Of a stretch of DNA of 64,000 bases, positions 1 to 64,000 are shown in pieces. Location: contig CBDCDC010000002.1 of NCBI GenBank assembly GCA_965215195.1, forward strand, positions 160,001 through 224,000. Reading direction: 5' to 3'. Positions within the stretch are counted from its first letter, which is position 1. The number at the start of each line of letters is the position of its first letter. A program made the position numbers and the translations under genes. Origin of the DNA: Candidatus Latescibacterota bacterium (GTDB lineage Bacteria; Latescibacterota; UBA2968; UBA8231). The notes under the pieces were generated by a model. That model did not search any database and had not been told where the DNA came from. It saw nothing but the letters and a program-made list of their open reading frames with translations.

Positions 1-2
1 TC

Positions 3-815
3 TTGGCCTCGGCCGGAGGCGGGTTGAGCAAGCGGTTTAATCCGCACGCGGTGGCCGCGGGCGCAGTGGTCGTCGATAACACATCGGCTTATCGCATGGA
101 CCCAGACGTGCCGCTGGTGGTCCCCGAAATCAATCCCGAGGACTTGGCAGCGCACCGCGGCATCATTGCCAATCCAAATTGTTCGACGATCATCATGGAC
201 GTGGTGGTCTGGCCGCTCTATCAGCGGCGGCGGGTCCAGCGCATTGTGGTCGCGACCTATCAGGCCGTCAGCGGCGCGGGGGCGCGGGCCATGCAGGAGC
301 TGGAGACGCAGACGCAGCAGGTGCTGGCCGGGCAGGAGGTTGCGCCGGCCGAATTCCCACACCCGATTGCCTTTAATTTGTTCTCGCACGATTCGCCGGT
401 CGGGCCGGAGGGGTATTGCGAAGAAGAGCTGAAAATGGTGCGCGAGACCCGCAAGATGTTCCACGACGACGCCCTGCAGATCTCGGCCACGACCATTCGC
501 GTGCCCGTGCTGCGGGCGCATTCCGAGGCGCTCAACGTGGAGTTTGCCGAACCCTTTCCGGCTGCCGAGGCCGAAGCTGTCTTGGCGCAGGCTGCGGGTG
601 TGCGGCTCGTGAACGATCCGGCGCAGAATTATTTCCCCATGCCGATTGAAGCCTCCGGCTGCGACGAGGTGCTGGTCGGGCGCATTCGCCAGGATATTTC
701 GCGGCCCGACGGGACCGGGCTGGATTTGTGGGTCAGCGGCGATCAGTTGCGCAAAGGCGCGGCCCTCAATGCGGTGCAAATCGCCGAGGAGCTCATCGCG
801 CGAAAGTTGTTATAG
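3..815 (+). CDS. asd: Aspartate-semialdehyde dehydrogenase, 5'-truncated by the window edge
   Basis: Motifs VVDNTSAYRM, IIANPNCSTI (catalytic Cys), TYQAVSGAG, RVPVLRAHSE and DQLRKGAALNAVQIAE. Confidence 0.97.
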   Translation: MASAGGGLSKRFNPHAVAAGAVVVDNTSAYRMDPDVPLVVPEINPEDLAAHRGIIANPNCSTIIMDVVVWPLYQRRRVQRIVVATYQAVSGAGARAMQELETQTQQVLAGQEVAPAEFPHPIAFNLFSHDSPVGPEGYCEEELKMVRETRKMFHDDALQISATTIRVPVLRAHSEALNVEFAEPFPAAEAEAVLAQAAGVRLVNDPAQNYFPMPIEASGCDEVLVGRIRQDISRPDGTGLDLWVSGDQLRKGAALNAVQIAEELIARKLL

Positions 816-865
816 GACGTGAAGAGATTGGCAATTAAGAATTTTAGCACATCGGCGGTGAAAGG

Positions 866-1174
866 ATGAAAGAAATTGCTGCTAAAGAAGCCAAGAATCG
901 GTTCGGCCGTGCCCAAAGCGCACCCGTCTGCGTAACAAAGAAAGGCCGGGCGGTTGGTGTGGTGATGTCGATAGAGCAGTACGAGCGACTGCGCGGTGCT
1001 GCATGGGCACGCTTGATGGAGACTATGGACAGCTTGGGGGCCGAGGCTGCGGCGCGTGGTTTGACGGACGCTGGGCTGGAAGTGCTCCTCGCCGATGAAT
1101 CTGCAGGTGATGTCGCCGTTTCAAAACATTCCGATTTTGAGTCCGACAGATTTTCTGGGCCAGAAATGTATTGA
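866..1174 (+). CDS. Phd/YefM-family antitoxin, probably degenerate; no cognate toxin follows
   Basis: N-terminus MKEIAAKEAKNRFG..SAPVCVTKKGRAVGVVMSIEQYE matches the Phd pattern. A few residues seem missing after NRFG and the tail looks like read-through. Confidence 0.8.
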   Translation: MKEIAAKEAKNRFGRAQSAPVCVTKKGRAVGVVMSIEQYERLRGAAWARLMETMDSLGAEAAARGLTDAGLEVLLADESAGDVAVSKHSDFESDRFSGPEMY

Positions 1175-1228
1175 GAGAACGCCATGACCAACGCCAGTGC
1201 CATCTGGCTATAACGAGGGAGAGACGCC

Positions 1229-2038
1229 ATGGATGTCTTGAGTAGAGAAGAACTTGATTTCTTTGCCGCACAGGGGTACGTCGTCGCTCGCCAGGTAATT
1301 GACCGCGACCAAGCCGAGCGCACCGGGCGGGCGGTGTGGGCGTTTGCCGGCATGGACCCGGACGATCGCGGGACTTGGTATCCAAAGAATCGGCGCGGCA
1401 TCATGGTCGAGATTTACCACCACCAGACTATGTGGGACAACCGCACGAGCCCTCGGGTCCACCGGGCTTTCAGCCAGATTTGGGGCACGGACAAGCTGTG
1501 GGTCAGCCACGATCGGGCCAGCATCAATCCGCCGGTCTTAGACAAAGATGCGCCCGAGCACAATCTGCACTGGGACGCAGCCTTAGATAAGCGTCCTTTG
1601 CCTTTTGGCGTGCAGGGCGTGCTCTATCTGAGCGACACGCCGGCCGCGCAGGGGGCCTTTATTTGCGTGCCGGGGTTCCACCAGCGCTTAGAGGCGTGGC
1701 TCGACGAGCTGCCGGAGGGGGCCAACCCCCGCAAGCAAGATCTGCTGGTCTTGGGATCGCGGCGCATCGGGGCCGAGGCCGGCGACTTGGTCATCTGGCG
1801 CACGGCCCTGCCGCACACGGCAAGCGTCAATCGCGGCGACGCGCCTCGCGTGGCGCAGTACATCACCATGAAGCCAGCCGGCGAGGGCGAAGAGGCGCGG
1901 CGGTTGCGCACGGACTTTTGGCAGCGGCGGCTGTCCGGGCTAGGGCGCTATGCCGAGGAGCGCGAGCACCGCGAAGAGAAGACGGCTGAGTTGACGAGTT
2001 TGGGGCGGAAGTTGGCCGGGGTGGATCCTTGGCGATGA
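1229..2038 (+). CDS. Phytanoyl-CoA dioxygenase (PhyH) family Fe(II)/2OG oxygenase
   Basis: FFAAQGYVV start, LHWD (HxD), [12 protein letters not shown], distal Arg. Confidence 0.9.
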
Positions 2039-2100
2039 GGACGGCGAGCGGCAAAAAAAGAAAGACTGGAAGCGCACTCGGCATTTCCGGGTCTGGCGAA

Positions 2101-3285
2101 ATGCAGACGAAGCAATCGGTTTACGACAGGCGAAAGTACCGCGTGAAAAACGTCGAGGGTGCCAAGCAGATTTCTGCAAATTACCTAAAGGATATAGACC
2201 TCGACAACGCAATTGAATTTGGGCTGCCCGAGGTGGATGACCGCTATCACATCTGGCGAGTGCCATTAAAAGGTAGAGATGGACACAAGGTGGGCGAAGT
2301 TGCGATTGATGCACATACGAGTTTGATACAACAAAAAAAGACGACGCAAAAGCAGGTCTTAGAAGCGCGGTTACTAGGGCGCACAAACAAAAAACAAAAA
2401 AAAGAGACGAGCCTACCTAAGATCTCAAATTTGCGTAACACGATTGGTTTGGGAGATAGCGAAGTACTGCTTGCGCAGACGCCCTCTGAGTCCATCGATC
2501 TCGTCTTCACCTCTCCTCCCTACTACAATGCGCGACCTGAATACTCTGATTACATTCAATACGATGAATACTTGCTCAAGATGAGAAAGGTAATACACCA
2601 ATGTAACAGAGTGCTAAATGAAGGAAGATTTTTTGTTATAAATATATCGCCCGTGTTAATTCGCCGAGCAAGTCGAAGTGAATCATCTAAGAGAATAGCT
2701 GTCCCCTTTGATTTTCACCGCATTTTTATCGAAGAGGGATTCGAGTTTATTGATGACATAATATGGGTGAAACCGGAAGGTGCCGGTTGGGCAACCGGGC
2801 GTGGCCGGCGGTTTGCCGCTGATAGAAATCCACTGCAATACAAGGCCGTCCCCGTAACGGAGTACATTTTAGTCTATCGCAAGAAAACGGATAAATTGAT
2901 CGATTGGCACATCCGCAAGCATCCACAGCAAAACTTAGTTGCGGCGTCGCGGATTGAGGACGGATATGAAGTAACCAACCTTTGGAACATACATCCTGCC
3001 CACAGCAAAAAGCATCCGGCGATATTCCCCGTAGAGCTAGCCGAAAAAGTGATCCAGTACTATTCGTTCAAAAACGACGTCGTCCTCGATCCCTTTGCCG
3101 GCATTGGCACCGTGGGACAAGCGGCCATCAAGCTAGATAGGCGATTCGTGTTATTTGAGATAAACGAGGACTACATCGACGAAATGAGGAAAAATATCGA
3201 GAACTGGTTACAGCAGGAAGTCGAAGACGTGAATTGGATAAACTGCGAACCGGTCACTCCTGTTAAGAACTATATTAAATTTTAG
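2101..3285 (+). CDS. Type II DNA amino-methyltransferase, beta class, probably N4-cytosine (ORF open from 2029)
   Basis: [10 protein letters not shown] (motif IV) precedes HPAIFP and [10 protein letters not shown] (motif I); low GC; adjacent to an endonuclease gene. Confidence 0.93.
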
Positions 3286-3287
3286 GA

Positions 3288-4376
3288 TTGGATAGACAAA
3301 TGCTTTATGAAAAGATGTCGAACAATGTCCCCCGTAGCGGTGAGACTCTCGCAAAGTATAGAGGCGTTGAAGTCATTGATAGAATTGGTGAGGATATAGT
3401 TAAGGAAGTTGTGACTTCCGTACTGTGCGGCGAAAATATCCGTTCTTTAACCGAGGGATTGACCCGCAGAAGATTAGCACTTTCAAATGCGGCGTTATTT
3501 ATGACGTTTCTTAAATCCAATCACGATATTGAAAATTTTATCGATAAGCTACCAGAGATTGTAAAAATAGAACTAAATTCAAACATTTCGAGTGAGAAGA
3601 AGCTATTTCTGCAATGGTGTATTGGGTTGACGGGAAAAAGCATACAGAATGTACTAAGAAATAAAGATGACGAACTCGATAATTATCTCAATGCTCTTGA
3701 GGAATCCCTCAAAAAGTCTGCGGCTAAATGTAAAATCGACTATGGAGAGCTCGAAGGCATTTTAGAAGTTCAGGGCGTAAAGTGCAAGGTAAATTGGCCC
3801 TTCATTCTCTATCTCTTTGCTGCTATTGGTACTCAAACATTAGCAATCAGAGGCTCTGAAAAATCAATGTATGGCAAATTGTTCGAGAAACTTATATTGG
3901 GTTCTCTGCTTTCTCTGTTAGGATTCCAAAAGGTCGATCCTCGAACTGATAAAACTGATAGGGTTTTTTGGCTCTCCGAACGCGGAGAAAAACGAGAAAG
4001 CGATGCTACTCTATTATATAGACTAGGTGTTGGGGTAAGGTTTGATATTGGCTTTATCGGGCCGGGAAATACAGAGATTTCTTTAGATAAAGTATCCAGA
4101 TTTGAAAAGGAGATGGAGTTAGGGAGACAATTGCACTATATGTCAACAATTATTCTAGTGGATAGGATTGGTGAAGGGAGTCGTATTGTCGAGATGGCCC
4201 AAGCAATAAATGGAGATATTGTCCAAATGAGTATGACGCACTGGACGAAAGAAGTAGCAAATATATTGGCGGCGAAAATAGATTTTAAGCATCCTATAGT
4301 GGAATTATCAAATAGTGAGAGTTTAGAATACATTAGAGAAGGGATGCAGCAGATCAACCTAAGAGAGTTTATATAA
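3288..4376 (+). CDS. Type II restriction endonuclease, CfrBI-like family
   Basis: Low-GC ORF coupled to the MTase. Segments IRGSEKSMYGKLFEKLILGSLL, KRESDATL and RFDIGFIGPGNTEISLDKVSRF resemble the CfrBI family (recalled, not searched). Confidence 0.8.
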   Translation: MDRQMLYEKMSNNVPRSGETLAKYRGVEVIDRIGEDIVKEVVTSVLCGENIRSLTEGLTRRRLALSNAALFMTFLKSNHDIENFIDKLPEIVKIELNSNISSEKKLFLQWCIGLTGKSIQNVLRNKDDELDNYLNALEESLKKSAAKCKIDYGELEGILEVQGVKCKVNWPFILYLFAAIGTQTLAIRGSEKSMYGKLFEKLILGSLLSLLGFQKVDPRTDKTDRVFWLSERGEKRESDATLLYRLGVGVRFDIGFIGPGNTEISLDKVSRFEKEMELGRQLHYMSTIILVDRIGEGSRIVEMAQAINGDIVQMSMTHWTKEVANILAAKIDFKHPIVELSNSESLEYIREGMQQINLREFI

Positions 4377-4421
4377 TTTCAATGAGAATTTTCTTATCCC
4401 AACGTTAGCTCTTGCCAGTCC

Positions 4422-5552
4422 CTACACGCATATATGCTCGATGAAGCGGGCGTAGAGATCGACGCTGGCGCGCAATTGGTCGGTTTTGATCCATTCGTTG
4501 GCGGTGTGGGCTTGGGCAATGTCGCCCGGACCGAGGACGATCATTTGTTTCATCTTCTCGACAAAAGCCATGCCGTCGGTGCCGTAGGCCACTGTGGTGG
4601 GTGTGGGGTGGCCCGTTAGCTCGAGCGCCGTGCGAACCAGCGGGGCATCCACTGCCGTGTAGAGCGGCTCGCCGCGATGCTTGAGCGCGAAGTCGAGGCC
4701 GTGTTTTTGTGCGCTTTTGCGGGTTGTGTCGATCAAATCATCGACGTCGATGCCGGGCATGGGGCGGTAGTTGAGGGTGCAGATGCTCTGGGCGGGGGAA
4801 ATGTTAGTGGCGCGGTTGTGGTCGTTGATGCCGATGCACCACTCGGAGTGCGGCGGCGCGAACTCCTCGTTGCGGTAGCGGTGTGCGCTGAGCACCCGCT
4901 CGTTGAATTGCTTCATCTCCGCGAGAAAGGGAATCATCTTGAGGTTGGCGTTGATGCCCTTCAAGGTGCTGGTGTGCGCGGGGCGTCCCTTGGCGGTGAC
5001 TTGGATGGCGAGCGAGCCTTTGTGGGCGTGGACGACGCGGAGGCTGGTGGGTTCGCAGATGATGCCGCAGCCAGTGCTGGCCTCGGCAAAGAGCTTGGAG
5101 TGGGCCGTGACCTTTTGTGCGCCGACGGCGTGGACCTCCTCGTCGGCCGTGACGACGATGTAGAGCGGGGCGGTGAGATCGGCGGCCTTGAAGCGGGCGG
5201 CCGCGCAAATCGAAGCGGCAAGGGGGCCTTTCATGTCGCAGGCACCGCGGCCGTAGAGCTTGCCGTTGGCGTCGTAGGGGTCGTAGGGACCGCGGTGCCA
5301 GCCGTCGGCCGGATTGGCCGGGACGACGTCGTCGTGGCTCATCAAGGCCAGTCCGCCCTCGCCGGTGCCCAGCTTGCCGACGATAGAGAGCTTGGCCACG
5401 CCCGCCTCATCTGTGTAGGGCACTTCTTCTAGGTGGAAACCAAGCTGATCTAAGACCCCGGCTACGTATTGGGTGACTTCGACGTTGCTGGTTTGGCTTT
5501 CCGAGGGATAGGCGACTAATGCCTTGGTCAGGTTGACGACGTCGAATTTCAT
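4422..5552 (-). CDS. M20 family amidohydrolase, acetylornithine deacetylase (ArgE)-like
   Basis: SHDDVVP, GRGACDMKG, TADEE, CEPT, GPGDIAQAHTANE. Confidence 0.9.
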   Translation of the reverse strand: MKFDVVNLTKALVAYPSESQTSNVEVTQYVAGVLDQLGFHLEEVPYTDEAGVAKLSIVGKLGTGEGGLALMSHDDVVPANPADGWHRGPYDPYDANGKLYGRGACDMKGPLAASICAAARFKAADLTAPLYIVVTADEEVHAVGAQKVTAHSKLFAEASTGCGIICEPTSLRVVHAHKGSLAIQVTAKGRPAHTSTLKGINANLKMIPFLAEMKQFNERVLSAHRYRNEEFAPPHSEWCIGINDHNRATNISPAQSICTLNYRPMPGIDVDDLIDTTRKSAQKHGLDFALKHRGEPLYTAVDAPLVRTALELTGHPTPTTVAYGTDGMAFVEKMKQMIVLGPGDIAQAHTANEWIKTDQLRASVDLYARFIEHICV

Positions 5553-5666
5553 CGCAGATGCGCTTTCGCCGAGGAGGTGATTGGCACAAGGTACAAATTT
5601 AGTAGAGGGCTATCAAGGGCGTTGACAGACCAGCCAAAAGGCGGTATGAATAGGCGAGCGAAAAGC

Positions 5667-5705
5667 AAAAAAGCGGCCCGCCTCCAAAGAGCGGAAGCGG
5701 GCCGG
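5667..5705 (-). terminator. Probable rho-independent terminator downstream of the DUF5069-like gene
   Basis: GC-rich imperfect hairpin cggcccgcctcc...ggaagcgggccg preceded on the + strand by an A6 run (U-tract on the - strand). Confidence 0.6.
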
Positions 5706-5727
5706 CAGACGAGAGGGACAGAGCCCT

Positions 5728-6162
5728 TTAGCTCAAGGCGTTGTGCAGTTCAGTCCAATCGTCGAGGTTGTTGAGATTGACCGCGTCGAGGATGCTGCCG
5801 TCGTCGCTGAGGCCAGCGGCGTCGAGGATGCTGGCGCGGGTCTCGTCGTCGTGGTTGTACCCGCGGATGGCGGCGTTGGAAGCGTCGATCTCGCTCTGGG
5901 GAATGGAGCCGCCGCGCTGGGCCTTGACCCAGTTTTCAAAGTCGATATAGCTGGCCTTATTGTCCTTGACGTAGGCCACGGCTGCGTCGCGGTCAATGCC
6001 GAGGCCGTCGAGAACCATCTGGTCGAAGCCGGCGCCGCATTCCGGGTAGTCCGCAGCCAACTCGCCGGCCGCGCTCAGGCGCAGCTTGGACCACAGACGG
6101 GGCAAGTGAATCGCGCCGAGCGGCCCGGCTATATCCGAACTGATATTAGGTATGATGGCCAT
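5728..6162 (-). CDS. DUF5069-like protein
   Basis: GPLGAIHLPRLWSKLRL...YPECGAGFDQMVLDGLGID pattern; GGAG-like RBS upstream. Confidence 0.7.
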   Translation of the reverse strand: MAIIPNISSDIAGPLGAIHLPRLWSKLRLSAAGELAADYPECGAGFDQMVLDGLGIDRDAAVAYVKDNKASYIDFENWVKAQRGGSIPQSEIDASNAAIRGYNHDDETRASILDAAGLSDDGSILDAVNLNNLDDWTELHNALS

Positions 6163-6241
6163 GAGGTTCCTCCTATGGGAATGGGTTGAATAAGCGGCCT
6201 AAACAGTACGGCCGCTCAGGCCGGTTGTCAAACGGAGAGCA

Positions 6242-7345
6242 ATGGACAAAATACGCTTTGGCGTCATTGGGGCCGCCGGCCGCGGAAGCGGCTTTGTTCC
6301 CACCCTGCTGGCCCATCCGGCCACGGAGATTGCCGTGCTGTGCGACATCCGCCGGGAAGCGGTCGAGCACCACGCGGCTGAATTGGGCGTCGAACAGGTA
6401 TTCGCGGACGCCGATGAAATGCTCGACGCCGGGGGCGTGGACGCGGTCGTCGTGGGTACGCCCATGCCGTGGCACGCGCCCCAGGCCATTGCGGCTTTGG
6501 AGCGCGACATCCACGTGCTCAGCGAGGTGACGGCCGGAGTGTCGGTCGAGGAGTGCCGCGATTTGACGCGGGCGGCGCGGCGCAGCCGAGCCGTCTATAT
6601 GATGGCCGAGAACTACGTGTACACCAAGTCCAACACACTGGTAAAAGCGCTGGCCGAGCGCGGCCTTTTCGGCGAGTTGTACTATGCTGAAGGGGCCTAT
6701 ATCCACGAACTGAAACAGCTCAACGAGATCACGCCTTGGCGGCGGCGCTGGCAGACGGGGGTCAATGGTTGCACCTATGCCACGCACAGCTTGGGGCCGG
6801 TGCTGACGTGGTTTGCCGGGCAGCGGGTGGTGGCCGTCTGCGCGGTGGGCACCGGGCACCACTACCGAGATCCGCGCGGCGCTTTGTACGAAATGGAGGA
6901 TTCGGTGACCATGGTGTGCCGGCTCTCGGGCGGCGGGTTGGCGCATATCCGGGTCGATATGCTCTCGGACCGGCCGCACCACATGGTGCATTATGCGTTG
7001 CAGGGGACCGATGGCGCGTACGAGTCGGCTGACGGCTTTGCGGCCGCGGCCAAAATCTGGCTGCGCAGCCGCAGCGATAAGCCGCGCTGGGAGCCTTTGC
7101 AGGCCCTAGAGGAATTTTTGCCCGATTATTGGCAGCACCCGCCGGCAGAAGCTCTTGCTGCTGGACACGGCGGCGGCGACTATTGGGAGGTACAGGACTT
7201 TGTCGCAGCCATTCGCGGGGAAAAGGCACCGGCCATTGGCATTGACTTGGCAATGGACATGACCTTGCCCGGCCTCGTCAGCCAACAGTCGCTCGCCCAA
7301 GGGTCGGCTTGGGTGGCCGTGCCCGATTCGCGCAACTGGACCTGA
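6242..7345 (+). CDS. Gfo/Idh/MocA family oxidoreductase
   Basis: RFGVIGAAGRG, DAVVVGTPMPWH, HVLSEV, YMMAENY, GHGGGDY. Confidence 0.93.
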   Translation: MDKIRFGVIGAAGRGSGFVPTLLAHPATEIAVLCDIRREAVEHHAAELGVEQVFADADEMLDAGGVDAVVVGTPMPWHAPQAIAALERDIHVLSEVTAGVSVEECRDLTRAARRSRAVYMMAENYVYTKSNTLVKALAERGLFGELYYAEGAYIHELKQLNEITPWRRRWQTGVNGCTYATHSLGPVLTWFAGQRVVAVCAVGTGHHYRDPRGALYEMEDSVTMVCRLSGGGLAHIRVDMLSDRPHHMVHYALQGTDGAYESADGFAAAAKIWLRSRSDKPRWEPLQALEEFLPDYWQHPPAEALAAGHGGGDYWEVQDFVAAIRGEKAPAIGIDLAMDMTLPGLVSQQSLAQGSAWVAVPDSRNWT

Positions 7346-7357
7346 AGGAGCCAGATT

Positions 7358-8941
7358 ATGCCTAAGCCCAAAATTATGTTCTACCACGACGGCCGGCACC
7401 CCCTGATCTACATGTACGAGCCGCCGATGCAGAAGGAGGAATACGAGCAGGGGGTAGATGAGCTGTTGGGCACACCAGTCGAGGCCATCATGTTCTGTCT
7501 CGGCGATGGCCGCACCGTGCTGCACGACACCGAGGTGGGGGAGCTGTGGGGCCACAATGTGAAGCGGTGGCCGCATTTGATTTTTCGCCGCGCCCACCAA
7601 AATGCCCGCGACCTAATCCGCAAGGGGCACGATCCCCTGCGCCTGATTTGCGACCGCGCCCACCAGTACGGCAAGCTGGTCTATCCGACGCTGTTGGTGC
7701 AGCAGGGCCGGGGGCCGCGGGAAGAGGACGTGCGCTGCTCGGATTTCCGCTTTGACAACGCCCATCTCGAAATCGGGGCGCAAGACGGTGTGCCAGCCGA
7801 TTTTCCCGGCCGCACCTGCCTCGACTTCAAGCACCAAGAAGTCCGCGACGAGCGCTTTGCCCTGATTGCCGAGACGCTAGAAAAATATCCGGTCGATGGC
7901 TTTGAGCTGCAGATGAACTACCAGCCGTTCTACTTCCATCCAGACGAGGTCGCGGCCGGCCGCAACATTATGACCGAGTGGGTGCGCAAGGTGCATGGTG
8001 CCGTCAAGCAAAGCGGCAAGCAACGCGAATTGGCCATCCGCATCCCCCACAGCATTGAGGGGTGCTATGCCGTCGGCATGGACATTGCAGCGTGGTTGCG
8101 CGAAGGGCTGGTCGATGTGCTGATCGGCCAGGCGTTTTCCGGCCCGGAACTGCTGGATTCGACCATTGATTTCCGGCCCTTGGTTGTGGCGGCCCAAGGC
8201 ACGGGCTGTCGGGTCCACGCGGCCTTGCAAAGCCATGTGGACTCCGATCGCTTGGGGGAGGCGACCATTGAGATGGTGCGCGGGGCCGCCTGCAACTTTT
8301 GGGCGCAAGGCGTCGATGGCCTGTACTTGGCGCACTGGTTTGGCAATTGGCCGTACCAGGCCTCCTTCTACGAGAAGCTGCGGGAATTGCCCTATCGAGA
8401 GGTCATGGCCGCCCGCGACAAAATTTACTACGTACCGACCGCGACCGGGCGCTATCCCAATCCCACCACCGAGCCGGGGACGACCATGCAGCTACCGGCC
8501 TATTTGCAAAAGGGACACAAGGCTTCCATCGCGCTGGCGGTCAGCGACGATTTGCGGGGCTGGGCCAAGGTTGGCCGGGTCCACGAGGTGCTGCTGCGGG
8601 TGCGGGTGATGGGCCACACCGAGCGCGATCGGCTGAAATTTTACCTCAACGGCCGGGAGTTGCCCGCCAGTCTGTTGCGCAAGATCAACGAATTGTACCG
8701 GATGTCGGCCCCGCGCTATCGCACGGGATCGGGGTATTGGTACGCGTTTAGGCTGGACGCCAAACACTGGCCGAAAAAGGGGAACAACGCGCTCGCTGTC
8801 GAATTGGTGCGGCGAGACGCGCAGGCCCTGCCGGAGATTTTTGTGCGCGACGTGGAACTGGATATCAAATACCTGATGGGGCGCAATTTTCACCGCGGCC
8901 AAGACGTAGATCTGGGGCCGAGCGAATCGTCGGGGATCTAG
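7358..8941 (+). CDS. Hypothetical protein with a glycoside-hydrolase-like (GHL10-like) TIM barrel
   Basis: LDFKHQEVRDERFALIAETLEKYPVDGFELQ resembles the GHL10-like core; paralogous to 17366..18916. Confidence 0.6.
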   Translation: MPKPKIMFYHDGRHPLIYMYEPPMQKEEYEQGVDELLGTPVEAIMFCLGDGRTVLHDTEVGELWGHNVKRWPHLIFRRAHQNARDLIRKGHDPLRLICDRAHQYGKLVYPTLLVQQGRGPREEDVRCSDFRFDNAHLEIGAQDGVPADFPGRTCLDFKHQEVRDERFALIAETLEKYPVDGFELQMNYQPFYFHPDEVAAGRNIMTEWVRKVHGAVKQSGKQRELAIRIPHSIEGCYAVGMDIAAWLREGLVDVLIGQAFSGPELLDSTIDFRPLVVAAQGTGCRVHAALQSHVDSDRLGEATIEMVRGAACNFWAQGVDGLYLAHWFGNWPYQASFYEKLRELPYREVMAARDKIYYVPTATGRYPNPTTEPGTTMQLPAYLQKGHKASIALAVSDDLRGWAKVGRVHEVLLRVRVMGHTERDRLKFYLNGRELPASLLRKINELYRMSAPRYRTGSGYWYAFRLDAKHWPKKGNNALAVELVRRDAQALPEIFVRDVELDIKYLMGRNFHRGQDVDLGPSESSGI

Positions 8942-9204
8942 CGCACAAGAGGGTGAGTGCCATTGTTGGAAATTATGAATTGCAGGACGTTATTCGTTTA
9001 CACCCGCGATGGACATGCGATCGTCGTTTCAGCGCGGGATATGAATAACAAAGAAAGGGAAAAGTATGGCCAGTAAAACGCCCGTTTCAATGGCCCGAAC
9101 CTATCGCGATATTGGAGCTTGCTGGGACGAACGCGCTGATACAAAAAAAATCCTGCAAACCGAGGCCTAATCGCTCCAATTGTCCTCAAATCGAAAGGAA
9201 TCTC

Positions 9205-10926
9205 ATGCCCAGAAGTATTCGCAATTTTGCCATTTTTGCCCTCGCCTTGATCGTCTCTGGCATCATCGGCGTCACAGTAGCTCCTACTTGGACCGTAGAG
9301 AAAATCACATTGGACGTACACGAGGACGCCGAGGGTACGTATTACATCTACCGCGGCAAGCCGGCCTATTTCGAGGCCGTGCCTTGGGCCGAGGCCCAGT
9401 TGCGTCCCGACAAGGCAGGCGGGTGGGAAGCTAAGGCCCCACTGGCCGAGGAGTTCGCCGTTGAAGAGCGCGGCGGGCAAGCCTTTTACTACCAACTGCT
9501 GCCCAAGCGGCACTGGAGCTATTGGTCGTTGCTGCCGGCCGTGGTGGCCGTGCTGTTGTGTTGGCTGACCAAAGAGCCCGTAACCTCCCTGTTGGGCGGC
9601 ATTGTCGCCGGCGCCCTCCTCATGGGCCAATACGACTTTACCGGCGAGGTGTTGGTCCCCTCGTTGGCGACGAAGAGTTCGGCCGGGGTCTTGCTGCTCT
9701 ACTTGTGGCTGTTGGGCGGGCTGATGGGAATATGGTCGCGCACGGGTGCGGCCCAAGCGTTTGCCGAGTTTATGACCGTGCGCTTTGTGCGCGGCCCCAG
9801 AAGCGCCAAGCTGGTCGCCTGGCTGCTCGGGGTCGTCTTCTTCCAGGGCGGTACCGTCAGCACGGTGCTGGTCGGCACTACGGTCAAACCGATTGCCGAC
9901 AACGAGAAAATCAGCCACGAGGAGCTGGCATACGTGGTGGATTCAACGGCCTCGCCGATTGCCTCCCAACTTGCGTTCAACGCTTGGCCCGGTTACGTGC
10001 AGGCGTTCATTTTCGTCTCGGGCGTCAGCTTCTTGGCTACGGAAGCCGACCGCATTGCCTTCTTTTTTCAGAGTGTGCCCTTTTGTTTTTACGCCATTTT
10101 TGCCGTCTTGGGCACGTTCCTCCTCAGCATTGAAAAGCCCCTCTTTTTGGGCAAGCAACTCGGGGAGGCGATCCAGCGCGCGCGCACGACCGGCCAGCTC
10201 GATGCCCCGGGTGCCGATCCCCTGAGCGCCAAAGAGCTGCAAGGGAGCAACGTACCCGAAGGTTACACGCCGCACGTGCTCGAATTCTTCTTGCCGCTGG
10301 GCACGCTCATCGCCATTGCCGTCGGCACCTTTATCACCAGCGGCTCGCCCAATGTGCAGTGGGCCTTTGGCATTGCGCTGCTGTTGGCTGCGGGCATGGC
10401 TTTGGCCAAGGGCATGGGACTCAAAGACCTCATCGGCGGTTTTCACGACGGCCTCAAGGGCGTGGTGCTCGGCTCGGTGATTTTGCTGCTGGCCATCACC
10501 ATCGGCGGCATCAGCAAGGAGACCGGCGGCAGCATCTTTTTGGTCGAACAGCTCGGCGAGACCATTCCGTATTTCCTCCTGCCGGTCATGCTCCAGCTTC
10601 TCACCATGGCCATTGCCTTTTCCACTGGCACGAGCTGGGGCACGTACGCAGTGGCCTTCCCGCTGGCCATGCCGCTGGCTTGGGCCGTGGCCGGTGCCAA
10701 TGGCTTGGCGCATCCCGAGCTTTTTATGACGCTGTGTTTTGCCGCGGTCATGGACGGCAGCGTGTACGGCGACCAGTGCTCGCCGATTTCGGATACCACC
10801 GTGCTTAGCTCCATGTGTACGGGCTGCGACCTGATGGACCACGTCAAAACGCAAATCCCGCAGGCGACGGTTGCGGCGAGCTTGGCGGCTTTGTGCTGGA
10901 CCCTCGTGGCGTTCTTCACCGCCTAG
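9205..10926 (+). CDS. NhaC-family Na+/H+ antiporter-like membrane transporter
   Basis: Many TM helices; [20 protein letters not shown] and [15 protein letters not shown]; RBS AAGGA before ATG 9205. Confidence 0.9.
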
Positions 10927-11157
10927 TTTTTGCAAGATCGCGGTTACTTTCCCCTCCAGTGCCTCGCGTGCTGGAGGGGATTATTTTTGGGTAATTCACA
11001 GTGTTTAATGCGAGTTGATCGGTGCTGGCAAAGCATGGGCGACGCGATCCAGCCTAAGCGAAAGGCCGATGGCATCTTTTGGTCTCTGGCAAAACTCCGT
11101 ACTATTACAGAAATACGCATTGATTTAGCATTCTTCTCTATTTTGGGAGCCTGCGCT

Positions 11158-12162
11158 ATGCCTACTTTTCTCGACTCAACCCCCTTTATCAACAACCTGT
11201 CCGTGCTTCGCGATCGCATGTATCACGACGGCTATCTCTTTTTCCGCGGTCTGCTGCCCGCCGACGAACTCGAAGCGCTCAGGCTGCGCTTTTTGGCCAT
11301 TGCCCGCGACGCCGGCTGGGTTCAGGCCGACGCGCCGCTCGCGGACGCCATCGCCGACCAAGACGGCTTCTGCGTCGAGCCGACGCCCGAGTACATGGGC
11401 GTCTATCGCCGGATGTACGCGCTGCCGCAATTCCACGCCTTGCAGCACCACCCCGCGCTCGTCGGCCTGCTCGAAAAGCTGCTCAACGGCCCGGTGCTGC
11501 CCCACCCCCGCCTCATCGGCCGCACCATCTTTCCCAAGCGCGAGTCCTTTACCACGCCGCCGCATCAGGACTTCATCCCCATTCAGGGCACGGCCGAAAC
11601 CTATACAGCGTGGTTCCCGCTCCACGACCTGCCGCCGACTATGGGCGGGCTGGAGGTGGCCGTTGGTGCACATCAGGGGGGTGTATATGAGTTCAAGCCA
11701 GCGCTAGGGGCCGGGGGATTGGCGATCACCGACTCCTTTGAAGGCACGTGGACCGGCGGCCCTTTCGCGCAAGGGGACGTGCTCTTCTTCCACAGCATGA
11801 TGCCCCATCGCGGCGTCCCCAACACCGGGGAGCAACTGCGCCTGTCCATCGACGCCCGCTACCAGCGCGTGGCCGACCCCATCGCCCCGGGCAGTTTGCT
11901 GCCGCACAGCCAGCCCAATACTTGGGAGGCTATCTACGCCGAATGGCCCGACGACCCCTTGCAATACTACTGGCGTCAGTACGAACTGGACGTAGTTGAA
12001 TACGACGATAGCTATCACGAGGAACGCGACCGCCAAGCCCTCGCGCTGGGCGAGCAAGGCGATCCACTAGCGGCCTCGGCTCTCCAGCGCATCATCGCCC
12101 GCGACAAAGATCCCGCCAAGCGCCAGCAAGCCACTGAACTGCTCGCGGCTATGGAAAAATAG
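11158..12162 (+). CDS. Phytanoyl-CoA dioxygenase family protein
   Basis: DGYLFFRG, TPPHQD, GDVLFFHSMMPH, LRLSIDARYQ. Confidence 0.9.
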   Translation: MPTFLDSTPFINNLSVLRDRMYHDGYLFFRGLLPADELEALRLRFLAIARDAGWVQADAPLADAIADQDGFCVEPTPEYMGVYRRMYALPQFHALQHHPALVGLLEKLLNGPVLPHPRLIGRTIFPKRESFTTPPHQDFIPIQGTAETYTAWFPLHDLPPTMGGLEVAVGAHQGGVYEFKPALGAGGLAITDSFEGTWTGGPFAQGDVLFFHSMMPHRGVPNTGEQLRLSIDARYQRVADPIAPGSLLPHSQPNTWEAIYAEWPDDPLQYYWRQYELDVVEYDDSYHEERDRQALALGEQGDPLAASALQRIIARDKDPAKRQQATELLAAMEK

Positions 12163-12290
12163 CGCTTGACTTGGGGAGATTATCGCAAGAGCCGGCGGCC
12201 ATGCACCGTCGGCTCTCGTCGTTTATCTCGTAAACTGAGTAACACCCCGCGCCACCGTAGGTGTTTAAGTAGCACACCGCCAGGAGATAC

Positions 12291-12764
12291 ATGGACGTAG
12301 AAGCACTGTACCGTCGCTACGGGCCAATGGTCATGCGTCGCTGTCGGCAGCTTTTGCGCGACGAAGACCAAGCGCTTGACGCCACCCAAGATGTCTTTGT
12401 GCGGCTGTTGACGCGGCGCGACCGCCTGCGGGACGACGCGCCCTCCAGCCTGCTCTATCGCATGGCCACTAATCTCTGCCTCAATCGCATCCGCGACGCC
12501 CGGCGGCGGAAGACCACGGCCGACTCAACGCTGCTGGAGCAGATAGCCTGCTGGGAGGACGCCGAGGGCCGGATAGAGGCGCGCTCGGTGCTCGCCAAGC
12601 TCTTTGGCCAGCAGCGCGAGTCAACGCGCACGATGGCCGTCTTGTACTACGTTGACGGCATGACTTTGGAGGAGGTGGCGAGGGAAGTGGGTCTGTCCGT
12701 GTCCGGCGTGCGCAAGCGGCTGCTCGGCCTGCGAGCATCGCTGCAGAAGATGGAGAAGCTATGA
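12291..12764 (+). CDS. ECF sigma-70 family sigma factor
   Basis: Region 2 (DATQDVF, LYRMATNLCLNRIR) and region 4 HTH (GMTLEEVAREVGLSVSGVRKRL). Confidence 0.93.
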   Translation: MDVEALYRRYGPMVMRRCRQLLRDEDQALDATQDVFVRLLTRRDRLRDDAPSSLLYRMATNLCLNRIRDARRRKTTADSTLLEQIACWEDAEGRIEARSVLAKLFGQQRESTRTMAVLYYVDGMTLEEVAREVGLSVSGVRKRLLGLRASLQKMEKL

Positions 12765-13546
12765 ACCAGCAAGACAAGCGCCCCATAAGCGACTACCAAC
12801 TAGAGCGCTACCTGCTGCGCGAGGGCACGGCCGACGAGTTAGCGGCCGTGGAGCGCCAGTTGGCGGCCGATCCAGTGCTCGCGCAGCGGCTAGCGGCCCT
12901 AGCGCACTCCAACGAGGAATTGCATCGGCGCTATCCACCCGAATGGATGCGCGGCCAGATCGAGCTAAAACTCAAGGCTTCGACGAGCTCAGCCGAAACG
13001 CAGGCACCGGGCCGGCGCGCCCAAAAAACGTGGAGTGGGTATCGCCTTTGGGCCGTGCCGGCCGTGGCCCTGATCCTGGCGGTGGTGGCGGTGCCCACTC
13101 TCTTTGAGCGGGAAACCTCGGAAGCACCCGCGCTGCGGGTCAAGGGCGGCGAGCAGGGGCCGCGTTTGCTGGTCTTCCGCAAGCTGGCCAGCGGTGCGGA
13201 GCGTCTGCAAGACGGGGCCTTGGCCCAAAGCGGAGACTTGGTGCAGCTCGCCTACCGCTCGGCTGGCTTGCAGTACGGGGCGATCCTGTCCGTTGATGGG
13301 CGCGGTGCCGTAACTCAGCACCTGCCCGCGACTGGAGCAGAGGCCGTGCCACTGGCCACGCAAGATACCCTCGACGTTGCCTACGAACTGGATGACGCGC
13401 CCCGGTGGGAGCGGTTTTACTTGGTGGCGGCCGACCGCCGCTTTGGCTTGGCAGCAGTCAAGACCAAGCTGGCGGCTGGCGATGTGGCGTTGGGTGATGA
13501 CGTGCGCCTTTTTACCTTCACCCTGCGCAAACCGGAGGCCCCTTAG
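12761..13546 (+). CDS. Putative anti-sigma factor (ActD-like): N-terminal helical domain, one TM helix, extracytoplasmic domain
   Basis: 4-bp overlap with the ECF gene; ISDYQLERYLL N-terminus; TM LWAVPAVALILAVVAV; RVKG linker; SVDGRGAVTQHLP and YELDDAPRWERF. Confidence 0.75.
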   Translation: MNQQDKRPISDYQLERYLLREGTADELAAVERQLAADPVLAQRLAALAHSNEELHRRYPPEWMRGQIELKLKASTSSAETQAPGRRAQKTWSGYRLWAVPAVALILAVVAVPTLFERETSEAPALRVKGGEQGPRLLVFRKLASGAERLQDGALAQSGDLVQLAYRSAGLQYGAILSVDGRGAVTQHLPATGAEAVPLATQDTLDVAYELDDAPRWERFYLVAADRRFGLAAVKTKLAAGDVALGDDVRLFTFTLRKPEAP

Positions 13547-13569
13547 CTTATAACCCGCGAGGTATAACT

Positions 13570-14142
13570 ATGGAAGCCGTACTGAACTTTCAGCCCGTTA
13601 TCGCTCTGACCGAAGAGCAATTTTTCGACTTTTGTCAACTCAATCGCGACGTGCGTATTGAGCGCAATGCAAAAGGAGAAGTACTAGTTACGTCCCCAAC
13701 GGGAGGAGCAACGGGTGCCCGGAATGCAGAAATCACCGTGCAGTTGGGCGCATGGGCCAAACAAGATGGCACCGGCGTGGCCTTTGATTCCTCGACCGGA
13801 TTTGTGCTACCTGACCGCTCTGTCCGCTCGCCGGATGGCGCATGGGTGGCGCGGTGGCGGTACGCGGCCCTGACCGAGGCGCAAAAGGATCGCTTTCTGC
13901 CCCTTTGTCCAGAGTTCGTCATTGAGCTCAAGTCTCGCACGGATTACCTGCCCTCGTTGCAGCAAAAAATGGAAGCATACATTGAAAACGGCACTCAACT
14001 CGGCTGGCTCATCGTCCCAGAGCAAAAAACAGTAGCGATCTACCGTCCGCAGCTTTCCGTTGAAGTGCGGAAAAACCGCAATGCCCTATCGGCCGATCCC
14101 ACCTTGCCGGGCTTTGTCTTGAATCTCAGCGAGATTTGGTGA
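13570..14142 (+). CDS. Uma2 family PD-(D/E)xK endonuclease
   Basis: FDSSTGFVLP, RSPDGAWV, CPEFVIELKS, KMEAYIENGTQLGWLI, LPGFVLNLSEIW. Confidence 0.93.
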   Translation: MEAVLNFQPVIALTEEQFFDFCQLNRDVRIERNAKGEVLVTSPTGGATGARNAEITVQLGAWAKQDGTGVAFDSSTGFVLPDRSVRSPDGAWVARWRYAALTEAQKDRFLPLCPEFVIELKSRTDYLPSLQQKMEAYIENGTQLGWLIVPEQKTVAIYRPQLSVEVRKNRNALSADPTLPGFVLNLSEIW

Positions 14143-14164
14143 TCGCCTCCTTTGGCCGACCATA

Positions 14165-16222
14165 ATGTTGTCGCGGCTGAGTGTGCTAATCGCGCTCGTG
14201 GTTGCGGCGGGCCTGCCCCAACCGGTAGAGGCCGAGGTGCGTCGATTGGTGCTAGCGGCCGGGGCCAACAACGGCGGGGTGGATCGCGAGCTGCTGCGCT
14301 ACGCAGTCTCGGACGCGGAGCAATTCGTCGAGGTGTTGCAGGAGATGGGGGGCCTAGACCCGGCCGATGTATTGCTGTTGCGCGACCCGGATTTGGCCGC
14401 TTTCGAGCGGGGGCTGGCCGCGTTGGGCCGGCGGGTGCAGGCGGCCAGCCGGCGGGGGGACCGCTTAGAGGTGTTGCTTTACTACTCGGGCCACGCCGAC
14501 GAAGAGGGCCTGCTGTTGGCCGGCGATCACCTCGGCTACCAGCAGTTGCTCGACTCGCTGCAGACGGCCGAGGCCGCTGTCCGCATCGCCGTCCTCGACG
14601 CCTGCAATTCTGGAACCATAACCCGCATCAAGGGAGGCAAGTCCAAGCCGCCCTTTTTGGTCGATGAGTCCTTTGACATGAGGGGCTACGCCTTCCTCAC
14701 GTCGAGTTCGGCCGATGAGGCGGCGCAGGAATCGGACCTGCTCGAGGCTTCCTTTTTTACCCACTATCTAATTTCCGGGATGCGCGGTGCGGCCGACGTT
14801 ACCGGCGATGGCCGGGTGACCCTGCACGAGGCGTACCAGTTCGCATTCGACGAGACGCGGGCGCGGACTCTTGGGACTGCGGGAGGCACTCAGCACCCAG
14901 CCTATCAAGGCCAGATGCGCGGCACTGGCGGCGTGGTGATGACCGAGGTGCGGCGCAACGCCGCCGGCCTGTTGCTGGACGAGGCCCTCGCCGGCCGGAT
15001 CTCGATCCGCAATGCCCAGCAGCGCCTAGTCGCCGGGCTGAATAAATCCCCCGGGCGGGCGGTCGAATTGGGATTGGGGCCGGGGGCCTATACCCTGTTT
15101 TGGCAAACGTGGGACGCGGACTGGCGCTTGGCCGAATTAGTCCTGAGCGAAGGGGAGTTCGCCGAGGTGAGTACTGGCGACTTCCGCGTCCTGACCCCAG
15201 AAGACACGAGACTGCGCGGCCGCTCGGGGCGGAGGATTACCTTGGGGCACCAGATCGAGGTCGCCACCCGCGAAGGCTACACCTTGTCGCTGGGGCTGTT
15301 GACCAATACGCAGGACGAAGCGTTCCGCGGCGTCCAGTTCGCTTGGCTGGTCAACCAAGCGCGCGCGCGCACCGGCAATCAGATCGGCGGGTTGGGCAAC
15401 TTGGCGCTCAAAGAAGTCGATGGCTGGCAGGCGGCTGTCGTGGGCGTCAACTGGGCGCTGGGGCCGTTGCAGGGTGGACAGGTGGGCTTGATCAACATCG
15501 CCTCGCAAGTGCGCGGCTGGCAGGTGGCGCAAACGACCAATGTCGTCGGCAAAATCCGCGGTTGGCAGGTGGCTGGGGTCACCAATTTCGTCGGCGAGGT
15601 CAAGGGCGGTCAGGTCGGATTGTTGAACGTGGCGAGCGAGGTCAAGGGCTGGCAGGTGGGCTTGGTCAACCTTTCCGGCCACATTGAGGGCGGCCTGCCC
15701 ATCGGGTTGATCAACTACTCGCGCAGCGGGCTTTTCAACCTCAGCACTTGGCGCGACGAAGTCGGCTTTACCATGTTCACCCTCGCCTCGGGCAGCCGCT
15801 CGTTTTACACCGCTTTTACCACTGGCTTTGCCGACGAGGACGGGCAGCGGCGCTGGGCGTTGGGCATAGGAGGTGGGGTGCAGAAGCGCGGGCGGCGGTT
15901 TTTCCTCGGCCTTGATGTACATAGCTACCGCATCAGCCGCGACCTCGATGACGATTACAAAGCGGGCATTGGATTTTGGCCGCCCAGAGTGGGCTTGGGT
16001 TTGGATCGCTTGGCTAGGGATAACTACCTAGCGCGGATCAAACTTGAGACCGGGGTCTCTTTGCACCGCCGTCTGGCGCTGTTTGGCGGCGTCTCCTTAA
16101 ACCAACTGTGGACCGATGGCCATCTGCGGCTGATTGAGTCGGGTAGCCGCTACGAAAAGGAGTGGAGAGACGGGCTTTTCGCATGGCCGGGATTTTTCTT
16201 TGGGATGCGCTACGGGCGCTAG
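14165..16222 (+). CDS. Secreted caspase-like protease (peptidase C14) with C-terminal GxQVGxxN repeats and a probable beta-barrel
   Basis: Signal peptide; LRYAVSDA; YYSGHA (His) and VLDACNSG (Cys) dyad; FFTHYLISGMRGAAD; roughly 8 G(W/G)QV repeats. Confidence 0.88.
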   Translation: MLSRLSVLIALVVAAGLPQPVEAEVRRLVLAAGANNGGVDRELLRYAVSDAEQFVEVLQEMGGLDPADVLLLRDPDLAAFERGLAALGRRVQAASRRGDRLEVLLYYSGHADEEGLLLAGDHLGYQQLLDSLQTAEAAVRIAVLDACNSGTITRIKGGKSKPPFLVDESFDMRGYAFLTSSSADEAAQESDLLEASFFTHYLISGMRGAADVTGDGRVTLHEAYQFAFDETRARTLGTAGGTQHPAYQGQMRGTGGVVMTEVRRNAAGLLLDEALAGRISIRNAQQRLVAGLNKSPGRAVELGLGPGAYTLFWQTWDADWRLAELVLSEGEFAEVSTGDFRVLTPEDTRLRGRSGRRITLGHQIEVATREGYTLSLGLLTNTQDEAFRGVQFAWLVNQARARTGNQIGGLGNLALKEVDGWQAAVVGVNWALGPLQGGQVGLINIASQVRGWQVAQTTNVVGKIRGWQVAGVTNFVGEVKGGQVGLLNVASEVKGWQVGLVNLSGHIEGGLPIGLINYSRSGLFNLSTWRDEVGFTMFTLASGSRSFYTAFTTGFADEDGQRRWALGIGGGVQKRGRRFFLGLDVHSYRISRDLDDDYKAGIGFWPPRVGLGLDRLARDNYLARIKLETGVSLHRRLALFGGVSLNQLWTDGHLRLIESGSRYEKEWRDGLFAWPGFFFGMRYGR

Positions 16223-16234
16223 GGAAGGGACGAG

Positions 16235-16408
16235 TCACCGCGTCTCACGCTCGTCAAATTCAGACACGGCCTTGACCCACTGGAGCGCGTCGGCTTCCCG
16301 GGCTTGGTTTAAGCGGGCAACCGAGTTCGCTACCCTCCTCCGCACCTTTTCCGACCGGGGATTTGGCAAGGTCATGCGAACCTGACGCTTCGCTCGCGAT
16401 ACTGGCAT
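16235..16408 (-). CDS. Small MazE-like (DUF3018-type) antitoxin, 57 aa, absent from the ORF track
   Basis: Hand translation MPVSRAKRQVRMTLPNPRSEKVRRRVANSVARLNQAREADALQWVKAVSEFDERETR; RBS GAGGA; overlapped by GTG-RRGD, a PemK/MazF-like start. Confidence 0.6.
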   Translation of the reverse strand: MPVSRAKRQVRMTLPNPRSEKVRRRVANSVARLNQAREADALQWVKAVSEFDERETR

Positions 16409-16499
16409 GGCGGTTCCTCTACAATATGGTTAGAAGCATTCTTCGGGAAGTGGTATCGAATCCTTCATCCGTAAGGCTTGTCATGGTTCAATCTAGAAT

Positions 16500-16754
16500 T
16501 CATTCTGCGGAGTAGCGTTGTGTGCCTGCCTTGGCCGCTTCGTCGATCTCGCTTTCCTTTTCGCGAAAGCTGGAGCGCCGCATTACAGAGGGACGCAGCT
16601 CCCACGAATCGCAGCTTTCTCCGCGGAAATAGAACTGGACATTATCAGCGTAGCGTTTTTTGAGATCGCGGCATTTTTTTAGCAAGCTCTCAATGCTTTT
16701 GATTTTCTCATCGCTGTTACTTTGATCTGTTCCAGCATTCTGTGATTCATCCAT
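16500..16754 (-). pseudogene. FRG-domain fragment, probably the frameshifted and truncated continuation of the pentapeptide-repeat gene
   Basis: FYFRGES..WELRPSVMR matches the start of the FRG domain; it stops shortly after FREKESE and overlaps the upstream ORF stop. Confidence 0.65.
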
Positions 16755-17259
16755 ACAGCTTCGCTTTCCACACCTGCGAATACGATAGATTGGCCCAAGA
16801 GAGATTTGCTTTGCGAAAGCTAGCGTTGATTAGAGTTGCCCCAGTGAGATTCGCTTTGTAAAGGTTGGCGCGGTCGAGTTCAGCCTCGGTAAGGTCCGCT
16901 TCAATGAGGTGGGCTTCAATGAGGTGGGCTTCAATGAGATAGGCTTTGCACAGTTTGGCACGAGACAGATCGGCTCCGTTCAGTTTGGCGGAATCAAGCT
17001 CGGCCTCGGTGAGGTCGGCCTCGGTGAGGTCGGCTCCGCTGAGGTCGGCTCCGCTGAGGTCGGCTCCGCTGAGGTCGGCTCCGCTGAAATTGATTCCCCG
17101 TAAATAAGCTCGTCCATCATTGCCCAACGCCCCCATTTTCTTGAACTCGCTAGAAATATCTGCTCCCTCAAAGTCGGGCTTAAAATCTTCTCGCTCGCGC
17201 CTCTCGTTCCAAACATTGACGCCTTTGAGGAGCCATTCGATATGATTTTGGTTTGCCAT
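16747..17259 (-). CDS. Pentapeptide-repeat protein (N-terminal part of a likely pentapeptide-FRG fusion)
   Basis: MANQNHIEWLLKGVNVWNERR N-terminus and many A(D/N)LxX repeats. Confidence 0.9.
   Translation of the reverse strand: MANQNHIEWLLKGVNVWNERREREDFKPDFEGADISSEFKKMGALGNDGRAYLRGINFSGADLSGADLSGADLSGADLTEADLTEAELDSAKLNGADLSRAKLCKAYLIEAHLIEAHLIEADLTEAELDRANLYKANLTGATLINASFRKANLSWANLSYSQVWKAKLYG
17000..17087. repeat. 15-bp tandem repeats encoding pentapeptide units
   Basis: Four copies of tgaggtcggctccgc plus (tgagg)tcggcctcgg variants. Confidence 0.9.
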
Positions 17260-17365
17260 GGAATGCCTCTTTCTACTCTCGTCTCCGCTTCTTTTGTAAT
17301 ACAACAGATGGATAAAACGTTCACAAGGGACAGCGAGTTCCGTCTCTGCGTAGGGACTCGCGTCG

Positions 17366-18916
17366 TCAATCCTCGTAGCGGATGACCACTTCGACGTCGG
17401 TCAGCAGCAAGTCGCAGGCAAGTTGGGGGTGGCGTTGCAGGAGGACGACGTCTAAGCGATGGAGGCCGCGGGCGGCTTGGTCGGCCGTGAGCGCGAAGCT
17501 GTGCCAAGCAGCGCTGCTGACATCGGAGATGGGGTGGGGGGCGCCGTCGTGGCAATAGCTGATAGCTGGGTCGGCCAAAACGTTGCCGTCCCAGCAGCAG
17601 CGAATCTGATCGCCGGCGACCCATTCTTGCAGCCGCAGTCGCAAGGTAATGGCTTCCGGCGGGTCTGCGCTCAAATCGTCGGCGAGATTGAGGTCGAAGT
17701 GCGGGCCGGATTCCCGCAAGGTCGGGTAGAGGGGGACCGGTAAGGTGCCGCGCAGGCAGTCGTGTTGGTACGCGCCGCGCCAAGCCCCGCTGTGCTGGCG
17801 GAAGCGGTGGGTCGCGCTGTAGAGCTTGTCTTGGCGGCGCAGGGTTTGCACTGCGCCCACTTGGGTTAGCAACTCGCGCTTGGAGTCGCGGTCGGCGTGC
17901 CAGTTGAACGCGTATATACCGGTCGCACCCTCGCCGTGATACTGCATGGCTGTGGCCTTGGTGCGCATGGTGTGGCGGGCCGATTCGCTTTCGGGACCAG
18001 CGGCCGGCCCGGGGACGCCGCCGTCGAACCCTGCGTAGAGGGCGATGTCGCGGCCGGCGCAGAGGGCGCGAAAGGCCCTGACTTCAATGGCTGGATCTGT
18101 GCCGGCCGCGCCGGCCGGGATCAGGATATCGACGAGGTTTTCTCTTGTCCAAGTCTCCACGTCGTAGCCAATGCGGTGACAGCCCTCAATGGAGCCGGCG
18201 ACGCGGGCCGCTAGGTAGAAGGGCCGGCCGCGCTGTTGGGCTAGTTCGTCGGTCAGTTGCCGGGCCGCCCGCATGAAGTCGGTGAGGACGTAGCGCAGGC
18301 GATAGGCATGGTCGGCGGGGAAGTGGAAGGGGTGGCGTTGCCAGTCGAGTTCGACGCCGTCCCAAGGGTAATTCTGGCAGACTTCGCGCAAGTGCTGGAA
18401 GCGGTTTTCGCGCACTTGGGGGATGGCCATATTCCACGACAGGGCAAACCACTCCTCGGTATCTGCGCCGAGGAGCCATTCGGGGTGGTCTTTGCGCAGT
18501 TGGGTCAGTTCGACGTGGTGCAAAGTCTGGAGGTCGCTTAGCTGAGCGCCGTTGAAGTGATTGTCGTTCATGCGCAGCGAGGCGTACACGTGCAGGCCGA
18601 GTTGGTGGCCGTGGTCGATGACGGCCTGTTGGGGATCTTCGCCCCGATCCAACATGCGGCGAATGTTTTCAGTGTGCGCGTAGCTAGCGGCGTTCTCGTA
18701 GCGGCGCTGGTGGGTGTCGCCGAGCAGTTCGAGCGCGTCGCTTGGCCAGCGGGTGGCGTGTTCGCCCACGCACCAGAACAGGGCGCCGACTTGGGTGTCT
18801 GCGAGGGGGGCGTACGTTTTGTCGAGAAAGGCGTCCATGGACTGGGGGACGGGCGAGTAGCCGTGGGGTGCGCCGTCCCAGTTGTAGATGATGCCGTAAT
18901 CAGCGGGATGGGCCAT
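17366..18916 (-). CDS. Hypothetical GHL10-like TIM-barrel protein (paralog of 7358..8941)
   Basis: IIYNWDG, YASLRMNDNH, EVCQNYPWDGVELDW, GIYAFN. Confidence 0.65.
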   Translation of the reverse strand: MAHPADYGIIYNWDGAPHGYSPVPQSMDAFLDKTYAPLADTQVGALFWCVGEHATRWPSDALELLGDTHQRRYENAASYAHTENIRRMLDRGEDPQQAVIDHGHQLGLHVYASLRMNDNHFNGAQLSDLQTLHHVELTQLRKDHPEWLLGADTEEWFALSWNMAIPQVRENRFQHLREVCQNYPWDGVELDWQRHPFHFPADHAYRLRYVLTDFMRAARQLTDELAQQRGRPFYLAARVAGSIEGCHRIGYDVETWTRENLVDILIPAGAAGTDPAIEVRAFRALCAGRDIALYAGFDGGVPGPAAGPESESARHTMRTKATAMQYHGEGATGIYAFNWHADRDSKRELLTQVGAVQTLRRQDKLYSATHRFRQHSGAWRGAYQHDCLRGTLPVPLYPTLRESGPHFDLNLADDLSADPPEAITLRLRLQEWVAGDQIRCCWDGNVLADPAISYCHDGAPHPISDVSSAAWHSFALTADQAARGLHRLDVVLLQRHPQLACDLLLTDVEVVIRYED

Positions 18917-18984
18917 AGCGTCTGCTCCTTTGCGGGTTTGGCCCAAAGTACGGAGATTGTCAGAGGCGGGCAACGGAGGCAATT

Positions 18985-19200
18985 ATGGCGACAAAGTGGA
19001 TGCTCTGCATGGCGTTGGTCGGTTGCGGCCTGAGCGATCCCCAAGGGCCGACCGATCTGCCCAAGGACCCGTGGGAGCGCACCGAGCAGCAGCGGCTGGA
19101 AGCGATTGAGGAAAAGTGTAGCGGCCAGCCTTGGGAGCGCGGGTGGCTCTGTCCGGGCGGCGTGGCCGATGCGGATACAACCAAATCTCAGGGTGGGTAA
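18985..19200 (+). CDS. Small putative lipoprotein
   Basis: RBS GGAGG; lipobox-like MALVGC; flush with the next gene. Confidence 0.55.
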   Translation: MATKWMLCMALVGCGLSDPQGPTDLPKDPWERTEQQRLEAIEEKCSGQPWERGWLCPGGVADADTTKSQGG

Positions 19201-19212
19201 AGGAGTCTTAGG

Positions 19213-20367
19213 ATGGAAGACAACGTACTACAGGCCGTCGATGAGCAACGCCTCCTTGATACGGCCGAGGAACTGATTGCGGTGCCCAGCCCGACGCTGG
19301 ACGCCGGCGCCGTGGCTGATGCGTTGGCGTCTATATTGGCGGCCGAGGGGTTTGCCGTGGAGCGGCCGCAAGCCGATTGGCCGCAAGCACCGGCCGTGGT
19401 CGCTCGTTTCGACAGCGGGCGGCCCGGGCGGGTGTTGCAATTCGACGGCCACTTGGACACCGTGCATTTGCCCTTTGTGCCGCCCAAAGTGGAGGATGGC
19501 CAGCTTTACGGGTCGGGGGCGTCCGACATGAAGGGGGGAATCGCCGCCTTTGTCGAGGCACTGCGGGCATTGCGGGATGCGGGCGCAGTGACCCAAGGGG
19601 CGGTCTTACTCACGGCCCACGACCACCACGAAGCGCCTTGGGGCGACCGCCGCCAGCTTTTGGCCCTGATCCGCGCAGGGTTCGTGGGCGACGGAGTCAT
19701 GCTGCCGGAGTACTTGGGCGATGTGCTGCCGGTCGCCGGTCGCGGGCTAGCCGTGTTTAGCGTGGACATTGAGCGCGATGGTGCGCCAGTACACGAAGTG
19801 CTGCGGCCCGCCGGGCTGCCGGACGTAGTAGCGGCAGGAGCCGAAGTCGTGTTGCGGCTGAACGCGCTGAACGAGCACCTGCGTGCGCAAACCGCGCCCT
19901 ATGTCGGCAGCGACACCCTGTTTATCGGCCGGATCGAAGGCGGCCAGCTCTACAATCAAGTGCCGGTCCAATGCCGGGTCGAAGGGACTCGCCGCTGGGT
20001 GGCGGCTGGCGCGGGGCCGGCCGCACGCCGCGAAATGGAGGAGCTGCTCGCCGATGTGGCCGCGGCCAGCGGCACCCGCATCCGGCTTGTGGATTGGAAC
20101 ATGCCCGGCGATGCCTTTGCAGTTGATCAAAGCAGCCCGCTGGTGGGCGCGTTCCAGTCCGCGCACACGCAAGTGACCGGGGCACCGCTGCCCTTGGGCG
20201 GCAAGCCCTTCATCGACGACGGCAATGTCTTTATGGCGGCCGGGATTGAGGCCCTAACCCACGGCCCTTGCGCCGCGGGGGCGCATACGACCGCCGAGCA
20301 GGTGGCGGTGGCCGAGTTGGTGCGGGTGGCAAAGGTCTATGCGCTGACCGCGCAGGCGTTTTGCTAA
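19213..20367 (+). CDS. M20/M25/M40 family metallo-hydrolase
   Basis: FDGHLDTV, YGSGASDMKGG, GAHTTAE. Confidence 0.9.
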   Translation: MEDNVLQAVDEQRLLDTAEELIAVPSPTLDAGAVADALASILAAEGFAVERPQADWPQAPAVVARFDSGRPGRVLQFDGHLDTVHLPFVPPKVEDGQLYGSGASDMKGGIAAFVEALRALRDAGAVTQGAVLLTAHDHHEAPWGDRRQLLALIRAGFVGDGVMLPEYLGDVLPVAGRGLAVFSVDIERDGAPVHEVLRPAGLPDVVAAGAEVVLRLNALNEHLRAQTAPYVGSDTLFIGRIEGGQLYNQVPVQCRVEGTRRWVAAGAGPAARREMEELLADVAAASGTRIRLVDWNMPGDAFAVDQSSPLVGAFQSAHTQVTGAPLPLGGKPFIDDGNVFMAAGIEALTHGPCAAGAHTTAEQVAVAELVRVAKVYALTAQAFC

Positions 20368-21644
20368 GCGGCCTCCATGGCGCGGGCCGCGGCCGTGCCT
20401 TGCTCCTCATCGACGAAGTAGAGGCAGGCCCCGCCCGCGACAAAGAGCACCACGATCGACAAAATCCCCACCCGCGGGCTGCCGGTCAGCACCCCAATCC
20501 AGCCCACCAGCACTGGGCCGATGACCGCGGCGAACTTGCCCAACATGTTGTAAAAGCCGAAAAACTCGGCTGCCCGGTCGCGGGGAATGAGCCGCGAGTA
20601 GAGCGAGCGGCTCAGGGCTTGCACCCCACCTTGGACGAGGCCGATGGCCGCGGCCAAGGCGTAAAACTCCCAAACGGCATCTAGAAAGTAGCCCCACACG
20701 GTTGCCGCAATATAGACGGCTAGGCCGATGAAAATCCCCTTGCGGGTGCCGATGCGCTCGCCGAGCCAGCCAAAGGCAATGGCCGCCGGGAAGCCCACGA
20801 ACTGGGTAATGCCCAAGGCGAGGAGCAGGTCGTCGGTGGCAAGGCCCAGCGACAGGCCGTAGTCAATGGCCATGCGGACGATGGTATCGACGCCGTCGAT
20901 GTATAGCCAATAGCCGATGAGGAAGACAAAGGTCGTGCGTAGCTGCCGAATGTCGCGGCCGGTCGCGATGAGCTGCCGATAGCCGGCCGAGATTGTGCTC
21001 CAGCCGCGCTGAGCGCACACCGGCGGCGATTCCTCGACCCACAAAAAGAGCGGCAGGGAAAAGCCGGCCCACCAAACGGCGACTAGCAAAAAGCACACGC
21101 GCACGGCCGCGCTGGCATCGGCCAAGCCAAAGGTCGTGGGGTGGAGGACCATGGCCACATTGAGCGCAAACAGCAAGCCGCCGCCCAGATAGCCGAGGCT
21201 GTATCCGAGCGCCGAAACCGAGTCGGACTTGTCGCGCCCGGCCACTTCCACGAGCAGCGCATCGTAAAAGGTATTGCCCCCGGAGAAGCCAATGGCGGCC
21301 AAGACATAGACCACAACCGCCAGTTCCCACGCGCCTTGGGCGACCCAGTACAGGCACCCGGTGGCGAGGACTCCTAAGAAGGCAAAGGCAAACAGGAACT
21401 TGCGCCGGGTGCCGCCTTGGTCGGCAATAGCCCCCAAGAAGGGGGCCAGCAGCACGACGATCAGGCTGCTGAGCGAGTTGGCCAGTCCGAGGTGGAAGGT
21501 GCTTTCGGTGACGTCGCTGCCGGTGCTCCAGTAGGACTTGAAAAACACCGGGAAGAAGGCGGCTAGGACCGTGGTGGCAAAGGCCGAGTTGGCCCAGTCG
21601 TACAAGGCCCAGGCGACGATTGGTTTCTTGGCGTTGGTAGGCAT
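20364..21644 (-). CDS. MFS transporter (UMF1/Atg22-like)
   Basis: WALYDWANSAF, LGAIAD, QALSRSLYSRLIP, EFFGFYNMLGKFAAVIGP. Confidence 0.93.
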   Translation of the reverse strand: MPTNAKKPIVAWALYDWANSAFATTVLAAFFPVFFKSYWSTGSDVTESTFHLGLANSLSSLIVVLLAPFLGAIADQGGTRRKFLFAFAFLGVLATGCLYWVAQGAWELAVVVYVLAAIGFSGGNTFYDALLVEVAGRDKSDSVSALGYSLGYLGGGLLFALNVAMVLHPTTFGLADASAAVRVCFLLVAVWWAGFSLPLFLWVEESPPVCAQRGWSTISAGYRQLIATGRDIRQLRTTFVFLIGYWLYIDGVDTIVRMAIDYGLSLGLATDDLLLALGITQFVGFPAAIAFGWLGERIGTRKGIFIGLAVYIAATVWGYFLDAVWEFYALAAAIGLVQGGVQALSRSLYSRLIPRDRAAEFFGFYNMLGKFAAVIGPVLVGWIGVLTGSPRVGILSIVVLFVAGGACLYFVDEEQGTAAARAMEAA

Positions 21645-21757
21645 GAAAGGTTTTTCGCTAGAAGCCCCTGTGCAACAGACAGTATAAGGCAAAAGGGAGT
21701 TGGTTGCCGCTGGCGTCCGTTATGGATAGCGTAGGGATCAACGAAGGACAATTTCTT

Positions 21758-22774
21758 ATGAACGATGCATGGCTGCGTTTTGACGCGGCGACTAATCCTT
21801 ATGGCCCGTCGCCCAAGGTTCGGGAGGCCATGGCCGCCTTTGCCCGCACCGGCGATTTCAGTCGCTACGGCGAGGAGCGTGCCGAGTCGCTGCGCGGGGA
21901 TTTGGCGGCCCATTGGGGGCTTTCGCCCGAGCACTTCATAGTGTACAACGGGTCTGGGGAAGCGGTGGTGTGGCTTTTTTTAGCGCGGTTGCTGCTAGAG
22001 CAGCAGCGTTTGCTCATCCCGTCTCCGTCGTACGAGCGCTTTGTCGCATTGGGACAGCGGTGTGCGGCCGCAGTGATCCCGGTGCCCCTGCACGAGGCGG
22101 ATTTCGCGCTGGTGCCCGAGCACTTTATCGAGGCCGGCCGGCGGTCTGGGGCGCGGGTGTTGCTGCTGAGCAGCCCCAACAATCCCACCGGCAATCTCCT
22201 GTGCGGCGACGCGGAAATGGCGCGGTTGCTCGATGAGTTGCCCGACTGCTTGTGCATCGTGGATGAGGCGTATGCAGACTATGCCGGCCATAGCTGGGTG
22301 CCTTGGGTGCAAGCGCGGGAAAACTTGGTGGTGTTGCGGACCTTTTCCAAAGCCTACGGCATGGCTGGTTTGCGGGTCGGTTACGCCATTGGGCCTAAAC
22401 CCGTTATCGCCGCCCTGAGTCAGATGCAGGTTCCTTGGGCGGTCAATGCGCTGTCGCTGGTGGCCGCGCAGGCCGCGCTAGCCGACCAGAGGTATGTGTG
22501 CGAGGTCGTCGCCCAGATCCGCAGCGATTGCGCGGCCCTCTACGAGGGGCTGAACGAGCGGCCGTGGTTGCGGGCCTATCCGAGCGCGGCGAATTTCTTC
22601 TGGGTGCGCTGCGAGGAGATCGGCCCACAGCGGCTGCGGGCGGGTTTGGAAAAGCGGCGGATTCGCGCCCGCTGGCGGCAAGACGCGCCCGGGTTTGTGC
22701 GGCTGACATCGCTGCGCCCCCAAGACAACGAGTATTTGTTGGCAACGCTCGACGAGATCGGGCACACAGACTAA
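21758..22774 (+). CDS. Histidinol-phosphate aminotransferase-like PLP enzyme (class I/II)
   Basis: NPYGPSP, SPNNPTG, VDEAYADY, RTFSKAYGMAGLRVGY. Confidence 0.88.
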   Translation: MNDAWLRFDAATNPYGPSPKVREAMAAFARTGDFSRYGEERAESLRGDLAAHWGLSPEHFIVYNGSGEAVVWLFLARLLLEQQRLLIPSPSYERFVALGQRCAAAVIPVPLHEADFALVPEHFIEAGRRSGARVLLLSSPNNPTGNLLCGDAEMARLLDELPDCLCIVDEAYADYAGHSWVPWVQARENLVVLRTFSKAYGMAGLRVGYAIGPKPVIAALSQMQVPWAVNALSLVAAQAALADQRYVCEVVAQIRSDCAALYEGLNERPWLRAYPSAANFFWVRCEEIGPQRLRAGLEKRRIRARWRQDAPGFVRLTSLRPQDNEYLLATLDEIGHTD

Positions 22775-22789
22775 CGCGAGAGGAGCATT

Positions 22790-23770
22790 ATGGAATACCG
22801 CAATTTGGGCAAGGCCGGCGTCAAGGTGTCCAAGGTGTGCTTGGGCACGGCTTTTCGCGGCCAAGAGGACGAGGGGGTCTGCATTGAGGTGGTGCAGCGG
22901 GCCTTGGATATGGGCTGCAATTTCATCGACACGGCCCTGTATGGTGGGGGACGCTCCGAACAGGTGGTGGGCAAGGCCATCAAGGGGCGGCGCGAGGAAG
23001 TGGTGCTGACCACTAAAATTTTTGGCACCTTGGGCCATAGCCCCAATCACGTGGGGCTGTCGCGGGTCAATCTGCTGCGCGGCATTGAGGCGTCGCTCCA
23101 GCGGCTACAGACCGATTACGTGGATCTGTACTTGCTGCACAGCTTCGATCCGGTCACGCCGCTGGAGGAGACCTTGGGTGCGCTCGACGACATTGTGCGG
23201 CAGGGCAAGGCGCGCTACGTGGGGTGCTCTAACTTTCCGCCGTGGAAGATCGTCGAGGCCCTGTGGATTTCCCAGCGCGAGCGCATGGCCTCCTTTGCCT
23301 GTATCCAGAATCAGTACAATCTGCTCAACCGCTGGGAAATGGAGCCCGAGCTAATGCCCATCTGCCGTCAGTTCGGCTTGGGCATTATGACCTACAGCCC
23401 ACTGGCCATTGGCCTGCTGTCGGGCCGCTTCCGCCGCGGGCAAGCACCGCCCCCGGGGACGCCGTGGAGCACGGGCGAGTTGCGCGGCATGAGTCCGGGT
23501 AAATACAACTTTGCCGCGGCCATGACCGAGCGGGTCGATACCATCGTCCAGACGCTGATCGATATCGGGGCGCAGCACGGCAAGACCCCAGCGCAGGTGG
23601 CCATTGCTTGGATTTTGGATCACCCCGAGATCAGCTCCCCCATTTTGGGGGCCGACGAGCCGGTGCACGTCGAAGAGATCTTCGCCGGTTTGGACTGGTC
23701 CTTGGCAGCGGAAGAGCGGGCTTTGCTGGACGAGGTCTCCGAGGTGAAAGGGCCGCAGAAGTACGCCTGA
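22790..23770 (+). CDS. Aldo/keto reductase
   Basis: MEYRNLGKAGVKVSKVCLG, FIDTALYG, SLQRLQTDYVDLYLLH, YSPLA. Confidence 0.95.
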   Translation: MEYRNLGKAGVKVSKVCLGTAFRGQEDEGVCIEVVQRALDMGCNFIDTALYGGGRSEQVVGKAIKGRREEVVLTTKIFGTLGHSPNHVGLSRVNLLRGIEASLQRLQTDYVDLYLLHSFDPVTPLEETLGALDDIVRQGKARYVGCSNFPPWKIVEALWISQRERMASFACIQNQYNLLNRWEMEPELMPICRQFGLGIMTYSPLAIGLLSGRFRRGQAPPPGTPWSTGELRGMSPGKYNFAAAMTERVDTIVQTLIDIGAQHGKTPAQVAIAWILDHPEISSPILGADEPVHVEEIFAGLDWSLAAEERALLDEVSEVKGPQKYA

Positions 23771-23782
23771 AGGAGGGAACCC

Positions 23783-25354
23783 ATGAACAAACGCAGACTG
23801 CCGATCGGCATTCAGACCTTCTGCAAAATTAGGGAAGACGACTGCTACTACGTCGATAAAACCGCCTACATCCGCCGGCTGCTCGACGAGGGCACGCACT
23901 ACTTCCTGTCGCGTCCACGGCGCTTTGGCAAAAGCCTGTTCTTGGACACGCTCAAGGAGGTGTTCGAGGGCAACGAGCCGCTGTTTGAGGGCCTTTACAT
24001 CCACGACCGCTGGGACTGGTCGGTGCGCCATCCGGTGCTGCGGCTCGACTTCAGCAGCGGCAACTATCAAGGGCCGGACGACTTGCGGAAGGAAGTGACG
24101 GCGCAATTAAACGCCTTGGAGGACGAAGCGGAAGTGGTCCCGCGCGACAGCGAAGCGCCCGCCCGTTTCCGCCACTTGATGAAGGTGCTGCACGAGCGCA
24201 GCGGTCAGCGCGTTGCGGTGCTGGTCGATGAGTACGACAAGCCGATCCTCGATGCCCTAGAAGTGCCGGAAATAGCCCGCGCCAACCGCGACTTTCTGCG
24301 CGGCCTGTATTCGACCGTGAAGTTTGCCGACGCGCACATCCGCTTCACGTTCATCACCGGGGTGAGCAAGTTTTCCAAGGTCAGCCTGTTCTCTGGGCTC
24401 AACAATCTGAAGGACATCACCTTAGACCCGCGTTATTCGGCCCTGTGCGGCTACACCGAGGCGGATCTGGATAGCGTGTTCGCGCCGGAACTGCCCGGCT
24501 TGGACCGGGACCAGATCCGCGACTCGTACAACGGCTACCGTTGGGCTTGGACGAGCGCAGCCGAAACGCTCGGCGACGAGAAGGTGTACAACCCTTTCGA
24601 CATCCTCCTGCTGTTCGACAGCCGCGAGTTCGGTGCCTACTGGTTTGAGACCGGCACCCCTAAGTTCTTGGTTGAAACGCTGTTCAAACGCCGCGTCAGT
24701 TCCTTGGCGCTGGACGAGATGGTCGGCAGCCACGAGCTGCTCTCGACCTTCGACGTCGATGACATTGCCACTGAGGCCCTGCTGTTCCAGACCGGCTACC
24801 TGACCATCACCGACGCCGAGGACCTTGGCAGCGAGCGGCTCTATCGCTTGGGCTATCCCAACCGGGAGGTGCGCCAGAGCCTCAACCGCAGTCTGCTGCG
24901 CTACTTGGTGCGCGATGCGACGCGGCAGATGGCCAACAGCGTGCGGCTCTACCGGCTGCTCGAAGCCAACGATTTCGCCGGGCTGGAGACACTGTTCCAC
25001 GCTTTCTTCGCCAGCATTCCCTACGAATGGTATACGAACAATGACATCGCCCATTACGAGGGCTACTACGCCAGCGTGTTCTACTCCTATTTCGCCGGGC
25101 TGGGGCTGGACATTGCGGTGGAGGATAGCAGCAGCCACGGCCGCTTGGACATGGCGGTTCTGTTCAACGGCCGCGTCTATCTGTTCGAGTTCAAGGTGGT
25201 CGAGCTGGCGTCAGCGGGTGCGGCGATGGCGCAGTTGCAGGAGCGGCGGTATGCGGACAAATATCGCGCCTTGGGGCAGCCGATTTACCTGATCGCCGTG
25301 GAGTTCAGCAAGGATGAGCGCAATGTTGCGGCGTTTGACGTGGAGCGGGCGTGA
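23783..25354 (+). CDS. AAA-ATPase-like protein with C-terminal PD-(D/E)xK (PDDEXK_9-type) nuclease
   Basis: LPIGIQTF, YYVDKT, SRPRRFGKSL, LVDEYDKP, YWFETGTP, GRLDM..FEFKV. Confidence 0.93.
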   Translation: MNKRRLPIGIQTFCKIREDDCYYVDKTAYIRRLLDEGTHYFLSRPRRFGKSLFLDTLKEVFEGNEPLFEGLYIHDRWDWSVRHPVLRLDFSSGNYQGPDDLRKEVTAQLNALEDEAEVVPRDSEAPARFRHLMKVLHERSGQRVAVLVDEYDKPILDALEVPEIARANRDFLRGLYSTVKFADAHIRFTFITGVSKFSKVSLFSGLNNLKDITLDPRYSALCGYTEADLDSVFAPELPGLDRDQIRDSYNGYRWAWTSAAETLGDEKVYNPFDILLLFDSREFGAYWFETGTPKFLVETLFKRRVSSLALDEMVGSHELLSTFDVDDIATEALLFQTGYLTITDAEDLGSERLYRLGYPNREVRQSLNRSLLRYLVRDATRQMANSVRLYRLLEANDFAGLETLFHAFFASIPYEWYTNNDIAHYEGYYASVFYSYFAGLGLDIAVEDSSSHGRLDMAVLFNGRVYLFEFKVVELASAGAAMAQLQERRYADKYRALGQPIYLIAVEFSKDERNVAAFDVERA

Positions 25355-25393
25355 CAGGCGAAGGATGCCTGACGCACCCGCTGAACCAATGAG

Positions 25394-26344
25394 GTGAATA
25401 TGCTAGACGAACTGTGCAAAATCCGCTATGCTCGCTTCCGCTTGGACATGGCCGCGGTCAGCCGGTTGAAGCTCCCGCCCTACAAGGGATCGACCTTTAG
25501 GGGGGCCTTTGGCCATACCTTCAAGCGGCTGGTTTGCGTCAAGCGGGATATGGACTGTTCTACTTGCCTGATCTGCAACCAGTGCGTGTACTACTACGTT
25601 TTTGAGACCCCGTTCAGTGGCGCGGGGGATGGCCGCGGCTATGCCTTTGCGCCGCATCCTTTTGTAGTTGAACCGCCCGAGGAGACGCGGGAAATCTACG
25701 AGCCGGGGGCCGAGCTGCGGGTCGGACTAGTTTTGGTGGGGCGGGCGCTGGACTACCTGCCCTACTTCATCTACGCGTTTGAGGAAATGGGGCAGCGCGG
25801 GTTGGGGGTCGGGCGCGGCCAAGCTGCTTTGCAGCGGGTAATCGCCCTCGGTCCCGAGCGCGGCGACGAAAGATGCGTGTATCAGGCGGATACTGGACAA
25901 CTGGAGCCGGACTATCCGGTCTGCGTTGGTCCGCCCGGCGGCGCGGCGGTTGGAACGCGGCTGCGGCTGCGGCTGCACACGCCTATCCGTCTCAAGGCCG
26001 AGGGGCGCTATATCCGCCGCCTCGACTTTGCTCCCTTGGTGCGGGCCTTGTTGCGGCGCACTTCGGACTTGGCCCGCTTCCACTGCGGGGCCGAGTTGGC
26101 CTTGGACTATCGGCAGTGGATTGAGCGGGCTGCCGAGGTGCGGCAGGTAGCGGCTGCGGTGCGCTGGCACGACTGGGAGCGGTATTCGCAGCGGCAGGAA
26201 CAGAAGATGAAGTTGGGCGGGTTGGTGGGCGAAGTGGAGTTTGCTGGCGAGTGGGAGCCATTCCTGCCGCTGTTGCGGTTGGGGGCGGATTTGCACGTGG
26301 GCAAGGGGACGGGTTTTGGGCTGGGACGCTATGAGATTTTGTGA
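25394..26344 (+). CDS. cas6: CRISPR pre-crRNA endoribonuclease Cas6
   Basis: YKGSTFRGAFG, CxxC-xxxxC cluster, PHPFVVEPP, C-terminal G-loop HVGKGTGFGLGRY. Confidence 0.93.
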   Translation: MNMLDELCKIRYARFRLDMAAVSRLKLPPYKGSTFRGAFGHTFKRLVCVKRDMDCSTCLICNQCVYYYVFETPFSGAGDGRGYAFAPHPFVVEPPEETREIYEPGAELRVGLVLVGRALDYLPYFIYAFEEMGQRGLGVGRGQAALQRVIALGPERGDERCVYQADTGQLEPDYPVCVGPPGGAAVGTRLRLRLHTPIRLKAEGRYIRRLDFAPLVRALLRRTSDLARFHCGAELALDYRQWIERAAEVRQVAAAVRWHDWERYSQRQEQKMKLGGLVGEVEFAGEWEPFLPLLRLGADLHVGKGTGFGLGRYEIL

Positions 26345-26522
26345 GGGAGAAGGATGACGACATGCCATAAGCTTTAGGGACGATTTGGCTGCATTGGTTG
26401 CTGCACTCGCTACTGTGGAGATCCATGTGACGCCTGAGATTAAATAACCGCGCTAAAGAAAAAGCCGCCGAGTGGTTTGGTAGTTAATGGACAGTTCGTT
26501 ATATTGTTGATCAATTTAGGAA

Positions 26523-26617
26523 CGACGCTTCGCGCTCATCGACCCGACCGCCGTTCCCAAGCCGAGCAGGGCCGCGAGCCGTTTGTGCAAGGCGAGCACC
26601 ATTGGCTTGACCTATAG
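26523..26617 (+). pseudogene. 3' remnant of a CARF-like gene (copy 1)
   Basis: RRFALID/frameshift/RRSQAEQGREPFVQGEHHWLDL*; homologous to 43740..43829. Confidence 0.6.
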
Positions 26618-26720
26618 GTTTGTGATCCATATTTTGCAGGACAGGAAAGGAACTTTAACATCATGGCCGAACAATCTAAAGCAGCTCCGATGACCAAAGC
26701 CCAGTTCAAGGATAATCGCA

Positions 26721-27617
26721 ATGACCAAGACAAAGTTGAAACTTGAAACCGTGACGCCGATGTTTCTCCATGGTGAGAATCGTACAGAACTCGAACTTCG
26801 GCCACCGCCTTTCAAAGCCCTATTTCGCTATTGGTGGCGAACCGTGCAGGATTGCGATGAAAACTCGCTTAGGGAGGCCGAGGCAAAGCAGGATTGCGAT
26901 GAAAACTCGCTTAGGGAGGCCGAGGCAAAGTTGTTTGGTAGTACAAAAGGTAAAGCACCATTCTCAATTCGTATTTCAGGAACAACGAATCTGGCAAATA
27001 CCAAATGTAAACCGTTGCCACATCGGACTGATAATCGTGGTTTTAAGAGAGATGCTTACAAAGGGGGACAATCATTTGACCTGCATCTAATTACAAATAC
27101 AAAGAACAGTTCAGATGCTTCGACTTATGAACAGATTGCGAAACTCGGTTTTTTGCTCGGCGGCGTCGGCAATCGCTCGCGGCGCGGGTTCGGGTCAATT
27201 CGTGAAAAAGGTTGGAATTTCCCAAGCGTTTGCGATCTAAAAAGGGAGATTTTGGATACACTCAATGCTGTCGCATGTGACACGCGGTTTTGGATAAACG
27301 GCCAAATCATTGAATCGACACTCACCAACTTTCCCGGTTACCCTGTCATTCGATGTATCCATTTTGGTAAACCAACAAGTAACGTTGATAGTCTATTGAA
27401 GAAAATTGGTCAGGCGACTCATGATCACAACAGTGATGCTTTGGGTTATGCAAAAGGACAAAAACGGCTGGCTTCGCCAATTCATGTTCGTATTCAGAAA
27501 GTCGGCAATGAATATGTCCCGGTTGTCACGCGACTTCATCTTGTCACGCGACTTCATCACTCAACTTATATCAGACACAGCAAGCAGAGGGACTTTATTT
27601 GTGCCATCATCACGTAG
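26721..27617 (+). CDS. cmr1: Type III-B RAMP Cmr1
   Basis: LETVTPMFLHG, ELRPPPFKALFRYWWR, LGGVGNRSRRGFG, RLASP; two internal tandem duplications. Confidence 0.92.
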   Translation: MTKTKLKLETVTPMFLHGENRTELELRPPPFKALFRYWWRTVQDCDENSLREAEAKQDCDENSLREAEAKLFGSTKGKAPFSIRISGTTNLANTKCKPLPHRTDNRGFKRDAYKGGQSFDLHLITNTKNSSDASTYEQIAKLGFLLGGVGNRSRRGFGSIREKGWNFPSVCDLKREILDTLNAVACDTRFWINGQIIESTLTNFPGYPVIRCIHFGKPTSNVDSLLKKIGQATHDHNSDALGYAKGQKRLASPIHVRIQKVGNEYVPVVTRLHLVTRLHHSTYIRHSKQRDFICAIIT

Positions 27618-27626
27618 GAGGTTCAC

Positions 27627-29471
27627 ATGAGTGACAATCAACCAAAACGCCTCATGCTCATGTTCACAATTGGCCCCGTGCAATCTTTCATTGAAGCGGC
27701 TCGGAAGACGGAGGATTTGTGGATGGGAAGTTACATTCTGTCTTATCTTGTGGCTCATGCAATGGACAAAATTCGAGGCAGCGATGTTGAGCTAATCTAT
27801 CCCGCCATTGGAAGCCAATCGCCCTTTGATTTTTGGAAGCAACAAGATTTCACAACCCCGTCTTTTCCAAATCTTTTTTTGGCAATTGGCAACGACATTG
27901 AGGTTTCTCAACTGGCTCAACGCGCAAAAGACGCTGAAAACAGTGTAAAATCTGAGTTCAAGCGCATGGCAGAATGCGTGATTGATAAGGCATTTGGAAG
28001 GGACAAGTGGCATAGGTCTTATGTTGAGAAAGTAGTTGAGCGACAAATCTCGGATTTTTTTGATATCTATTGGGTGATTACCGAAGAAACAGGTCAAAAT
28101 TATGGGGATTGGTACGCTCATACCGCAGGCAGTCTCGCGGCGATCAAAAACTGTCGGGCATTTGCACCAATCAGTGAGTTTGGACGAAAATGTTCGCTTG
28201 ATGGAACACGCGAGATACTCCATTTAGATCAAAAAGCCTCTGTCCAAGACGCAATGAAATGGTGGCAAGATTTTGCTAAACGAGAACCAAAGTATTGCCG
28301 ACAAAAAGAGGCACTCTGTGCTGTCTCATTAACTAAGCGGATGGGCAGGCATTTTCTTGAGACTCAATCGAGATTCAAGGACAACTTTTCACCTGACAAA
28401 CTTCTGACCTTTCCATCCACATCGGAGGTGGCGACAGCGGACTTCAAGGAACAATTCCAAAGCAACATCCAAGCCTGGTGTGTTTACGGACAGTTCTTTG
28501 ACGAAGTCAGAAAATTGAAGGCATCAATTCCAATTATTCGGCCATTGCCAAAAATCAAGAATTTGCAGAAGAACATCGATGGCGAATGGCTGTACGAAGA
28601 GACTTGGAGCGAGCCCTATCTCAGACGTTACTACAACATTGATTCAGAAAAAGAGAAGAATCAAATTGAAAATTGTAAGCGATTGCGTGGGAAACTTGTC
28701 CGATTGCTCGGCGAACCGGGCCGATACTATGCCGCCATTGCGCTTGATGCTGATAATATGGGCGAAAAAAATAGAGAGGCTAAAAACAAGGAAGAACATG
28801 AAGGACGCAGCAAGCAACTGATTCGATACACAAAAGATGCGCGTCAGATCATTGAACAAGAGTATCTCGGGAAGTTGACGTATGCGGGCGGCGACGACCT
28901 CTTAGCACTCGCAAATCTCAAAGAGCTCTTACCCATGTTGAAAGGATTGCGAAAAAAATTTCCCGGTTTCACGACCGCTTCAGCCGGTGTGTGCATCGCT
29001 CACAATAAAACTCCGCTCGGCAGTGTGCTTCAGCAGGCACGTCGGATGGAGCGAGCGGCAAAAGAAGGTGGGCGAGATGCGCTTGGCATTGCATTGTTCA
29101 AACACTCTGGCAATATCAGTCAAGCAGTAACAAAGTGGAAATATGAAGGTTTGGATGTGATCGACATCAGCGAGAAATTGGTCAAGCTGTTGCGCGATGA
29201 CGAAATTTCCAAGCGTTTCCTGTACGACTTCCGTGAAACATTTGCCAAACTAGTTGAAGACAGAAAGGACTTTAGAGCACTTGGTCGGCCCCTTATTCAA
29301 ACCGAGTTTAGGCGAATTATGGAACGGGCGCATTCAACCAAAGGAACACAGCCTCCACAAAGCGAAGAAACTATTGATTCACTGACTCAACTTATCCACT
29401 ACATCAGCCCCTTCTCTCACTTTCTCGGGTATTTGGAAGTTGTCAACTTCATTGTGAGGAATCAAAAATGA
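27627..29471 (+). CDS. cas10: Cas10/Cmr2, lacking the HD nuclease domain, cyclase palm intact
   Basis: Begins at FTIGPVQSFIEAARKTEDLWMGSYILSYL; FPSTSEVA; ALDADNMG; YAGGDDLL. Confidence 0.96.
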   Translation: MSDNQPKRLMLMFTIGPVQSFIEAARKTEDLWMGSYILSYLVAHAMDKIRGSDVELIYPAIGSQSPFDFWKQQDFTTPSFPNLFLAIGNDIEVSQLAQRAKDAENSVKSEFKRMAECVIDKAFGRDKWHRSYVEKVVERQISDFFDIYWVITEETGQNYGDWYAHTAGSLAAIKNCRAFAPISEFGRKCSLDGTREILHLDQKASVQDAMKWWQDFAKREPKYCRQKEALCAVSLTKRMGRHFLETQSRFKDNFSPDKLLTFPSTSEVATADFKEQFQSNIQAWCVYGQFFDEVRKLKASIPIIRPLPKIKNLQKNIDGEWLYEETWSEPYLRRYYNIDSEKEKNQIENCKRLRGKLVRLLGEPGRYYAAIALDADNMGEKNREAKNKEEHEGRSKQLIRYTKDARQIIEQEYLGKLTYAGGDDLLALANLKELLPMLKGLRKKFPGFTTASAGVCIAHNKTPLGSVLQQARRMERAAKEGGRDALGIALFKHSGNISQAVTKWKYEGLDVIDISEKLVKLLRDDEISKRFLYDFRETFAKLVEDRKDFRALGRPLIQTEFRRIMERAHSTKGTQPPQSEETIDSLTQLIHYISPFSHFLGYLEVVNFIVRNQK

Positions 29472-30625
29472 AACTTTTTCTTTCACCCAATGATACCTTC
29501 TTTTTTCGCGATGGGAGGCCGTTTACAAAAGGCGAACAGACGGAAGGGCATTCAATTTTTCCACCGCTTCCCTCGACGGTCCTCGGTGCGTTAAGGACTG
29601 CATACATCGCCGAGTTTGGCAACTTGCCGCTTTTCTATTCAGGAGGGATGCAAAAAACGATTGGCACGCCGGCATCACTATGCAATGCGATTCGACTGCG
29701 CGGTGTTTTTTTGGCGAACAATCGAGGCGATCAGTTGGAGATGTTTTTCCCTGTGCCGCGTGACCTGATATACAAGAAGGAGGATAAAAAGCAGAATGAC
29801 AATATCGCACTCCATTTGCTGACACCAGAGGCCAAAAATTTCACATCGAATGGGACAATCAACAACGTACTTGCATGGTCGGCTCCCGATTCCATTGATT
29901 TGGATGCAGATGGCTTGTTACGCATGGGAGCTATCGGACGATACCTGCAAGGAAACGATAGGAACCTGCTACTTACAGATAGGGCAACACTTGTTGAGCG
30001 AGAATCCAAGGTCGGCATCGCCCGAAGTCGAGATACTTTGTCATCCGAGGAGCACATGTTGTATCGTATTGACATGTCCAGATTCAAAAACCGCGATGGA
30101 AATTACGGTTTCGTCGTGGACTACGAATGCTCCAAAAATTTACCACAAAAAGGACTTTTGAAATTAGGTGGTGAAGGCAAAAGCTTTGTCTATCGGGGCA
30201 TCGACCTTAACGTTGAGTCGCTGTCTAGCCATCTTGGGGCGGTCAAAAGCACTATGCAATCAACAGGCAAGTTCAAGCTATATTTCGCAACACCGACCAT
30301 ATTTCAGAAAGGATGGTTGCCTTCATGGTTGGATAGGTTGGACGGAGGTACGCCTTCGGGCGAATATCCAATGGCGAGTAGTTCGCCAATTTCGCTCAAA
30401 TTGATCACTGCTGAGGTTGGTAAACCTGTTACCATTGGTGGATGGGATATGGCAAAAGGCGAGGCAAAACCGACCTATCGTGCTGTGCCCGCTGGCAGTG
30501 TTTACTATTTTGAATTGATGAATAAAAACCGAATTGATGATTTAATCGCCGCTTTCCACTATCAAAACATCAGCGACGAGCGTTCCGAAGAAGGGTTCGG
30601 ACTTGCCCTTCTCGGCGTCGCATAG
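29468..30625 (+). CDS. cmr3: Type III-B Cmr3
   Basis: DTFFFRDGRPF, FPPLPSTVLGALRT, LGGEGK, IGGWD, AVPAGSVYYF, EGFG. Confidence 0.95.
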   Translation: MKLFLSPNDTFFFRDGRPFTKGEQTEGHSIFPPLPSTVLGALRTAYIAEFGNLPLFYSGGMQKTIGTPASLCNAIRLRGVFLANNRGDQLEMFFPVPRDLIYKKEDKKQNDNIALHLLTPEAKNFTSNGTINNVLAWSAPDSIDLDADGLLRMGAIGRYLQGNDRNLLLTDRATLVERESKVGIARSRDTLSSEEHMLYRIDMSRFKNRDGNYGFVVDYECSKNLPQKGLLKLGGEGKSFVYRGIDLNVESLSSHLGAVKSTMQSTGKFKLYFATPTIFQKGWLPSWLDRLDGGTPSGEYPMASSSPISLKLITAEVGKPVTIGGWDMAKGEAKPTYRAVPAGSVYYFELMNKNRIDDLIAAFHYQNISDERSEEGFGLALLGVA

Positions 30626-30636
30626 GGAGGAAAATA

Positions 30637-31920
30637 ATGAAGACACTTGTAACGCCCGTTGGCACATCGCTGTTTACGAACTATCTCGATAAGAACTCGA
30701 ATGATGAGACCTCAAAATCTTATTATGACACAATCAAAAAACGCCCCGCTTCGGAGTGGGGCGATTATGAGAGTGAAATTAACGATCTGAAGAGGGTTAG
30801 CCTTAGCTTTATCGGCATGTCTGGAGTACAGGCTTCAGCCGAACTTCAGAGCATCGCTAAAATTCGATGCGAACTCAACGAGGAACTCAAAGTTCGCCTG
30901 CTTGCCTCGGGTACGATTGCGTCGCGATTGGCGGCGGAGATTTTGGCTGACAATACTTTGGCTGACAATACAGTGACCCCGGTTTTGGGAAGTGGTGTAC
31001 GTGTCGAATTTGATTCAGAAAAAGATGTAATCAAAGGTTTACAGGTTGAAGATCCCAAAGCCTTTTCAAATGAAGGCATGACCAACCTGATTCAAAAGAT
31101 TGACCAAGAGGCTTCTGGATACTGGCCGAAACTTGCTATCAATATCACTGGAGGGTTCAAAGCTACCTTGCCATATCTGACGATTTTGGCACAACTCAAG
31201 CACATTCCGCTTTACTACAACTTTGAGGACACTGACTCACTCATCAAAATTCCGCAAGCACCATTGGTTATTGATTGGGGCTTGATTGAACGGTATTCCG
31301 ACATCCTTATGCAAATTGATAAGGGTGTAGAAGGCAATTGGCCGAAATTTAAAAAAAGACACTACCAAGCTGTTCAAAATTTGGAGGCATTCATTGAAGT
31401 TGATGACAAGGATGCACTTCTGTCACCGATTGGCACAATTTTCTGGGAGGAGTATCAAAATTACTTCGTCGTCGAATTGCCAGGTGGAAGTTATTACGGC
31501 TATAATTCCACTGACCGTCGGTCGATTGATGGAGCCATTGAAGAGCTTTATAGACGGTTACGCGCTGTTCTGTCAGACACTTGCCTGCAAGACTGCGATG
31601 GAAATCTTATACCTGATAAGTGTTACGAAAAAATTCGTAATTTGGGACACAATGATGACTTGAATCACGGTAGGCAGATTCCCAATCCGACGGAAAGTCA
31701 GGACCGGGAAATTTTCATTTTCAAATCAACAAATGATGTTCATATACGATTGCTGTATACCTTCAAGGTTAATAGTAAAAAAATTACTCGGCTCAAGATA
31801 TTCGACCTCCTTTGTCGAGATTTCGATCATGAGAGTTATATTGACGATTGGAAAACAAAGTTCGGTGAAGAAAGATTTCCTGAAATCAACTTTGTCACAC
31901 GTACACTTGAAATTCCTTAG
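30637..31920 (+). CDS. CARF (APE2256-like) protein with a putative C-terminal RelE-like nuclease, Cami1-type effector
   Basis: VGTSLFTNY, SAELQS, INITGGFKATLPYL and YYNFE are APE2256-type CARF motifs. The C-terminal IFIFKS..HIRLLY..DHESY suggests a RelE-like fold (inferred). Confidence 0.8.
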   Translation: MKTLVTPVGTSLFTNYLDKNSNDETSKSYYDTIKKRPASEWGDYESEINDLKRVSLSFIGMSGVQASAELQSIAKIRCELNEELKVRLLASGTIASRLAAEILADNTLADNTVTPVLGSGVRVEFDSEKDVIKGLQVEDPKAFSNEGMTNLIQKIDQEASGYWPKLAINITGGFKATLPYLTILAQLKHIPLYYNFEDTDSLIKIPQAPLVIDWGLIERYSDILMQIDKGVEGNWPKFKKRHYQAVQNLEAFIEVDDKDALLSPIGTIFWEEYQNYFVVELPGGSYYGYNSTDRRSIDGAIEELYRRLRAVLSDTCLQDCDGNLIPDKCYEKIRNLGHNDDLNHGRQIPNPTESQDREIFIFKSTNDVHIRLLYTFKVNSKKITRLKIFDLLCRDFDHESYIDDWKTKFGEERFPEINFVTRTLEIP

Positions 31921-31935
31921 AAAGGAGAAACCCAA

Positions 31936-32928
31936 ATGTTCAAACAAGCTAAACCCTTCTTCCTCATCGTCGAAACCCCACTCCACGCCGGAAGCGGTAG
32001 TGACCTCGGCATTGTTGACCTGCCCATCCAGCGCGAGACGCACACGGATTACCCGAAAATCGAAGCGTCCGGGTTGAAGGGGAGTATCCGTGAAATTTTC
32101 GATGCTCAAAACAAGGATGCTCAAGCTATCAAGCTTGCATTCAAGCTTGCATTCGGCCCTGAGCAAGGCGATCTGCACGCGGGTGCCTTGGGGTTTACCG
32201 ATGCACGTCTCTTGCTTTTCCCGGTCAAGTCGGTCAAAGGTGTGTTTGCATGGGTGACGTGCCCAGCAGTTTTGGAGCGTTTCAAATATGACCTCTCCAT
32301 TTGCCAACCGAGCATTACGTTTGTTGACGATCTCCCTAGCCGCAATACGGTGCCGACCGAGAGCGGACTCATTGTGAAGGACGAGGGAAATGCCAAGAAA
32401 ATCGTGTTGGAAGAATACACGTTCACTGTCAATTCCGACAAAGAATGTGATGCTGTCGCAAAGTGGATTGCCAACAGAGTCCTTCCGCCAGATCTATGCT
32501 ATAACTATTGGCATGAGAAGGTGAAACGAATCCTCGTCGTGTTGAGCGATGATGATTTTCGCGATTTCGTGACGCTCTCAACGGAGGTCATCGCCCGAAC
32601 CAAAATCGACAGTGAAACCGGCACCGTTCAATCGGGTGCGCTGTGGTACGAGGAATACTTACCTACGGATTCGATTCTTTACTCGCTTGCATTGACGACA
32701 CCGCTGTTCTTAAAAGTTGATGGGAATGATGATGCACAAAAGCAAAAAGATGAGAAGGCAAAAAAAGGCATCTTCTATGCTGGCCAAGGGGTGGACAAAA
32801 ACCACGAGGAAGCCAAGAAGGTGATGGAATTCTTTGCGGACGGATTGCCGAATATCATCCAAATCGGCGGCAATGCAACCATTGGCAAGGGATTGGTTCG
32901 GACACACGTTTATCAACATGGGGGGTAA
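31936..32928 (+). CDS. cmr4: Type III-B Cmr4
   Basis: TPLHAGSG, VDLPIQRE (catalytic Asp), SGLKGSIR, DARLLLFPV, LWYEEYLP, QIGGNATIGKG. Confidence 0.97.
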   Translation: MFKQAKPFFLIVETPLHAGSGSDLGIVDLPIQRETHTDYPKIEASGLKGSIREIFDAQNKDAQAIKLAFKLAFGPEQGDLHAGALGFTDARLLLFPVKSVKGVFAWVTCPAVLERFKYDLSICQPSITFVDDLPSRNTVPTESGLIVKDEGNAKKIVLEEYTFTVNSDKECDAVAKWIANRVLPPDLCYNYWHEKVKRILVVLSDDDFRDFVTLSTEVIARTKIDSETGTVQSGALWYEEYLPTDSILYSLALTTPLFLKVDGNDDAQKQKDEKAKKGIFYAGQGVDKNHEEAKKVMEFFADGLPNIIQIGGNATIGKGLVRTHVYQHGG

Positions 32929-32929
32929 A

Positions 32930-33340
32930 ATGATGCCACAAAATCAGACAACACTTAAGGGAATTGAACAGGGGCGGGCCAAGTATGCTTTCTGCGTTGT
33001 CAATGACGTCAGCCAGATCGAATCTGATGACTTAAAAAAGAAGTATAAAACTGCTGCGAAGAAGATTCCTGTTCTAATAAAAACCAACGGGCTTGGGCAA
33101 TCCCTAGCATTCATTAAGAAAAGGAATGATGGTTACGACAAGCTGTACGAGCAGATTGGGAACTGGATCCAAACTGAGGATGCCAAGCAATTGGTTCCGT
33201 CGGGCGAACTTGTCGAAGAGGTTATCCAACTTCAATCGCCTGTCTATCGGCAAGTCACTATCGAAACGCTCGCGCTACTCAATTGGATTCGCCGATTTGT
33301 GGATGGACTCATGAAAGATGTGGAGGCAGACAATGACTAA
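32930..33340 (+). CDS. cmr5: Type III-B small subunit Cmr5
   Basis: [35 protein letters not shown]. Confidence 0.93.
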
Positions 33341-34400
33341 CTACCATCCATCCGATACGGAGCAACTGATTCGCTCATGTAACCACCGGATTGACAACTT
33401 TGCTCTACGCTACCGACATTTTTTGCGGATTGATGCCCCAAGAGGCAATGACCTGAAATACAAAATCAACTTTCAGTGTTCCGGTCAGAAGCTTGAGAAA
33501 TCGTCTCAAGAATGTGTCAAGCATCTGAGAGAACGGCAACGCCAGCAACTCCAGCAGTTTGCTATGCGCGGCATTGAACTTTACTGCGTTGATGCAACGG
33601 TTGATTGGCGGCTGATTGTTGGTCTCGGTAGCGAGCATATTCAGGAGACAAACATGACGCTCCATCACATCTACGGCATTCCGTACATTCCCGGAAGTGC
33701 TGTGAAGGGCGTGTTGCGCCACTGGTGGTTGCATGAGGATTTTGACAATGACGAAAACAAAGCCCTGAAAAATAAAAGTTTTCTCGCTCTCTTTGGCAGC
33801 CAAAAACAGCGCGGGAAAGTGCAATTCATTGACGCCTATCCTGATGAAGTCCGTTTTGCAACGGATATCATGAATCCGCACTATCCCGACTATTACAGTG
33901 GCAGCAAACCACCAACAGATTCTCAAAATCCAGTGCCTATCAATTTTTTGACCGTCGAGCAGACCACCTTTCGATTCGCTTTCTTGGCAAAGGATCAAGA
34001 ACTTCTCGATAAACTCAAGGCGCGATTTGAAGATGCCTTAGAAATGAAAGGCATTGGAGCGAAAACAGCGGTTGGTTATGGGTATTTCCGCGATTTTAAA
34101 GACCAGACTGCCAACATAACAGACCGTGAAGCCGATATGCCCGCTCGGCCTTTGAATGCGACCAAAAGCACTATATCAATCACAGCAGACCGCGAAGCCC
34201 GTGAAGTCGGAACTGTAAAATGGTTCAACGCTGCCAGAGGATTCGGTTTTATTGAGCAAGAAGGTGGCGAAGACGTTTTTGTCCATTATTCCGCGATTCA
34301 AGCCAAGGGCTATAAATCTTTGGCAGAGGGTGACTGTGTTGAATTTGACATTACCGAGGGGCCTAAGGGACTCCAAGCTTCAAATGTCGTGAAGCGATAA
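33333..34400 (+). CDS. cmr6: Cmr6 fused to a C-terminal cold-shock domain
   Basis: [27 protein letters not shown] and [11 protein letters not shown], then [34 protein letters not shown] (RNP1/RNP2). Confidence 0.95.
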
Positions 34401-34587
34401 TCTGAAATAAATTCAGAATCATGCCGCGGGCACTCTCTCTTTTTGAGATGGTGTTTTTTTATGTACGCGTCGAGACATCTTGCTCGCGCACAGGCCGCTC
34501 GGCTACTGAAGGCGTTGGAGGACAAGCTAACCCATCCCCACCCTGTAGATTACCCGGACCATCCCTCGCACGAGCAAAGGAGTAAAC

Positions 34588-36471
34588 ATGCAAGAAGTAT
34601 TGCGCCAAGCGCGACAGCACATTGACGCGAGTGAATTCGACCGGGCCGAGAGCCTGTGTGCCGATGTCTTGGTGGCCGATCCGGTCTGTGTGCCGGCACA
34701 CCAACTGATGGCGCGGGTGTGGCTGGGACGGAAGCAACCCGACAAAGTGCGCGACCGCCTCGGGTATCGCGACCAGTTGCCCCACGACGAACACTATGTC
34801 GAGTGGGGCCTGATCGCCGAGGAGATGGAAGACTTGGAGACCGCCGGCCAGCTCTATGAAGGGCTGCTGCAGCGGGAGCCGCAAAACGCCGTGGCCCTGT
34901 ACCGGCTGGGCTTGCTGTGCCTCGAACGCGGCGAGCGGGACCGGGCCGTGGGCCTGTTGCAGCGCACCTTGCGGGCGAGTCCAGAGTACGCTCCGGCCGC
35001 GTTTGAGCTGGCCCAGTGCTATGCCGAAGACGAGTTGTGGGGGCTGGCGGCCGATGCGTACGAGCGGGGCTTGGAGCGCGACCCGTCCCATGAGGAGGCC
35101 CGCACCGCCCTGCAAGTGGTGGAGGCGCGGATGCGGGAACTGGCCGAGTTGCCCAGCAGCGAGGTGCCGGCCGGGGAGGGCCCCACGCGGCGGATGCGGG
35201 TATTGTTCGCTGGGCGGGAAAATGTCCACGCCCGGCAGTGGATAGACGAAAATGGCCGGGTTGGGTACAGTCCGGTCCATGAGCCGCTCGCCGAGCATCT
35301 GTTAAGCCTGCATTTGCAAGGGACCGCGACCTTGGGCGTGTACCCGGTGCGGGCCGACCAGACGGTGCTGTTTGGGGCCCTCGATATTGATGTGCGCAAA
35401 AACGCCCTCACCGCGGGGCAGCCGCTCGCCGACCGACTGCGGGAAACCGTGCAGGCCGATGCCCGGCGGCTCGCCCGGCAGTTCGATGCGTTGCACCTGC
35501 CGGTCTATGTGGAGGAGAGCGGGTACAAGGGCGTACATCTGTGGATCTTTCTTGCGGAGCCGGTGCCGGCTGCGGAGGTGAAGCGCTTTTTGGAGGCGGT
35601 CGTCCAGCGGGTCGGCCCCCCTGCGCCCGAGCTCCAGTGGGAGGTATTCCCCAAGCAAGAGCAGGTCGCCGAGGACCAGTTGGGCAATCTGATCAAGTTG
35701 CCGTTGGGCATTCATCTCAAGACTGGGCGGCGGTGTTTGTTCACGGACTTGGAAGGGCAGGAGTACAGCGATCAGGAAGGGTTCCTCCAGCGCATTCAGC
35801 AGGTTGAGCGCAAGGATTTCGAGCGGGCCGTGTCTCGCTTGGTGGCCCGGCCCGAGCAAGGCGGCGCGGCCGGGTCGGCTCAAGCCCTGCGCGAGGCTTT
35901 TCCCGAATACGAGGCCCTGTTCAAGGGCTGCCCGGTCTTGGTCGCCCTTATGGAAAAGGCCGTGGTCACCCATCACCTCACCCACGACGAACGCTTGGTC
36001 CTCAAGTGCGTTTTGGCGCACTTAGGCGACAGGGGGCGTCGGCTGATCCACAGTATTGTCGGGCACTGCCTCGATTACTCTGAGGCGATCACCCAGCAGC
36101 AAATTGAGCGCACCCCGCCCTATCCGGTCAGTTGTCCCAAAATTCGTCAGCGCCTCCCGGAGGTCACTTCAACGGTCAACTGCGCGTGTGTGTTCGAGTT
36201 GCCCGAAGGGGGGTATCCTTCGCCGCTGTTGCATCTCGAGCCAGACTTTACCAAGGGTCGGTCTCACAATGCCGATCGGCACGGGCCGATGGTGGACAAG
36301 TACGTGAATTTGCGGCGGGATTATCAGCGGCTGAGCCGCGAGTTGGCCCACCTCGAAGACGATCTGCGCTACGCGCTTGACTCGAGCGGCCAAGACGAGT
36401 TGCGGGCCGGCGGGTGGATTCTGCGCCGCGATGGGGAGGGTCGCTTAAAGGTGGAGATCGACTTGGGGTGA
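34588..36471 (+). CDS. CRISPR-associated primase-polymerase (CAPP): TPR + AEP primase-polymerase + Cys-rich C-terminal domain
   Basis: TPR repeats; AEP motifs LDID (DxD), ESGYKGVHLW (SxH), EVFPKQ and GNLIKLPLG; PriL-like Cys pattern GCPV..HCLDY..SCPKI..NCAC; stop overlaps the cas1 start. Confidence 0.92.
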   Translation: MQEVLRQARQHIDASEFDRAESLCADVLVADPVCVPAHQLMARVWLGRKQPDKVRDRLGYRDQLPHDEHYVEWGLIAEEMEDLETAGQLYEGLLQREPQNAVALYRLGLLCLERGERDRAVGLLQRTLRASPEYAPAAFELAQCYAEDELWGLAADAYERGLERDPSHEEARTALQVVEARMRELAELPSSEVPAGEGPTRRMRVLFAGRENVHARQWIDENGRVGYSPVHEPLAEHLLSLHLQGTATLGVYPVRADQTVLFGALDIDVRKNALTAGQPLADRLRETVQADARRLARQFDALHLPVYVEESGYKGVHLWIFLAEPVPAAEVKRFLEAVVQRVGPPAPELQWEVFPKQEQVAEDQLGNLIKLPLGIHLKTGRRCLFTDLEGQEYSDQEGFLQRIQQVERKDFERAVSRLVARPEQGGAAGSAQALREAFPEYEALFKGCPVLVALMEKAVVTHHLTHDERLVLKCVLAHLGDRGRRLIHSIVGHCLDYSEAITQQQIERTPPYPVSCPKIRQRLPEVTSTVNCACVFELPEGGYPSPLLHLEPDFTKGRSHNADRHGPMVDKYVNLRRDYQRLSRELAHLEDDLRYALDSSGQDELRAGGWILRRDGEGRLKVEIDLG

Positions 36472-37466
36472 TTCTCTATGTGACGGATCAGGGCGCGGGG
36501 GTCTATTGCCGCGGCGAGCGTTTGCAGGTGCGGCGGCGCAAGGAAGTATTGGCCGAGGTGCATCTGTACGATCTGGAACAGGTGGTGCTCATGGGCCGGA
36601 TCGCGCTTTCGGCCGCGGCCATGGGCACGTTGCTCGAGCGGGGCGTGGATACAGTCTTGCTGAGCGTGCATGGTCGATACCGGGGCCGGCTGGTCGGACC
36701 CGAACGGCGCAATGTGCTGCTGCGGCAACAGCAGTTCAAGCGCTACGAAGACGAGCCGTTTCGGCTGGGGGTGGGGCGGGCCGTGGTTGAGGGCAAGCTA
36801 CGCAATATGCGGACCCTGCTCATGCGCTTGGCCCGGCGGCGCAGGGTGGATGTGGGGGCGGTGGCCCACTTGCTGCGTCGGTCGATTCAGCAGGTCGGGC
36901 AGGCGACTAACGCGGAGTCGCTACGCGGTTTGGAGGGGGCCGGTAGCGCGGCTTATTTTGGGGTGCTTGGGGACTTTTTTCCCGAGGAACTCCCGTTCAA
37001 GGGACGCAACCGACGGCCGCCCAAGGATCCGGCCAATGCGCTGCTCAGCTTTGGGTATGCTCTGTTAGGCAACAGTGTGGAGGGCGCGGTCTATTTGGCC
37101 GGGCTCGATCCGTACTTGGGCTTTCTGCATGTGGTGGACTATGGGCGTCCTTCGCTCTCGCTGGATTTGATGGAGGAATTTCGGCCGGTGTTGGTTGATG
37201 CGCTGGTCTTGGATTTGGTCAACCACCATCGGGTGCAGAGCGAGGATTTTGAAGCGCGGGACGGAGGGGTATTTTTGCAGGGGGCGGGCCGCAAGCGGCT
37301 GATTGAGGCGTACCAACGCCGTCTCGAAGACCGGGTGGCCTACCCAGTAGGGGCCGAGCGAGTGGAACGGATTTCTTATCGGCGTTGCCTCGAATATCAG
37401 GTGCGCCGATTGGCCCGGGTGATCTTGGGCGAGGAAGACCACTATCGGGCCTTTCTGGTGCGTTGA
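36468..37466 (+). CDS. cas1: CRISPR-associated endonuclease Cas1 (no RT or Cas4 fusion)
   Basis: LYVTDQG, RGLEG..AAYF, RNRRPPKDPANALLSFGY, GLDPYLGFLH, LDLMEEFRP. Confidence 0.97.
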   Translation: MILYVTDQGAGVYCRGERLQVRRRKEVLAEVHLYDLEQVVLMGRIALSAAAMGTLLERGVDTVLLSVHGRYRGRLVGPERRNVLLRQQQFKRYEDEPFRLGVGRAVVEGKLRNMRTLLMRLARRRRVDVGAVAHLLRRSIQQVGQATNAESLRGLEGAGSAAYFGVLGDFFPEELPFKGRNRRPPKDPANALLSFGYALLGNSVEGAVYLAGLDPYLGFLHVVDYGRPSLSLDLMEEFRPVLVDALVLDLVNHHRVQSEDFEARDGGVFLQGAGRKRLIEAYQRRLEDRVAYPVGAERVERISYRRCLEYQVRRLARVILGEEDHYRAFLVR

Positions 37467-37467
37467 G

Positions 37468-37743
37468 ATGTTTGTGACGGTTTGCTTTGATATCAGCTCG
37501 GACCGAACCCGTCGGCAGGCGACTCGGGTGCTGGAGGCTTATGGGACGCGGGTGCAGAAGAGTGTGTTCGAATGTCGCATTGGTGAGCGGCAGTTTGTCG
37601 AGTTGCGGCAACGCATGAGTCAGATCAATCTGGGGGCAGGTGATCTGGTGCGCTACTATACGCTGTGCCGGGCTTGTCAGGCCAAAGTCGAATTTACCGG
37701 CGGTTTGCCGCCGCAGGAGGAAAAAGGGCATATCGTCGTTTGA
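37468..37743 (+). CDS. cas2: CRISPR-associated endonuclease Cas2
   Basis: VCFDISSDR, YGTRVQKSVFEC, DLVRYY. Confidence 0.97.
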   Translation: MFVTVCFDISSDRTRRQATRVLEAYGTRVQKSVFECRIGERQFVELRQRMSQINLGAGDLVRYYTLCRACQAKVEFTGGLPPQEEKGHIVV

Positions 37744-38004
37744 AAGGGGGAATTTGCGACTCAGTTTAAGAAAGGGTTGTCAAAATAGCACAATGGGGTT
37801 ATATTTTTTTGTGCCGTAAGGAATTGGGTGCGTTACTTGATCCGATTCTGGGTCGCAAATGGGTAACGGCCTGTCCTAGAATTAGTTGGCTCAGATGCTC
37901 TTGCCACAGTCAGAATGGTTTTGATAGGCGGGTGCCTGTCAAAATGGCCTGAGTCGCATAAGGGGGCTAGACGGACTGTGGCCCAATAAGTTAGAAAGGA
38001 GGCA
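37744..38004 (+). promoter_or_regulatory. CRISPR leader
   Basis: AT-richer non-coding 261 bp between cas2 and the first repeat. Confidence 0.8.
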
Positions 38005-40354
38005 ATCAGAACACTGGACCCGATTTGTAGGGGATTGAAACGAGCCGATATCCGGTGTGGCGGCAAATTCAATACATAAATCAGAACACTGGACCCGATT
38101 TGTAGGGGATTGAAACATGCCGTTTTCGACCTCGCCGCCGGTCCACGTGTACGTATCAGAACACTGGACCCGATTTGTAGGGGATTGAAACACACCCAAG
38201 AGGTGTCCACCCGCACCAGGACCCGAGAGATCAGAACACTGGACCCGATTTGTAGGGGATTGAAACTTCTTGTTCCGCATCCTGCCGCGCAGCTTCCTGG
38301 ATATCAGAACACTGGACCCGATTTGTAGGGGATTGAAACTTTGCCGCGACCCGCTCCATGCACTCGTTAAACTCTTATCAGAACACTGGACCCGATTTGT
38401 AGGGGATTGAAACGTAATTAAACGACACGAGGTTGTTGTGAAACACACACATCAGAACACTGGACCCGATTTGTAGGGGATTGAAACCGAGAAAGTCATC
38501 TTCGGGTGGCGAGTACAGTGGCGAAATCAGAACACTGGACCCGATTTGTAGGGGATTGAAACATCTGTAGGCTGACGTCTTCGATCGTGATGGTATCGGG
38601 GTATCAGAACACTGGACCCGATTTGTAGGGGATTGAAACACGGCACCGACCGCTTCCTCGACCTCCGTAACCACCTATCAGAACACTGGACCCGATTTGT
38701 AGGGGATTGAAACTAATGGTCTCGGTCTCAGTCTCGGCCGAAGTCTCGGTATCAGAACACTGGACCCGATTTGTAGGGGATTGAAACTTCTTGCCCACAC
38801 GAATGTGGGGGTTTTGTGCCTCCGATCAGAACACTGGACCCGATTTGTAGGGGATTGAAACCACTTGGGCGGCCCCATGTCCGCAGCCGAGTTGCTCATA
38901 TCAGAACACTGGACCCGATTTGTAGGGGATTGAAACGAAAAGAAGAGGGCGAACGCCTGGGTCTTGTACCCTCCCAATCAGAACACTGGACCCGATTTGT
39001 AGGGGATTGAAACCACGACTTGTCGAGGGGGAAGTCTTCGGGGAGTCTCTCATCAGAACACTGGACCCGATTTGTAGGGGATTGAAACTGGATGGAGTTC
39101 TGCTGGAGAGCGTACTGGAAACCGAAATCAGAACACTGGACCCGATTTGTAGGGGATTGAAACGGGTCAGCGCCCGCCCGATAGGGTTTCTCGAAGAATC
39201 AGAACACTGGACCCGATTTGTAGGGGATTGAAACTGCCCGAGAACTCGCCGGGACCAATCAGAGACGCACATCAGAACACTGGACCCGATTTGTAGGGGA
39301 TTGAAACTTTTTTTCATACGGGGGTTCCTTCGCGTTGGGCGCGGATCAGAACACTGGACCCGATTTGTAGGGGATTGAAACTCAACCCACCTAGCCCGAA
39401 TCCCCCGAATCCCAAAAAAATCAGAACACTGGACCCGATTTGTAGGGGATTGAAACTTTAGAGAGTTGGGTTAGGTGGTTTGCGGCTTCCTCTTATCAGA
39501 ACACTGGACCCGATTTGTAGGGGATTGAAACTTGATGTCATTAACAGTGATCTGGAACATTTTGGCCTATCAGAACACTGGACCCGATTTGTAGGGGATT
39601 GAAACCCGATCGCCGCCCACCTCGTCCGGCGGATTTACCATCTCATCAGAACACTGGACCCGATTTGTAGGGGATTGAAACTTATGTGGGAATGGGGGTG
39701 GAAAAAAAACGACGAGATCAGAACACTGGACCCGATTTGTAGGGGATTGAAACAATGACTGCCTGACGCGACGGAGCGTCTTGATCAGGTATCAGAACAC
39801 TGGACCCGATTTGTAGGGGATTGAAACTTCATCACGATGCTTAAGTGCTCGGGGGCAATTTTCCCATCAGAACACTGGACCCGATTTGTAGGGGATTGAA
39901 ACTCGTCGAATTCGGGACTGAGCCCATTCTCGGTTTGAACGATCAGAACACTGGACCCGATTTGTAGGGGATTGAAACGCTCCTGCAGGGCAATCAGCGC
40001 CCTCTTGGTTCTTGCCATCAGAACACTGGACCCGATTTGTAGGGGATTGAAACACCTGCACGGTGGTCCCGAGTGCGAGCTCGTTTACAAGGATCAGAAC
40101 ACTGGACCCGATTTGTAGGGGATTGAAACACCTCCGAGACCACTTCGTCGGACTCGAGGTTGATATATCAGAACACTGGACCCGATTTGTAGGGGATTGA
40201 AACGCTTAGTGGGGCGACCTAGAAGAGCCGTTCCTCGAGCGATCAGAACACTGGACCCGATTTGTAGGGGATTGAAACCGATCTGGAACATTTGAGTCTC
40301 CTCAATTGTGGCCGCAGATCAGAACACTGGACCCGATTTGTAGGGGATTGAAAC
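38005..40354 (+). CRISPR. CRISPR array: 32 copies of the 37-bp repeat ATCAGAACACTGGACCCGATTTGTAGGGGATTGAAAC and 31 spacers of about 34-40 bp
   Basis: Repeats counted by hand from 38005 to 40318; no variants seen. The 3' ATTGAAAC handle and the leader position give + orientation. Confidence 0.99.
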
Positions 40355-40380
40355 CCCGGAAGGCAGAAAGGAGGAGGCAA

Positions 40381-40482
40381 ATGAAAAAGGTTGTCTGCGC
40401 TGGACCGCCTAGGTCCGGCAGAAGCTATTTGTGCGAGGGATTGAAGCAGGCTATTATAAAAATTACCAAAGACGACCCGTAA
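40381..40482 (+). pseudogene. Truncated N-terminus of a P-loop protein resembling the ATPase-Csx3/Crn3 fusion
   Basis: Strong SD AAGGAGGAGG, then MKKVVCAGPPRSGRSYLCEGLKQAIIKITKDDP*; Walker A-like GPPRSG(R)S. Confidence 0.6.
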
Positions 40483-40529
40483 AAGATTGCTGGCGTTGTG
40501 ACTCGCCAAATACAATCGAGGTTTGCGTA

Positions 40530-42230
40530 GTGCCAATCGCTGAAACAGTATTAAACGGCATCCAAGACAGAGGCCGACGAGCACTGCCCATTGAGAGAAT
40601 TTATCGACACCTCTACAACCCCGACCTATTCCTACGTGCTTATGGGCGCATCTACCGAAAAACAGGGGCGACCACACAAGGCATCACAGAAGAAACCACA
40701 GATGGCATGTCAATGAAGAAAATCAATACCCTCCTAGAGAAATTCCGCTGTGAGCGTTACCAATGGACTCCGGTAAGGCGGATATATATTCCCAAGAAAA
40801 ACGGCGGGCGGCGTCCGCTCGGCATCCCCGTTTGGTCCGATAAACTGGTACAAGAAGTCATGCGATCCATACTGGAAGCCTACTATGAACCCCAGTTTAG
40901 CGATCTGTCCCACGGCTTCCGAGCTAACCGAGGCTGTCACTCTGCACTAAGAGAAATTGCAAAATGGAAAGACATAGACTGGTTTATCGAAGGCGACATC
41001 AAAGAATGTTTTGACAGCATAGACCACGATCTACTACTGTCCATATTGAAAGAGAAAGTCCACGATGATCGATTCATTGTCTTACTCGGCCAGCTTCTCA
41101 AGGTCGGATATGTAGAGTATGGGAGCTACAAATCCACCCTGATCGGCACCCCACAAGGAGGGCCTGTAAGCCCAATCTTTGCCAATGTGTATCTCGACAA
41201 GCTGGATAGGTTTGTCGAAAACACACTCATGCCTCGCTATACAAAAGGTAATTGGAAAACCGCGAGGAACTTGCAAAGAATAATGCGGCAAAGGCCGCTA
41301 TCTAATGCCAAAAATCATATCTTTAGACGACTGCGCTATATCCGATACGCCGACGACTTTCTGATTGGCTTTACCGGGCTAGAGGCAGAAGTAAAAGAAG
41401 TCAAGAGGTGCCTCAAAGGATTTCTCCAAGAAAAGCTGAAATTGGAACTATCAGAGGACAAAACCTTGCTCACGTACGCCCGCACCGAGAAAGCACAATT
41501 CCTCGGATACGAAATCAAAAGAATGACTGAAAATACCAAACACAAAAAAGGCCGAAAGCCGATCAACAACGCGCTGAGTCTCAGCGTTCCAATAAGATTC
41601 ATAAAAGAGCGATGTGAACTCTATATAAAATACGGGCGAATAATGCCTCGTGCCGAACTGATCAACGACAGCGACGCCGACATCACGAGTTTCTTTCAGA
41701 GCCGATATGCCGGTTATGTGCAATACTACATGCTTGCCCACAATGTCCACGCCTTAAACGAAGTGCGATGGGTTATGGAGAAGTCCTTGCTCAAGACGCT
41801 TGCCAAAAAGCATAAAACGAGCGTCAATCAGTTTGAAAAACAGTACAAGACGACCATCCAAACACCCCACGGTCCGCAAAAGTGCTTGGAGATGCAGGTG
41901 GTAAATCGAGAAGGAGAACCACAGATCGCACGCTTTGGCGGCATTCCTCTCAGACGACGACAAGGTAAGACCATTGAGGATCAAGCCCAAAATGATGCTC
42001 CCACGAGCAAAGGGACAGAACTCATCCAACGCCTGCTGGCAAACCTATGCGAATGCTGCGGCTCAGCGGGCAGAGTCGAAGTTCACCACATCCGAAAACT
42101 CGCCGACATCAAAAAGGGGAGGTCGCCAAAACCCAAATGGACGCAAGAAATGATCGCGCACCAGCGAAAAACCTTGATTGTGTGCAAAAAGTGTCATCGC
42201 GCCATCCATTCGGACCAAATCAGCCACTGA
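40530..42230 (+). CDS. Group II intron-type reverse transcriptase/maturase with HNH endonuclease; no flanking intron RNA recognisable
   Basis: RPLGIP..DKLVQE, SHGFR, EGDIKECFDSIDH, GTPQGG, YADD and FLGY; maturase X region; CECCG..EVHH..CKKCHRAIH; likely GTG start 40530 after GAGG. Confidence 0.95.
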   Translation: MPIAETVLNGIQDRGRRALPIERIYRHLYNPDLFLRAYGRIYRKTGATTQGITEETTDGMSMKKINTLLEKFRCERYQWTPVRRIYIPKKNGGRRPLGIPVWSDKLVQEVMRSILEAYYEPQFSDLSHGFRANRGCHSALREIAKWKDIDWFIEGDIKECFDSIDHDLLLSILKEKVHDDRFIVLLGQLLKVGYVEYGSYKSTLIGTPQGGPVSPIFANVYLDKLDRFVENTLMPRYTKGNWKTARNLQRIMRQRPLSNAKNHIFRRLRYIRYADDFLIGFTGLEAEVKEVKRCLKGFLQEKLKLELSEDKTLLTYARTEKAQFLGYEIKRMTENTKHKKGRKPINNALSLSVPIRFIKERCELYIKYGRIMPRAELINDSDADITSFFQSRYAGYVQYYMLAHNVHALNEVRWVMEKSLLKTLAKKHKTSVNQFEKQYKTTIQTPHGPQKCLEMQVVNREGEPQIARFGGIPLRRRQGKTIEDQAQNDAPTSKGTELIQRLLANLCECCGSAGRVEVHHIRKLADIKKGRSPKPKWTQEMIAHQRKTLIVCKKCHRAIHSDQISH

Positions 42231-42282
42231 TGTTAGGCTCTGGCGGTTTGGCCTCTTTATCAAAATCTCAAAGGAGCAACTC

Positions 42283-43665
42283 ATGGAAACAGCCACACAC
42301 CAGCCAGCGAATGAGCCGCACACGATCTTGTTATGCACCGTCGGCGGTGCTCATCAGCCGATTCTTGAGGCAATTGACTCAACGTCACCTAGCTATGTCT
42401 GCTTCTTCTGCACGGACAAAGATCCCGTGACCCAAAAGCCAGGTACTATCGGTCATGTGACCGGTAGTGGCTATGTCATCAAGGCTGACTACAACGAAAC
42501 TAAGCCTACGTTGCCGAATATCCCCACCCAAGCGCGTCTTAATAACGGCGAGTTTGAAACGCAGATAGTCCCGGCGGACGACCTTGATGGGGCTTATTTA
42601 GTCATGCGTAACGCCATCATCAACTTGGCTGCGCGATTTTCGGGCCCCCGATTTATCGCCGACTATACGGGGGGCACCAAGACGATGACGGCGGCACTTG
42701 TATGCGCTGCCTTACAGGGGAGGGATGATGTCGAGCTTCAACTTGTTACGGGTACCCGTTCCACTCCCACCATCGTGGACGATGGAACCGAACAGGCGAT
42801 GACAGCGAGCGTGGCTCGTCTGCGCCTTGAACGGGCGATGGCACCCTATCTTGGGGCTTGGTCGCGGTATGCGTATTACGAAGCCGCGGAAGGGCTGAGA
42901 AGCATCCGAATTGTCAGCAACGACCGCGATCGGCAGGGGTTCCTCTTTGTAAGCTCACTAAGCCGAGCCCTAGCTCTTTGGGATAACTTCAATCATGCCG
43001 ACGCATTAAAGTTGATGCGGCACTATGGAGGGCAAGTCGCTCAATGCTATCCGAAAATGTTGCCTTGGTTGGACTTACTCGCTAAGGAGAAGGGGAACGA
43101 ACCCGCACTGCTGTTTGACCTCTGGTTAAATGCCCAGCGGTGTGCAGCCCAAGGCCGGTTCGACGATGCGATTGCGCGATGGTACCGCCTGCTGGAGTGG
43201 ACAGCTCAATGGCAACTGCAAACGAAGCTCAAGGCCAATACCGCGGATTTTGCATCTGATTTGCTGCCATCGGGTGTTGACGCGGCTCCAAGTAGCGATA
43301 AAAAAATCAAGCTCGGACTTTGGCAGGCATGGCAAGTCGTGAAGCACCATGAACGCCTGTCGGGACCCGCTCAAGAATTCATCAAGAACCACGGGGGGAA
43401 GGTCTTCGATTTACTTAAGGTACGCAACAATTCGATACTGGCTCACGGTTTTCGTCCAGTGAGTGACTCGGACTGGCAGCAGGTGTATTCGTGGACGCAG
43501 GACAAATTCCTGCCTGCCCGTTCTGCGTCAGTTAGCCGCCAAAGCAAACATAAAAAAAGAGCCGGAGCAACTCCCGACCACACCTCCAGAATTCTTCACC
43601 TGAACCGCGTCCGACAGTTACTGGCTCGCTTGATCCGTTTGTCTCAGTACACGACAGCAACCTAA
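42283..43665 (+). CDS. CARF-HEPN effector (TIGR02710-like, Csm6/Csx1-related); last ~50 codons are out of frame
   Basis: CTVGGAHQP, ADYTGGTKTMTAAL, GRFDDAIARWYRLLE, HEPN RNNSILAHGF; 4-bp duplication at 43509-43516. Confidence 0.9.
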   Translation: METATHQPANEPHTILLCTVGGAHQPILEAIDSTSPSYVCFFCTDKDPVTQKPGTIGHVTGSGYVIKADYNETKPTLPNIPTQARLNNGEFETQIVPADDLDGAYLVMRNAIINLAARFSGPRFIADYTGGTKTMTAALVCAALQGRDDVELQLVTGTRSTPTIVDDGTEQAMTASVARLRLERAMAPYLGAWSRYAYYEAAEGLRSIRIVSNDRDRQGFLFVSSLSRALALWDNFNHADALKLMRHYGGQVAQCYPKMLPWLDLLAKEKGNEPALLFDLWLNAQRCAAQGRFDDAIARWYRLLEWTAQWQLQTKLKANTADFASDLLPSGVDAAPSSDKKIKLGLWQAWQVVKHHERLSGPAQEFIKNHGGKVFDLLKVRNNSILAHGFRPVSDSDWQQVYSWTQDKFLPARSASVSRQSKHKKRAGATPDHTSRILHLNRVRQLLARLIRLSQYTTAT

Positions 43666-43829
43666 GTTGTGGCACGACGCTGATGGGCTTGGTTGTGCAA
43701 CGGCTGGTTGAAGAAGCCCGAAAGCTGGATCGCCCGGTGCGACGTTTTGCTCTCATTGATCGCCGTTCCCAAGACGAGCAGGACAGCGATCCGTTTGTGC
43801 AGGGCGATTGCCACTGGCTTGACAACTGA
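43659..43829 (+). pseudogene. 3' remnant of a CARF-like gene (copy 2)
   Basis: NLSCGTTLMGLVVQRLVEEARKLDRPVRRFALIDRRSQDEQDSDPFVQGDCHWLDN*; NLSCGTT resembles the CARF N-x-T-G-G-T motif. Confidence 0.6.
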
Positions 43830-44340
43830 ATGAGACTGAGGCTATTGATGCCTGCCACTATTCTTTGCTCATCTGCCAGACCCTCCAACGCCTCACGAGC
43901 AACCCCCAGTACAAGCTCAAGCGATACCACATCACGACCCAGTAACACCTGCATTTTTTGCACTTTTGCACCAGTTCGGCCCCTCGCCCCGCTCCTCGCC
44001 CGGCAGTGCCTCTTGCGTAAGTAACGCATTTACAATGCCTTAACGGCCCCTCAACCAAGTCTGGCATTGGATTTGCTATCTATACGTAGGTCGATGGTCC
44101 CTGCCGTGCAGCCGGGAGAGTTTCACGGCCTAATAGGGCAAGCAATTTGGGCACTTGATGCTTTGCAGCTCCCAATTGAAACGGTGAGAGTGCAAATTAT
44201 GCACTTTGAGCACCCCAAGGCCGGTGCTTCTAACTCGCGCAATTTGAGTGCCTTGCAGGCCGTCGGCTCGAAATTGTTGCAACGGAGGGCAAAAATTTGC
44301 GCCTGCTAACCCCATTTCCAAGGAGGTTTCGCGATCCAAG

Positions 44341-44885
44341 AGGTGAAGTGTTGACTCATTGCTAGGGGATTGAAGCTGAGGATGAGGATGGTACGTTGGT
44401 TGTTTTTCGCTACGCGGCGGTAAATTAGCCCAATCAACCTAATAACCGGGAGAACAAGATGGAAGATTATTCGGCGGTAGTCTGCAAAGCCGTAGTGGAT
44501 CATATTTCAATACGCTACGGATCAGCCGGATCAGCCAGATGTTCGAGAAGGTGGGTAGAAACCGAACCCGGCTTGATGCACAGGATTTCTAGAAAATGGC
44601 TGGCGGACCACAGGCGTTGGGTGGAGTTTCGCCACGCGCCCAAGCGGCAACAGGCTGCCGAGGATTCCGAGCGTCGCCGGCGGGCTGTATATGCTCGCTA
44701 TGCCTTGCTCGAGGAATGGGAATTTGTCGATAGTAAACGGCCGGGTAAGGCCCGGTCTTGGTTTGCTCCTATTTGAAGAGTTGCCCCGATTGCTAGGGGA
44801 TTGAAACTGTGGGAGCATGATGGGAGCACGCGGAGCATGAGCCGAGTTGCTTAGCGCGTTGCCCCGTTTTCCAGAGGATCGAAAC
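44341..44885 (+). CRISPR. Degenerate mini-array of a second repeat type: three repeats at 44341-44376, 44771-44807 and 44849-44885
   Basis: Best copy ATTTGAAGAGTTGCCCCGATTGCTAGGGGATTGAAAC (29/37 identical to the main repeat); flanking copies diverged; gaps of 394 bp and 41 bp. Confidence 0.8.
44459..44776 (+). CDS. Hypothetical 105-aa protein lying between two CRISPR-like repeats
   Basis: GGGAGA RBS before ATG; stop codon lies inside the repeat at 44771; no recognisable family. Confidence 0.4.
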   Translation: MEDYSAVVCKAVVDHISIRYGSAGSARCSRRWVETEPGLMHRISRKWLADHRRWVEFRHAPKRQQAAEDSERRRRAVYARYALLEEWEFVDSKRPGKARSWFAPI

Positions 44886-44917
44886 CACCCCAGCGCCACA
44901 GCCCAGCGATTCCGCCC

Positions 44918-45637
44918 ATGCGCCTCTGCGACTTTCCAATCCTGACCTTCGACACCTATGGAACCCTGATCGACTGGGAGACGGGAATCTGGGATGCGCT
45001 GCAACCGCTCTGCTCGCGTCTGGCCGACCCGCCGACCCGCGAGGCGGCCCTCGCAGCATTCGCACGGGCGGAATCGGCCGGCCAAGCGGCCACCCCGGAC
45101 CTGCTCTATGCCGACCTCTTGGCAGCCACCCACCGCACACTGGCCCGGACTTGGGGCCGCGAACCCGAGGATGCCGAGAGCATCCGCTTCGGCCAGTCGG
45201 TCGGGGACTGGCCGGCCTTTGCCGACGCGGCCGAATCGCTCGCCTACCTGCAACGCCACCACCGGCTGATCACCCTCACCAATTGCGACCGCGCCAGCTA
45301 CCAGGGCAGTGCCGCCCGCCTCGGCGATCCTTGGGACGCGATTCTCACGGCCGAGGAGATCGGCTCGTACAAACCGTCGCTGGCCAACTTTGAATTCCTG
45401 CTCGCCCGGGTGGCGGCCGACTTTGGCCATGCTCCCGGGAGCATCCTGCACGTCGCCCAGAGCCTCTTTCACGACCACGTGCCGGCCAAGGCGCTCGGAC
45501 TGACGACGGCATGGATTGACCGGCGTGCGGGGCGCAAAGGCGGCGCGACAGTACCGCCGCAGAAGGCAGTGGAACCCGACTTCTGTTTCAAAAGCATGGC
45601 GGAGCTGGTCGCCCAGCATCGCGCCGAACGGGCCTGA
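44918..45637 (+). CDS. HAD-family hydrolase (haloacid dehalogenase type II-like)
   Basis: LTFDTYGTLIDWE, LTNCD, SYKPS, LHVAQSLFHDHVPA. Confidence 0.92.
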   Translation: MRLCDFPILTFDTYGTLIDWETGIWDALQPLCSRLADPPTREAALAAFARAESAGQAATPDLLYADLLAATHRTLARTWGREPEDAESIRFGQSVGDWPAFADAAESLAYLQRHHRLITLTNCDRASYQGSAARLGDPWDAILTAEEIGSYKPSLANFEFLLARVAADFGHAPGSILHVAQSLFHDHVPAKALGLTTAWIDRRAGRKGGATVPPQKAVEPDFCFKSMAELVAQHRAERA

Positions 45638-45735
45638 ATCCGCCCCGGCGGCGCGTGGACGAAAGCGAAATGCGCCGCTAATTTCTAGAGGACGGCTCCC
45701 CCTTGGTGCTAATGCTAACGGAAGGAGAAAGACGA

Positions 45736-45918
45736 ATGGAGTATCGACACATAATCACCATTGAACCCGGAAAGCGCAGTGGTAAGCCGTGCATTCGCGG
45801 CATGAGGATTACCGGCTATGATGTGCTTGACTATCTCGCCTCGGATATGTCCGTTGAAGAGATTTTGCGCGACTTTCCCGAACTTACGGACGCATCACGC
45901 TGCAATTTTGAGATTTGA
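45736..45918 (+). pseudogene. DUF433-family antitoxin, 3'-truncated, no toxin
   Basis: ITIEPGKRSGKPCIRGMRIT..DVLDYLAS..EEILRDFPELT, then loss of the usual final helix. Confidence 0.8.
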
Positions 45919-45984
45919 GCAAAACGATTTTGCGCTGGAATAAATCGCTTCGTTATACGGGAAAGGATTCAGGATCGAGACCCC

Positions 45985-46746
45985 ATGAGCACACCCCTCC
46001 ACGATCGCATCGCCTTAGTAACGGGCGCGGCTGGCGGCCTTGGCCAAGCAATATGCCGCGCCTTGGCCGCCGAAGGCGCAACAGTCGCCCTGCACTACCG
46101 CACTCAGCAGGATGCTGCCCACGCACTCGCGGCCGAGCTGGGCGGAGCCGCCTTTGAGGCCGATATAACCGAGGCGGCGGCCGCGCAGTCGCTGGTTGAG
46201 GGCGTGGCCGGGGAACTGGGCGGGTTGGACATTTTGGTCAACAACGCCGGCATCACCATCGGCGGGCAGTTCGTGGCCGATATGGCGCTGGCGGACTGGC
46301 ACCGAGTGCTCGATGTCAACCTCAACAGCGTCCTCTATATGTGTAAGGCCGCCCTGCCCCTGATGCGTGAGCGGGGCAGTGGCGCGGTCGTCAATATCGC
46401 CTCGAATGTGGTCAACACCCTGCCCGGCGGGGCCGCAGCGTACGCGACCACCAAGGCCGGGGTCGTGGCCTTGACCAAAGTGCTGTCCAAAGAGGAAGCC
46501 GCGCACGGCATCCGCGTCAATGTGGTGTCGCCGGGGATCATCGACGCCGGGATGGGGCGCGGGGCGCTGGCGCGGCGAGCACCGGCAGTGCGGGCGCAGT
46601 TTCTCAGCAGCATTCCCATGGGCCGGGCCGGCGGGCCGGAAGAGGTGGCCGCGGCCGTGGTCTTTTTGGTCTCGCCGGCGGCCAGCTACGTGACCGGACA
46701 ACACCTAAGCGTCAATGGCGGCGACCGCACCGAGTCCTACCAGTAG
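45985..46746 (+). CDS. SDR family (FabG-like) oxidoreductase
   Basis: VTGAAGGLG, LVNNAG, YATTK, VNVVSPG. Confidence 0.95.
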   Translation: MSTPLHDRIALVTGAAGGLGQAICRALAAEGATVALHYRTQQDAAHALAAELGGAAFEADITEAAAAQSLVEGVAGELGGLDILVNNAGITIGGQFVADMALADWHRVLDVNLNSVLYMCKAALPLMRERGSGAVVNIASNVVNTLPGGAAAYATTKAGVVALTKVLSKEEAAHGIRVNVVSPGIIDAGMGRGALARRAPAVRAQFLSSIPMGRAGGPEEVAAAVVFLVSPAASYVTGQHLSVNGGDRTESYQ

Positions 46747-46881
46747 AAGGCACTGCGCCCCAATTTGTGATAGACACCTATACTAACAGTAACTATATTG
46801 GATTACTAACATTTATGAACCTATCGCTCCCGCTGCAATGTCGTCGGGAAGCGCGTCTAATCTCGAAGCGATCTTACTGAA

Positions 46882-48894
46882 ATGAAGTACTTATTCACCG
46901 GCGGCGGCACGGGCGGCCACGTGTACCCGGCCTTGGCCATGGCCAACGAAGTTCGGCAGACGCGGGCAGACGCCGAATTCCTCTATGTGGGCCATCGAGA
47001 CAAGTTAGAGTCTTGGGTGGTGCCCGAGCAGGGGTATCCCATCCGCTTTGTCCGCGCCCGCCCCTTCCCCCGGACGCGCTCTCCGGTGGCCCTGTTGCGG
47101 TTCGCCGGTGCGCTCGCGGTCGGGGTGGTCCAAGGGGTGTGCATCCTCTTGCGCTACCGGCCCCAAGTCATCGTCAGCACGGGCGGCTTTGTCAGTGCGC
47201 CGATCCTCTTCGCGCATGGGGCGTTGGCAAAGGTCGGCCTTTCTCGCGCCCGCGTCTTTATCTACGAGCCGAATGCTTACCCCGGGCTTTTGAACCAAAT
47301 TAGCGGGCGGCTGGCCCAGCGAATCGGGGTGGCGTTTGAGCAGGCGGGCCGCTGGTTCGACATGAAGCGGGTGGCGGTGGTCGGCTATCCGGTGCGCCGC
47401 TCTTTTTTGCACCTCGACCGGTCGGCCGCACGGGAAAAGTTGGGCCTTGCCCAAGGCCGCAAGGTCGTGCTCGCCTTTGGCGGGTCGGGGGGGGCCAAGG
47501 CCATCAACGAGGCCGTGCTCCAAGCCTTGCCCCTCTGGCAAGCGGCCGGGCTGGTGGTCATCCACGTCACCGGTCGCTACAAGGGGCCGGATTACGACGC
47601 CGTGGCAGAGACCGAGGCGGCCTTGGCGGCGATGGGGATGGAGGGAGAATGCGACTGGTATCGACGCCTCGATTACGCGGATCAGATCGCCGATCTGGTC
47701 GCAGCGGCCGATCTGGTCATTTGCCGCTCCGGGGCCGGTACGCTCACCGAGATGGCGGTCAGCGGGACGCCCACCCTGATTGTGCCACTGCCGACCTCGG
47801 CCGAAGACCACCAAGCCCTCAACGCCCGCGAGATGGAGCGGATAGGGGCTGCTCAGGTGCTCTATCAAGAGGCGTTTTGGGACAACGCCGGCATCCACAG
47901 TCGGGTAGATGGAGAAAAAATGGCGCGGCAGGTGCTCGCATTGTGCGCCGACGAGGCGCGCTTGCAGGCCATGGGCAAGGCCGCCAAGACCATGCCCAAG
48001 GCCAACAGCCTCGAACTCATCGCGGCCGAGCTGGACCGCCTCATCGCCGGGCAGCGGCCACCGGCGCTGCGCTTGGAATTGCCCCCGGCCAAAAGCGGCT
48101 TGCCGACCGCTCCCAACGCCTTGCTGCGCTGGGTGCAGGCGCGGGTCGCAGAGGTGGGGGGCGTGGAGGCGATGGAGCGCGGCGAACTGGCCTACCTGCG
48201 CTATCAAGCCGATCGCCTGCTCGCGTCCGAGGGTTGGTGCGAAATCCCGCTGGGGCAGCGCAATGTGGGCGTCAAGCTCGTGGCGGTCTTAAACTACCAA
48301 GAGCGGCTGCCCTTGCTGCTGCACATCCTCACCGACCGCACCCCGGCCGGCCGGCCGCGCCGCTTTTGCGGCGGCGACTTCCGCCACGGGGGTATTATAC
48401 GCCGCAATGCAATTGAATACGGCCTGCGCGGCTTGGGGGCGAGCGACGCGCAAACCCGGGCCGCGCTGCTCAACGCGCTGGCCGCGGACCCCTACTTCGA
48501 GGTGCGGGCGTGGGCCGCGCAGGCCCTCGGGGAGTTGTTTGCAGTTGATGGCGAGATCGAAGGCGTGCTCGGCGCGGCCCTCGACGATAGCGCACCAGAA
48601 GTGGTCGTCCAAGCCCTCGGTGCCCTCGGGAAAATAAGCCACAATTCCGACCTGCTAGCGCGGCTGCGTTGCTTCTACCGGCACCCGAACTGGCAGATTC
48701 GCGAGCAGGTCGTGCTGGTGCTGATCGAATTTTTGCAGCGCGGCGTCTTGGAGCCGGCGCAATTGGAGCGCGATCTCGACCAAGTCCTGATCTCGATGCC
48801 TTATTTCAAGCCGGAGTTTCCCCTCGGCACACACCTGCGCGAATTGGCCGATCTCGTGCACACCGAGCGGTCCCTAGTGGCTTCGCAGCGATGA
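46882..48894 (+). CDS. murG: MurG glycosyltransferase with a ~290-aa C-terminal extension containing HEAT-like repeats
   Basis: TGGGTGGHVYPA, TGGFVSAP, EPNAYPGLLN, FGGSGGA, CRSGAGT and HQALNA; tail DPYFEVRAWAAQALG, DSAPEVVVQALGALG, HPNWQIREQ. Confidence 0.88.
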   Translation: MKYLFTGGGTGGHVYPALAMANEVRQTRADAEFLYVGHRDKLESWVVPEQGYPIRFVRARPFPRTRSPVALLRFAGALAVGVVQGVCILLRYRPQVIVSTGGFVSAPILFAHGALAKVGLSRARVFIYEPNAYPGLLNQISGRLAQRIGVAFEQAGRWFDMKRVAVVGYPVRRSFLHLDRSAAREKLGLAQGRKVVLAFGGSGGAKAINEAVLQALPLWQAAGLVVIHVTGRYKGPDYDAVAETEAALAAMGMEGECDWYRRLDYADQIADLVAAADLVICRSGAGTLTEMAVSGTPTLIVPLPTSAEDHQALNAREMERIGAAQVLYQEAFWDNAGIHSRVDGEKMARQVLALCADEARLQAMGKAAKTMPKANSLELIAAELDRLIAGQRPPALRLELPPAKSGLPTAPNALLRWVQARVAEVGGVEAMERGELAYLRYQADRLLASEGWCEIPLGQRNVGVKLVAVLNYQERLPLLLHILTDRTPAGRPRRFCGGDFRHGGIIRRNAIEYGLRGLGASDAQTRAALLNALAADPYFEVRAWAAQALGELFAVDGEIEGVLGAALDDSAPEVVVQALGALGKISHNSDLLARLRCFYRHPNWQIREQVVLVLIEFLQRGVLEPAQLERDLDQVLISMPYFKPEFPLGTHLRELADLVHTERSLVASQR

Positions 48895-49997
48895 TCTACT
48901 ACCTCGGGATTTACCTGCAAGATGCAGCCGAGGCCCTGTCGTTTTTGCGCTTGGTCGATTCGATCAGCTTTCGCGCACTCTGCGGCGCGATCACTTCGTT
49001 GATCTTCACCATTCTCTGCGGCGGGCGGGTCATCCTCTACTTCTACGGCCGGGGGCACCGCGACATGCCCCGCGACTATCTCAATTTTGAAGCCGTCAGC
49101 AGTCAAGCCAAAACCTACGGCGGCGGCCTAATCGTCGCTGCGATCTTGCTCAGCGTCGGTCTGTGGTGCAAGCTGCACAGCTTCTTTGTGCTGTTCTGCG
49201 TGGGGGCGATTGTCTGGTTTGCCGCGCTCGGCTGGATCGACGACTTCCTCAAGGTGCGCCATCGCTCTAGCGATCGCGGGCTGTCTGAGATGGCCAAGTT
49301 GGCCCTGCAAATAGCCTTTGGGACGGGGTTTGGCATTGCGTACGTCACCTATGCCCTCCCAGCCGAGGCGGCCGGCTTGGCGACCCAGCTCTATGTGCCC
49401 TTTTTCAAAAATCCGCTCCTCGACCTTTCGTGGGGCTATGTGCCTTTTATCGCCTTCACAGTGACGGCCATCTCCAACTCGGTCAATCTCGCCGACGGGA
49501 TCGATGGCTTGGCCATTGTGCCGACTTCTTTTGTCGTGGCCGTCTTTGGGGTGTTCGCCTATGTGTCCAGCCACGCCGAGATCTCGGCGTTCCTCATCTT
49601 TCCCTTTATGCCGGGCGTGGGAGAAGTCGCGGTGATTTGCTCCATCGTCTTTGGGGCCTGCCTCGGCTTTTTGTGGTTTAATTCCTATCCGGCCAACGTC
49701 ATCATGGGCGATACCGGGTCCATGGCGCTGGGCGGCTTGTTGGGCACGGTCGCCGTCTTGGTCAAACAGGAGTTCCTCTTCCTAATCGTCGGGGGGATCT
49801 TCGTCGGCGAGACCCTGTCGGTGGTGATTCAGGAAAAAATTGGCATCCGCTGGCTGGGGCGGCGCTTTTTTACCCGCTCGCCCATTCACCACCACTTTCA
49901 ACAGCGCGGCTTGGCCGACACCAAGATCGTCATTCGCTTCTGGATCGTGGCCGGCATCTTGGCGCTGTGCGGCTTGGCAACGCTCAAGATTCGCTAG
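48891..49997 (+). CDS. mraY: Phospho-N-acetylmuramoyl-pentapeptide transferase
   Basis: GWIDDFLK, SNSVNLADGIDGL, FLWFNSYPANVIMGDTGS, PIHHHF. Confidence 0.95.
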   Translation: MIYYLGIYLQDAAEALSFLRLVDSISFRALCGAITSLIFTILCGGRVILYFYGRGHRDMPRDYLNFEAVSSQAKTYGGGLIVAAILLSVGLWCKLHSFFVLFCVGAIVWFAALGWIDDFLKVRHRSSDRGLSEMAKLALQIAFGTGFGIAYVTYALPAEAAGLATQLYVPFFKNPLLDLSWGYVPFIAFTVTAISNSVNLADGIDGLAIVPTSFVVAVFGVFAYVSSHAEISAFLIFPFMPGVGEVAVICSIVFGACLGFLWFNSYPANVIMGDTGSMALGGLLGTVAVLVKQEFLFLIVGGIFVGETLSVVIQEKIGIRWLGRRFFTRSPIHHHFQQRGLADTKIVIRFWIVAGILALCGLATLKIR

Positions 49998-50476
49998 TTT
50001 GCGCGAGATAGATAGAGGCCATAGGCGCAGAGGAGGACGATGGCAGCGCCTAGCAGGAGGGCCGCGGATGCCGGAAGCGATGCGGGCTGGCCGTTGACTT
50101 CGCGCTGATAGCGGCCGTACTCAGCCGCCAAGAGACTATAGCCGGAAACGAGGGCGGCGACGAGGCCGGCGATGAAGCAGGTGATGACCACAGCGTCGGT
50201 CGAGAACGCGCGGGCCATGCTAGCAGCATACGCGCCCGTGTTGAGCAGCAGGCCGTACCGCGCGGTCAGCAGGCCGTAGAGTACGAGCCCCACGCAGAAC
50301 GAGCCGACGACCAGCGCCGCAAAGATCGACGGCCAGTCGCTGGCCGCAGAGAGTGCCAAGATGCCGGTGCCAAGGACCAAGTGGAGCCACATCCCGACAT
50401 AGGCATAGAAAAAGGGCGCGTGTTCAGACGGCGCGCGCCTCATTAGATAGTGAGCGAAAGTAATGGGCCTCGGCAT
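49994..50476 (-). CDS. Hypothetical integral membrane protein
   Basis: About 5 hydrophobic segments; start MPRPITF chosen because the longer ORF overlaps recG. Confidence 0.65.
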   Translation of the reverse strand: MPRPITFAHYLMRRAPSEHAPFFYAYVGMWLHLVLGTGILALSAASDWPSIFAALVVGSFCVGLVLYGLLTARYGLLLNTGAYAASMARAFSTDAVVITCFIAGLVAALVSGYSLLAAEYGRYQREVNGQPASLPASAALLLGAAIVLLCAYGLYLSRAN

Positions 50477-50530
50477 GGCAATGCGGCCAAAGATAGGCTG
50501 CCGCCCAAGTGCGTCAACGCATGGCCAATC

Positions 50531-52534
50531 ATGGAAATCCTGTCCATCCCCATCGAAAAAGTCAAAGGCGTAGGAGCCAAACGCGCGTCCGCGCTCAAAG
50601 AGGTAGAGATTTTGACGCTGGGCGACTTGTTGTACTATCTGCCGCGCCGCTACCTCGATCGCACGCAGGTTTTGCCCATGGCCCGGGTGCCCATCGGCCA
50701 AGAGGTGACGGTCATCGGCCAAGTGCGCCAGACGCGCTTCATCCCCGGGCCGCGGCCCCGCTTCGTGCTGGTGGTGGCCGACGAGACCGACGATATCACC
50801 TGTACCTTTTTTCAGGGGGGGCGCTACTTGCAGCGCAACTTTGCCGTTGGCGACGAGCTAGCCATAAGCGGCAAGGTTGATCTCTTCCAAGGGCGGCGGC
50901 AGATGGTCCATCCCGAGTACGAATTCGTATTCGGGGAGGAGCGGCTCCACACGGGCGTCGTGGTCCCGCTCTATACGACCAGTGCCGATATGAAGGAGCG
51001 CGGCCTGCGCAGCCGGGGGTTCCGCCGCTTGATAAGCGGGGCGCTGGACGACTATGCCGAGCGGATCGAAGACGATCTGCCCGCATCCTTGCGGCAGCGC
51101 ATGGGCCTCGCAGAGTTGGGCGCTAGTCTGCGCCAAGTGCATTTTCCCGCCAGCCTCGCCGAAGCCGAGCGGGCGCGGCAGCGCTTGGCCTTTGGCGAGC
51201 TGTTTGCCTTCCAACTGCGCTTGGCGCACCGGCGCAAAAAAAACCGCGAGCAGGCCGACGGCATTGCCTTCGCCCCCAGCGCAAAACTGGTGCCGGCCCT
51301 GTGGGATTCCCTGCCGTTTGCCCCCACGCGCGCCCAGCGCCGGGTCGTCGCCGAGATCGCCGCGCAGATGCAGCGTCCCCAAGTTATGAATCGCCTCGTC
51401 CAAGGCGACGTCGGCTCGGGCAAGACCTTGGTGGGCCTGTGCGCCATGCTGACGGCCGTGGAAAACGGCTACCAAGCGGTGCTGATGGCCCCGACCGAGA
51501 TCCTCGCCGAGCAGCACTTTTTTAACATCCAAGCCCTCGTCGCGCCCCTCGGCCTGACGGCGGTCTTCCTCAAGGGCGGCCAGCGCAAGGCCCTGCGGCA
51601 GGAGCTGTTGACGGCCATTGAAAGCGGCGCGGCTCACATTGCGGTGGGCACCCACGCGCTGATTCAGGAGCAGGTGCAATTTGCCCGCTTGGGGCTGGCG
51701 GTCATCGACGAGCAGCACCGCTTTGGGGTGGTGCAGCGCGGCGCGCTCTACAAGAAGGGTGCGAAGCCGGATTTGCTCGTGATGACGGCCACGCCCATTC
51801 CGCGCACTTTGGCCCTGACCCTGTACGGCGAACTCGACGTGTCGGTCATCGACGAGCTGCCCCCGGGGCGCAAGCCGATTCGCACGGCCCTGCGCGGCAG
51901 CGAGTGCCGTGCGGCGATCTTTGAGTTTGCCGGCGATCAGGTGCGCCAAGGGCGGCAAGTGTACGTGGTCTATCCCCTGATCGAAGAGTCGGAAAAGGCG
52001 GATTACAAATCCGCGGTTGAAGCCTACGAAGAGCTGGGCCACGGCCCGTTGGCCGAGTTCGCCGTGGCCTTGCTGCACGGGCGCATGGCGGCCGAGGAAA
52101 AGACCGCGGTCATGGAGGATTTTAAGCAAAACCGCATCCAAGTCCTAGTCTGCACCACGGTCGTGGAGGTCGGGGTGGATGTACCCAACGCCACGGTGAT
52201 GATCATCGAACACGCCGAGCGCTTTGGCTTGGCGCAATTGCACCAGTTGCGCGGCCGCGTGGGGCGCGGTGGCGAGCAGTCGTTTTGCATTCTCATCAGC
52301 TACGCCCGCGCCGGGGCCGAGCTGGCGGATTCGCACGAGCGGCTCCAGACCATGGAGCGCACCCAAGACGGCTTTGCGATCGCGGAAAAGGACTTGCAAC
52401 TGCGCGGCCCGGGCGAGTTTTTCGGCGTGCGCCAGGCCGGGATGCCGGCCTTTAAGGCGGCGGATTTGCTCGCCGACGGAGATTTGCTGCAAAGCGCACG
52501 CCAAGAAGCCGAGCGGATTGCAGCCAGCCAATAG
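50531..52534 (+). CDS. recG: ATP-dependent DNA helicase RecG
   Basis: QGDVGSGKT, MAPTEILAEQH, DEQHRFG, MTATPIPRTL, GLAQLHQLRGRVGRG, RGPGEFFG. Confidence 0.98.
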   Translation: MEILSIPIEKVKGVGAKRASALKEVEILTLGDLLYYLPRRYLDRTQVLPMARVPIGQEVTVIGQVRQTRFIPGPRPRFVLVVADETDDITCTFFQGGRYLQRNFAVGDELAISGKVDLFQGRRQMVHPEYEFVFGEERLHTGVVVPLYTTSADMKERGLRSRGFRRLISGALDDYAERIEDDLPASLRQRMGLAELGASLRQVHFPASLAEAERARQRLAFGELFAFQLRLAHRRKKNREQADGIAFAPSAKLVPALWDSLPFAPTRAQRRVVAEIAAQMQRPQVMNRLVQGDVGSGKTLVGLCAMLTAVENGYQAVLMAPTEILAEQHFFNIQALVAPLGLTAVFLKGGQRKALRQELLTAIESGAAHIAVGTHALIQEQVQFARLGLAVIDEQHRFGVVQRGALYKKGAKPDLLVMTATPIPRTLALTLYGELDVSVIDELPPGRKPIRTALRGSECRAAIFEFAGDQVRQGRQVYVVYPLIEESEKADYKSAVEAYEELGHGPLAEFAVALLHGRMAAEEKTAVMEDFKQNRIQVLVCTTVVEVGVDVPNATVMIIEHAERFGLAQLHQLRGRVGRGGEQSFCILISYARAGAELADSHERLQTMERTQDGFAIAEKDLQLRGPGEFFGVRQAGMPAFKAADLLADGDLLQSARQEAERIAASQ

Positions 52535-52542
52535 GACGTGCC

Positions 52543-53673
52543 ATGAAAAGCAAAAGCCTCATTCCGCCCGCGGATTTCGTCGGGCTCAACGCGGTGACCC
52601 ATCTCTGCACCGGGGGCGAAGGTCCTTGGCTCAAAGGGCAGAGCGCGGTGTACGCGGAATTCGCCCAGTGCAAAAGCAGCGGTGATCGCGGTCGCCGCGC
52701 CCTGTACGCCCGCGGCGAGCGCTGCCGCCAGCGCATGGGGCGGCTGTGGGGTGTGCCGGCCGAGCGGATCGCCTTTATGCCCTCGGCGGCCGAGGGCATG
52801 GCTTGGTTGGCGCGGGGCTTGGACTGGCGGCCGGGCGACAACGTGGTCACCACCAACTTGGAATTTCCCTCGGTGGCGTACAATTGGCGCAACGTGCGCC
52901 GGCAAGGGGTTGAGCTGCGGCTGGTGCCGCATTGCGATTGGTTGGTGCGGGAGGAAGATTTGTTGGCGGCCGTCGACGAGCGCACCCGGGTCTTGGCCGT
53001 GAGTCAAGTCAGCTTCTACACCGGGCAGAACCTCGATGTCGAGCAGCTTGCGGCCGGGCTCGCTGGGCGCGACGCGCTCTTGGCGGTCGATGCGACCCAC
53101 GCCGCAGGTGCGGTCGCCGTGCCGGCCGCGAGCGCCGACTTGTGCGTCAGTTCGTGCTACAAGTGGCTGTTGGCGACGCACGGAGTTGCGCCGTGTTATC
53201 TGAGCCAACGGGCCGAGGCGCACGTGCGCTCCACGGCCTTTGGCTGGCGCAACTTAGCCGTGTGGCCGGCCCAAGGGGCCGAGCGCGCCCCGGACGCCGA
53301 CGAAAAGCCCATGCCCGATAAAATGGAGCCGGGCAATCCGGCCATGGTGGCGGTGCTCTACCTCGACTACGCTTTGGGGCGGCTGTTGGACGTGGGGATT
53401 GAGCGAATAGAGGAGCACAACCGCGACTTATCCGCACAAATCAGCGCCGGGCTGGCGCGTCTAGGGCGGCGGGTCATTTCGCCGAGTGTGCGGCCGCAGC
53501 GCTCGGGCAATACCTGTTTTGCCGACGATGACGCGCATGGATTGTGCGAGGCCCTCGCCGAGCGGGGGGTGTTGGTGTGGGGGGAATACGGGCGGGTGCG
53601 GGTCTCGGGGCATTTGTACAACAACAGCGACGATGTGGAGCGGTTTTTGGCGGTCTTGGGCGAGCTGGTGTAG
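52543..53673 (+). CDS. Class V PLP-dependent aminotransferase / cysteine desulfurase-like
   Basis: LEFPS, VDATHAAG, SCYKWLL, RVSGHLYN. Confidence 0.9.
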   Translation: MKSKSLIPPADFVGLNAVTHLCTGGEGPWLKGQSAVYAEFAQCKSSGDRGRRALYARGERCRQRMGRLWGVPAERIAFMPSAAEGMAWLARGLDWRPGDNVVTTNLEFPSVAYNWRNVRRQGVELRLVPHCDWLVREEDLLAAVDERTRVLAVSQVSFYTGQNLDVEQLAAGLAGRDALLAVDATHAAGAVAVPAASADLCVSSCYKWLLATHGVAPCYLSQRAEAHVRSTAFGWRNLAVWPAQGAERAPDADEKPMPDKMEPGNPAMVAVLYLDYALGRLLDVGIERIEEHNRDLSAQISAGLARLGRRVISPSVRPQRSGNTCFADDDAHGLCEALAERGVLVWGEYGRVRVSGHLYNNSDDVERFLAVLGELV

Positions 53674-53786
53674 GGCGGGCGGGATGAGGAGAACATGACT
53701 TGTAAAGAATTCATTGAAGTTGCTCTGCTGCTCGGTATTAACGCGGCGGTGTGGGCATCAAAAGCAAGGCAGGGGAGTAAACCGAG

Positions 53787-54107
53787 ATGGATGGAGTGAG
53801 TATTGCGCTAGTCATTGTCTCTTTCTTGGCGATAATCGCGTTGTTGATCGCCGTTAGTGTGTTGCGATCGAATGCGACGGCTAATCGCGAAAAGGCAGAC
53901 TTGGCCTCAGTCAACGCTCTACTGGAGAGCGACCTGAAGAACTTAGAGGCATAAGCCGAAGCCGCACGGCAAAAAGCTGGCGAGGTTGACCAACTACGAA
54001 TCACCAACGCGCAGTTGTCCCAGCGTTTGGAGACCGAGTCGGAGTTGCTGACGAAGGCGACGCGGGCCAAAGAAGCCGTTGGTTTGCAAAGTGCCGAAGC
54101 TCGATGA
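53787..54107 (+). pseudogene. Remnant of a TM + coiled-coil gene (RmuC-like N-terminus?) with an internal TAA
   Basis: MDGVSIALVIVSFLAIIALLIAVSVLRS..LESDLKNLEA*AEAARQ..LETESELL; in-frame stop at 53952. Confidence 0.45.
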
Positions 54108-54206
54108 GCGGAAGCTAGCTATGGCCATCATCAATCAAAAGCGCGTAAGAAGCGGTCTGCTGCACCGCGCCTTTAGGCGTGACAAACCCTCGGCGGACCG
54201 CGTTGA

Positions 54207-54266
54207 GTAGCGGTCCAGCGGCCCTCGGCTGGGGCGTTTTTCGCGGGCGAGACGCCCTCGCTCCTA
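54207..54266. repeat. Possible REP-like palindromic element
   Basis: gcgggcgagacgccctcgctcc hairpin preceded by a GTAG-initiated GC-rich segment; single copy in the window. Confidence 0.3.
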
Positions 54267-54506
54267 GATTGTTTGCTGCACCCAAGGGACGGTTCGCGGA
54301 ATTTTCAGACCGCTTCTAAGTAAGATGTAGGATATGTTCCGTCAGGGGCTTAGGTTCTTCATCTGGTGGGCGGCGAGGCTAGGCTTCCACGAAGGTGAAT
54401 ACGAGTGGTGATGAGGCCCCCATTACAACGATTGTGGCCTGATCCGGCCCACAGTATTACCCAAGTAAGGTACGCCATTCGGCGACAGCTACAGAAGGTT
54501 TGCTTT

Positions 54507-54680
54507 ATGAGTACATCTTGGAATTGGCCCGGCGCGCGCTGGTGGCGCGTCGACCTCCATACTCATTCCCCGGCGTCGCATGATTTCGGGAACCGATCGG
54601 ATCGCAACGCTCCAGACTGGAATCGCTGGATTGAAGCCGTACACGATGCTGAAATCCAAGCTGTCGCGATCACGGATCAC
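54507..54680 (+). pseudogene. N-terminal fragment of a PHP-domain + ATPase (TrlF/Ppl-like) protein
   Basis: WNWPGARWWRVDLHTHSPASHDF..AVAITDH, after which similarity breaks off. Confidence 0.7.
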
Positions 54681-55287
54681 GGTCGCCGGTGTGCTGTTAT
54701 GCACTCGCGAGCCGAGACAGTGGATGCCACATGCACAGATTCAGGCGGTGAGCTACGTAGGCGAGCGACATGACATCAACTATCAGACCGACGCCCGCGA
54801 TTTTGGAGGGCCGCTTGATGAACAAGTTTTTGAGGCGTTGCACTTCGTGCGCAGGAATATACGTGTGGCAGCCATGAAAACGATGGCTCGGGTGGATATC
54901 CCTCAATTCAGCCAGCGTGTGGTTTTTGAGGTGCTCGTCAACGCGGTCGCCCACAGAGATTACTCAATGGCGGGTGCGAGGGTACGTCTGCACATGTTCG
55001 GGAACCGTCTCGAACTCTATGTACCGGGAGCACTGGCGAATACGCTCACACCAAACAGTATGGACTTGCGGCAATACAGCCGGAACGAGTTAGTCGTTTC
55101 GCTGCTGGCGCGTTGCCCCGTGCGGGAGGGCGAGGCTCTGGGGCGGGCACGTATGATGGACCGAAGAGGGGACGGTGTGCCGATCATTCTAAACGAGAGC
55201 CGCGAGCTTGCGGGCCGCCTCCCCGAGTACAGCCTGATTGACGACAGCGAGTTGCGGCTGGTGATTTGGGCGGCGCAGCCCAATTAA
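54677..55287 (+). pseudogene. C-terminal fragment of an AlbA/Schlafen-associated HATPase ('RecG C-terminal'-type) protein
   Basis: TVAGVLL, FGGPLDEQV, EVLVNAVAHRDYS, RLELYVPGAL, SRNELV, RGDGVP. Confidence 0.7.
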
Positions 55288-56636
55288 TCGCCAAAAAACT
55301 CGCCGTAGAGCGAGCGCACGGCCGCGGGAATGTCCGCAGCCTTGATGCCGAACATCATGCTGACCTCGCTCGATCCCTGATTGATCATCTCTATGTTGAC
55401 GCCGGCGCGGGCAAAGGCCACGCCGGCGCGGGCCGCCAAGCCAATGGTGTGGTGCATGCCCTCGCCGACGACCATCACCAAGGCGAGGCCGCGGGCGACC
55501 GACAGCTCATCTACCGCTAGCTCGGTGCGGATCCGGCGCAGGACCCGCTCTTCGGCCGCGCGGTTGAAATACGACTCGCGCACGATCACCGACATGTTGT
55601 CAATGCCCGAAGGAGTGTGCTCAAAGGGGATTCCCTCGTCCTCAAAAATGGCCAGCAAGCGGCGGCCAAAGCCCACTTCGCGGTTCATCAGGTACTTGCT
55701 GATGTACGCGCTGCAAAACCCGTCGGTGGCGGCAATGCCAACGACCGGGCGGTCGCCGACTGTGCGCTGGGGGACGATGCGGGTGCCGGGTGCCTGCGGG
55801 TTGTTGGTGTTTTTGACGACGACCGGGATCCCGGCGTGAAACACGGGTTCGAGGGCCTCGTCGTGAAACACGGAAAACCCGGCGTAGGATAGCTCGCGCA
55901 TCTCGCGGTAGGTAATCTCAGAGACGGCGACCGGGTCGGCCACGAGCGCGGGATTGGCCGCAAAGACCGAATCGACATCCGTGAAGTTTTCGTACACGGT
56001 CGCATCGACGGCCGCGGCGAGAATCGCGCCGGTTATGTCCGAGCCGCCGCGCGAGAACGTGACGACCCGGCCGGTGGGCGAATAGCCGAAAAAACCCGGG
56101 AAAATGGTGATGCCCGGCCGGTCTTTGAGCTGGCGCAGCTTGCCGTAGGACGCCTGCAAGACGCGGGCATTGCCCGGCTCTTCCGAGAGAATGAGGCCGG
56201 CCGCGCCCGGGTCGAGGTAGTGGGCTTCGGCCCCGCTGTGGCGCAGGTATTCGGCCACTAGGCGGGCGCAGTTGTCCTCGCCGCCGGCCTTCATGGCGTC
56301 CGCGTAGAGTGCTTGGTCGCTCGTGCTCATGGCCAGCCGCCGCTCAAAATCGGCGACAATGGGCGCGAGCACGGCGTCCGGCAAGCCGAGGTCGCCGACG
56401 ATGGCGGCATAGCGGTCGATGACGTGCGCGAGTGCGGTGCGGCCGTCTTGGTTGGTTAGCTGGGCGCGGACCACCTCGATGAGGAGGTCGGTTACTTTGG
56501 CGTCCGACAGATCGCGCTTGCCCGGGGCCGAGACCACGACGAGCCGGCGCTGAGGATCGGCCGTGACAATGGCGCAGATTTTCTCTATTTGCTCGGCCGA
56601 CGCGAGGGACGAGCCGCCGAATTTGGCTACTTTCAT
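55284..56636 (-). CDS. lysC: Aspartate kinase
   Basis: KVAKFGGSS, VVSAPGKR, FSRGGSDITG, MRELSYAG, two ACT domains. Confidence 0.96.
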   Translation of the reverse strand: MKVAKFGGSSLASAEQIEKICAIVTADPQRRLVVVSAPGKRDLSDAKVTDLLIEVVRAQLTNQDGRTALAHVIDRYAAIVGDLGLPDAVLAPIVADFERRLAMSTSDQALYADAMKAGGEDNCARLVAEYLRHSGAEAHYLDPGAAGLILSEEPGNARVLQASYGKLRQLKDRPGITIFPGFFGYSPTGRVVTFSRGGSDITGAILAAAVDATVYENFTDVDSVFAANPALVADPVAVSEITYREMRELSYAGFSVFHDEALEPVFHAGIPVVVKNTNNPQAPGTRIVPQRTVGDRPVVGIAATDGFCSAYISKYLMNREVGFGRRLLAIFEDEGIPFEHTPSGIDNMSVIVRESYFNRAAEERVLRRIRTELAVDELSVARGLALVMVVGEGMHHTIGLAARAGVAFARAGVNIEMINQGSSEVSMMFGIKAADIPAAVRSLYGEFFGD

Positions 56637-56694
56637 GGCGTTCCTTTGCGAATTGAATAACTGATGTTACGCACCGTTCAGGCGTGGGAGTACT

Positions 56695-57852
56695 ATGGAA
56701 CAACCTATCGCTGCACTCGCACAGCGCAATCGCGAACTGACCATTCTCAACGCCATTGCCCGTCAACTCAACGGCTCGGCCGATCTATCCGCAGCCCTAA
56801 CCGTGGCTTTGGAGCAGATTACCGCGCATTTCGATTTGCAGACCGGGTGGATTTGGTTGCTCGACGAGCAGAGCGGGAAAAGTTATCTGGCGGCCGCGCG
56901 CAATTTGCCCCCGGCCCTCGCGGACGATCCGCGCAGCATGGAGGGCGATTGCTATTGCCTGCGCACCTTCCGCAAGGGCGACTTGCAGGGGGCGGCCAAC
57001 GTCAATGCGGTCGCGTGCAGTCGGCTCGATGGCCGGACCGCCGGGACGGCCGGGTTGCGGCACCACGCCAGCGTACCGCTCTGCGTCCGGGAGAAGAAGC
57101 TGGGAATGCTCAATGTGGTCAGCAGCGATTGGCAAGAGATCGCGAGCGAGGATTTGCGCCTGTTGGAGACGGTTGGGGATATGCTCGGCATTGCCATTGA
57201 GCGGGCGCGCCTTTTCGAGCGGAGCGCGGAATTGGGGGCGGTCGAGGAGCGCAATCGGCTGGCCCGCGAAATCCACGACATCCTCGGCCAAGGCCAAGCG
57301 GCCGTGCTAATGCAGCTAGAGGCCATGGACGCCCTCTTTGAGGCCGGTGCCAAGCGCGAAAAGTTGCAGCGCATCTTGAGCCAGCTCATGGCGATGGTGC
57401 GGGCCAATCTCGAAGAAGTGCGGCGCTCGGTGGTGGACATGCGGGCCGCGTCTTTGGAGGGGTGCTCGCTGGCGGAGGCGCTCGCGGGACTGGCGGCTGC
57501 TGGTACTGGTCCCGATGTCGCGGTCGAAATCGTCGGGCCCCGGCCCCTGCCGTCGCGGGTCGAGGTTGGACTCTACCGCATTGCCCAAGAGGCCCTCGCC
57601 AATGCCCGGCAGCACGCCAACGCCCGGCAGGTGCGCCTCGAACTGGAGATTACACCAGCGGCCGCTACCTTGCGGATCGCAGACGATGGCCGGGGTTTTG
57701 CGCCCGAGCAGTTGTCGGGCGAGCGCTTCGGCCTAGTCGGCTTGAGCGAGCGGGCGCGGCTCTTGGGAGGCCGCTTAGACATAGAGAGTGAACCGGGGCA
57801 GGGGACGCGCATTGCCGCGGTCATTCCCTTGGAGGCCGATGGTGGAAGCTAA
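56695..57852 (+). CDS. GAF-domain sensor histidine kinase (HisKA_3)
   Basis: Cys-containing GAF; ERNRLAREIHD; RIAQEALANARQH; DDGRGF; FGLVGLSER. Confidence 0.93.
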   Translation: MEQPIAALAQRNRELTILNAIARQLNGSADLSAALTVALEQITAHFDLQTGWIWLLDEQSGKSYLAAARNLPPALADDPRSMEGDCYCLRTFRKGDLQGAANVNAVACSRLDGRTAGTAGLRHHASVPLCVREKKLGMLNVVSSDWQEIASEDLRLLETVGDMLGIAIERARLFERSAELGAVEERNRLAREIHDILGQGQAAVLMQLEAMDALFEAGAKREKLQRILSQLMAMVRANLEEVRRSVVDMRAASLEGCSLAEALAGLAAAGTGPDVAVEIVGPRPLPSRVEVGLYRIAQEALANARQHANARQVRLELEITPAAATLRIADDGRGFAPEQLSGERFGLVGLSERARLLGGRLDIESEPGQGTRIAAVIPLEADGGS

Positions 57853-58480
57853 GATACGCATCTTGCTGGTCGACGATCATCCGGTAGTGCGAGCTGGCTT
57901 GGCCGCGATGCTGGAAACGCAAGCGGATTTTGCGATCGTCGGGGAAGCTGGCGACGGAGCCGAGGCCGTGCGCGCGGTCGAGGCGCTGAATCCCGATGTG
58001 GTGCTGATGGATCTGGAAATGCCCGCTACTGACGGCTTGGCGGCCTTAGAGGAACTGGCGCGGAAGGACCTGCCCAACAAGGTCATCGTCTTTACCATTT
58101 TTGACACGGATGAGCGGATTTTGCGCGCCGTGCAGGCCGGAGCGCAGGGCTATCTGCTCAAGAGTGCGCCGCGGGAAGAGGTTTTTCAGGCCATCCGCGC
58201 GGTTCACGCCGGCGGTTCGCTGTTGCAGCCGGTGGTGGCCGTGCGCTTGCTCGGCCACGTCAGCGGCAAGGGGAATGCGCCGGCTGGATTGACGCCGCGC
58301 GAGCGGGAAGTGCTCGAACTGTTGGCCAAGGGGTTGCAGAACAAGGAAATCGCCGCAGTCCTCCACATCGGCGAGCGCACCGCCAAGTTCCACGTCAGTG
58401 CCCTGCTGCGCAAGTTGGGGGCTGGCAACCGCACCGAGGCCGTGGCGCTGGCCGCGCAACAGGGGCTTATTACCGTGTGA
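57839..58480 (+). CDS. NarL/LuxR-family response regulator
   Basis: LVDDHPVVR, DVVLMDLEMP, GYLLK, LTPREREVL..NKEIA. Confidence 0.96.
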   Translation: MVEAKIRILLVDDHPVVRAGLAAMLETQADFAIVGEAGDGAEAVRAVEALNPDVVLMDLEMPATDGLAALEELARKDLPNKVIVFTIFDTDERILRAVQAGAQGYLLKSAPREEVFQAIRAVHAGGSLLQPVVAVRLLGHVSGKGNAPAGLTPREREVLELLAKGLQNKEIAAVLHIGERTAKFHVSALLRKLGAGNRTEAVALAAQQGLITV

Positions 58481-58542
58481 ATTAGCGCCGCCCTGTCCTT
58501 TGGGACAGGCCATATCCTAGCCTAATTGCGGGCCTTTAGACT

Positions 58543-58576
58543 GGTCCTCCGAGCGATTCGGAGGGCCTTTTTTTTT
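58543..58576 (+). terminator. Rho-independent terminator-like hairpin after the response regulator
   Basis: ggtcctccga-gcgat-tcggagggcc followed by T9. Confidence 0.7.
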
Positions 58577-58625
58577 GCGAATTTGAGTAGCGAGCAGGAC
58601 AAACTCATTTGCAAGGAGCAATAGC

Positions 58626-59327
58626 ATGAACGCGGAAAATAAGCGGACCGCCATCGTAACTGGCGCGTCGCGGGGCTTGGGACGGGCCTTGGCGCGAGCC
58701 TTGGCGGACGCGGGTTGGAATCTAATCCTCGATGCGCGGGGTGCTAAAGCACTGGAGGAGGCCAAAGCGGCCTTGTCCTCCCGCACCCAAGTTGTGGCCA
58801 TTCCCGGGGATGTAACCGACCCGGCCCACGGCCGCGCTTTGGCTCGAGCCGCAGCTAAAAGCGGCGGGGTAGATGCGCTGGTCAACAACGCCGGGGCCTT
58901 GGGCCCTAGCCCGCAGCCGCGCCTCCTCGACTATCCGCTCGAAGTCTTGGAGCAGGTATATCGGACAAATGCGTTTGCGCCGTTGGGGCTTGTGCAGGCG
59001 TTGCGCCATCAGCTAGGCCGAGGGGCGCACATAATCAATATCACCAGCGATGCGGCCGTGCAGGGCTACGAGGGGTGGGGCGGCTACGGGTCGAGCAAGG
59101 CGGCCCTGGAGCAGCTTTCCCACGTCCTAGCGGCCGAGCATCCCGAGTGGAAGGTCTATTGGGTTGACCCCGGGGATATGCGCACCGCGATGCATCAGGC
59201 GGCTTTTCCGGGCGAGGACATCAGCGATCGCCCGCTGCCCGAAGAAAGCGTCCCCGGTCTAATCGCCCTGCTCGAAGGGACCTTGCCCAGCGGCCGCTAC
59301 GAGGCGCGCGAATTGACGAACTCGTAA
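58626..59327 (+). CDS. SDR family oxidoreductase
   Basis: VTGASRGLG, LVNNAG, YGSSK, VDPGDMRT. Confidence 0.95.
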   Translation: MNAENKRTAIVTGASRGLGRALARALADAGWNLILDARGAKALEEAKAALSSRTQVVAIPGDVTDPAHGRALARAAAKSGGVDALVNNAGALGPSPQPRLLDYPLEVLEQVYRTNAFAPLGLVQALRHQLGRGAHIINITSDAAVQGYEGWGGYGSSKAALEQLSHVLAAEHPEWKVYWVDPGDMRTAMHQAAFPGEDISDRPLPEESVPGLIALLEGTLPSGRYEARELTNS

Positions 59328-59340
59328 AGGAGGTGTAGCA

Positions 59341-60441
59341 ATGACGGCTCTACTAGAAAATGGCATCGACCTAGAATTGGCGAGCGGGGGCACTGAGTTC
59401 GCGCTGCCGGCCGAGTTGGAGGCGCGCGAACCGGCCGAAGCGCGCGGGTTGGCCAGAGACGAGGTGCGTTTGCTGGTTACATCAGGTGCGGGAAAAGCCG
59501 AGCACGCGATTTTCCGCCAGCTACCCGATTTCTTGCGGGCGGGCGACCTGCTGGTGATCAATACCAGCGCGACCCTGCCGGCCGCGCTCAAGGGCCAGCG
59601 GGCGGACGGCAGCGCGGTGGAGGTGCATCTTTCGACGCGGCTGCCGGCTGGGATGTGGAGCGCGGAATTGCGCCGGCCAGCCGCTGGGGCCAGCCGGGTC
59701 TTCTATGGGGGCCGGGCTGGCGAAGTGATCGCGCTGGCCGGCCGTGGGCAGCTCAAACTCTACGCACCGTACAGCGAAGATCGGCGCACCCAAAGGGCGG
59801 ACCGGGTGCGGCTGTGGGTGGCGCGGTTGGCCACGTATCCGCTGCCGTGGGCAGACTATCTGCACACCCACGGCTTTCCCATCCGCTACGAGTACGTGGA
59901 GCAAAGCTGGCCTCTGGCCTATTACCAGACCGCTTTCGCCAGCGAACCCGGCAGCGCCGAGATGCCTTCGGCCGGCCGGGCCTTTACCCCAGAGCTGATA
60001 ACCCGGCTAGTGGCCAACGGCGTGCAGATCGCGCCCTTGGTGCTACACACTGGAGTAGCCAGCTTGGAGGAAGGCGAGCCGCCCTACGCCGAGTACTACG
60101 AGGTGCCCGAGCCGACCGCCCAGCAGATCGACCACGTCCGCGCCACCGGGGGACGGGTAGTGGCGGTCGGCACGACCGTAGTCCGCGCCGTAGAAAGCGT
60201 TGCCGACGACCGCGGAAGGGTCCGCGCAGGCGAGGGGTGGACGCGGTTGGTAATAGGCGAGGAGCATCGGCTGCGAGCCATAGATGGCCTGCTGACGGGC
60301 TTTCACGAGCCAAGAGCCTCGCATCTGCAGATGCTACGGGCGCTGGCCGGGATCAAACACCTGCGGCGGGCGTATCAGGAGGCCTTGGCGGCGAGATATC
60401 TGTGGCACGAATTCGGCGACATGCACTTGATCCTGCCGTGA
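59341..60441 (+). CDS. queA: QueA-like protein (S-adenosylmethionine:tRNA ribosyltransferase-isomerase family, divergent type)
   Basis: GDLLVINTS, YYQTAFA, SAEMPSAGRAFT, VAVGTTVVRAVES, LTGFHEP, YLWHEFGDMHLI. Confidence 0.85.
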   Translation: MTALLENGIDLELASGGTEFALPAELEAREPAEARGLARDEVRLLVTSGAGKAEHAIFRQLPDFLRAGDLLVINTSATLPAALKGQRADGSAVEVHLSTRLPAGMWSAELRRPAAGASRVFYGGRAGEVIALAGRGQLKLYAPYSEDRRTQRADRVRLWVARLATYPLPWADYLHTHGFPIRYEYVEQSWPLAYYQTAFASEPGSAEMPSAGRAFTPELITRLVANGVQIAPLVLHTGVASLEEGEPPYAEYYEVPEPTAQQIDHVRATGGRVVAVGTTVVRAVESVADDRGRVRAGEGWTRLVIGEEHRLRAIDGLLTGFHEPRASHLQMLRALAGIKHLRRAYQEALAARYLWHEFGDMHLILP

Positions 60442-60558
60442 GCAGAGCTGACTCTTGTTTGCAATCTGCCGTGCGGAATTGTCTTTAGGCCGCTTTATGC
60501 CTATTTTTGAACTTTCTGCAGTTGAAAGTCCGCAATCCGCAAATCACATAGGTCCACG

Positions 60559-61527
60559 ATGAAAGCAGTGCGTTTCCACCAATGCGGAGGCCCTGAGGTC
60601 CTCACCTATGAGGACGTGCCTGCGCCCACGCCGGGGCCGGGCGAGGCCGTAGTTGAAATCAAAGCCATCGGCTTAAATTATATCGACACCTATCACCGCG
60701 AAGGGCTGTACCCAGTTGAGCTGCCCTGCATCCCCGGCATGGAAGCGGCCGGGGTCGTCGCGCGCGTCGGCACGGGCGTAGAGGGCGTACAAGTGGGCGA
60801 CCGCGTGGCCTATGCCGGGGTGATGGGGTCGTATGCCGCAGAAGCGGCTGTGTCCGCCGACCGCTTGGTCCCCTTGCCGGCCGCCGCGTCCTATCAGGTG
60901 GGGGCCGCGGCTTTGCTGCAAGGCATGACGGCGCATTACCTCGCCCATGGGTCCTATCGGCTGGGCCGCGAAGACACGGCCCTGATCCACGCCGGGGCCG
61001 GCGGCGTGGGCCTGCTCTTGATTCAGATGGCCAAGCGGTGCGGAGCGCGAGTGTTTTGCACGGTCTCGACCGCGGAAAAGGAAGAGTTGGCGCGGGGCGC
61101 TGGGGCCGACGAGGTCATCCGCTATACCGAGCGCGATTTTGAACGGGACGCGATGGCACTCACCGACGGGCGCGGGGTCGATGTGGTGTACGATTCGGTG
61201 GGCCAGGCGACCTTTGACAAGAGCTTAAACGTGCTCAAGCCCTTGGGCTACTTGGTGTTGTTTGGTCAGTCGAGTGGCCCGGTCCCGCCCTTTGACCCCG
61301 GCATCCTCAGCGCCAAGGGGTCGCTGTTTTTGACGCGGCCGACCATGCTGCACTACATCCAGACCCGCGAGGACCTATTGGAACGCGCCGGCGCGGTGTT
61401 GGAATGGATCGCCAGTGGCGAGTTAGCCCTGCGCATCAGCGCTCAGTTCGGCTTGTCGGACGCGGCGGCAGCCCACCGCGCCTTGCAGGGGCGCAAGACG
61501 ACCGGCAAGGTCGTCCTCATACCGTGA
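60559..61527 (+). CDS. qor: NADPH:quinone oxidoreductase (MDR family)
   Basis: GGPEVL, IGLNYIDTY, LQGMTAHYL, HAGAGGVG, GSLFLTRP, TTGKVVLIP. Confidence 0.93.
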   Translation: MKAVRFHQCGGPEVLTYEDVPAPTPGPGEAVVEIKAIGLNYIDTYHREGLYPVELPCIPGMEAAGVVARVGTGVEGVQVGDRVAYAGVMGSYAAEAAVSADRLVPLPAAASYQVGAAALLQGMTAHYLAHGSYRLGREDTALIHAGAGGVGLLLIQMAKRCGARVFCTVSTAEKEELARGAGADEVIRYTERDFERDAMALTDGRGVDVVYDSVGQATFDKSLNVLKPLGYLVLFGQSSGPVPPFDPGILSAKGSLFLTRPTMLHYIQTREDLLERAGAVLEWIASGELALRISAQFGLSDAAAAHRALQGRKTTGKVVLIP

Positions 61528-61547
61528 AGTAGCCAAGGAGGTAGGCC

Positions 61548-62792
61548 ATGGCAGAGGCAGATTCAAAGGACGAACTAACCCCGGCCGCAGGCCCCGATGC
61601 ACAAGGCGCGGACTTTGCCCAGATGCTCGACGCCGAAGGGGCACCACCGGCTCCGACCACTCATGCGGTCGCAGTTGGCACCGAGGTCAGCGGCGTGATC
61701 GTCAAGGTCGAGGACGAGAACAGCTTTGTCGAGTACGGCAGTCGGGAAGAGGCCATAATCCGCACCAGCGAGCTCAAAGGCCCCGATGGGGAAATGCGCT
61801 ACAAGGTCGGCGACCCGGTCTCGGCGTTTGTCGTGGCCGCCGGGGACGAGGTCCAGCTCAGCCGCGGATTGAGCCGCCAAGCCGCCGAGGCCGACTTGCT
61901 CTACCAGGCGTACAAGGCCGGGCTGCCGGTCGAGGGCCGGGTCGACGCGGTCAACAAGGGGGGGTTGGGCGTGACCATCGAGGGCGACGTGCGCGGTTTT
62001 TGCCCGATTTCGCACGTCAATACCCAGTACGTGAAAAACGCCGAAGAGTACCGCGGCCAGACCTTGACCTTTAAGATCATCGAGTTCCGCCACCAGGGCC
62101 GCGTTATCGTCCTGTCGCGCCGGGCCTTGCTCGAAGCCGAGCAGGACAAGGCCGCCGGCTTGGTGCGCAGTCAGCTAAAGAAGGGTGCGCAACTGGCGGG
62201 CAAGGTGAAGCGGCTGGAGTCTTTTGGGGCTTTCGTGGATTTGGGTTCCGGGGTGGAGGGCTTGGTCCACGTCTCGGAGATCAGCCATCGGCGCGTCGGC
62301 CATCCCGAGGAGGTCCTCGCGGTGGGGCAGCAGGTCCAAGTCGAGGTCTTGCGCACCAAGGAGTTGGGCAAGCGGCGCAAGGAGCGGATCTCGCTTTCGC
62401 TCAAGGCACTCGAAAAGGACCCTTGGCAAGAGATAAAAGAGCAGTTCGCAGTCGGCACGGTCGTCGCCGGCAAGGTCGATGGACTGGAGGATTTTGGCGC
62501 GTTTGTCGAGCTGGCCGACGGTGTGCGCGGCTTGGTCCACGTCTCGGAGATCGCCGACCGCCGCATCGGCCACCCGCGCGAGGTTCTCTCGCTCGGGGAA
62601 GAGGTCAAGGTGGTGGTGCTCGAAGTGGATGTCCGCCGCCAGCGCTTGCGCCTGTCGATTGCCCAAGTCGATGCCCTCGAATCCAAGGCCCATCTCGCCG
62701 AGTTCCGCCAGCGGCAGGAGCAGGAGCAGGAAGCAGTGCAGGGCAGCAGCACCATGCTCGACGCGCTCAGACGCGCCAATCTGACCGATTGA
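61548..62792 (+). CDS. S1 RNA-binding domain protein (four S1 domains, short RpsA-like)
   Basis: Repeated FGAFV..EGLVHVSEI motifs. Confidence 0.9.
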   Translation: MAEADSKDELTPAAGPDAQGADFAQMLDAEGAPPAPTTHAVAVGTEVSGVIVKVEDENSFVEYGSREEAIIRTSELKGPDGEMRYKVGDPVSAFVVAAGDEVQLSRGLSRQAAEADLLYQAYKAGLPVEGRVDAVNKGGLGVTIEGDVRGFCPISHVNTQYVKNAEEYRGQTLTFKIIEFRHQGRVIVLSRRALLEAEQDKAAGLVRSQLKKGAQLAGKVKRLESFGAFVDLGSGVEGLVHVSEISHRRVGHPEEVLAVGQQVQVEVLRTKELGKRRKERISLSLKALEKDPWQEIKEQFAVGTVVAGKVDGLEDFGAFVELADGVRGLVHVSEIADRRIGHPREVLSLGEEVKVVVLEVDVRRQRLRLSIAQVDALESKAHLAEFRQRQEQEQEAVQGSSTMLDALRRANLTD

Positions 62793-62793
62793 G

Positions 62794-64000
62794 ATGGGGC
62801 TGGCCCACGCCATTTTTAATCACCAGCGCCCCGGGTACTACGGCGAGTACGGCGGGGCCTTTATCCCCGAAATCCTGCGCACTACCCTCGACGAACTGAC
62901 CCAAGTCTTTGAGGCCGCGCGCCGCGATCCCTCCTTTTGGGCCGAGTTCGAGCAGGTGATGCGGACGTATTCCTGCCGGCCGACCCCGATTACGTACCTC
63001 GAAAATCTCTCCCGCGAGGTCGGCGGGGCGCGGATCTTTCTCAAGCGCGAAGATCTCAACCACACCGGAGCCCACAAGGTCAACAACGTCATGGGCCAGG
63101 GCTTGTTGGTGCGCCGCATGGGCAAAAGCCGGGTCATTGCCGAGACCGGGGCCGGCCAGCACGGCGTGGCCACGGCCACCATGGCCGCCCGCTTGGGGCT
63201 AGAATGCACCGTCTATATGGGGGCCGTTGATGTCGAGCGTCAGCGGCCCAATGTGTTCTGGATGGAGCAATTAGGGGCCGAGGTGGTGCCGGTGACCGAT
63301 GGCTCGGCCACGCTCAAGGACGCCATCAACGAGAGCCTGCGCGATTGGGCCTATTCCATGGCCGACACCCACTATGTGCTCGGCACGGCTTGCGGCCCGC
63401 ATCCCTTCCCGCAAATCGTGGCCTATTTCCAGCGCATCATCGGCGCGGAGAGCCGCCAACAGATGCTGGATTCGCTGGGGAGTTTGCCCGACCGGGTGTA
63501 CGCCTGCGTCGGCGGCGGGTCCAATGCCACGGGCCTATTCTTGGGGTTCCTCGACGACGCGGCTGTCGAGTTAGTTGGGGTGGAGGCTGGGGGCCGGGGG
63601 CTGGAGACGGGCACCCATGCCGCCCGCTTGGCCGGTCTCGTCGGCACGCCCGGGGTGGCCCAAGGCTACAAGACCTTCTTCTTCCAAGACGCCGAAGGCC
63701 AAATGCGGCACACCCATTCGGTGGCAGCCGGGCTAGACTACATCGGCGTCAGTCCGATTCTCGCGCACTTGGCCGAGATGGGCCGGGTGCGCATTGAGGC
63801 CGCGACCGACGCGGAAGTGATCGAGGCCCTCAAGCGGATGATGCGCAGCGAGGGGATCATCGGCGCGCTCGAAAGCGTCCACGCCTTGGCCGGGGCCCTG
63901 CGCGAAGTGGGCGAGATGCCGCCCGACCAAGCTGTGCTAATCGGCCTGTCGGGCCGCGGCGACAAGGACATTTTCACCATCGCCAGCGCGCTCGCGGACG
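62794..64000 (+). CDS. trpB: Tryptophan synthase beta chain, runs off the window end (absent from the ORF track)
   Basis: Hand translation GYYGEYGGAFIPE, LKREDLNHTGAHKVNN, IAETGAGQHG, CVGGGSNA, LSGRGDKD. Confidence 0.96.
   Translation, partial: MGLAHAIFNHQRPGYYGEYGGAFIPEILRTTLDELTQVFEAARRDPSFWAEFEQVMRTYSCRPTPITYLENLSREVGGARIFLKREDLNHTGAHKVNNVMGQGLLVRRMGKSRVIAETGAGQHGVATATMAARLGLECTVYMGAVDVERQRPNVFWMEQLGAEVVPVTDGSATLKDAINESLRDWAYSMADTHYVLGTACGPHPFPQIVAYFQRIIGAESRQQMLDSLGSLPDRVYACVGGGSNATGLFLGFLDDAAVELVGVEAGGRGLETGTHAARLAGLVGTPGVAQGYKTFFFQDAEGQMRHTHSVAAGLDYIGVSPILAHLAEMGRVRIEAATDAEVIEALKRMMRSEGIIGALESVHALAGALREVGEMPPDQAVLIGLSGRGDKDIFTIASALAD

Follow-up and report, generated by a model that had tools for sequence, protein, structure and literature searches.

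In a Candidatus Latescibacterota bacterium (genome, 6.13 Mb), a type III-B CRISPR-Cas locus encodes a reverse transcriptase (RT) behind its CRISPR array. The protein is a domesticated stand-alone CRISPR-associated RT and not a chance intron. We give somewhat better than even chances to the reading that this RT, once encoded by an LtrA-like mobile group II intron, now belongs to a four-gene adaptation module (CAPP, Cas1, Cas2 and RT) that makes spacers from RNA.

The window, which is the whole 64,000-nt stretch analyzed, encodes the locus on the + strand in the order type III-B Cmr module, CRISPR-associated primase-polymerase (CAPP) type A1, cas1, cas2, leader, array, RT and CARF-HEPN gene. Its features are as follows.

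25394..26344, + strand, cas6 (Pfam CRISPR_Cas6, E 8.8e-20)
26721..27617, + strand, RAMP protein, named cmr1-like by position only (Pfam RAMPs, E 1.6e-12)
27627..29471, + strand, cas10/cmr2 with Cmr2_N and Cas10 palm2 domains (TIGR02577, E 4.8e-51)
29468..30625, + strand, cmr3 (PF09700, E 1.3e-60; TIGR01888)
30637..31920, + strand, CARF-type protein within the cmr operon (Cas_APE2256, ring-nuclease-like; PF09651, E 2.1e-20)
31936..32928, + strand, cmr4 (TIGR02580, E 7.4e-70)
32834..33340, + strand, cmr5 (PF09701, E 8e-32, residues 45–158)
33318..34400, + strand, cmr6 with a fused cold-shock domain at the C terminus (TIGR01898, E 5.2e-49, residues 96–257)
34588..36471, + strand, CAPP type A1 with TPR, AEP primase-polymerase and C-terminal domains (NF040561, E 1e-107)
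36468..37466, + strand, cas1 (PF01867, Cas_Cas1, E 1.6e-95)
37468..37743, + strand, cas2 (PF09827, E 3.6e-19)
37744..38004, + strand, leader with a promoter-like site at 37777–37805
38005..40354, + strand, CRISPR array of 32 identical 37-nt repeats ending ATTGAAAC and 31 spacers of 34–40 nt
38488..38525, + strand, spacer 7, 100% match to the host 16S rRNA gene, sense equal to the rRNA
38862..38899, + strand, spacer 12, 100% match to a host transketolase-N gene (PF00456, E 2.2e-53), same sense
39164..39197, + strand, spacer 16, 100% match to a host gene encoding a 648-aa protein with FlgD_ig and CHU_C domains, same sense
40530..42230, + strand, protein of group II intron type, ribozyme-less, carrying RT, X/maturase and HNH domains (Pfam, NCBIfam)
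42284..43665, + strand, CARF-HEPN ancillary nuclease, TIGR02710/Csm6-HEPN type (TIGR02710, E 2e-45; PF09670, E 3.2e-20)
43656..43823, + strand, C-terminal relic of a 589-aa protein (tblastn, 80% identity over 56 residues, E 5.7e-23)

The original prediction placed a TPR-AEP CAPP with cas1-cas2 upstream of the array and an RT downstream, all on the + strand; profile searches agree, and its coordinates, 34588..42230, are correct. It omitted the Cmr genes and cas6 (25394–34400) and the CARF-HEPN gene. The effector is type III-B (Cmr), with cmr2/cas10 carrying a GGDD motif (residue 421) and with cmr3, cmr4, cmr5 and cmr6 recognized through equivalog matches. A domain profile search of the Cas10/Cmr2 protein showed no HD domain. 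The true start of cmr5 is probably later than 32834. The cold-shock domain of cmr6 matches CSD (PF00313, E 2.7e-27, residues 298–359), and the CARF-type Cas_APE2256 protein matches NF040951 weakly. The cas6 gene is 73–74% identical to the cas6 genes that abut CAPP in two related loci, L016 and L021. The CARF-HEPN gene starts at an ATG with an AAGGAG motif, 53 nt past the RT stop. The 589-aa protein of the relic is the gene found 3′ of the RT in L016 and L018.

CAPP scores 360.9 bits against NF040561 (NCBIfam "CRISPR-associated primase-polymerase type A1"; cut-off, 200 bits) over residues 66–591. TPR families match residues 60–180 and AEP-TOTE matches residues 204–412 (E 4.9e-44). The AEP domain aligns with solved structures 7nqd and 7nqf (E 5e-35) and keeps the DxD (LDIDV), GxH (GVHLWIF) and FPKQ motifs. 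LDIDV aligns to YDIDI of the solved Marinitoga piezophila MpCAPP domain, in which D177 and D179 are named as catalytic (PMC8211822). Domains, motifs and the operon with cas1 and cas2 adjoining the array identify the protein as type A1 (CAPP-TPR), with predicted primase, polymerase and strand-displacement activities. The likely start of cas1 is a GTG at 36468 (36414 in the open reading frame list) that overlaps the CAPP stop as GTGA; this 4-nt overlap also occurs in orthologs, and cas1 follows CAPP in 72 of 80 CAPP loci. Cas1 is 332–350 aa and has the Cas_Cas1 domain only. An RT-Cas1 fusion is thus ruled out, as originally predicted.

The RT open frame (40431–42230) is 599 aa; translation from the likely start, a GTG at 40530, gives a protein of about 566 aa. 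This start has a Shine-Dalgarno-like AAGGGA/AAGGAG motif conserved in six loci. Like the protein of a mobile intron it has RT and X domains, plus HNH (RVT_1, E 2.6e-30; Intron_maturas2, E 8e-11; AI2M-like HNH, E 4e-14). YADD is at residue 273. Its score against TIGR04416 is 269.7 bits, below the cut-off of 300. The best solved match is LtrA (E 1.7e-99), far closer than Cas6-RT-Cas1 (5e-13) or the CaCART-CAPP RT (3e-10), which points to an independent origin.

Rfam searches of the window, run both at the gathering threshold and at E ≤10, detected no intron RNA. No RF00029 lies behind the RT, and Rfam found no intron RNA in five further RT loci (L013, L016, L018, L021 and L022). In 5 of 5 distant relatives tested, RF00029 is directly 3′ of the open reading frame, and it also lies behind three of the phylum's own introns (L024, L035 and L036); its scores in these relatives are 45–68 bits. 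The last repeat is 22–771 nt from the RT start (175 nt in the window, 22 in L021 and 69 in L018), and the next gene begins about 20–105 nt past the RT stop. Domains I–IV of group II introns take up roughly 500 nt or more upstream of the open reading frame. In blastn searches with real intron flanks, only the start of the open reading frame matched, and the positive control matched. The RT is single copy in the host genome; true introns in one RT-bearing genome (G108) and in Scytonema are multicopy. A mobile group II intron was rejected on the lack of domains V/VI, the lack of room for domains I–IV and the single copy. With no intron RNA, a cas1-cas2 neighbor and an intact RT site, the protein is predicted to be a stand-alone CART.

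Six Latescibacterota genomes from two families (G000, G021, G031, G111, G108 and G141) carry the RT on the trailer side of the array, all with the order CAPP-cas1-cas2-array-RT. Among 168 genomes surveyed, the RT is present in 6 of 19 with CAPP and in 0 of 149 without CAPP. All six loci belong to one CAPP subclade of 10. The original prediction set CAPP-cas1-RT co-occurrence as a check and took orthologous loci without RT, together with RT-independent acquisition lacking exon-junction spacers, as evidence against it. The RT proved to be a conserved, selected neighbor in the six genomes, and the contrary observation applies in part, with the RT present in 6 of the 10 subclade loci and absent from 4. 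The two-polymerase reading as a whole is partly supported. Effectors at the six loci are of three different type III sets (Csm, Cmr or other cas10-like). Genes 3′ of the RT encode CARF-HEPN (the window, L021 and L032), the 589-aa protein (two loci) or an AAA protein. Only CAPP-cas1-cas2-array is constant.

The RT is under purifying selection, with dN/dS of 0.11–0.19 at dS up to about 2 (CAPP, 0.09–0.12; Cas1, 0.08–0.11). Its open reading frame is intact in the six genomes and in 18 further protein clusters of its clade. YADD, RT motifs 1–7 and the Cys and His residues of HNH are invariant in 24 sequences. These 24 form a clade separate from 40 ordinary intron proteins (SH-aLRT 100; stem, 0.38); a ~20-residue deletion between RT motifs 4 and 5 is present throughout the clade. 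Between the window and L013, dS is 1.55 for the RT but 0.61 and 0.73 for CAPP and Cas1, so the module has been reshuffled. The missing ribozyme, single copy, conserved site, purifying selection and separate clade together establish the RT as domesticated and CRISPR associated. Related mobile introns occur in the same phylum, and a complete one fills exactly one spacer slot in the CRISPR array of a relative.

The leader holds a promoter-like site, TTGTCA-17-TATATT, identified by consensus match only (10 of 12 positions). Array orientation was inferred from the leader position and the 8-nt handle, which we take to follow the usual rule. Three of the 31 spacers match the host perfectly, all in the same sense. 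Spacer 7 matches 38 of 38 nt at C2:2564168–2564205, minus strand (blastn), and on that strand the site falls in an Rfam SSU_rRNA match of 1595.6 bits. In G141, which carries the RT, 7 of 12 leader-proximal spacers are perfect host matches; in three other RT-bearing arrays there are 0 of 54, 0 of 30 and 0 of 17. The RT-less genome G143, which has a further array besides one of 18.6 kb or longer, has 2 of 111, again all same-sense. Pooled self spacers number 10 of 153 with RT and 2 of 135 without (Fisher p 0.04, among related genomes of which two carry the entire self-spacer signal). Same-sense self spacers are expected whatever the spacer source, because self-targeting crRNAs are counter-selected. 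Under uniform DNA sampling, the chance of at least one 16S match among 10 self spacers is 0.25%. The perfect host matches in the window and in G141, 16S rRNA among them, hint indirectly at RNA uptake, and the control arrays give a mixed picture. A role for the RT in turning RNA into spacers is plausible but unproven.

In the adaptation module proposed here, the RT derives from a protein that an LtrA-like mobile group II intron encoded; it has lost the ribozyme and mobility, and the host maintains it with intact RT, thumb/maturase and HNH domains. It may be expressed by read-through from the array transcript. It would make first-strand cDNA, perhaps with no need of a primer, from invader RNA and accidentally from host RNA. 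CAPP, being DNA-dependent, would then prime and fill the second strand, or fill integration gaps, and Cas1-Cas2 would integrate the duplex at the leader. Such a division of labor fits published biochemistry: CAPPs copy and prime on DNA and do so poorly on RNA templates (PMC8211822), and the RT domain of LtrA primes on RNA (PMC10415136). RT-less sister loci have very long arrays and hold self spacers, so the RT would be an accessory that widens the substrate range. With 4 of 10 subclade loci lacking the RT and a long array in G143, acquisition by CAPP-Cas1-Cas2 does not need it and proceeds well in its absence. A variant of the module, a long shot in our estimate, re-aims intron-style retrohoming at the CRISPR leader, using an RT with the full toolkit (RT, RNA-binding thumb and HNH nicking domain) minus the ribozyme. 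Cas1-Cas2 would join or position an RNA protospacer at the array, a 3′-OH from Cas1 or HNH would prime target-primed reverse transcription there, and CAPP would fill the opposite strand. The intron in the spacer slot of a relative is consistent with intron machinery and CRISPR integration coming together in one lineage.

The RT might instead be a domesticated enzyme of defense or repair that shares the regulation of the type III locus, making, for example, cDNA on infection, or acting in G2L-like DNA repair, maybe coupled to CARF-HEPN. Long arrays form without the RT, which sits on the trailer side by CARF-HEPN (three loci) or the 589-aa protein (two) and not by cas1, and which keeps HNH, unlike CARTs in the literature descriptions; G2L RTs are found in defense islands (PMC8632793). 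We nevertheless consider this role fairly unlikely, as the neighbors 3′ of the RT differ, the RT is confined strictly to one CAPP subclade, and the same CAPP family is recurrently fused to RT.

It is improbable that the RT serves adaptation on DNA or independently of CAPP, as a primer-free DNA polymerase and nuclease that generates or trims prespacers out of single-stranded DNA with no RNA recorded. CARTs and LtrA do prime and extend on DNA and RNA alike (PMC10415136), self spacers arise without the RT, and HNH could conceivably trim DNA. However, a motif-intact CAPP already primes and copies DNA, which would make a second, DNA-only polymerase redundant, and a 16S rRNA spacer would rarely arise from uniform DNA sampling. 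Close to refuted is a decaying intron remnant behind the array with no present function. Related mobile introns in the phylum, one inside a CRISPR array, and the four RT-less loci are compatible with decay; the intact open reading frames, low dN/dS at high dS and invariant catalytic motifs are not, and both ribozyme halves are cleanly gone, leaving operon-like spacing to the neighbors.

Known CRISPR RTs, which descend from intron RTs, are old and trimmed and are usually joined to Cas1 or to a primase domain that is inactive. The RT described here is a younger capture that remains LtrA-type over its full length, endonuclease domain included; it acts in trans beside a motif-intact CAPP and thus represents an intermediate stage between selfish intron and immune gene. 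Through it, the cell may keep memories that originate from RNA. In this natural two-polymerase system the contributions of RT, CAPP and HNH are genetically separable, and sister strains with and without the RT allow comparison. The arrays record host genes, including 16S rRNA, in the harmless orientation only, and their self spacers give a naturally occurring record of how a type III system samples self and is then shaped by autoimmune selection.

The original prediction did not recall RT and CAPP being described together, but the literature already contains a CAPP-RT type and fusions of CART with CAPP (PMC8211822, PMC10415136), and a review describes RTs "adjacent or fused" to the AEP domain (PMC8632793). 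We found RT-TPR-AEP fusions in 9 of 80 CAPP loci and many more in another search. Such recurrent fusions support a functional RT-CAPP link. CART-CAPP fusions (e.g., Caloramator australicus CCJ33120; Zabrady et al. 2021 and 2023, PMC8211822, PMC10415136) likewise combine a group II-like RT and an AEP domain in one type III Cas1-Cas2 module. They are single proteins, whereas the RT and CAPP of the window are separate genes flanking the array. The window RT is only 27–32% identical to fused CAPP RTs and is full length with X and HNH domains, whereas fused RTs match fingers-palm only (HMM positions ~22–357). In two tested fusions the primase-polymerase domain was inactive, which is hypothesized to be common (PMC10415136); the AEP motifs of the window are intact. 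MpCAPP (PMC8211822) shares the TPR-AEP-CTD order, type III-B context and cas1-cas2 coupling of the window CAPP; the description of its operon includes an Argonaute and mentions no RT.

LtrA (Lactococcus lactis Ll.LtrB, PDB 5g2x; 599 aa) has the same RT-X-D/En order as the window RT and is similar to it in length; the window RT differs in its missing ribozyme, single copy and ~20-residue deletion between motifs 4 and 5. The stand-alone RT of Methanosarcina clade 1, from a class F intron (Toro et al. 2018, PMC6013744; Silas et al. 2017, PMC5513706), is similar in that an intron entered a CRISPR locus, lost its RNA and left an unfused RT beside adaptation genes. The window RT differs in phylum, in its LtrA-like endonuclease-bearing lineage and in its CAPP partner. 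RT-Cas1 systems of Marinomonas mediterranea MMB-1 and Vibrio vulnificus are likewise type III, with host-derived spacers including rRNA, the commonest spacer source in V. vulnificus (PMC6821258). Unlike theirs, the window RT is not fused to Cas1. Fresh RT-Cas1 libraries are biased antisense (PMC6821258), whereas the self spacers of the window are all sense, a difference that counter-selection in a natural host would leave. The published CART descriptions consulted make no mention of HNH in other CRISPR RTs, which weighs against the adaptation reading. An independent, recent recruitment that keeps HNH and stands in trans with a motif-intact CAPP looks new here.

The genes of the locus in the window were called from an ORF list with Pfam and NCBIfam scans. 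They form a single train on the + strand, running from cas6 through a Cmr set, CAPP (CRISPR-associated primase-polymerase), cas1-cas2, leader and array to a reverse transcriptase (RT) and a CARF-HEPN gene.

Features of the CRISPR locus in the window, in order
25394-26344, +, cas6
26721-27617, +, RAMP gene, after cas6
+, cas10/cmr2, GGDD present
+, cmr3, following cas10/cmr2
+, gene for a CARF protein, between cmr3 and cmr4
+, cmr4 and cmr5, following the CARF gene
33318-34400, +, cmr6 with a C-terminal cold-shock (OB) domain, one fused protein
34588-36471, +, CAPP, NF040561 "CRISPR-associated primase-polymerase type A1"
+, cas1 and cas2, directly after CAPP
+, leader, 261 nt, with one promoter-like site
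+, CRISPR array, 32 identical 37-nt repeats with 3′ end ATTGAAAC, 31 spacers
40431-42230, +, RT open reading frame
+, CARF-HEPN gene, 53 nt past the RT stop

CAPP scores 360.9 bits against NF040561 (cut-off, 200), and its AEP domain matches the solved Marinitoga CAPP domain (E = 5e-35) and retains the DxD, GxH and FPKQ motifs. The CAPP stop is overlapped by the cas1 start, and Cas1 carries no RT domain in the Pfam and NCBIfam scans. With the gene train, these features confirm the layout described in the original prediction, namely CAPP, cas1-cas2, an array and an RT, with Cas1 unfused.

The Cmr module (26000-34400) has a G+C content of 44-50% versus 60-65% in its surroundings. It sits between cas6 and CAPP, which directly adjoin in three related loci (L016, L018 and L021), and looks like a recently inserted effector cassette. 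A RAMP protein in L021 (17099-18703) has a cold-shock domain at its N-terminus, versus the C-terminus in the window Cmr6; type III backbone subunits of this group have thus acquired an RNA-binding domain by fusion on two occasions. The window also contains a 670-aa fusion of a MurG glycosyltransferase with C-terminal HEAT repeats (46882-48894), and, at 16898-17087 and 26846-26930, short tandem repeats with 15-nt periods together with a perfect 42-nt duplication that immediately precedes the cmr1-like gene. Contigs of sequencing runs give little coverage of the array bins. One contig from run X6, a different study, links cas1-cas2-leader to RT-CARF at ~99% identity (window 36400-43700) with the array between them reduced to a remnant; it may come from a short-array strain, or the repeats may have collapsed in assembly.

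Domesticated and lacking a ribozyme, the RT is an intron protein of the LtrA type and now a conserved accessory of one CAPP-Cas1-Cas2 lineage. It has RVT_1, group II maturase and HNH endonuclease domains. Among solved structures it lies closest to LtrA, which the group II intron Ll.LtrB encodes (E = 1.7e-99); LtrA is 599 residues long, the same as the RT open frame. Matches to solved CRISPR RTs are far weaker (Cas6-RT-Cas1, 5e-13; CaCART-CAPP RT, 3e-10). Judged by its sequence, the RT is thus an intron protein. Genome contigs searched with the RT returned only ordinary introns at 44-54% identity, and the orthologues were reached through the CAPP query. The nearest relatives in other phyla (44-54% identity) include four copies in one Scytonema genome, and in all five scanned relatives from other phyla, domain V/VI (RF00029, 45-65 bits) lies just 3′ of the ORF. 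In L024, L035 and L036, introns from the phylum itself, RF00029 likewise follows the ORF (68 bits). A metagenome scan with the RT clade alignment gave seven loci, all only 27-42% identical and therefore not new members.

One alternative considered was that the RT lies inside an intron enclosing the array, or belongs to a split ribozyme. No group II RNA reaches Rfam gathering scores in the window, and none was found at E ≤ 10 within 37700-44600. In blastn, non-coding sequence from genuine introns of the phylum matches only the ORF start; both flanks were found in the positive control. The last repeat is 175 nt from the likely GTG start of the RT and the RT stop is 53 nt from the next gene, which leaves no room for an intron around the RT. 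Intron RNA was not found at any sister locus with the RT either (L013, L016, L018, L021 and the locus of genome G141). Both forms of this idea were rejected because room and any ribozyme match are missing.

The RT is single-copy in the 6.13-Mb genome, and that it is a decaying relic is very unlikely given its low dN/dS, its own clade and its invariant motifs. Pairwise dN/dS is 0.11-0.19 for the RT (15 pairs), 0.09-0.12 for CAPP and 0.08-0.11 for Cas1. In a large protein collection, 19 clusters, one of them the window's own RT, are 64-99% identical to it, after which identity drops to 58% or less. The quick maximum-likelihood tree covers 64 sequences: six RTs with verified context, 18 of these clusters, three intron proteins with a verified ribozyme, and 37 of the 99 lower-identity matches (the first 12 and 25 random picks). 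The broken ORFs L005, L006 and L008 were left out. A branch of length 0.38 (SH-aLRT 100) separates all 24 high-identity sequences from the rest. Members of this clade are invariant at YADD, at the remaining RT motifs and at the HNH Cys and His residues, and they lack ~20 residues that intron proteins have between motifs 4 and 5. Between the window and L013, RT dS is 1.55 versus 0.61 and 0.73 for CAPP and Cas1, so lineages have swapped parts of the module.

With CAPP as query, nine loci at 82-89% identity were obtained from MAGs of Candidatus Latescibacterota. Six genomes, which span two GTDB families, have the order CAPP-cas1-cas2-array-RT, as established by tblastn, a scan for repeats and searches of whole genomes.

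Genomes with the CAPP-cas1-cas2-array-RT order
G000, the window
G021, locus L013
G031, locus L016
G111, locus L018
G108, locus L021, array of only 3 repeats
G141, contigs L020 and L032, locus split by the array

Effector genes around the module vary: L013 has a Csm set, the window has a Cmr set, and L016, L018 and L021 have cas10-like genes of other kinds. The gene 3′ of the RT encodes CARF-HEPN at three loci, a 589-aa protein of unknown function at two and an AAA protein at one. The sole constant part across the six loci is CAPP-cas1-cas2-array-RT. In L016 (17902-19671) and L018 (16526-18292), the gene for a conserved 588-589-aa protein separates the RT from a short cas10-like gene; the protein has no Pfam match and is an uncharacterised type III component. 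Window positions 43656-43823 hold a remnant 80% identical to the last 56 residues of the 589-aa protein behind the RT in L016 and L018, suggesting that the CARF-HEPN gene took the place of an older downstream effector set.

Gaps from the last repeat to the RT start are 22, 69, 175, 276, 422 and 771 nt at the six loci, and two of the longer ones contain degenerate repeats. Only ~25 nt are kept in the alignment of these gaps, with a Shine-Dalgarno-like motif and GTG, and the aligned stretches have no DIVa-like element. No promoter-like or terminator-like site was found on the + strand between array and RT, which fits putative expression of the RT by read-through from the array.

Of 168 genomes of the phylum, 6 carry the window-type RT (at least 67% identity) and 19 carry CAPP (18 above the cut-off). 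Every genome with the RT also has CAPP and none of the 149 without CAPP has the RT, a co-occurrence that yields no clean statistic because the genomes are related. A CAPP tree of 20 loci places all six RT loci in one subclade of 10 (stem 0.8, SH-aLRT 100); the RT is absent from the other four members and from all 10 loci of two other CAPP groups.

Beyond the phylum, the best 80 of 220 CAPP loci in genome contigs were examined. Cas1 is present in 72 of these 80. RT-TPR-AEP fusions of 943-1020 aa occur in 9, with hosts including ANME and Methanosarcinales archaea, Anaerolineales and KSB1. A separate RT lies upstream of CAPP in two: L105, which is probably a split RT-CAPP fusion, and L112 from a Myxococcota MAG, whose 490-aa RT has RVT_1 only and neither maturase nor HNH. 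The L112 order (6926-12767) is the 490-aa RT, a 500-aa ORF, CAPP-TPR and cas1, unfused and with an RT unlike that of the window. One of the 80 has a true intron, four are Latescibacterota loci with the RT, and no RT was seen in 64, many of which are short contigs. The fused RTs are merely 27-32% identical to the window RT, so RT and the CAPP family joined more than once. Within the best 80 of 220 loci, a full-length LtrA-like partner of CAPP occurs in Latescibacterota only.

In G108, exactly one spacer slot of an array is occupied by a group II intron that is complete with its ribozyme (positions 340-2774 of L036, which is G108:C1:5764158-5767880); the array is near a second CAPP locus, one that has no RT. 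The repeat-to-repeat gap there is 2435 nt versus 36-41 nt for the other 11 spacers, and the intron ends lie only 3 and 5 nt from the repeats. The intron runs antisense to the array and encodes a protein with 53% identity to the window RT. Another copy, at a different place in the genome, matches it at 99.75% identity and has unlike flanks. The intron in the spacer slot arrived either by retrotransposition with deletion or by integrase-type capture.

Three of the 31 window spacers have perfect full-length matches to their own chromosome, and the window array has no blastn match among 50,697 phage records. Contig matches at these three spacers were set aside as the host genes themselves (16S and transketolase flanks). 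Of the 12 spacers nearest the leader in G141, seven (1-6 and 8) match ordinary chromosomal genes perfectly.

Self-matching spacers in the window
Spacer 7, 16S rRNA gene (Rfam, 1595.6 bits)
Spacer 12, transketolase-N gene
Spacer 16, gene for a 648-aa protein

Perfect self matches in other genomes
G141, with RT, 7/12 leader-proximal and 0/9 trailer spacers
G021, with RT, 0/54, one more at 92% identity
G031, with RT, 0/30
G111, with RT, 0/17
G143, without RT, 2/111 tested, both same-sense
G029, without RT, 0/24, one more at 86% identity

The G141 self spacers look like a recent burst of self-sampling. They account for 7 of the 8 newest spacers (L020 13463-14020; G141:C83), and their sources include HupE/UreJ, an SDR, a PLP enzyme and DUF3500; one is a palindromic multi-copy element. 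Pooled self matches are 10/153 with the RT and 2/135 without (Fisher p = 0.04), a signal from two related genomes. No flanking motif was seen by eye at the self protospacers. Window spacers 7, 12 and 16 have the same sense as the RNA, so their crRNAs are unable to pair with it. Five G141 self spacers are clearly same-sense and two are ambiguous, giving 8/8 clear cases in genomes with the RT, or 11/11 with the two G143 spacers and the 92% G021 match. This uniform sense, best read as the result of an active type III effector, guided by RNA, purging crRNAs that target self, is uninformative on where the spacers came from. At least one rRNA spacer among 10 self spacers is a 0.25% event under uniform DNA sampling, and the window 16S rRNA spacer recalls the rRNA-rich libraries of the Vibrio vulnificus RT-Cas1 system (PMC6821258). 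The self spacers, including the rRNA one, hint at RNA uptake.

A search of genome G143, of the same genus and repeat type, found no RT, yet its arrays of at least 18.6 kb (C1:129041-147679) and ~8.4 kb (592799-601235), with related repeats, are unusually long. The RT is therefore not needed for adaptation. We infer that RT and CAPP most likely function in an RNA-to-spacer pathway with two polymerases, as the original prediction proposed.

Its belief that an RT and a CAPP had not been described together is contradicted by published CAPP-fused CRISPR-associated RTs (CARTs) and RT-AEP neighbours. CART classes are stand-alone, Cas1-fused, Cas6-Cas1-fused and CAPP-fused (Zabrady et al. 2023, PMC10415136), and a review describes clade 12 RTs as "adjacent or fused" to an AEP domain (PMC8632793). 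Cooperation between a CRISPR RT and an AEP primase-polymerase is thus already known. CAPPs act as DNA-dependent primase-polymerases and perform poorly with RNA as the template (Zabrady et al., PMC8211822). The primase-polymerase domain is inactive in both tested CART-CAPP fusions, and the LtrA RT domain primes on RNA (PMC10415136). Several independent intron-to-CRISPR recruitments have been argued (Toro et al. 2018, PMC6013744). A CRISPR RT that retains an endonuclease or maturase domain was not found in PMC5541045, PMC5513706 or PMC10415136, and a literature search for CRISPR and reverse transcriptase in Latescibacter* found no paper. Within the literature searched, what appears to be new is a recent, independent capture of an RT that kept its HNH domain and is encoded in trans, paired with a CAPP with intact catalytic motifs.

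Follow-up and report, generated by a model that had tools for sequence, protein, structure and literature searches.

Introduction

Why does an intact group II intron-type reverse transcriptase (RT), without a ribozyme around it, lie directly behind a type III CRISPR array? This question is raised by a stretch of 64,000 nucleotides from a Candidatus Latescibacterota bacterium, which we analysed as a whole and refer to as the window. [quoted passage not shown] A first-pass annotation had read the gene as an early-stage domestication of an intron RT into a CRISPR operon with the endonuclease retained, and had set against this reading the possibilities that intron structure is present after all or that the open reading frame (ORF) is a one-off relic evolving neutrally.

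Here, we favour, with a probability of roughly 0.6, the reading that the gene encodes an independently domesticated CRISPR-associated RT that has kept its endonuclease and supports the uptake of RNA-derived spacers. Taken alone, the domestication of an intron RT into a CRISPR cassette is highly probable, and the function in RNA-spacer uptake is slightly favoured by what we found.

Results

The RT gene follows a type III adaptation module and its array

The following features make up the CRISPR locus of the window.

25394-26344, + strand: Cas6 endoribonuclease gene, first of the locus (Pfam CRISPR_Cas6, E 8.8e-20)
26721-34400, + strand: type III-B effector genes Cmr1, Cas10/Cmr2, Cmr3, CARF protein, Cmr4 and Cmr6 (Pfam/NCBIfam matches above cut-off for Cmr1, Cmr2, Cmr3, Cmr4 and Cmr6)
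30637-31920, + strand: the CARF protein amid the type III-B effector genes
33318-34400, + strand: Cmr6 fused to a cold-shock domain (CSD, E 2.7e-27, residues 298-359)
34588-36471, + strand: CRISPR-associated primase-polymerase (CAPP), TPR type A1 (NF040561 PrimPol_Msp, 360.9 bits, cut-off 200; AEP and TPR Pfam domains)
36468-37466, + strand: Cas1 integrase (Pfam Cas_Cas1, E 1.6e-95; GTG start according to the sequence and 332-aa orthologues)
37468-37743, + strand: Cas2, a 91-aa ORF, assigned by position and by 80-89% identical orthologues in loci L020, L021, L027 and L028
37744-38004, + strand: leader, with one promoter-like site at 37777-37805 (consensus scan)
38005-40355, + strand: CRISPR array of 32 identical 37-nt repeats ending ATTGAAAC, with 31 spacers of 34-40 nt
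40431-42230, + strand: RT ORF in its longest form according to the ORF listing, 599 aa, GTG start, no internal stop
40530-42230, + strand: group II intron-type RT protein without ribozyme, 566 aa, likely GTG start, GAGG box at 40518-40521
42283-43665, + strand: CARF-HEPN (Csx1/Csm6-type) gene (TIGR02710, 155.8 bits, cut-off 83.9; Csm6 HEPN domain, E 2.8e-20)

The 32-repeat array upstream and the CARF-HEPN gene (TIGR02710) downstream are the neighbours that the first-pass annotation had named. The stop of CAPP and the GTG start of Cas1 overlap by 4 nt, and the locus has what characterizes a CAPP-TPR (type A1) module, namely a TPR-AEP primase-polymerase in an operon with type III cas1 and cas2. 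Weak matches of the Cas2 ORF were also obtained to the neighbours of the two further cas1 genes in this genome. The promoter-like site of the leader fits 10/12 hexamer positions but is weak, because the region holds 2 such sites compared with 5.7 expected. No promoter-like or terminator-like site was found on the + strand between the array and the RT in the window.

Because GTG 40530 aligns with the Met start of nine intron-borne relatives and has a GAGG box 8 nt 5′ of it, we regard it as the likely start of the RT. GTG 40431, located in a weak repeat-like remnant, was ruled out by the N-terminus alignment. Between the end of the last full repeat (40355) and the RT start lie 174 nt, in line with the 175 bp given by the first-pass annotation; its 52 bp between the RT stop, which ends at 42230, and the ATG of the CARF-HEPN gene at 42283 was likewise reproduced. 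The ORF proved intact and free of internal stops, as had been claimed, although its assigned start and stop coordinates, 40483-42282, are each shifted to the right by 52 nt.

The protein consists of an RT with N-terminal extension followed by maturase/thumb, DNA-binding and HNH endonuclease domains. It matched RVT_1 (E 2.2e-30) and Intron_maturas2 (E 7.3e-11) in Pfam, and an AI2M-like profile covered the HNH domain over 49/49 positions (E 4.1e-14). In all 22 aligned sequences, the YADD motif (273-276), the motif 3 aspartate, the CxxC pairs (507/510 and 552/555) and H519, H520, H556 and H560 were invariant; the RT motifs, maturase region and HNH Cys/His ligands named by the first-pass annotation are present. 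The closest solved structure was that of LtrA (PDB 5g2x, E 2.5e-99, 336.5 bits), compared with 51.8 bits for Cas6-RT-Cas1 (7kft) and 42.7 bits for the RT of CART-CAPP (8bgj). A score of 270 bits against TIGR04416, under the cut-off of 300, was rejected as a sign of divergence because four verified intron-borne relatives also remain below the cut-off, at 276-292 bits. One 17-aa deletion (between RT motifs 4 and 5) and two fixed substitutions distinguish the clade of this RT from intron-borne relatives, and 151 positions are conserved in both. Because the protein is nearly unchanged from these relatives, nothing in it points to a new partner. A structure prediction from the 22-row alignment reached a mean pLDDT of 43.8, which is too poor for use.

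No intron ribozyme is left around the RT

The first-pass annotation had noted that neither domain V nor domain VI follows the ORF, and this was confirmed by covariance-model searches. At the Rfam gathering score, the whole 64 kb window gave 0 matches; at E<=10, the region 38500-44500 gave 27 matches, none of them from a group II family, and no Rfam match was obtained in the five other loci that carry RTs of the same clade. The Rfam model RF00029 located domain V behind 19/21 relatives outside the clade. We also used a lineage-specific model of domains V-VI, termed R1, which scored six held-out introns with 50.7-95.5 bits. With filters off, R1 found nothing above 9.5 bits in 37700-45000 of the window. 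Its sole match in the clade loci (18.6 bits, E 0.13, in L021) was taken as chance because it lies inside the CAPP gene.

In the window, the space for an intron RNA is limited to 174 nt in front of the ORF and 52 nt behind it. Homology of the clade loci to intron DNA ends 15-20 nt 5′ of the RT start and at the stop codon, and the motifs conserved in 9/9 intron relatives are absent from 6/6 clade loci. The start region (GAGG..GCG..start), conserved in 6/6 loci, is the sole intron DNA left outside the ORF. The RT has thus lost its ribozyme both 5′ and 3′, and what is left is the Shine-Dalgarno box and the ORF. Because ribozymes are absent, recent transfers of one active intron are excluded as the source of the clade ORFs. 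Elsewhere in their genomes, G141, G108 and G111 carry introns; RF00029 had no match in the genome of the window or in G021 and G031 (150 of ~300-400 candidates scored).

Linkage to the array is conserved and the RT is under purifying selection

An RT of this clade is present in 6/168 genomes of the phylum, and in 6/6 an array lies directly upstream of the RT and is co-oriented with it, at RT identities of 63-94%. The CAPP-Cas1-Cas2 genes precede the array in 5/5 clade loci with enough flank; the sixth genome has its CAPP gene at the terminus of a separate contig, and this contig ends in the repeat of the RT-linked array. CAPP orthologues that are 82-89% identical are found 5′ of the array in L020, L021, L027 and L028. 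Other parts of the locus vary. The effector module is III-B-like in some clade loci and III-D-like in others, and the CARF-HEPN gene follows the RT in the window, L026 and L028 but is absent there in L020, L021 and L027. The gap between array and RT is 37-175 nt in three loci and 276-771 nt, with other ORFs or hairpins, in the other three; the shortest is that of L028, where the RT starts ~37 nt past a slightly altered last repeat. Because the RT is co-oriented with the array, lies 37-175 nt past the last repeat in three loci and, in the window, is reached without a promoter-like or terminator-like site in between, transcription of the array probably runs on into the RT, which would form the 3′ end of that transcript. 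Among 10 genomes whose CAPP orthologue is >=82% identical, four have arrays and no RT, and the RT is therefore an accessory to the CAPP-Cas1-Cas2 cassette. Scans of JGI metagenomes and genome contigs returned relatives of <=63% identity and no member of the clade.

The clade comprises 25 tree rows (the six genome RTs and 19 metagenomic relatives), has an SH-aLRT support of 100 and branches from within the intron proteins; each of its four subclades contains CRISPR-verified members. In 15/15 clade pairs, the dN/dS of the RT was 0.11-0.19 at dS values from 0.2 to above 2. Every domain is constrained (0.08-0.15 for the RT part and 0.08-0.26 for the HNH part), and the values for Cas1, CAPP and Cas2 were 0.08-0.14. 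In the 6.13 Mb genome of the window (2 contigs), the RT is present as one copy. The lineage is monophyletic and no longer mobile, a single-copy and vertically kept part of a type III adaptation cassette of CAPP, Cas1, Cas2, array and RT.

Within the RT lineage, which occurs in two families, identity falls to 63% and dS is saturated; its stem measures 0.38 changes per site. Between subclades, RT identity is 63-72% compared with 79-89% for CAPP, Cas1 and Cas2, and the CAPP of the window is closest to that of L021 (89%) whereas its RT is not (67% to L021). Because the divergence and branching of the RT differ from those of CAPP, Cas1 and Cas2, the two halves of the cassette have in part evolved separately.

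These results agree with the domestication proposed by the first-pass annotation: the array-RT linkage holds in 6/6 genomes, no intron structure was detected by Rfam or R1, and the one-off neutral relic fails against this linkage and the dN/dS ratios. Its qualifier "early-stage" fits the architecture, which is unfused with the four intron-protein domains kept and changed by the 17-aa deletion and two substitutions, but not the age, given the 63% identity, saturated dS, two families and stem of 0.38.

Repeat remnants, one of them weak, flank the RT-CARF block

Remnants of repeats were found on both sides of the RT and CARF-HEPN genes.

40427-40445, + strand: possible decayed repeat remnant between array and RT, weak (local alignment score 22, reached in 14/500 shuffles)
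44357-44376, 44788-44807 and 44866-44885, + strand: three decayed repeat remnants (16, 18 and 15 of the 20 positions of the repeat 3′ half)

In the ungapped remnant scan, shuffled sequences averaged 0.02 such sites. The remnants at 44788-44807 and 44866-44885 are spaced by 78 nt and lie directly against the next chromosomal gene. The junction of GAAAC with CACC..CCCATGCGCCT equals the end of the RT-less array in G143, a genome of the same genus in which the array continues directly into the same downstream gene with no RT-CARF block. Repeats decayed on both flanks, together with the absence of the block from G143, fit DNA having been either inserted into an array or deleted from one.

Three spacers of the window array copy host RNA-coding strands

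Three of the 31 spacers in the window array match a host RNA-coding strand perfectly, and in one case this strand is that of 16S rRNA.

38488-38525, + strand: spacer 7, identical to the 16S rRNA sense strand (38 nt, 100%, rRNA positions ~67-104)
38862-38899, + strand: spacer 12, matching a chromosomal gene on its coding strand (38 nt, 100%; in frame, + strand ORF L055 1331-2272)
39164-39197, + strand: spacer 16, matching a chromosomal ORF of >=590 aa on its coding strand (34 nt, 100%; in frame, + strand ORF L057 1263-3032)

The genome has a single 16S copy (SSU rRNA model, 1595.6 bits, on the same strand as the match of spacer 7), and in contigs from other sequencing runs the 16S sequence continues on from this match. 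From reading its sequence, we take the target gene of spacer 12 to be transketolase-like. Under uniform sampling of DNA, the probability that at least one of the three self-spacers falls into the 16S gene is ~7.6e-4. The two RT-less arrays of the same genome contain 0/111 perfect self-matches compared with 3/31 in the window array (Fisher p 0.0096); pooled over all arrays, the counts of perfect self-copies are 4/148 for RT-linked and 2/294 for RT-less arrays, which is not significant (p 0.10). The RT-less array of G143 has 2 self-copies, both sense-oriented, so that selection against autoimmunity alone can explain the sense orientation. The arrays of G031, G111 and G141 contained 0/30, 0/17 and 0/14 self-copies, respectively, and a search of the spacers against a phage collection gave no match. 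Spacer B43 has an imperfect self-match, with no credible gene to orient it by. Overall, the spacer signal for RNA capture is thin.

Discussion

Comparison with known RT systems

Of what makes up a mobile group II intron, the locus has the RT and maturase protein and lacks both the catalytic RNA and signs of mobility (copies, varying sites). Of what makes up a CRISPR-associated RT, it has the linkage to an array and cas1-cas2 and an intact active site under selection. The protein has the same four-part architecture as LtrA of Ll.LtrB, a IIA (mitochondrial-like) intron, and its intron-borne relatives are homologous to it at the N-terminus and in the start-codon region. Unlike LtrA, it has no flanking ribozyme, is single-copy, occupies a fixed place in a CRISPR cassette and carries the 17-aa deletion.

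The comparison with the 15 described CRISPR-RT clades covered their solved members 7kft and 8bgj, and because the scores of 51.8 and 42.7 bits stand against 336.5 bits to LtrA, the RT is not of either lineage. It resembles the RT-Cas1 and Cas6-RT-Cas1 fusions (Marinomonas mediterranea, Thiomicrospira; CRISPR-RT clades 2-13) in its intron-derived RT, the lost ribozyme and the linkage to a type III Cas1-Cas2. It differs from these fusions in that it is unfused, lies behind the array and not beside cas1, retains the maturase, DNA-binding and HNH regions and is far nearer to true intron proteins. A route from intron RT through ribozyme loss to Cas1-Cas2 linkage is drawn by Toro et al. 2018 (PMC6013744), and a review describes that RT-linked type III systems acquire spacers from RNA (PMC8632793). 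The term HNH does not occur in PMC6013744, PMC5541045 and PMC10415136, nor endonuclease in PMC5513706.

A Methanosarcina RT located beside cas6 (branch 11 of Silas et al. 2017; clade 1/lineage 4 of Toro et al. 2018) is presented in passages of PMC5513706 and PMC6013744 as an independent, more recent recruitment that branches among intron RTs; it is archaeal, of class F intron origin and in a locus without cas1. The RT of the window also still branches among intron RTs, but by description it is set apart through its bacterial host, the LtrA-like RT with HNH and the presence of CAPP-Cas1-Cas2. We know of no class F intron protein with an endonuclease domain.

An RT and a primase-polymerase in one type III adaptation module are also found in CART-CAPP fusions (Caloramator australicus, clade 12) and in CAPP-TPR modules (Marinitoga piezophila). 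TPR type A1 CAPP was shown to bind Cas1 (PMC8211822), and CART-CAPP fusions are described in PMC10415136 as having a short fingers-palm RT without N-terminal extension and an inactive primase-polymerase domain. In contrast to these fusions, the window has an RT gene and a CAPP gene, each of full length and with the array between them, and the RT scores 42.7 bits against 8bgj. Finally, G2L RTs such as G2L4 are, according to PMC8632793, intron-type RTs without intron RNA that are regarded as domestication intermediates and form their own lineage branching near CRISPR RTs. The RT of the window is likewise intron-type and has no intron RNA but belongs to a clade nested inside bona fide intron proteins, G2L being set apart by description.

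Alternative explanations

Domestication may have served a task other than spacer capture, such as the repair of DNA breaks or gaps (cf. G2L4), an abortive-infection type RT and HNH effector or the repair of the array after integration, and the position beside the array would then be an accident of an old intron landing. We consider this unlikely, although several observations suit it: the RT is an accessory to CAPP-Cas1-Cas2 that 4/10 genomes lack, it lies at the trailer end of the array and does not adjoin cas1, its history is partly unlike that of the adaptation genes, a CARF-HEPN effector gene follows it in 3/6 loci, and domesticated intron-like RTs in repair are on record (PMC12337344). 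However, its only constant neighbours are the array (6/6) and the adaptation genes (5/5 with flank), whereas the effector module varies and the CARF-HEPN gene is missing in 3/6, and the 16S rRNA spacer and the within-genome excess of host-derived spacers fit RNA capture. The RT might instead have the CRISPR transcript as its substrate. It would be translated from the 3′ end of the pre-crRNA, remain bound to its own 5′ region, a remnant of the intron's protein-binding site, and make cDNA of crRNA or array RNA, which would serve to maintain or duplicate the array or to guide targeting. This is quite improbable: it would account for the start region being the one piece of intron DNA retained outside the ORF in 6/6 loci, and the short distance in L028 and the + strand gap of the window without promoter-like or terminator-like site suit it too, but a ribosome-binding site would by itself explain why this stretch was retained, three loci have gaps of 276-771 nt that contain other ORFs or hairpins, and we know of no CRISPR RT with such a copying activity.

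Only very small probabilities remain for two further explanations. The RT could be the decaying, functionless relic of an intron that inserted into the array, as the decayed repeats on both sides of the RT-CARF block and the G143 array meeting the same downstream gene without the block might suggest. Against this, the ORF is intact in 6/6 genomes at 63-94% identity, its dN/dS is 0.11-0.19 with invariant catalytic residues, and the clade is monophyletic, none of its subclades being without CRISPR-linked members. The other explanation, that the RT serves ORF-less group II introns elsewhere in the genome as a free-standing maturase or mobility factor, would be in keeping with the 151 shared conserved positions, by which all typical intron-protein residues are kept, and with the introns of G141, G108 and G111. 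The array linkage is conserved, however, and the intron content is not, the RT is single-copy, and with no RF00029 match in its own genome, G021 or G031 (150 of 300-353 candidates scored), we conclude that it is not a maturase for other introns.

A possible mechanism and its meaning

In the reading that we prefer, the CRISPR-associated RT was domesticated independently and supports the uptake of spacers from RNA. The RT would copy RNA into DNA or prime on RNA ligated into the array, and in partnership with it Cas1-Cas2 would then store RNA-derived spacers, as with RT-Cas1 fusions. CAPP could supply priming or second-strand synthesis, and the retained HNH domain may nick or trim DNA, as in target-primed reverse transcription. 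More tentatively, and with a rather low probability, the cassette might be a living intermediate between retrohoming and CRISPR adaptation in which the entire intron toolkit is still at work: Cas1-Cas2 would join either RNA or an RNA-primed CAPP product to the leader-side repeat, HNH would nick the opposite repeat strand, the RT would extend from the nick and CAPP would make the second strand, with the 16S spacer as a trace of the process. Because the RT would, in such an intermediate, be translated from the pre-crRNA tail, transcription of the array would set the capacity for RNA recording.

By family score indistinguishable from an intron protein, with its ribozyme gone and kept by selection in a cassette that includes a primase-polymerase, this RT lineage represents a step before the remodelled CRISPR RTs. 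It makes it possible to ask directly whether spacer integration inherited the nicking and target-primed steps of retrohoming, and the four related genomes with the same CAPP and no RT offer a natural comparison of RT-plus and RT-minus systems. The annotation label "group II intron RT/maturase" would hide such genes from surveys of CRISPR-linked RTs. The cassette is a candidate for a new RNA-recording module with separate full-length enzymes.

Organization of the locus and the RT protein

The open reading frame of the RT, a ribozyme-less group II intron-type protein, spans 40431..42230 on the + strand (599 aa from a GTG) and has no internal stop. The first-pass annotation had correctly recognized this ORF, and its coordinates of 40483-42282 were shifted 52 nt rightward at both ends. 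The likely true start is the GTG at 40530, which lies 8 nt downstream of a GAGG box, aligns with the position at which nine intron-borne relatives begin with Met (M-R-x-A-E) and yields a protein of 566 aa. For this start, the two distances in that annotation are right, with 174 nt (about 174-175 nt) from the end of the last full repeat and 52 nt from the stop to the next gene. Its description of a type III array before the RT and a CARF gene after it also agrees with the III-B genes and the other features of the locus.

Features of the CRISPR locus in the window
25394-26344, Cas6
26721-34400, Cmr1, Cas10, Cmr3, CARF protein, Cmr4 and Cmr6-cold-shock fusion, in this order
34588-36471, CAPP (CRISPR-associated primase-polymerase), TPR type A1
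36468-37466, Cas1
37468-37743, Cas2
37744-38004, leader
38005-40355, CRISPR array with 32 repeats and 31 spacers
40530-42230, + strand, RT
42283-43665, CARF-HEPN gene

The array repeats end in ATTGAAAC, which, going by type III crRNA handles, suggests that the array is transcribed on the + strand, toward the RT. As weak evidence, one promoter-like site was found within the leader, and a scan of the + strand between the array and the RT, likewise weak evidence, returned no promoter-like or terminator-like site. The product of 23783-25354, just upstream of cas6, is AAA-ATPase-like and contains a PD-(D/E)XK nuclease domain. The locus has two CARF genes, the one behind the RT and one for a 427-aa protein (30637-31920; Cas_APE2256, weak ring-nuclease match) between cmr3 and cmr4. 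At its C-terminal end, the Cmr6 protein (33318-34400; RAMP, TIGR01898 167 bits) bears a cold-shock domain (CSD; residues 298-359, E 2.7e-27); an RNA-binding domain fused in this way seems unusual for a subunit of the type III backbone. In L028, another locus with a close relative of the RT, the CARF-HEPN gene is likewise followed by a CSD-like stretch (13083-13328).

The 566-aa RT has an RVT_1 domain, an Intron_maturas2 domain and an AI2M-like HNH domain that is complete. YADD, the two CxxC pairs and the histidines of the HNH domain show no change in 22/22 sequences. The first pass had likewise read intact RT motifs, maturase region and HNH ligands. Its best solved relative is LtrA, the protein of the Ll.LtrB intron (E 2.5e-99, 336.5 bits), compared with 132-140 bits for IIC-type RTs, 51.8 for Cas6-RT-Cas1 and 42.7 for the CART-CAPP RT. 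Against TIGR04416 (group II RT/maturase), the RT scores 270 bits with a cut-off of 300. We rejected this score as a sign of decay because six other homologues, four of them verified as intron-borne, reach only 276-292 bits. Comparison of 25 sequences of the clade formed by the RT and its close relatives with 37 intron-type relatives showed 151 positions conserved alike in both groups; the clade is set apart by two fixed substitutions and by deletions of 17 aa (after residue 244) and of 1 aa.

Absence of the ribozyme

At gathering score, Rfam gave no matches across the 64-kb window, and at E<=10 none of the 27 matches within 38500-44500 belonged to a group II family. No Rfam intron match was found in any of the six clade loci. 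Because RF00029 placed domain V right behind the ORF in 19/21 non-clade loci (5/5 and 14/16), this approach works on relatives; the two misses, L044 and L045, are N-terminal fragments only. A lineage-specific domain V-VI model (R1), built from 15 of these introns, scored 50.7-95.5 bits on six introns outside its training set. It had no match in the window or in four of the other clade loci (L020, L026, L027, L028), a single match in L021 within the CAPP gene (18.6 bits, E 0.13) and, with filters off, a top score of 9.5 bits in the window from 37700 to 45000. By direct reading, homology to intron DNA starts 15-20 nt 5′ of the start codon and ends at the stop codon; the first pass had likewise reported no domain V or VI. 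The upstream motifs GGGAAAGCC..GAAGGGGAACAGGT and the downstream motif GAGCCG..GAAAC..CGGTTC of intron-borne relatives are absent from all six clade loci. The start region (gaggtttgcg..start) is nearly identical in L015, the locus of an intron-borne relative; there, in a sister species of the same genus (G003), a complete intron of related class has domain V behind the ORF (68.4 bits).

The RT is single-copy in its own genome and is unlikely to be a helper of other introns: with 150 of about 300-400 candidates scored per genome, RF00029 had no match in its own genome or in two others that carry a clade RT (G021, G031), and one, two and one matches elsewhere in G141, G108 and G111, respectively.

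Conserved linkage and selection

Among the best 8000 candidates scored, a near tier of RT homologues comprises 19 clusters (64-99% identity); after a drop to 58% comes a second tier, a very large family of ~595-aa intron proteins. Clade RTs (67-100% identity) occur in 6/168 genomes of the phylum, each time directly downstream of a co-oriented array, with 175, 276, 422, 771, 69 and ~37 nt between the last repeat and the RT start; the 771-nt gap contains a decayed repeat ~200 nt before the RT. In all five loci with flank, the window included, the array comes after CAPP (82-89% identical), Cas1 (83-86%) and Cas2 (80-89%). In the remaining locus, L026, the contig begins within the array; the CAPP of this genome is located at the terminus of a different contig, which ends in the same repeat. 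Downstream of the RT follow the CARF-HEPN gene (window, L026, L028) or III-D-like effector genes (L020, L021, L027).

The longer array-RT gaps hold small ORFs. The L026 gap (1121-1891) contains a 130-aa ORF and then another decayed repeat, and the L021 gap (~11373-11794, minus strand) holds a fragment that by eye we take to resemble a PHP-type phosphoesterase N-terminus.

Pairwise Nei-Gojobori dN/dS values for the RT were 0.11-0.19 in 15/15 pairs, including three with dS 0.22-0.53, which, together with its presence in six genomes, argues against a one-off relic evolving neutrally. The values were 0.08-0.115 for Cas1, 0.09-0.117 for CAPP and 0.08-0.137 for Cas2. The HNH part of the RT gave 0.08-0.26 in six of the seven pairs tried, dS being saturated in the seventh.

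The RT is accessory to the CAPP cassette. CAPP orthologues of at least 82% identity occur in 10/168 genomes, six with and four without the RT. Three of the latter (G032, G029, G025) have CAPP-Cas1 with arrays nearby, and in the fourth, G143, a genome from the window's genus, ~246 repeats behind CAPP-Cas1-Cas2 lead directly into the next chromosomal gene, presumably, by eye, haloacid-dehalogenase-like. This long array lies in L092 5050-19001 and L105 1-4680; another array of G143, at ~592.8-601.2 kb, has a repeat similar to it. The same chromosomal gene starts at 44918 in the window, preceded by three decayed repeats (44357, 44788, 44866; region 44357-44885), the last of which abuts it with the junction sequence at which the G143 array ends. 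Array sequence therefore flanks the RT-CARF block at either end, which reflects either entry of the block into an array or its loss from G143 through recombination between repeats. A sequencing run of a different study has contigs in which the leader is followed by one shared spacer and the RT-CARF block (3345 nt, 21 differences, 4 gaps), showing that array content varies between strains and the RT stays at the array end.

Phylogeny and relation to known systems

We performed a quick IQ-TREE search (LG+C20, SH-aLRT only) on 76 rows: 6 CRISPR-verified RTs, 19 near hits, 11 intron-verified ORFs, 14 distant outgroup rows and 26 of 101 second-tier hits (every fourth, 540-660 aa); L002 duplicates (L003, L004, L011), broken ORFs (L006, L008, L038), L022 and L035 were omitted. 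The 25 near and CRISPR rows formed one clade (SH-aLRT 100, stem 0.38) nested among intron proteins, and all four subclades hold CRISPR-verified members. Rooting is approximate because the outgroup does not fall on one side of a branch (two rows misplaced). Divergence is greater in the RT than in the adaptation genes, and the two differ in branching order.

The published model, with four lineages, is that of an intron that enters a CRISPR locus and loses its RNA, with the RT co-evolving with Cas1 (PMC6013744). A later review lists 15 CRISPR-RT clades (PMC8632793). Other papers describe an independent recent RT recruitment in Methanosarcina (PMC5513706), and CAPP-TPR modules and RT-CAPP fusions (PMC8211822, PMC10415136). 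A literature search of article full text returned neither a CRISPR-linked RT in which the HNH and DNA-binding domains are kept nor an RT located at an array's trailer end. 'HNH' does not occur in PMC6013744, PMC5541045 and PMC10415136, nor 'endonuclease' in PMC5513706. Clade members may be listed unnoticed in supplementary sequence tables or in the 2019 RNA Biology survey.

The RT is a real, conserved, selected, ribozyme-free intron protein within a CAPP-Cas1-Cas2-array cassette, and was probably recruited independently, out of an LtrA-like lineage of introns with an endonuclease. The first-pass reading, a domesticated intron RT in a CRISPR locus with its endonuclease kept, is supported by conserved linkage, selection, the missing ribozyme and the intact HNH.

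Spacer content

Three spacers of the window array match the own genome perfectly outside the array: spacer 7 (38488-38525) the sense strand of the sole 16S rRNA gene, and spacers 12 (38862-38899) and 16 (39164-39197) the coding strands of two ORFs. All three are oriented to give crRNA identical, not complementary, to host RNA, and therefore harmless. If DNA were sampled uniformly, one or more of the three would hit the 1557-nt 16S gene with a probability of ~7.6e-4.

Perfect self-copies among spacers
Window array, RT-linked: 3/31
Own-genome arrays B and C (own Cas1-Cas2, no CAPP/RT), not RT-linked: 0/69 and 0/42; one 37/39 match
G108, RT-linked: 1/2, sense
G021, RT-linked: 0/54; one 36/39 match, sense
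G031, RT-linked: 0/30
G111, RT-linked: 0/17
G141, RT-linked: 0/14
G143 (same CAPP-Cas1-Cas2), not RT-linked: 2 among first 183, both sense

The two further own-genome loci lie on contig C2: one (~938.6-954.5 kb) is another type III-B set, with a separate Cas1-Cas2 and 69 spacers, and the other (~4548.4-4553.0 kb) is a Cas1-Cas2 with 42 spacers, both without CAPP or RT; their repeats differ from those in the window yet also end in ATTGAAAC.

Compared with arrays B and C, self-copies are in excess in the window array (Fisher p 0.0096 for perfect matches, 0.033 with the imperfect match counted); pooled over all arrays, the counts are 4/148 for RT-linked versus 2/294 for RT-less arrays (p 0.10). 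Selection against autoimmunity accounts equally well for the sense orientation of the self-spacers. The 16S spacer and the within-genome excess point tentatively to RNA capture, and by analogy and this thin spacer signal the best-supported function of the RT would be in RNA-derived spacer uptake.

Follow-up and report, generated by a model that had tools for sequence, protein, structure and literature searches.

Three CRISPR repeats (R1 to R3) near the right-hand edge of a type III CRISPR-Cas island are most probably what is left, in decay, of the trailer end of an older CRISPR array, one that formerly occupied the site between cas6 and a HAD-family hydrolase gene. The repeats lie in a stretch of 64,000 nucleotides, here called the window; G000 denotes the genome of the window, and G001, G002, G004-G006, G011, G012, G018, G020 and G022 denote relatives in the same genus. 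The feature is of an ordinary kind, a scar, and neither a second working array nor a toxin-antitoxin pair guarding the locus should be annotated here. Its parts are as follows:

44340..44376, + strand: R1, a degenerate repeat with a 1-nt deletion, ending in ATTGAAGC, its stem lost
44377..44770, strand not assigned: insert, 54% G+C vs 60% for the genome
44771..44807, + strand: R2, an intact repeat of the older array type, 34/37 to the array repeat of G018 and 29/37 to the main-array repeat of the window
44808..44848, + strand: 41-nt spacer between R2 and R3, with no identifiable target
44849..44885, + strand: R3, a degenerate terminal repeat, positional orthologue of the last repeat of the G018 array, its stem lost

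The three repeats and the island of the window

The cluster had been noticed in a preliminary description, and on re-reading the window sequence all of its elements were present: three repeats with gaps of 394 bp (44377-44770) and 41 bp (44808-44848), a clean R2 of 37 nt with eight mismatches to the main repeat and the same ATTGAAAC end, and an R3 matching R2 at 26 of 37 positions without gaps (27 once end gaps are free). R1 is indeed a degenerate copy, but its best placement begins one base earlier than the 44341 first given, and its repeat-derived part is confined to 44344-44376, the first bases belonging to a duplicated fragment upstream. Since a 12-mer from the repeat end, GGGGATTGAAAC, gave 39 matches in the window at up to two mismatches vs 5.76 expected, the motif is present beyond chance; 32 of these matches are exact array copies and one is the degenerate terminal repeat of the main array, at 40436, while R1, R2 and R3 account for three others. 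A repeat search also paired 44358-44381 with 44789-44812 at 92%, and Rfam returned a sub-threshold CRISPR-DR10 match for R2 (22.5 bits vs a gathering score of 39, E 0.22). Two further candidates were rejected. The ATTGAAAC at 44175-44182 is not a fourth repeat; it lies inside the duplicated fragment, and the parent copy of that fragment reads ATTGAAAT. Nor is R1 with its downstream sequence a duplicate of R2 with its spacer, the alignment score being reached by 429 of 1000 shuffles.

The repeats decay independently. R1 aligns to R2 with 30 matches and a 1-nt deletion, the differences amounting to four positions and that one deletion, and to the G018 repeat with 31 matches; G at position 22 is common to R1 and R2 and absent from the G018 repeat. 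R1 forms no hairpin (MFE -3 kcal/mol, z +1.0), and among the three repeats R2 alone retains the CCCC/GGGG stem (-8 kcal/mol), along with the 8-nt handle. Because only R2 keeps stem and tag, it could still be a Cas6 substrate. The traits of an active array were not found at the cluster. Its repeats are far from identical (30/37 with a 1-nt gap for R1 and R2, 26-27/37 for R2 and R3), in contrast to the 32 identical copies of the main array and the 66 of the G018 array; its gaps of 394 and 41 bp form no regular repeat-spacer period; and there is neither a leader by the first repeat nor cas1-cas2 nearby, these genes (36414-37743) lying beside the main array.

The island itself contains the left-hand anchor of the site and an intact array:

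25394..26344, + strand: cas6, the left-hand conserved anchor (Pfam CRISPR_Cas6, E 8.8e-20)
38004..40447, + strand: main array, 33 repeat copies and a degenerate terminal repeat, from repeat search

A Pfam profile search of 20 ORFs identified the island as type III-B CRISPR-Cas on matches to Cmr2, Cmr3, Cmr5 and RAMP families, and no type I cas8, cas7 or cas5 was found among the ORFs scanned. Reading from cas6, the gene content is cmr1, cas10/cmr2, cmr3, a gene for a CARF protein, cmr4, cmr5, a cmr6-like RAMP gene with a cold-shock domain, a gene for a TPR and primase-polymerase protein, cas1, cas2, the 33-repeat array, a reverse transcriptase (RT) gene and csm6, with the R1-R3 cluster ~700 bp 3' of csm6. 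The regular copies of the main array occupy 38004-40354, and its degenerate terminal repeat (40411-40447) ends, like R1, in ATTGAAGC. G+C content is 45-48% in cmr2 and the RT gene and 63-68% in cas6, cas1 and the flanks. Elsewhere the genome carries a second cas6 and two further arrays that have the same 8-nt end and other repeats, neither of them closer to R2 than 29/37.

The product of 33318-34400 is a Cmr6-like RAMP with a C-terminal cold-shock domain (Pfam CSD, E 2.7e-27; RAMPs, E 1.7e-23), and such a fusion is unusual among subunits of type III-B. The gene at 34588-36471, which separates the cmr genes from cas1-cas2, encodes TPR and AEP-TOTE primase domains (E 4.9e-44) with a weak Mu Gam-like tail, and its product may be a CRISPR-associated primase-polymerase. 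The RT (40411-42230) is of the group II intron type, with maturase and HNH domains, and since it starts at or inside the degenerate terminal repeat of the main array there is no room for intron domains I-III. No group II intron RNA was matched by Rfam near the RT at E ≤1 in 37000-46000, or at gathering score in the window, and the GTG start listed for the RT, at 40431, is probably too early. In the cmr1 ORF, a perfect 42-nt tandem duplication (26846-26929) forms an in-frame repeat of 14 codons, and tandem units of 15 nt and 42-45 nt within coding-looking sequence at 16862-17101 and 15471-15677 probably encode a repeat protein.

The array end in a relative, and the spacer

G018 has an ordinary long array at this very site. 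The right-hand anchor of the comparison is the following:

44886..45637, + strand: trailer junction (CACCCCAGCG...) and the gene of a HAD-family hydrolase, the right-hand conserved anchor

Read from rows of at least 60 nt, out of 151, the alignment with G018 extends on the left over window 20005-26344, through cas6, at 88-93%, and on the right over 44769-47000, from R2 onward, at 87-92%; the intervening 18 kb has no G018 alignment save a 204-nt fragment and cross-matches between repeats. Across the whole of window 44769-45634 the identity to G018 is 87%, and the Pfam Hydrolase match of the HAD gene is below cut-off. The cas6 genes of the two genomes are 89% identical in nucleotides and 87% in amino acids (276/316), and that of G018 accompanies an array of the R2 type. 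In G018 the interior consists of an IS, a III-A csm module, a CARF-like gene, a III-D-like module, another CARF gene and cas1, followed by the array of 66 identical repeats, which R2 matches at 34 of 37 positions. R1, R2 and R3 are homologous to this bona fide array family, and the array end is orthologous in position, both flanks being syntenic. The G018 array ends ...GAAAC followed by CACTCCAGCGC, and the window after R3 reads ...GAAAC followed by CACCCCAGCGCC; because the array end and the flanks align, R3 takes the place of the last G018 repeat and R2 that of the second-last. The spacers between the last two repeats are not recognisably alike in the two genomes. These results bear on the suggestion that the cluster is debris of an array that arrived with the cmr module: debris of an array it appears to be, but of an older resident type that is complete in G018, and not of one brought in with cmr.

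A near-perfect solitary repeat (21/22) was also seen in G018 (C1:5145770-5145791, L017/L018), ending 3 nt before the ATG of an SDR gene, so that the HAD gene of G018 is bracketed by repeats. At the corresponding position, G000 (window 45960-45984) and six other relatives carry a GAGATC[AG]A..CC-like remnant.

The state of R2 makes a working one-spacer mini-array conceivable, in which read-through from the duplicated upstream region of a sigma-factor gene (see below) would be cut at R2 by Cas6 and the resulting crRNA carried by Cmr. The stem and handle of R2 are intact, and the G018 enzyme that works with this repeat type has its orthologue in the resident Cas6. The poor state of R3 need not matter, since crRNAs of type III systems undergo trimming of their 3' ends. 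However, the cluster has no leader, no sigma-70-like sites were predicted in 43600-45000, and a terminator-like hairpin lies just 5' of R2. The spacer likewise speaks against such a role. It had no target in the genome, partial matches included, no match among plasmids and no exact match among viral contigs (an exact-match search, which misses imperfect targets), and one chance-level match among phages (E 0.2); it is also internally repetitive. We therefore consider a working mini-array unlikely. The repetition takes the form of three GGAGCA-containing units spaced ~11 nt apart, which is unusual for a spacer.

Fragments upstream of R1 and the 394-bp insert

Four further features lie upstream of R1 or within and beside the insert:

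43669..43872, + strand: fragment from the 3' end of a CARF-like gene, for which the window holds no intact ORF
43866..44348, + strand: damaged copy of part of the other contig of the genome, C1, from pairwise alignment (79% mean column identity)
44459..44776, + strand: ORF105, an orphan open frame with an ATG start and 105 aa, probably not a gene
44739..44767, + strand: terminator-like hairpin and T-rich tail, within the last 12 codons of ORF105

The sequence leading up to R1 is a mosaic of fragments. The first, 43669-43872, is 84% identical to the last 160 nt and the 33 nt downstream of a G018 gene encoding a protein of 586 aa, whose CARF matches are all sub-threshold. A second copy of this CARF-like 3' end occurs at 26523-26611, with 85% likeness to the first over 66 nt. 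Genomes from another family of the same class also carry the stretch, at 81-92% identity, and it may be a place where CRISPR modules recurrently join. The second fragment, 43866-44348, copies a C1 region (512495-513111) that runs from the last codons of a gene for a sigma-54-dependent response regulator, across an intergenic region, into the opening codons of a sigma-70-family gene; Pfam identified the parent genes. The copy has suffered three deletions, one of which removed the start codon of the sigma-70-family gene, and its homology to C1 ends at GATCCAAGA, where R1 begins. The intergenic part of the parent region is conserved at 66-73% in many genomes of the genus, and its palindromic TGCA-rich blocks are retained in the copy. 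Since R1 is preceded by this damaged C1 copy, it has no leader; judged by its origin upstream of a sigma-factor gene, the fragment could supply a promoter. R1 and the 394-bp piece continue this series of unrelated fragments set end to end, a pattern such as illegitimate recombination leaves.

The origin of the insert itself was sought in several directions. A second copy was not found in the genome by blastn or tblastx. Comparison with 50,697 phage and 72,556 plasmid records gave no match, and the flanking sequence is chromosomal and keeps its synteny throughout the genus, so that by these comparisons the insert does not lie on phage, plasmid or other mobile DNA. A string of decayed repeat-spacer units was rejected because no hidden repeats were found in the insert, the best matches being reached by 13 to 222 of 300 shuffles, and an array leader was rejected because the insert is unlike the leaders of A1, A2 and G018. 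A marginal 40-nt match lies far upstream of the A3 array; its score was reached by 9 of 2000 shuffles, in four comparisons.

Integration of the 394-bp piece into a repeat by Cas1-Cas2, in the manner of a casposase and with duplication of the repeat, would make it a giant spacer. Its foreign-looking composition, between repeats that share G at position 22, is compatible with such an event. But R1 and R2 differ at four positions and by a deletion, the 5' end of R1 has been replaced by an unrelated fragment, and no source was found for the insert in the genome, phages or plasmids; moreover, in a similar layout in G005 (see below) the flanking repeats are of different subtypes, against duplication of a single repeat there. 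Such an integration is, in our judgement, highly improbable.

The insert had been described as holding a ribosome-binding site and a 105-aa ORF with its TGA within the repeat, and both are present: GGGAG lies 6 nt before the ATG, and the TGA (44774-44776) is inside R2. ORF105 is nevertheless most likely a chance open frame in debris. It is an orphan: it was found in none of the 30 other genomes of the genus, and a homologue search, proposed earlier as a check, returned one 98%-identical copy among 5.8 billion clusters and nothing beyond it; the two differences known in ORF105 both change an amino acid. HMMER on 1.84 billion representatives gave that copy again as its one real match, a second (P0003) being a tandem-repeat artefact, and no related locus was found in the metagenome and genome contigs scanned. 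The frame matched no Pfam family, and its top Atlas score (0.79) is below noise level. Its composition also differs from that of real genes, with G+C by codon position of.58/.53/.54 vs.64/.45/.73 in the long ORFs of the genome, a codon score (-0.09) that places it at about the 1st percentile among 105-codon pieces of real genes, and no frame that stands out. ESM recognition was 2113, below the 2300 mark, and an AF2 single-sequence model was of low confidence (pLDDT 56, pTM 0.36); overall, neither kind of prediction was informative. An ORF of at least 105 aa arose in 11.7% of 5000 shuffles of the insert, and an ATG-started ORF of at least 100 aa with a GGAG-type motif 5-13 nt upstream in 0.28% of 5000, the latter by a criterion set after ORF105 had been seen. 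The frame is Arg-rich, with 6 AGA/AGG among 17 Arg codons. It crosses the terminator-like hairpin (44739-44757; -19.3 kcal/mol, z -2.5), the sole such site in 43600-45000, and closes only by the TGA that R2 supplies.

Two functional readings of ORF105 had been put forward. In one, cuts at R1 and R2 would free an ORF105 message as a Cas6-excisable mRNA cassette, tying its expression or stability to Cas6. The ATG with its well-spaced GGGAG, rare among shuffles, the repeats on both sides of the frame and the similar layout in G005 are in keeping with a cassette. Yet R1 has no stem, bears a deletion and has a changed handle; a cut 8 nt before the end of R2 would keep the stop codon, but the hairpin-terminator precedes it; the frame has neither coding signature nor homologues, and its AF2 model is of low confidence; and the G000 and G005 ORFs are unrelated. 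A cassette of this kind is thus very unlikely. In the other reading, the locus is guarded as in CreTA or CrePA: R2-spacer-R3 would provide an antitoxin RNA of the creA kind, while ORF105, or else an RNA from the insert, would be a toxin held down by the effector, so that the cell comes to depend on the CRISPR effector. Two degenerate repeats around a spacer-like piece, with a small Arg-rich ORF adjoining at the edge of a cas locus, do recall that arrangement. However, the spacer seed (nt 1-5 and 7-11, up to one mismatch) had no match in 43600-45000 save the spacer itself, the longest word shared with that region was 7 nt, local alignments were no better than those of shuffles (255 and 257 of 300 reached the score), and the genome held no match. 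Lacking seed or partial complementarity to nearby DNA or to the genome, the spacer gives the CreTA-like proposal no foothold; the effector here is type III-B vs the DNA-binding type I of described cases, and ORF105 was not found in the 30 genomes of the genus. We regard such a guard as exceedingly improbable. Of the findings that the preliminary description had itself named as telling against a function, two are now in hand: ORF105 has no homologues beyond the 98%-identical copy, and a relative, G018, has an ordinary long array at the site.

Repeat scars in the genus, probable turnover of the island and known systems

The site upstream of HAD was examined in six members of the genus that have no array there (G022, G011, G012, G020, G001 and G006). 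Four of them (G022, G011, G012 and G020) have a GATTGA..|CACTC stub directly after the stop codon of an aldo-keto reductase gene, in the form GATTGAAAC, GATTGAAAT or GATTGAGAT; the stub is absent upstream of HAD in G001 and G006. In G011 the reductase and HAD genes are 3 unaligned bases apart, and because they are nearly adjacent there, the island of G000 can be bounded at ~23771-44876. Elsewhere, a single repeat is fused to a 25-230-nt 5' stub of cas6 in G002, G004 and G011, G011 also has a two-repeat array, and in G020 a leader homologous to that of the main array of the window is followed by one repeat. On a contig of run X6, a repeat end is joined directly to the start of the HAD gene, with just 23 letters on the repeat side. 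Arrays of related repeats occur in 15 of the 30 other genomes (up to one mismatch over 22 nt), by a 22-nt pattern that also captures the main-array repeat type. Since such single and paired repeats are obvious scars, decay and collapse of these loci are common in the genus. A DUF433 gene (45703-45918, E 1.4e-18) lies between the HAD and SDR genes of the window; its 3' end seems to have been replaced, relatives and a contig of run X6 diverging from ~45888, and in G001 and G020 it adjoins repeat scars.

A layout resembling that of the window was found in G005 (L021, C1:2187195-2187702), where two repeats stand 486 nt apart directly after an AAA-ATPase/PDDEXK gene. The 446-bp insert between them is absent from other genomes of the genus and holds a 105-aa ORF that is unrelated to ORF105, has no coding signature and is even flatter in composition; the flanking repeats are of different subtypes. 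With the 394-bp insert of G000, the 446-bp insert of G005 and the HAD gene of G018, it could be argued that repeats at the locus repeatedly bracket gene-sized unrelated DNA, reflecting repeat-mediated capture or Cas6-coupled cassettes and not random debris, with capture by Cas1 integration or by recombination at repeats as a route that could be followed. We consider this distinctly unlikely.

The arrangement in G000 is not an artefact. Single contigs from runs of three studies (X1, X5 and X7) bridge it whole, with 0, 13 and 20 differences, respectively, and the assembly is correct on this evidence; since the strains are ~99% identical, this stability has little power on selection.

Taken together, the scars and base composition, and not a rooted tree, suggest the following order of events. 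An older array would once have occupied the site between cas6 and the HAD gene. The interior of the island would then have been replaced or rearranged, acquiring the III-B cmr module, cas1-cas2, the 33-repeat array of a related but different repeat, the RT gene and csm6, and stranding R2-spacer-R3 at the right edge. Like the two gene fragments directly upstream, R1 and the 394-bp piece would be debris of illegitimate recombination. Having no leader, the relic presumably could not grow, and it probably lacks a function. Cutting of R2 by Cas6 is possible; at most, read-through transcription might allow the resident Cas6 to cut R2 and release one stray crRNA. Counted against the relic reading are the rarity of an RBS-led ORF in shuffles, the better preservation of R2 relative to R1 and R3, the possible promoter upstream, the stability among close strains and the similar layout of G005.

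As a marker, the relic indicates a rebuilding, within the genus, of the type III island that the aldo-keto reductase and HAD genes enclose, while cas6 and the array trailer junction kept their places. Most of the solitary repeats and mini-arrays in these genomes are scars of deletions, which calls for caution in sequence-only screens that seek CreTA-like 'ectopic repeats' or regulatory mini-arrays.

Among known systems, the cluster can be compared with CreTA, the CRISPR-regulated toxin-antitoxin RNA pairs (PMC8501985; PMC9458426). Their original description is a 2021 Science paper. The text of PMC8501985 describes creA genes with two degenerate repeats and a spacer-like piece whose seed must pair with the promoter of the neighbouring toxin, and it contains no occurrence of 'type III'. 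Repeat-like sequences flanking a spacer-like sequence, a creA trait, are seen here as R2-41 nt-R3; as in CreTA, the spacer-like piece stands close to cas genes between degenerate, ectopic repeats, of which there are one or two, and has a small element as neighbour. In contrast to that system, the seed of the spacer here is not complementary to a promoter nearby, the effector is of type III-B and not type I, relatives do not conserve the element, and the toxin is only putative. CrePA, a CRISPR-repressed protein toxin of type I-F Acinetobacter described in bioRxiv 10.1101/2024.01.05.574328, is similar in having a small protein-coding frame beside a creA-like mini-array, but ORF105 has no homologues, coding signature or complementarity, and the CRISPR type is another.

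The closer likeness is to ordinary processes of array decay. CRISPR arrays that survive as orphans or remnants, and degenerate repeats at trailer ends, are a known kind, and the present cluster shares with them a bona fide repeat family, independent decay of the repeats, the lack of a leader and of adjacent cas1-cas2, and a position at the old end of an array that is full at the same site in a relative. It differs in that one inter-repeat gap consists of 394 bp of unrelated DNA, not a spacer, and in that the island also holds, next to the relic, an intact and newer array whose repeat is of a sister type. Type III loci are likewise known for modular turnover, in which effector modules are exchanged beside conserved adaptation or processing genes. 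The III-B cmr module of G000, standing where G018 has III-A and III-D-like modules between the same cas6 and right flank, conforms to this pattern; the difference is that the exchange here left a datable scar, the last two repeats of the old array.
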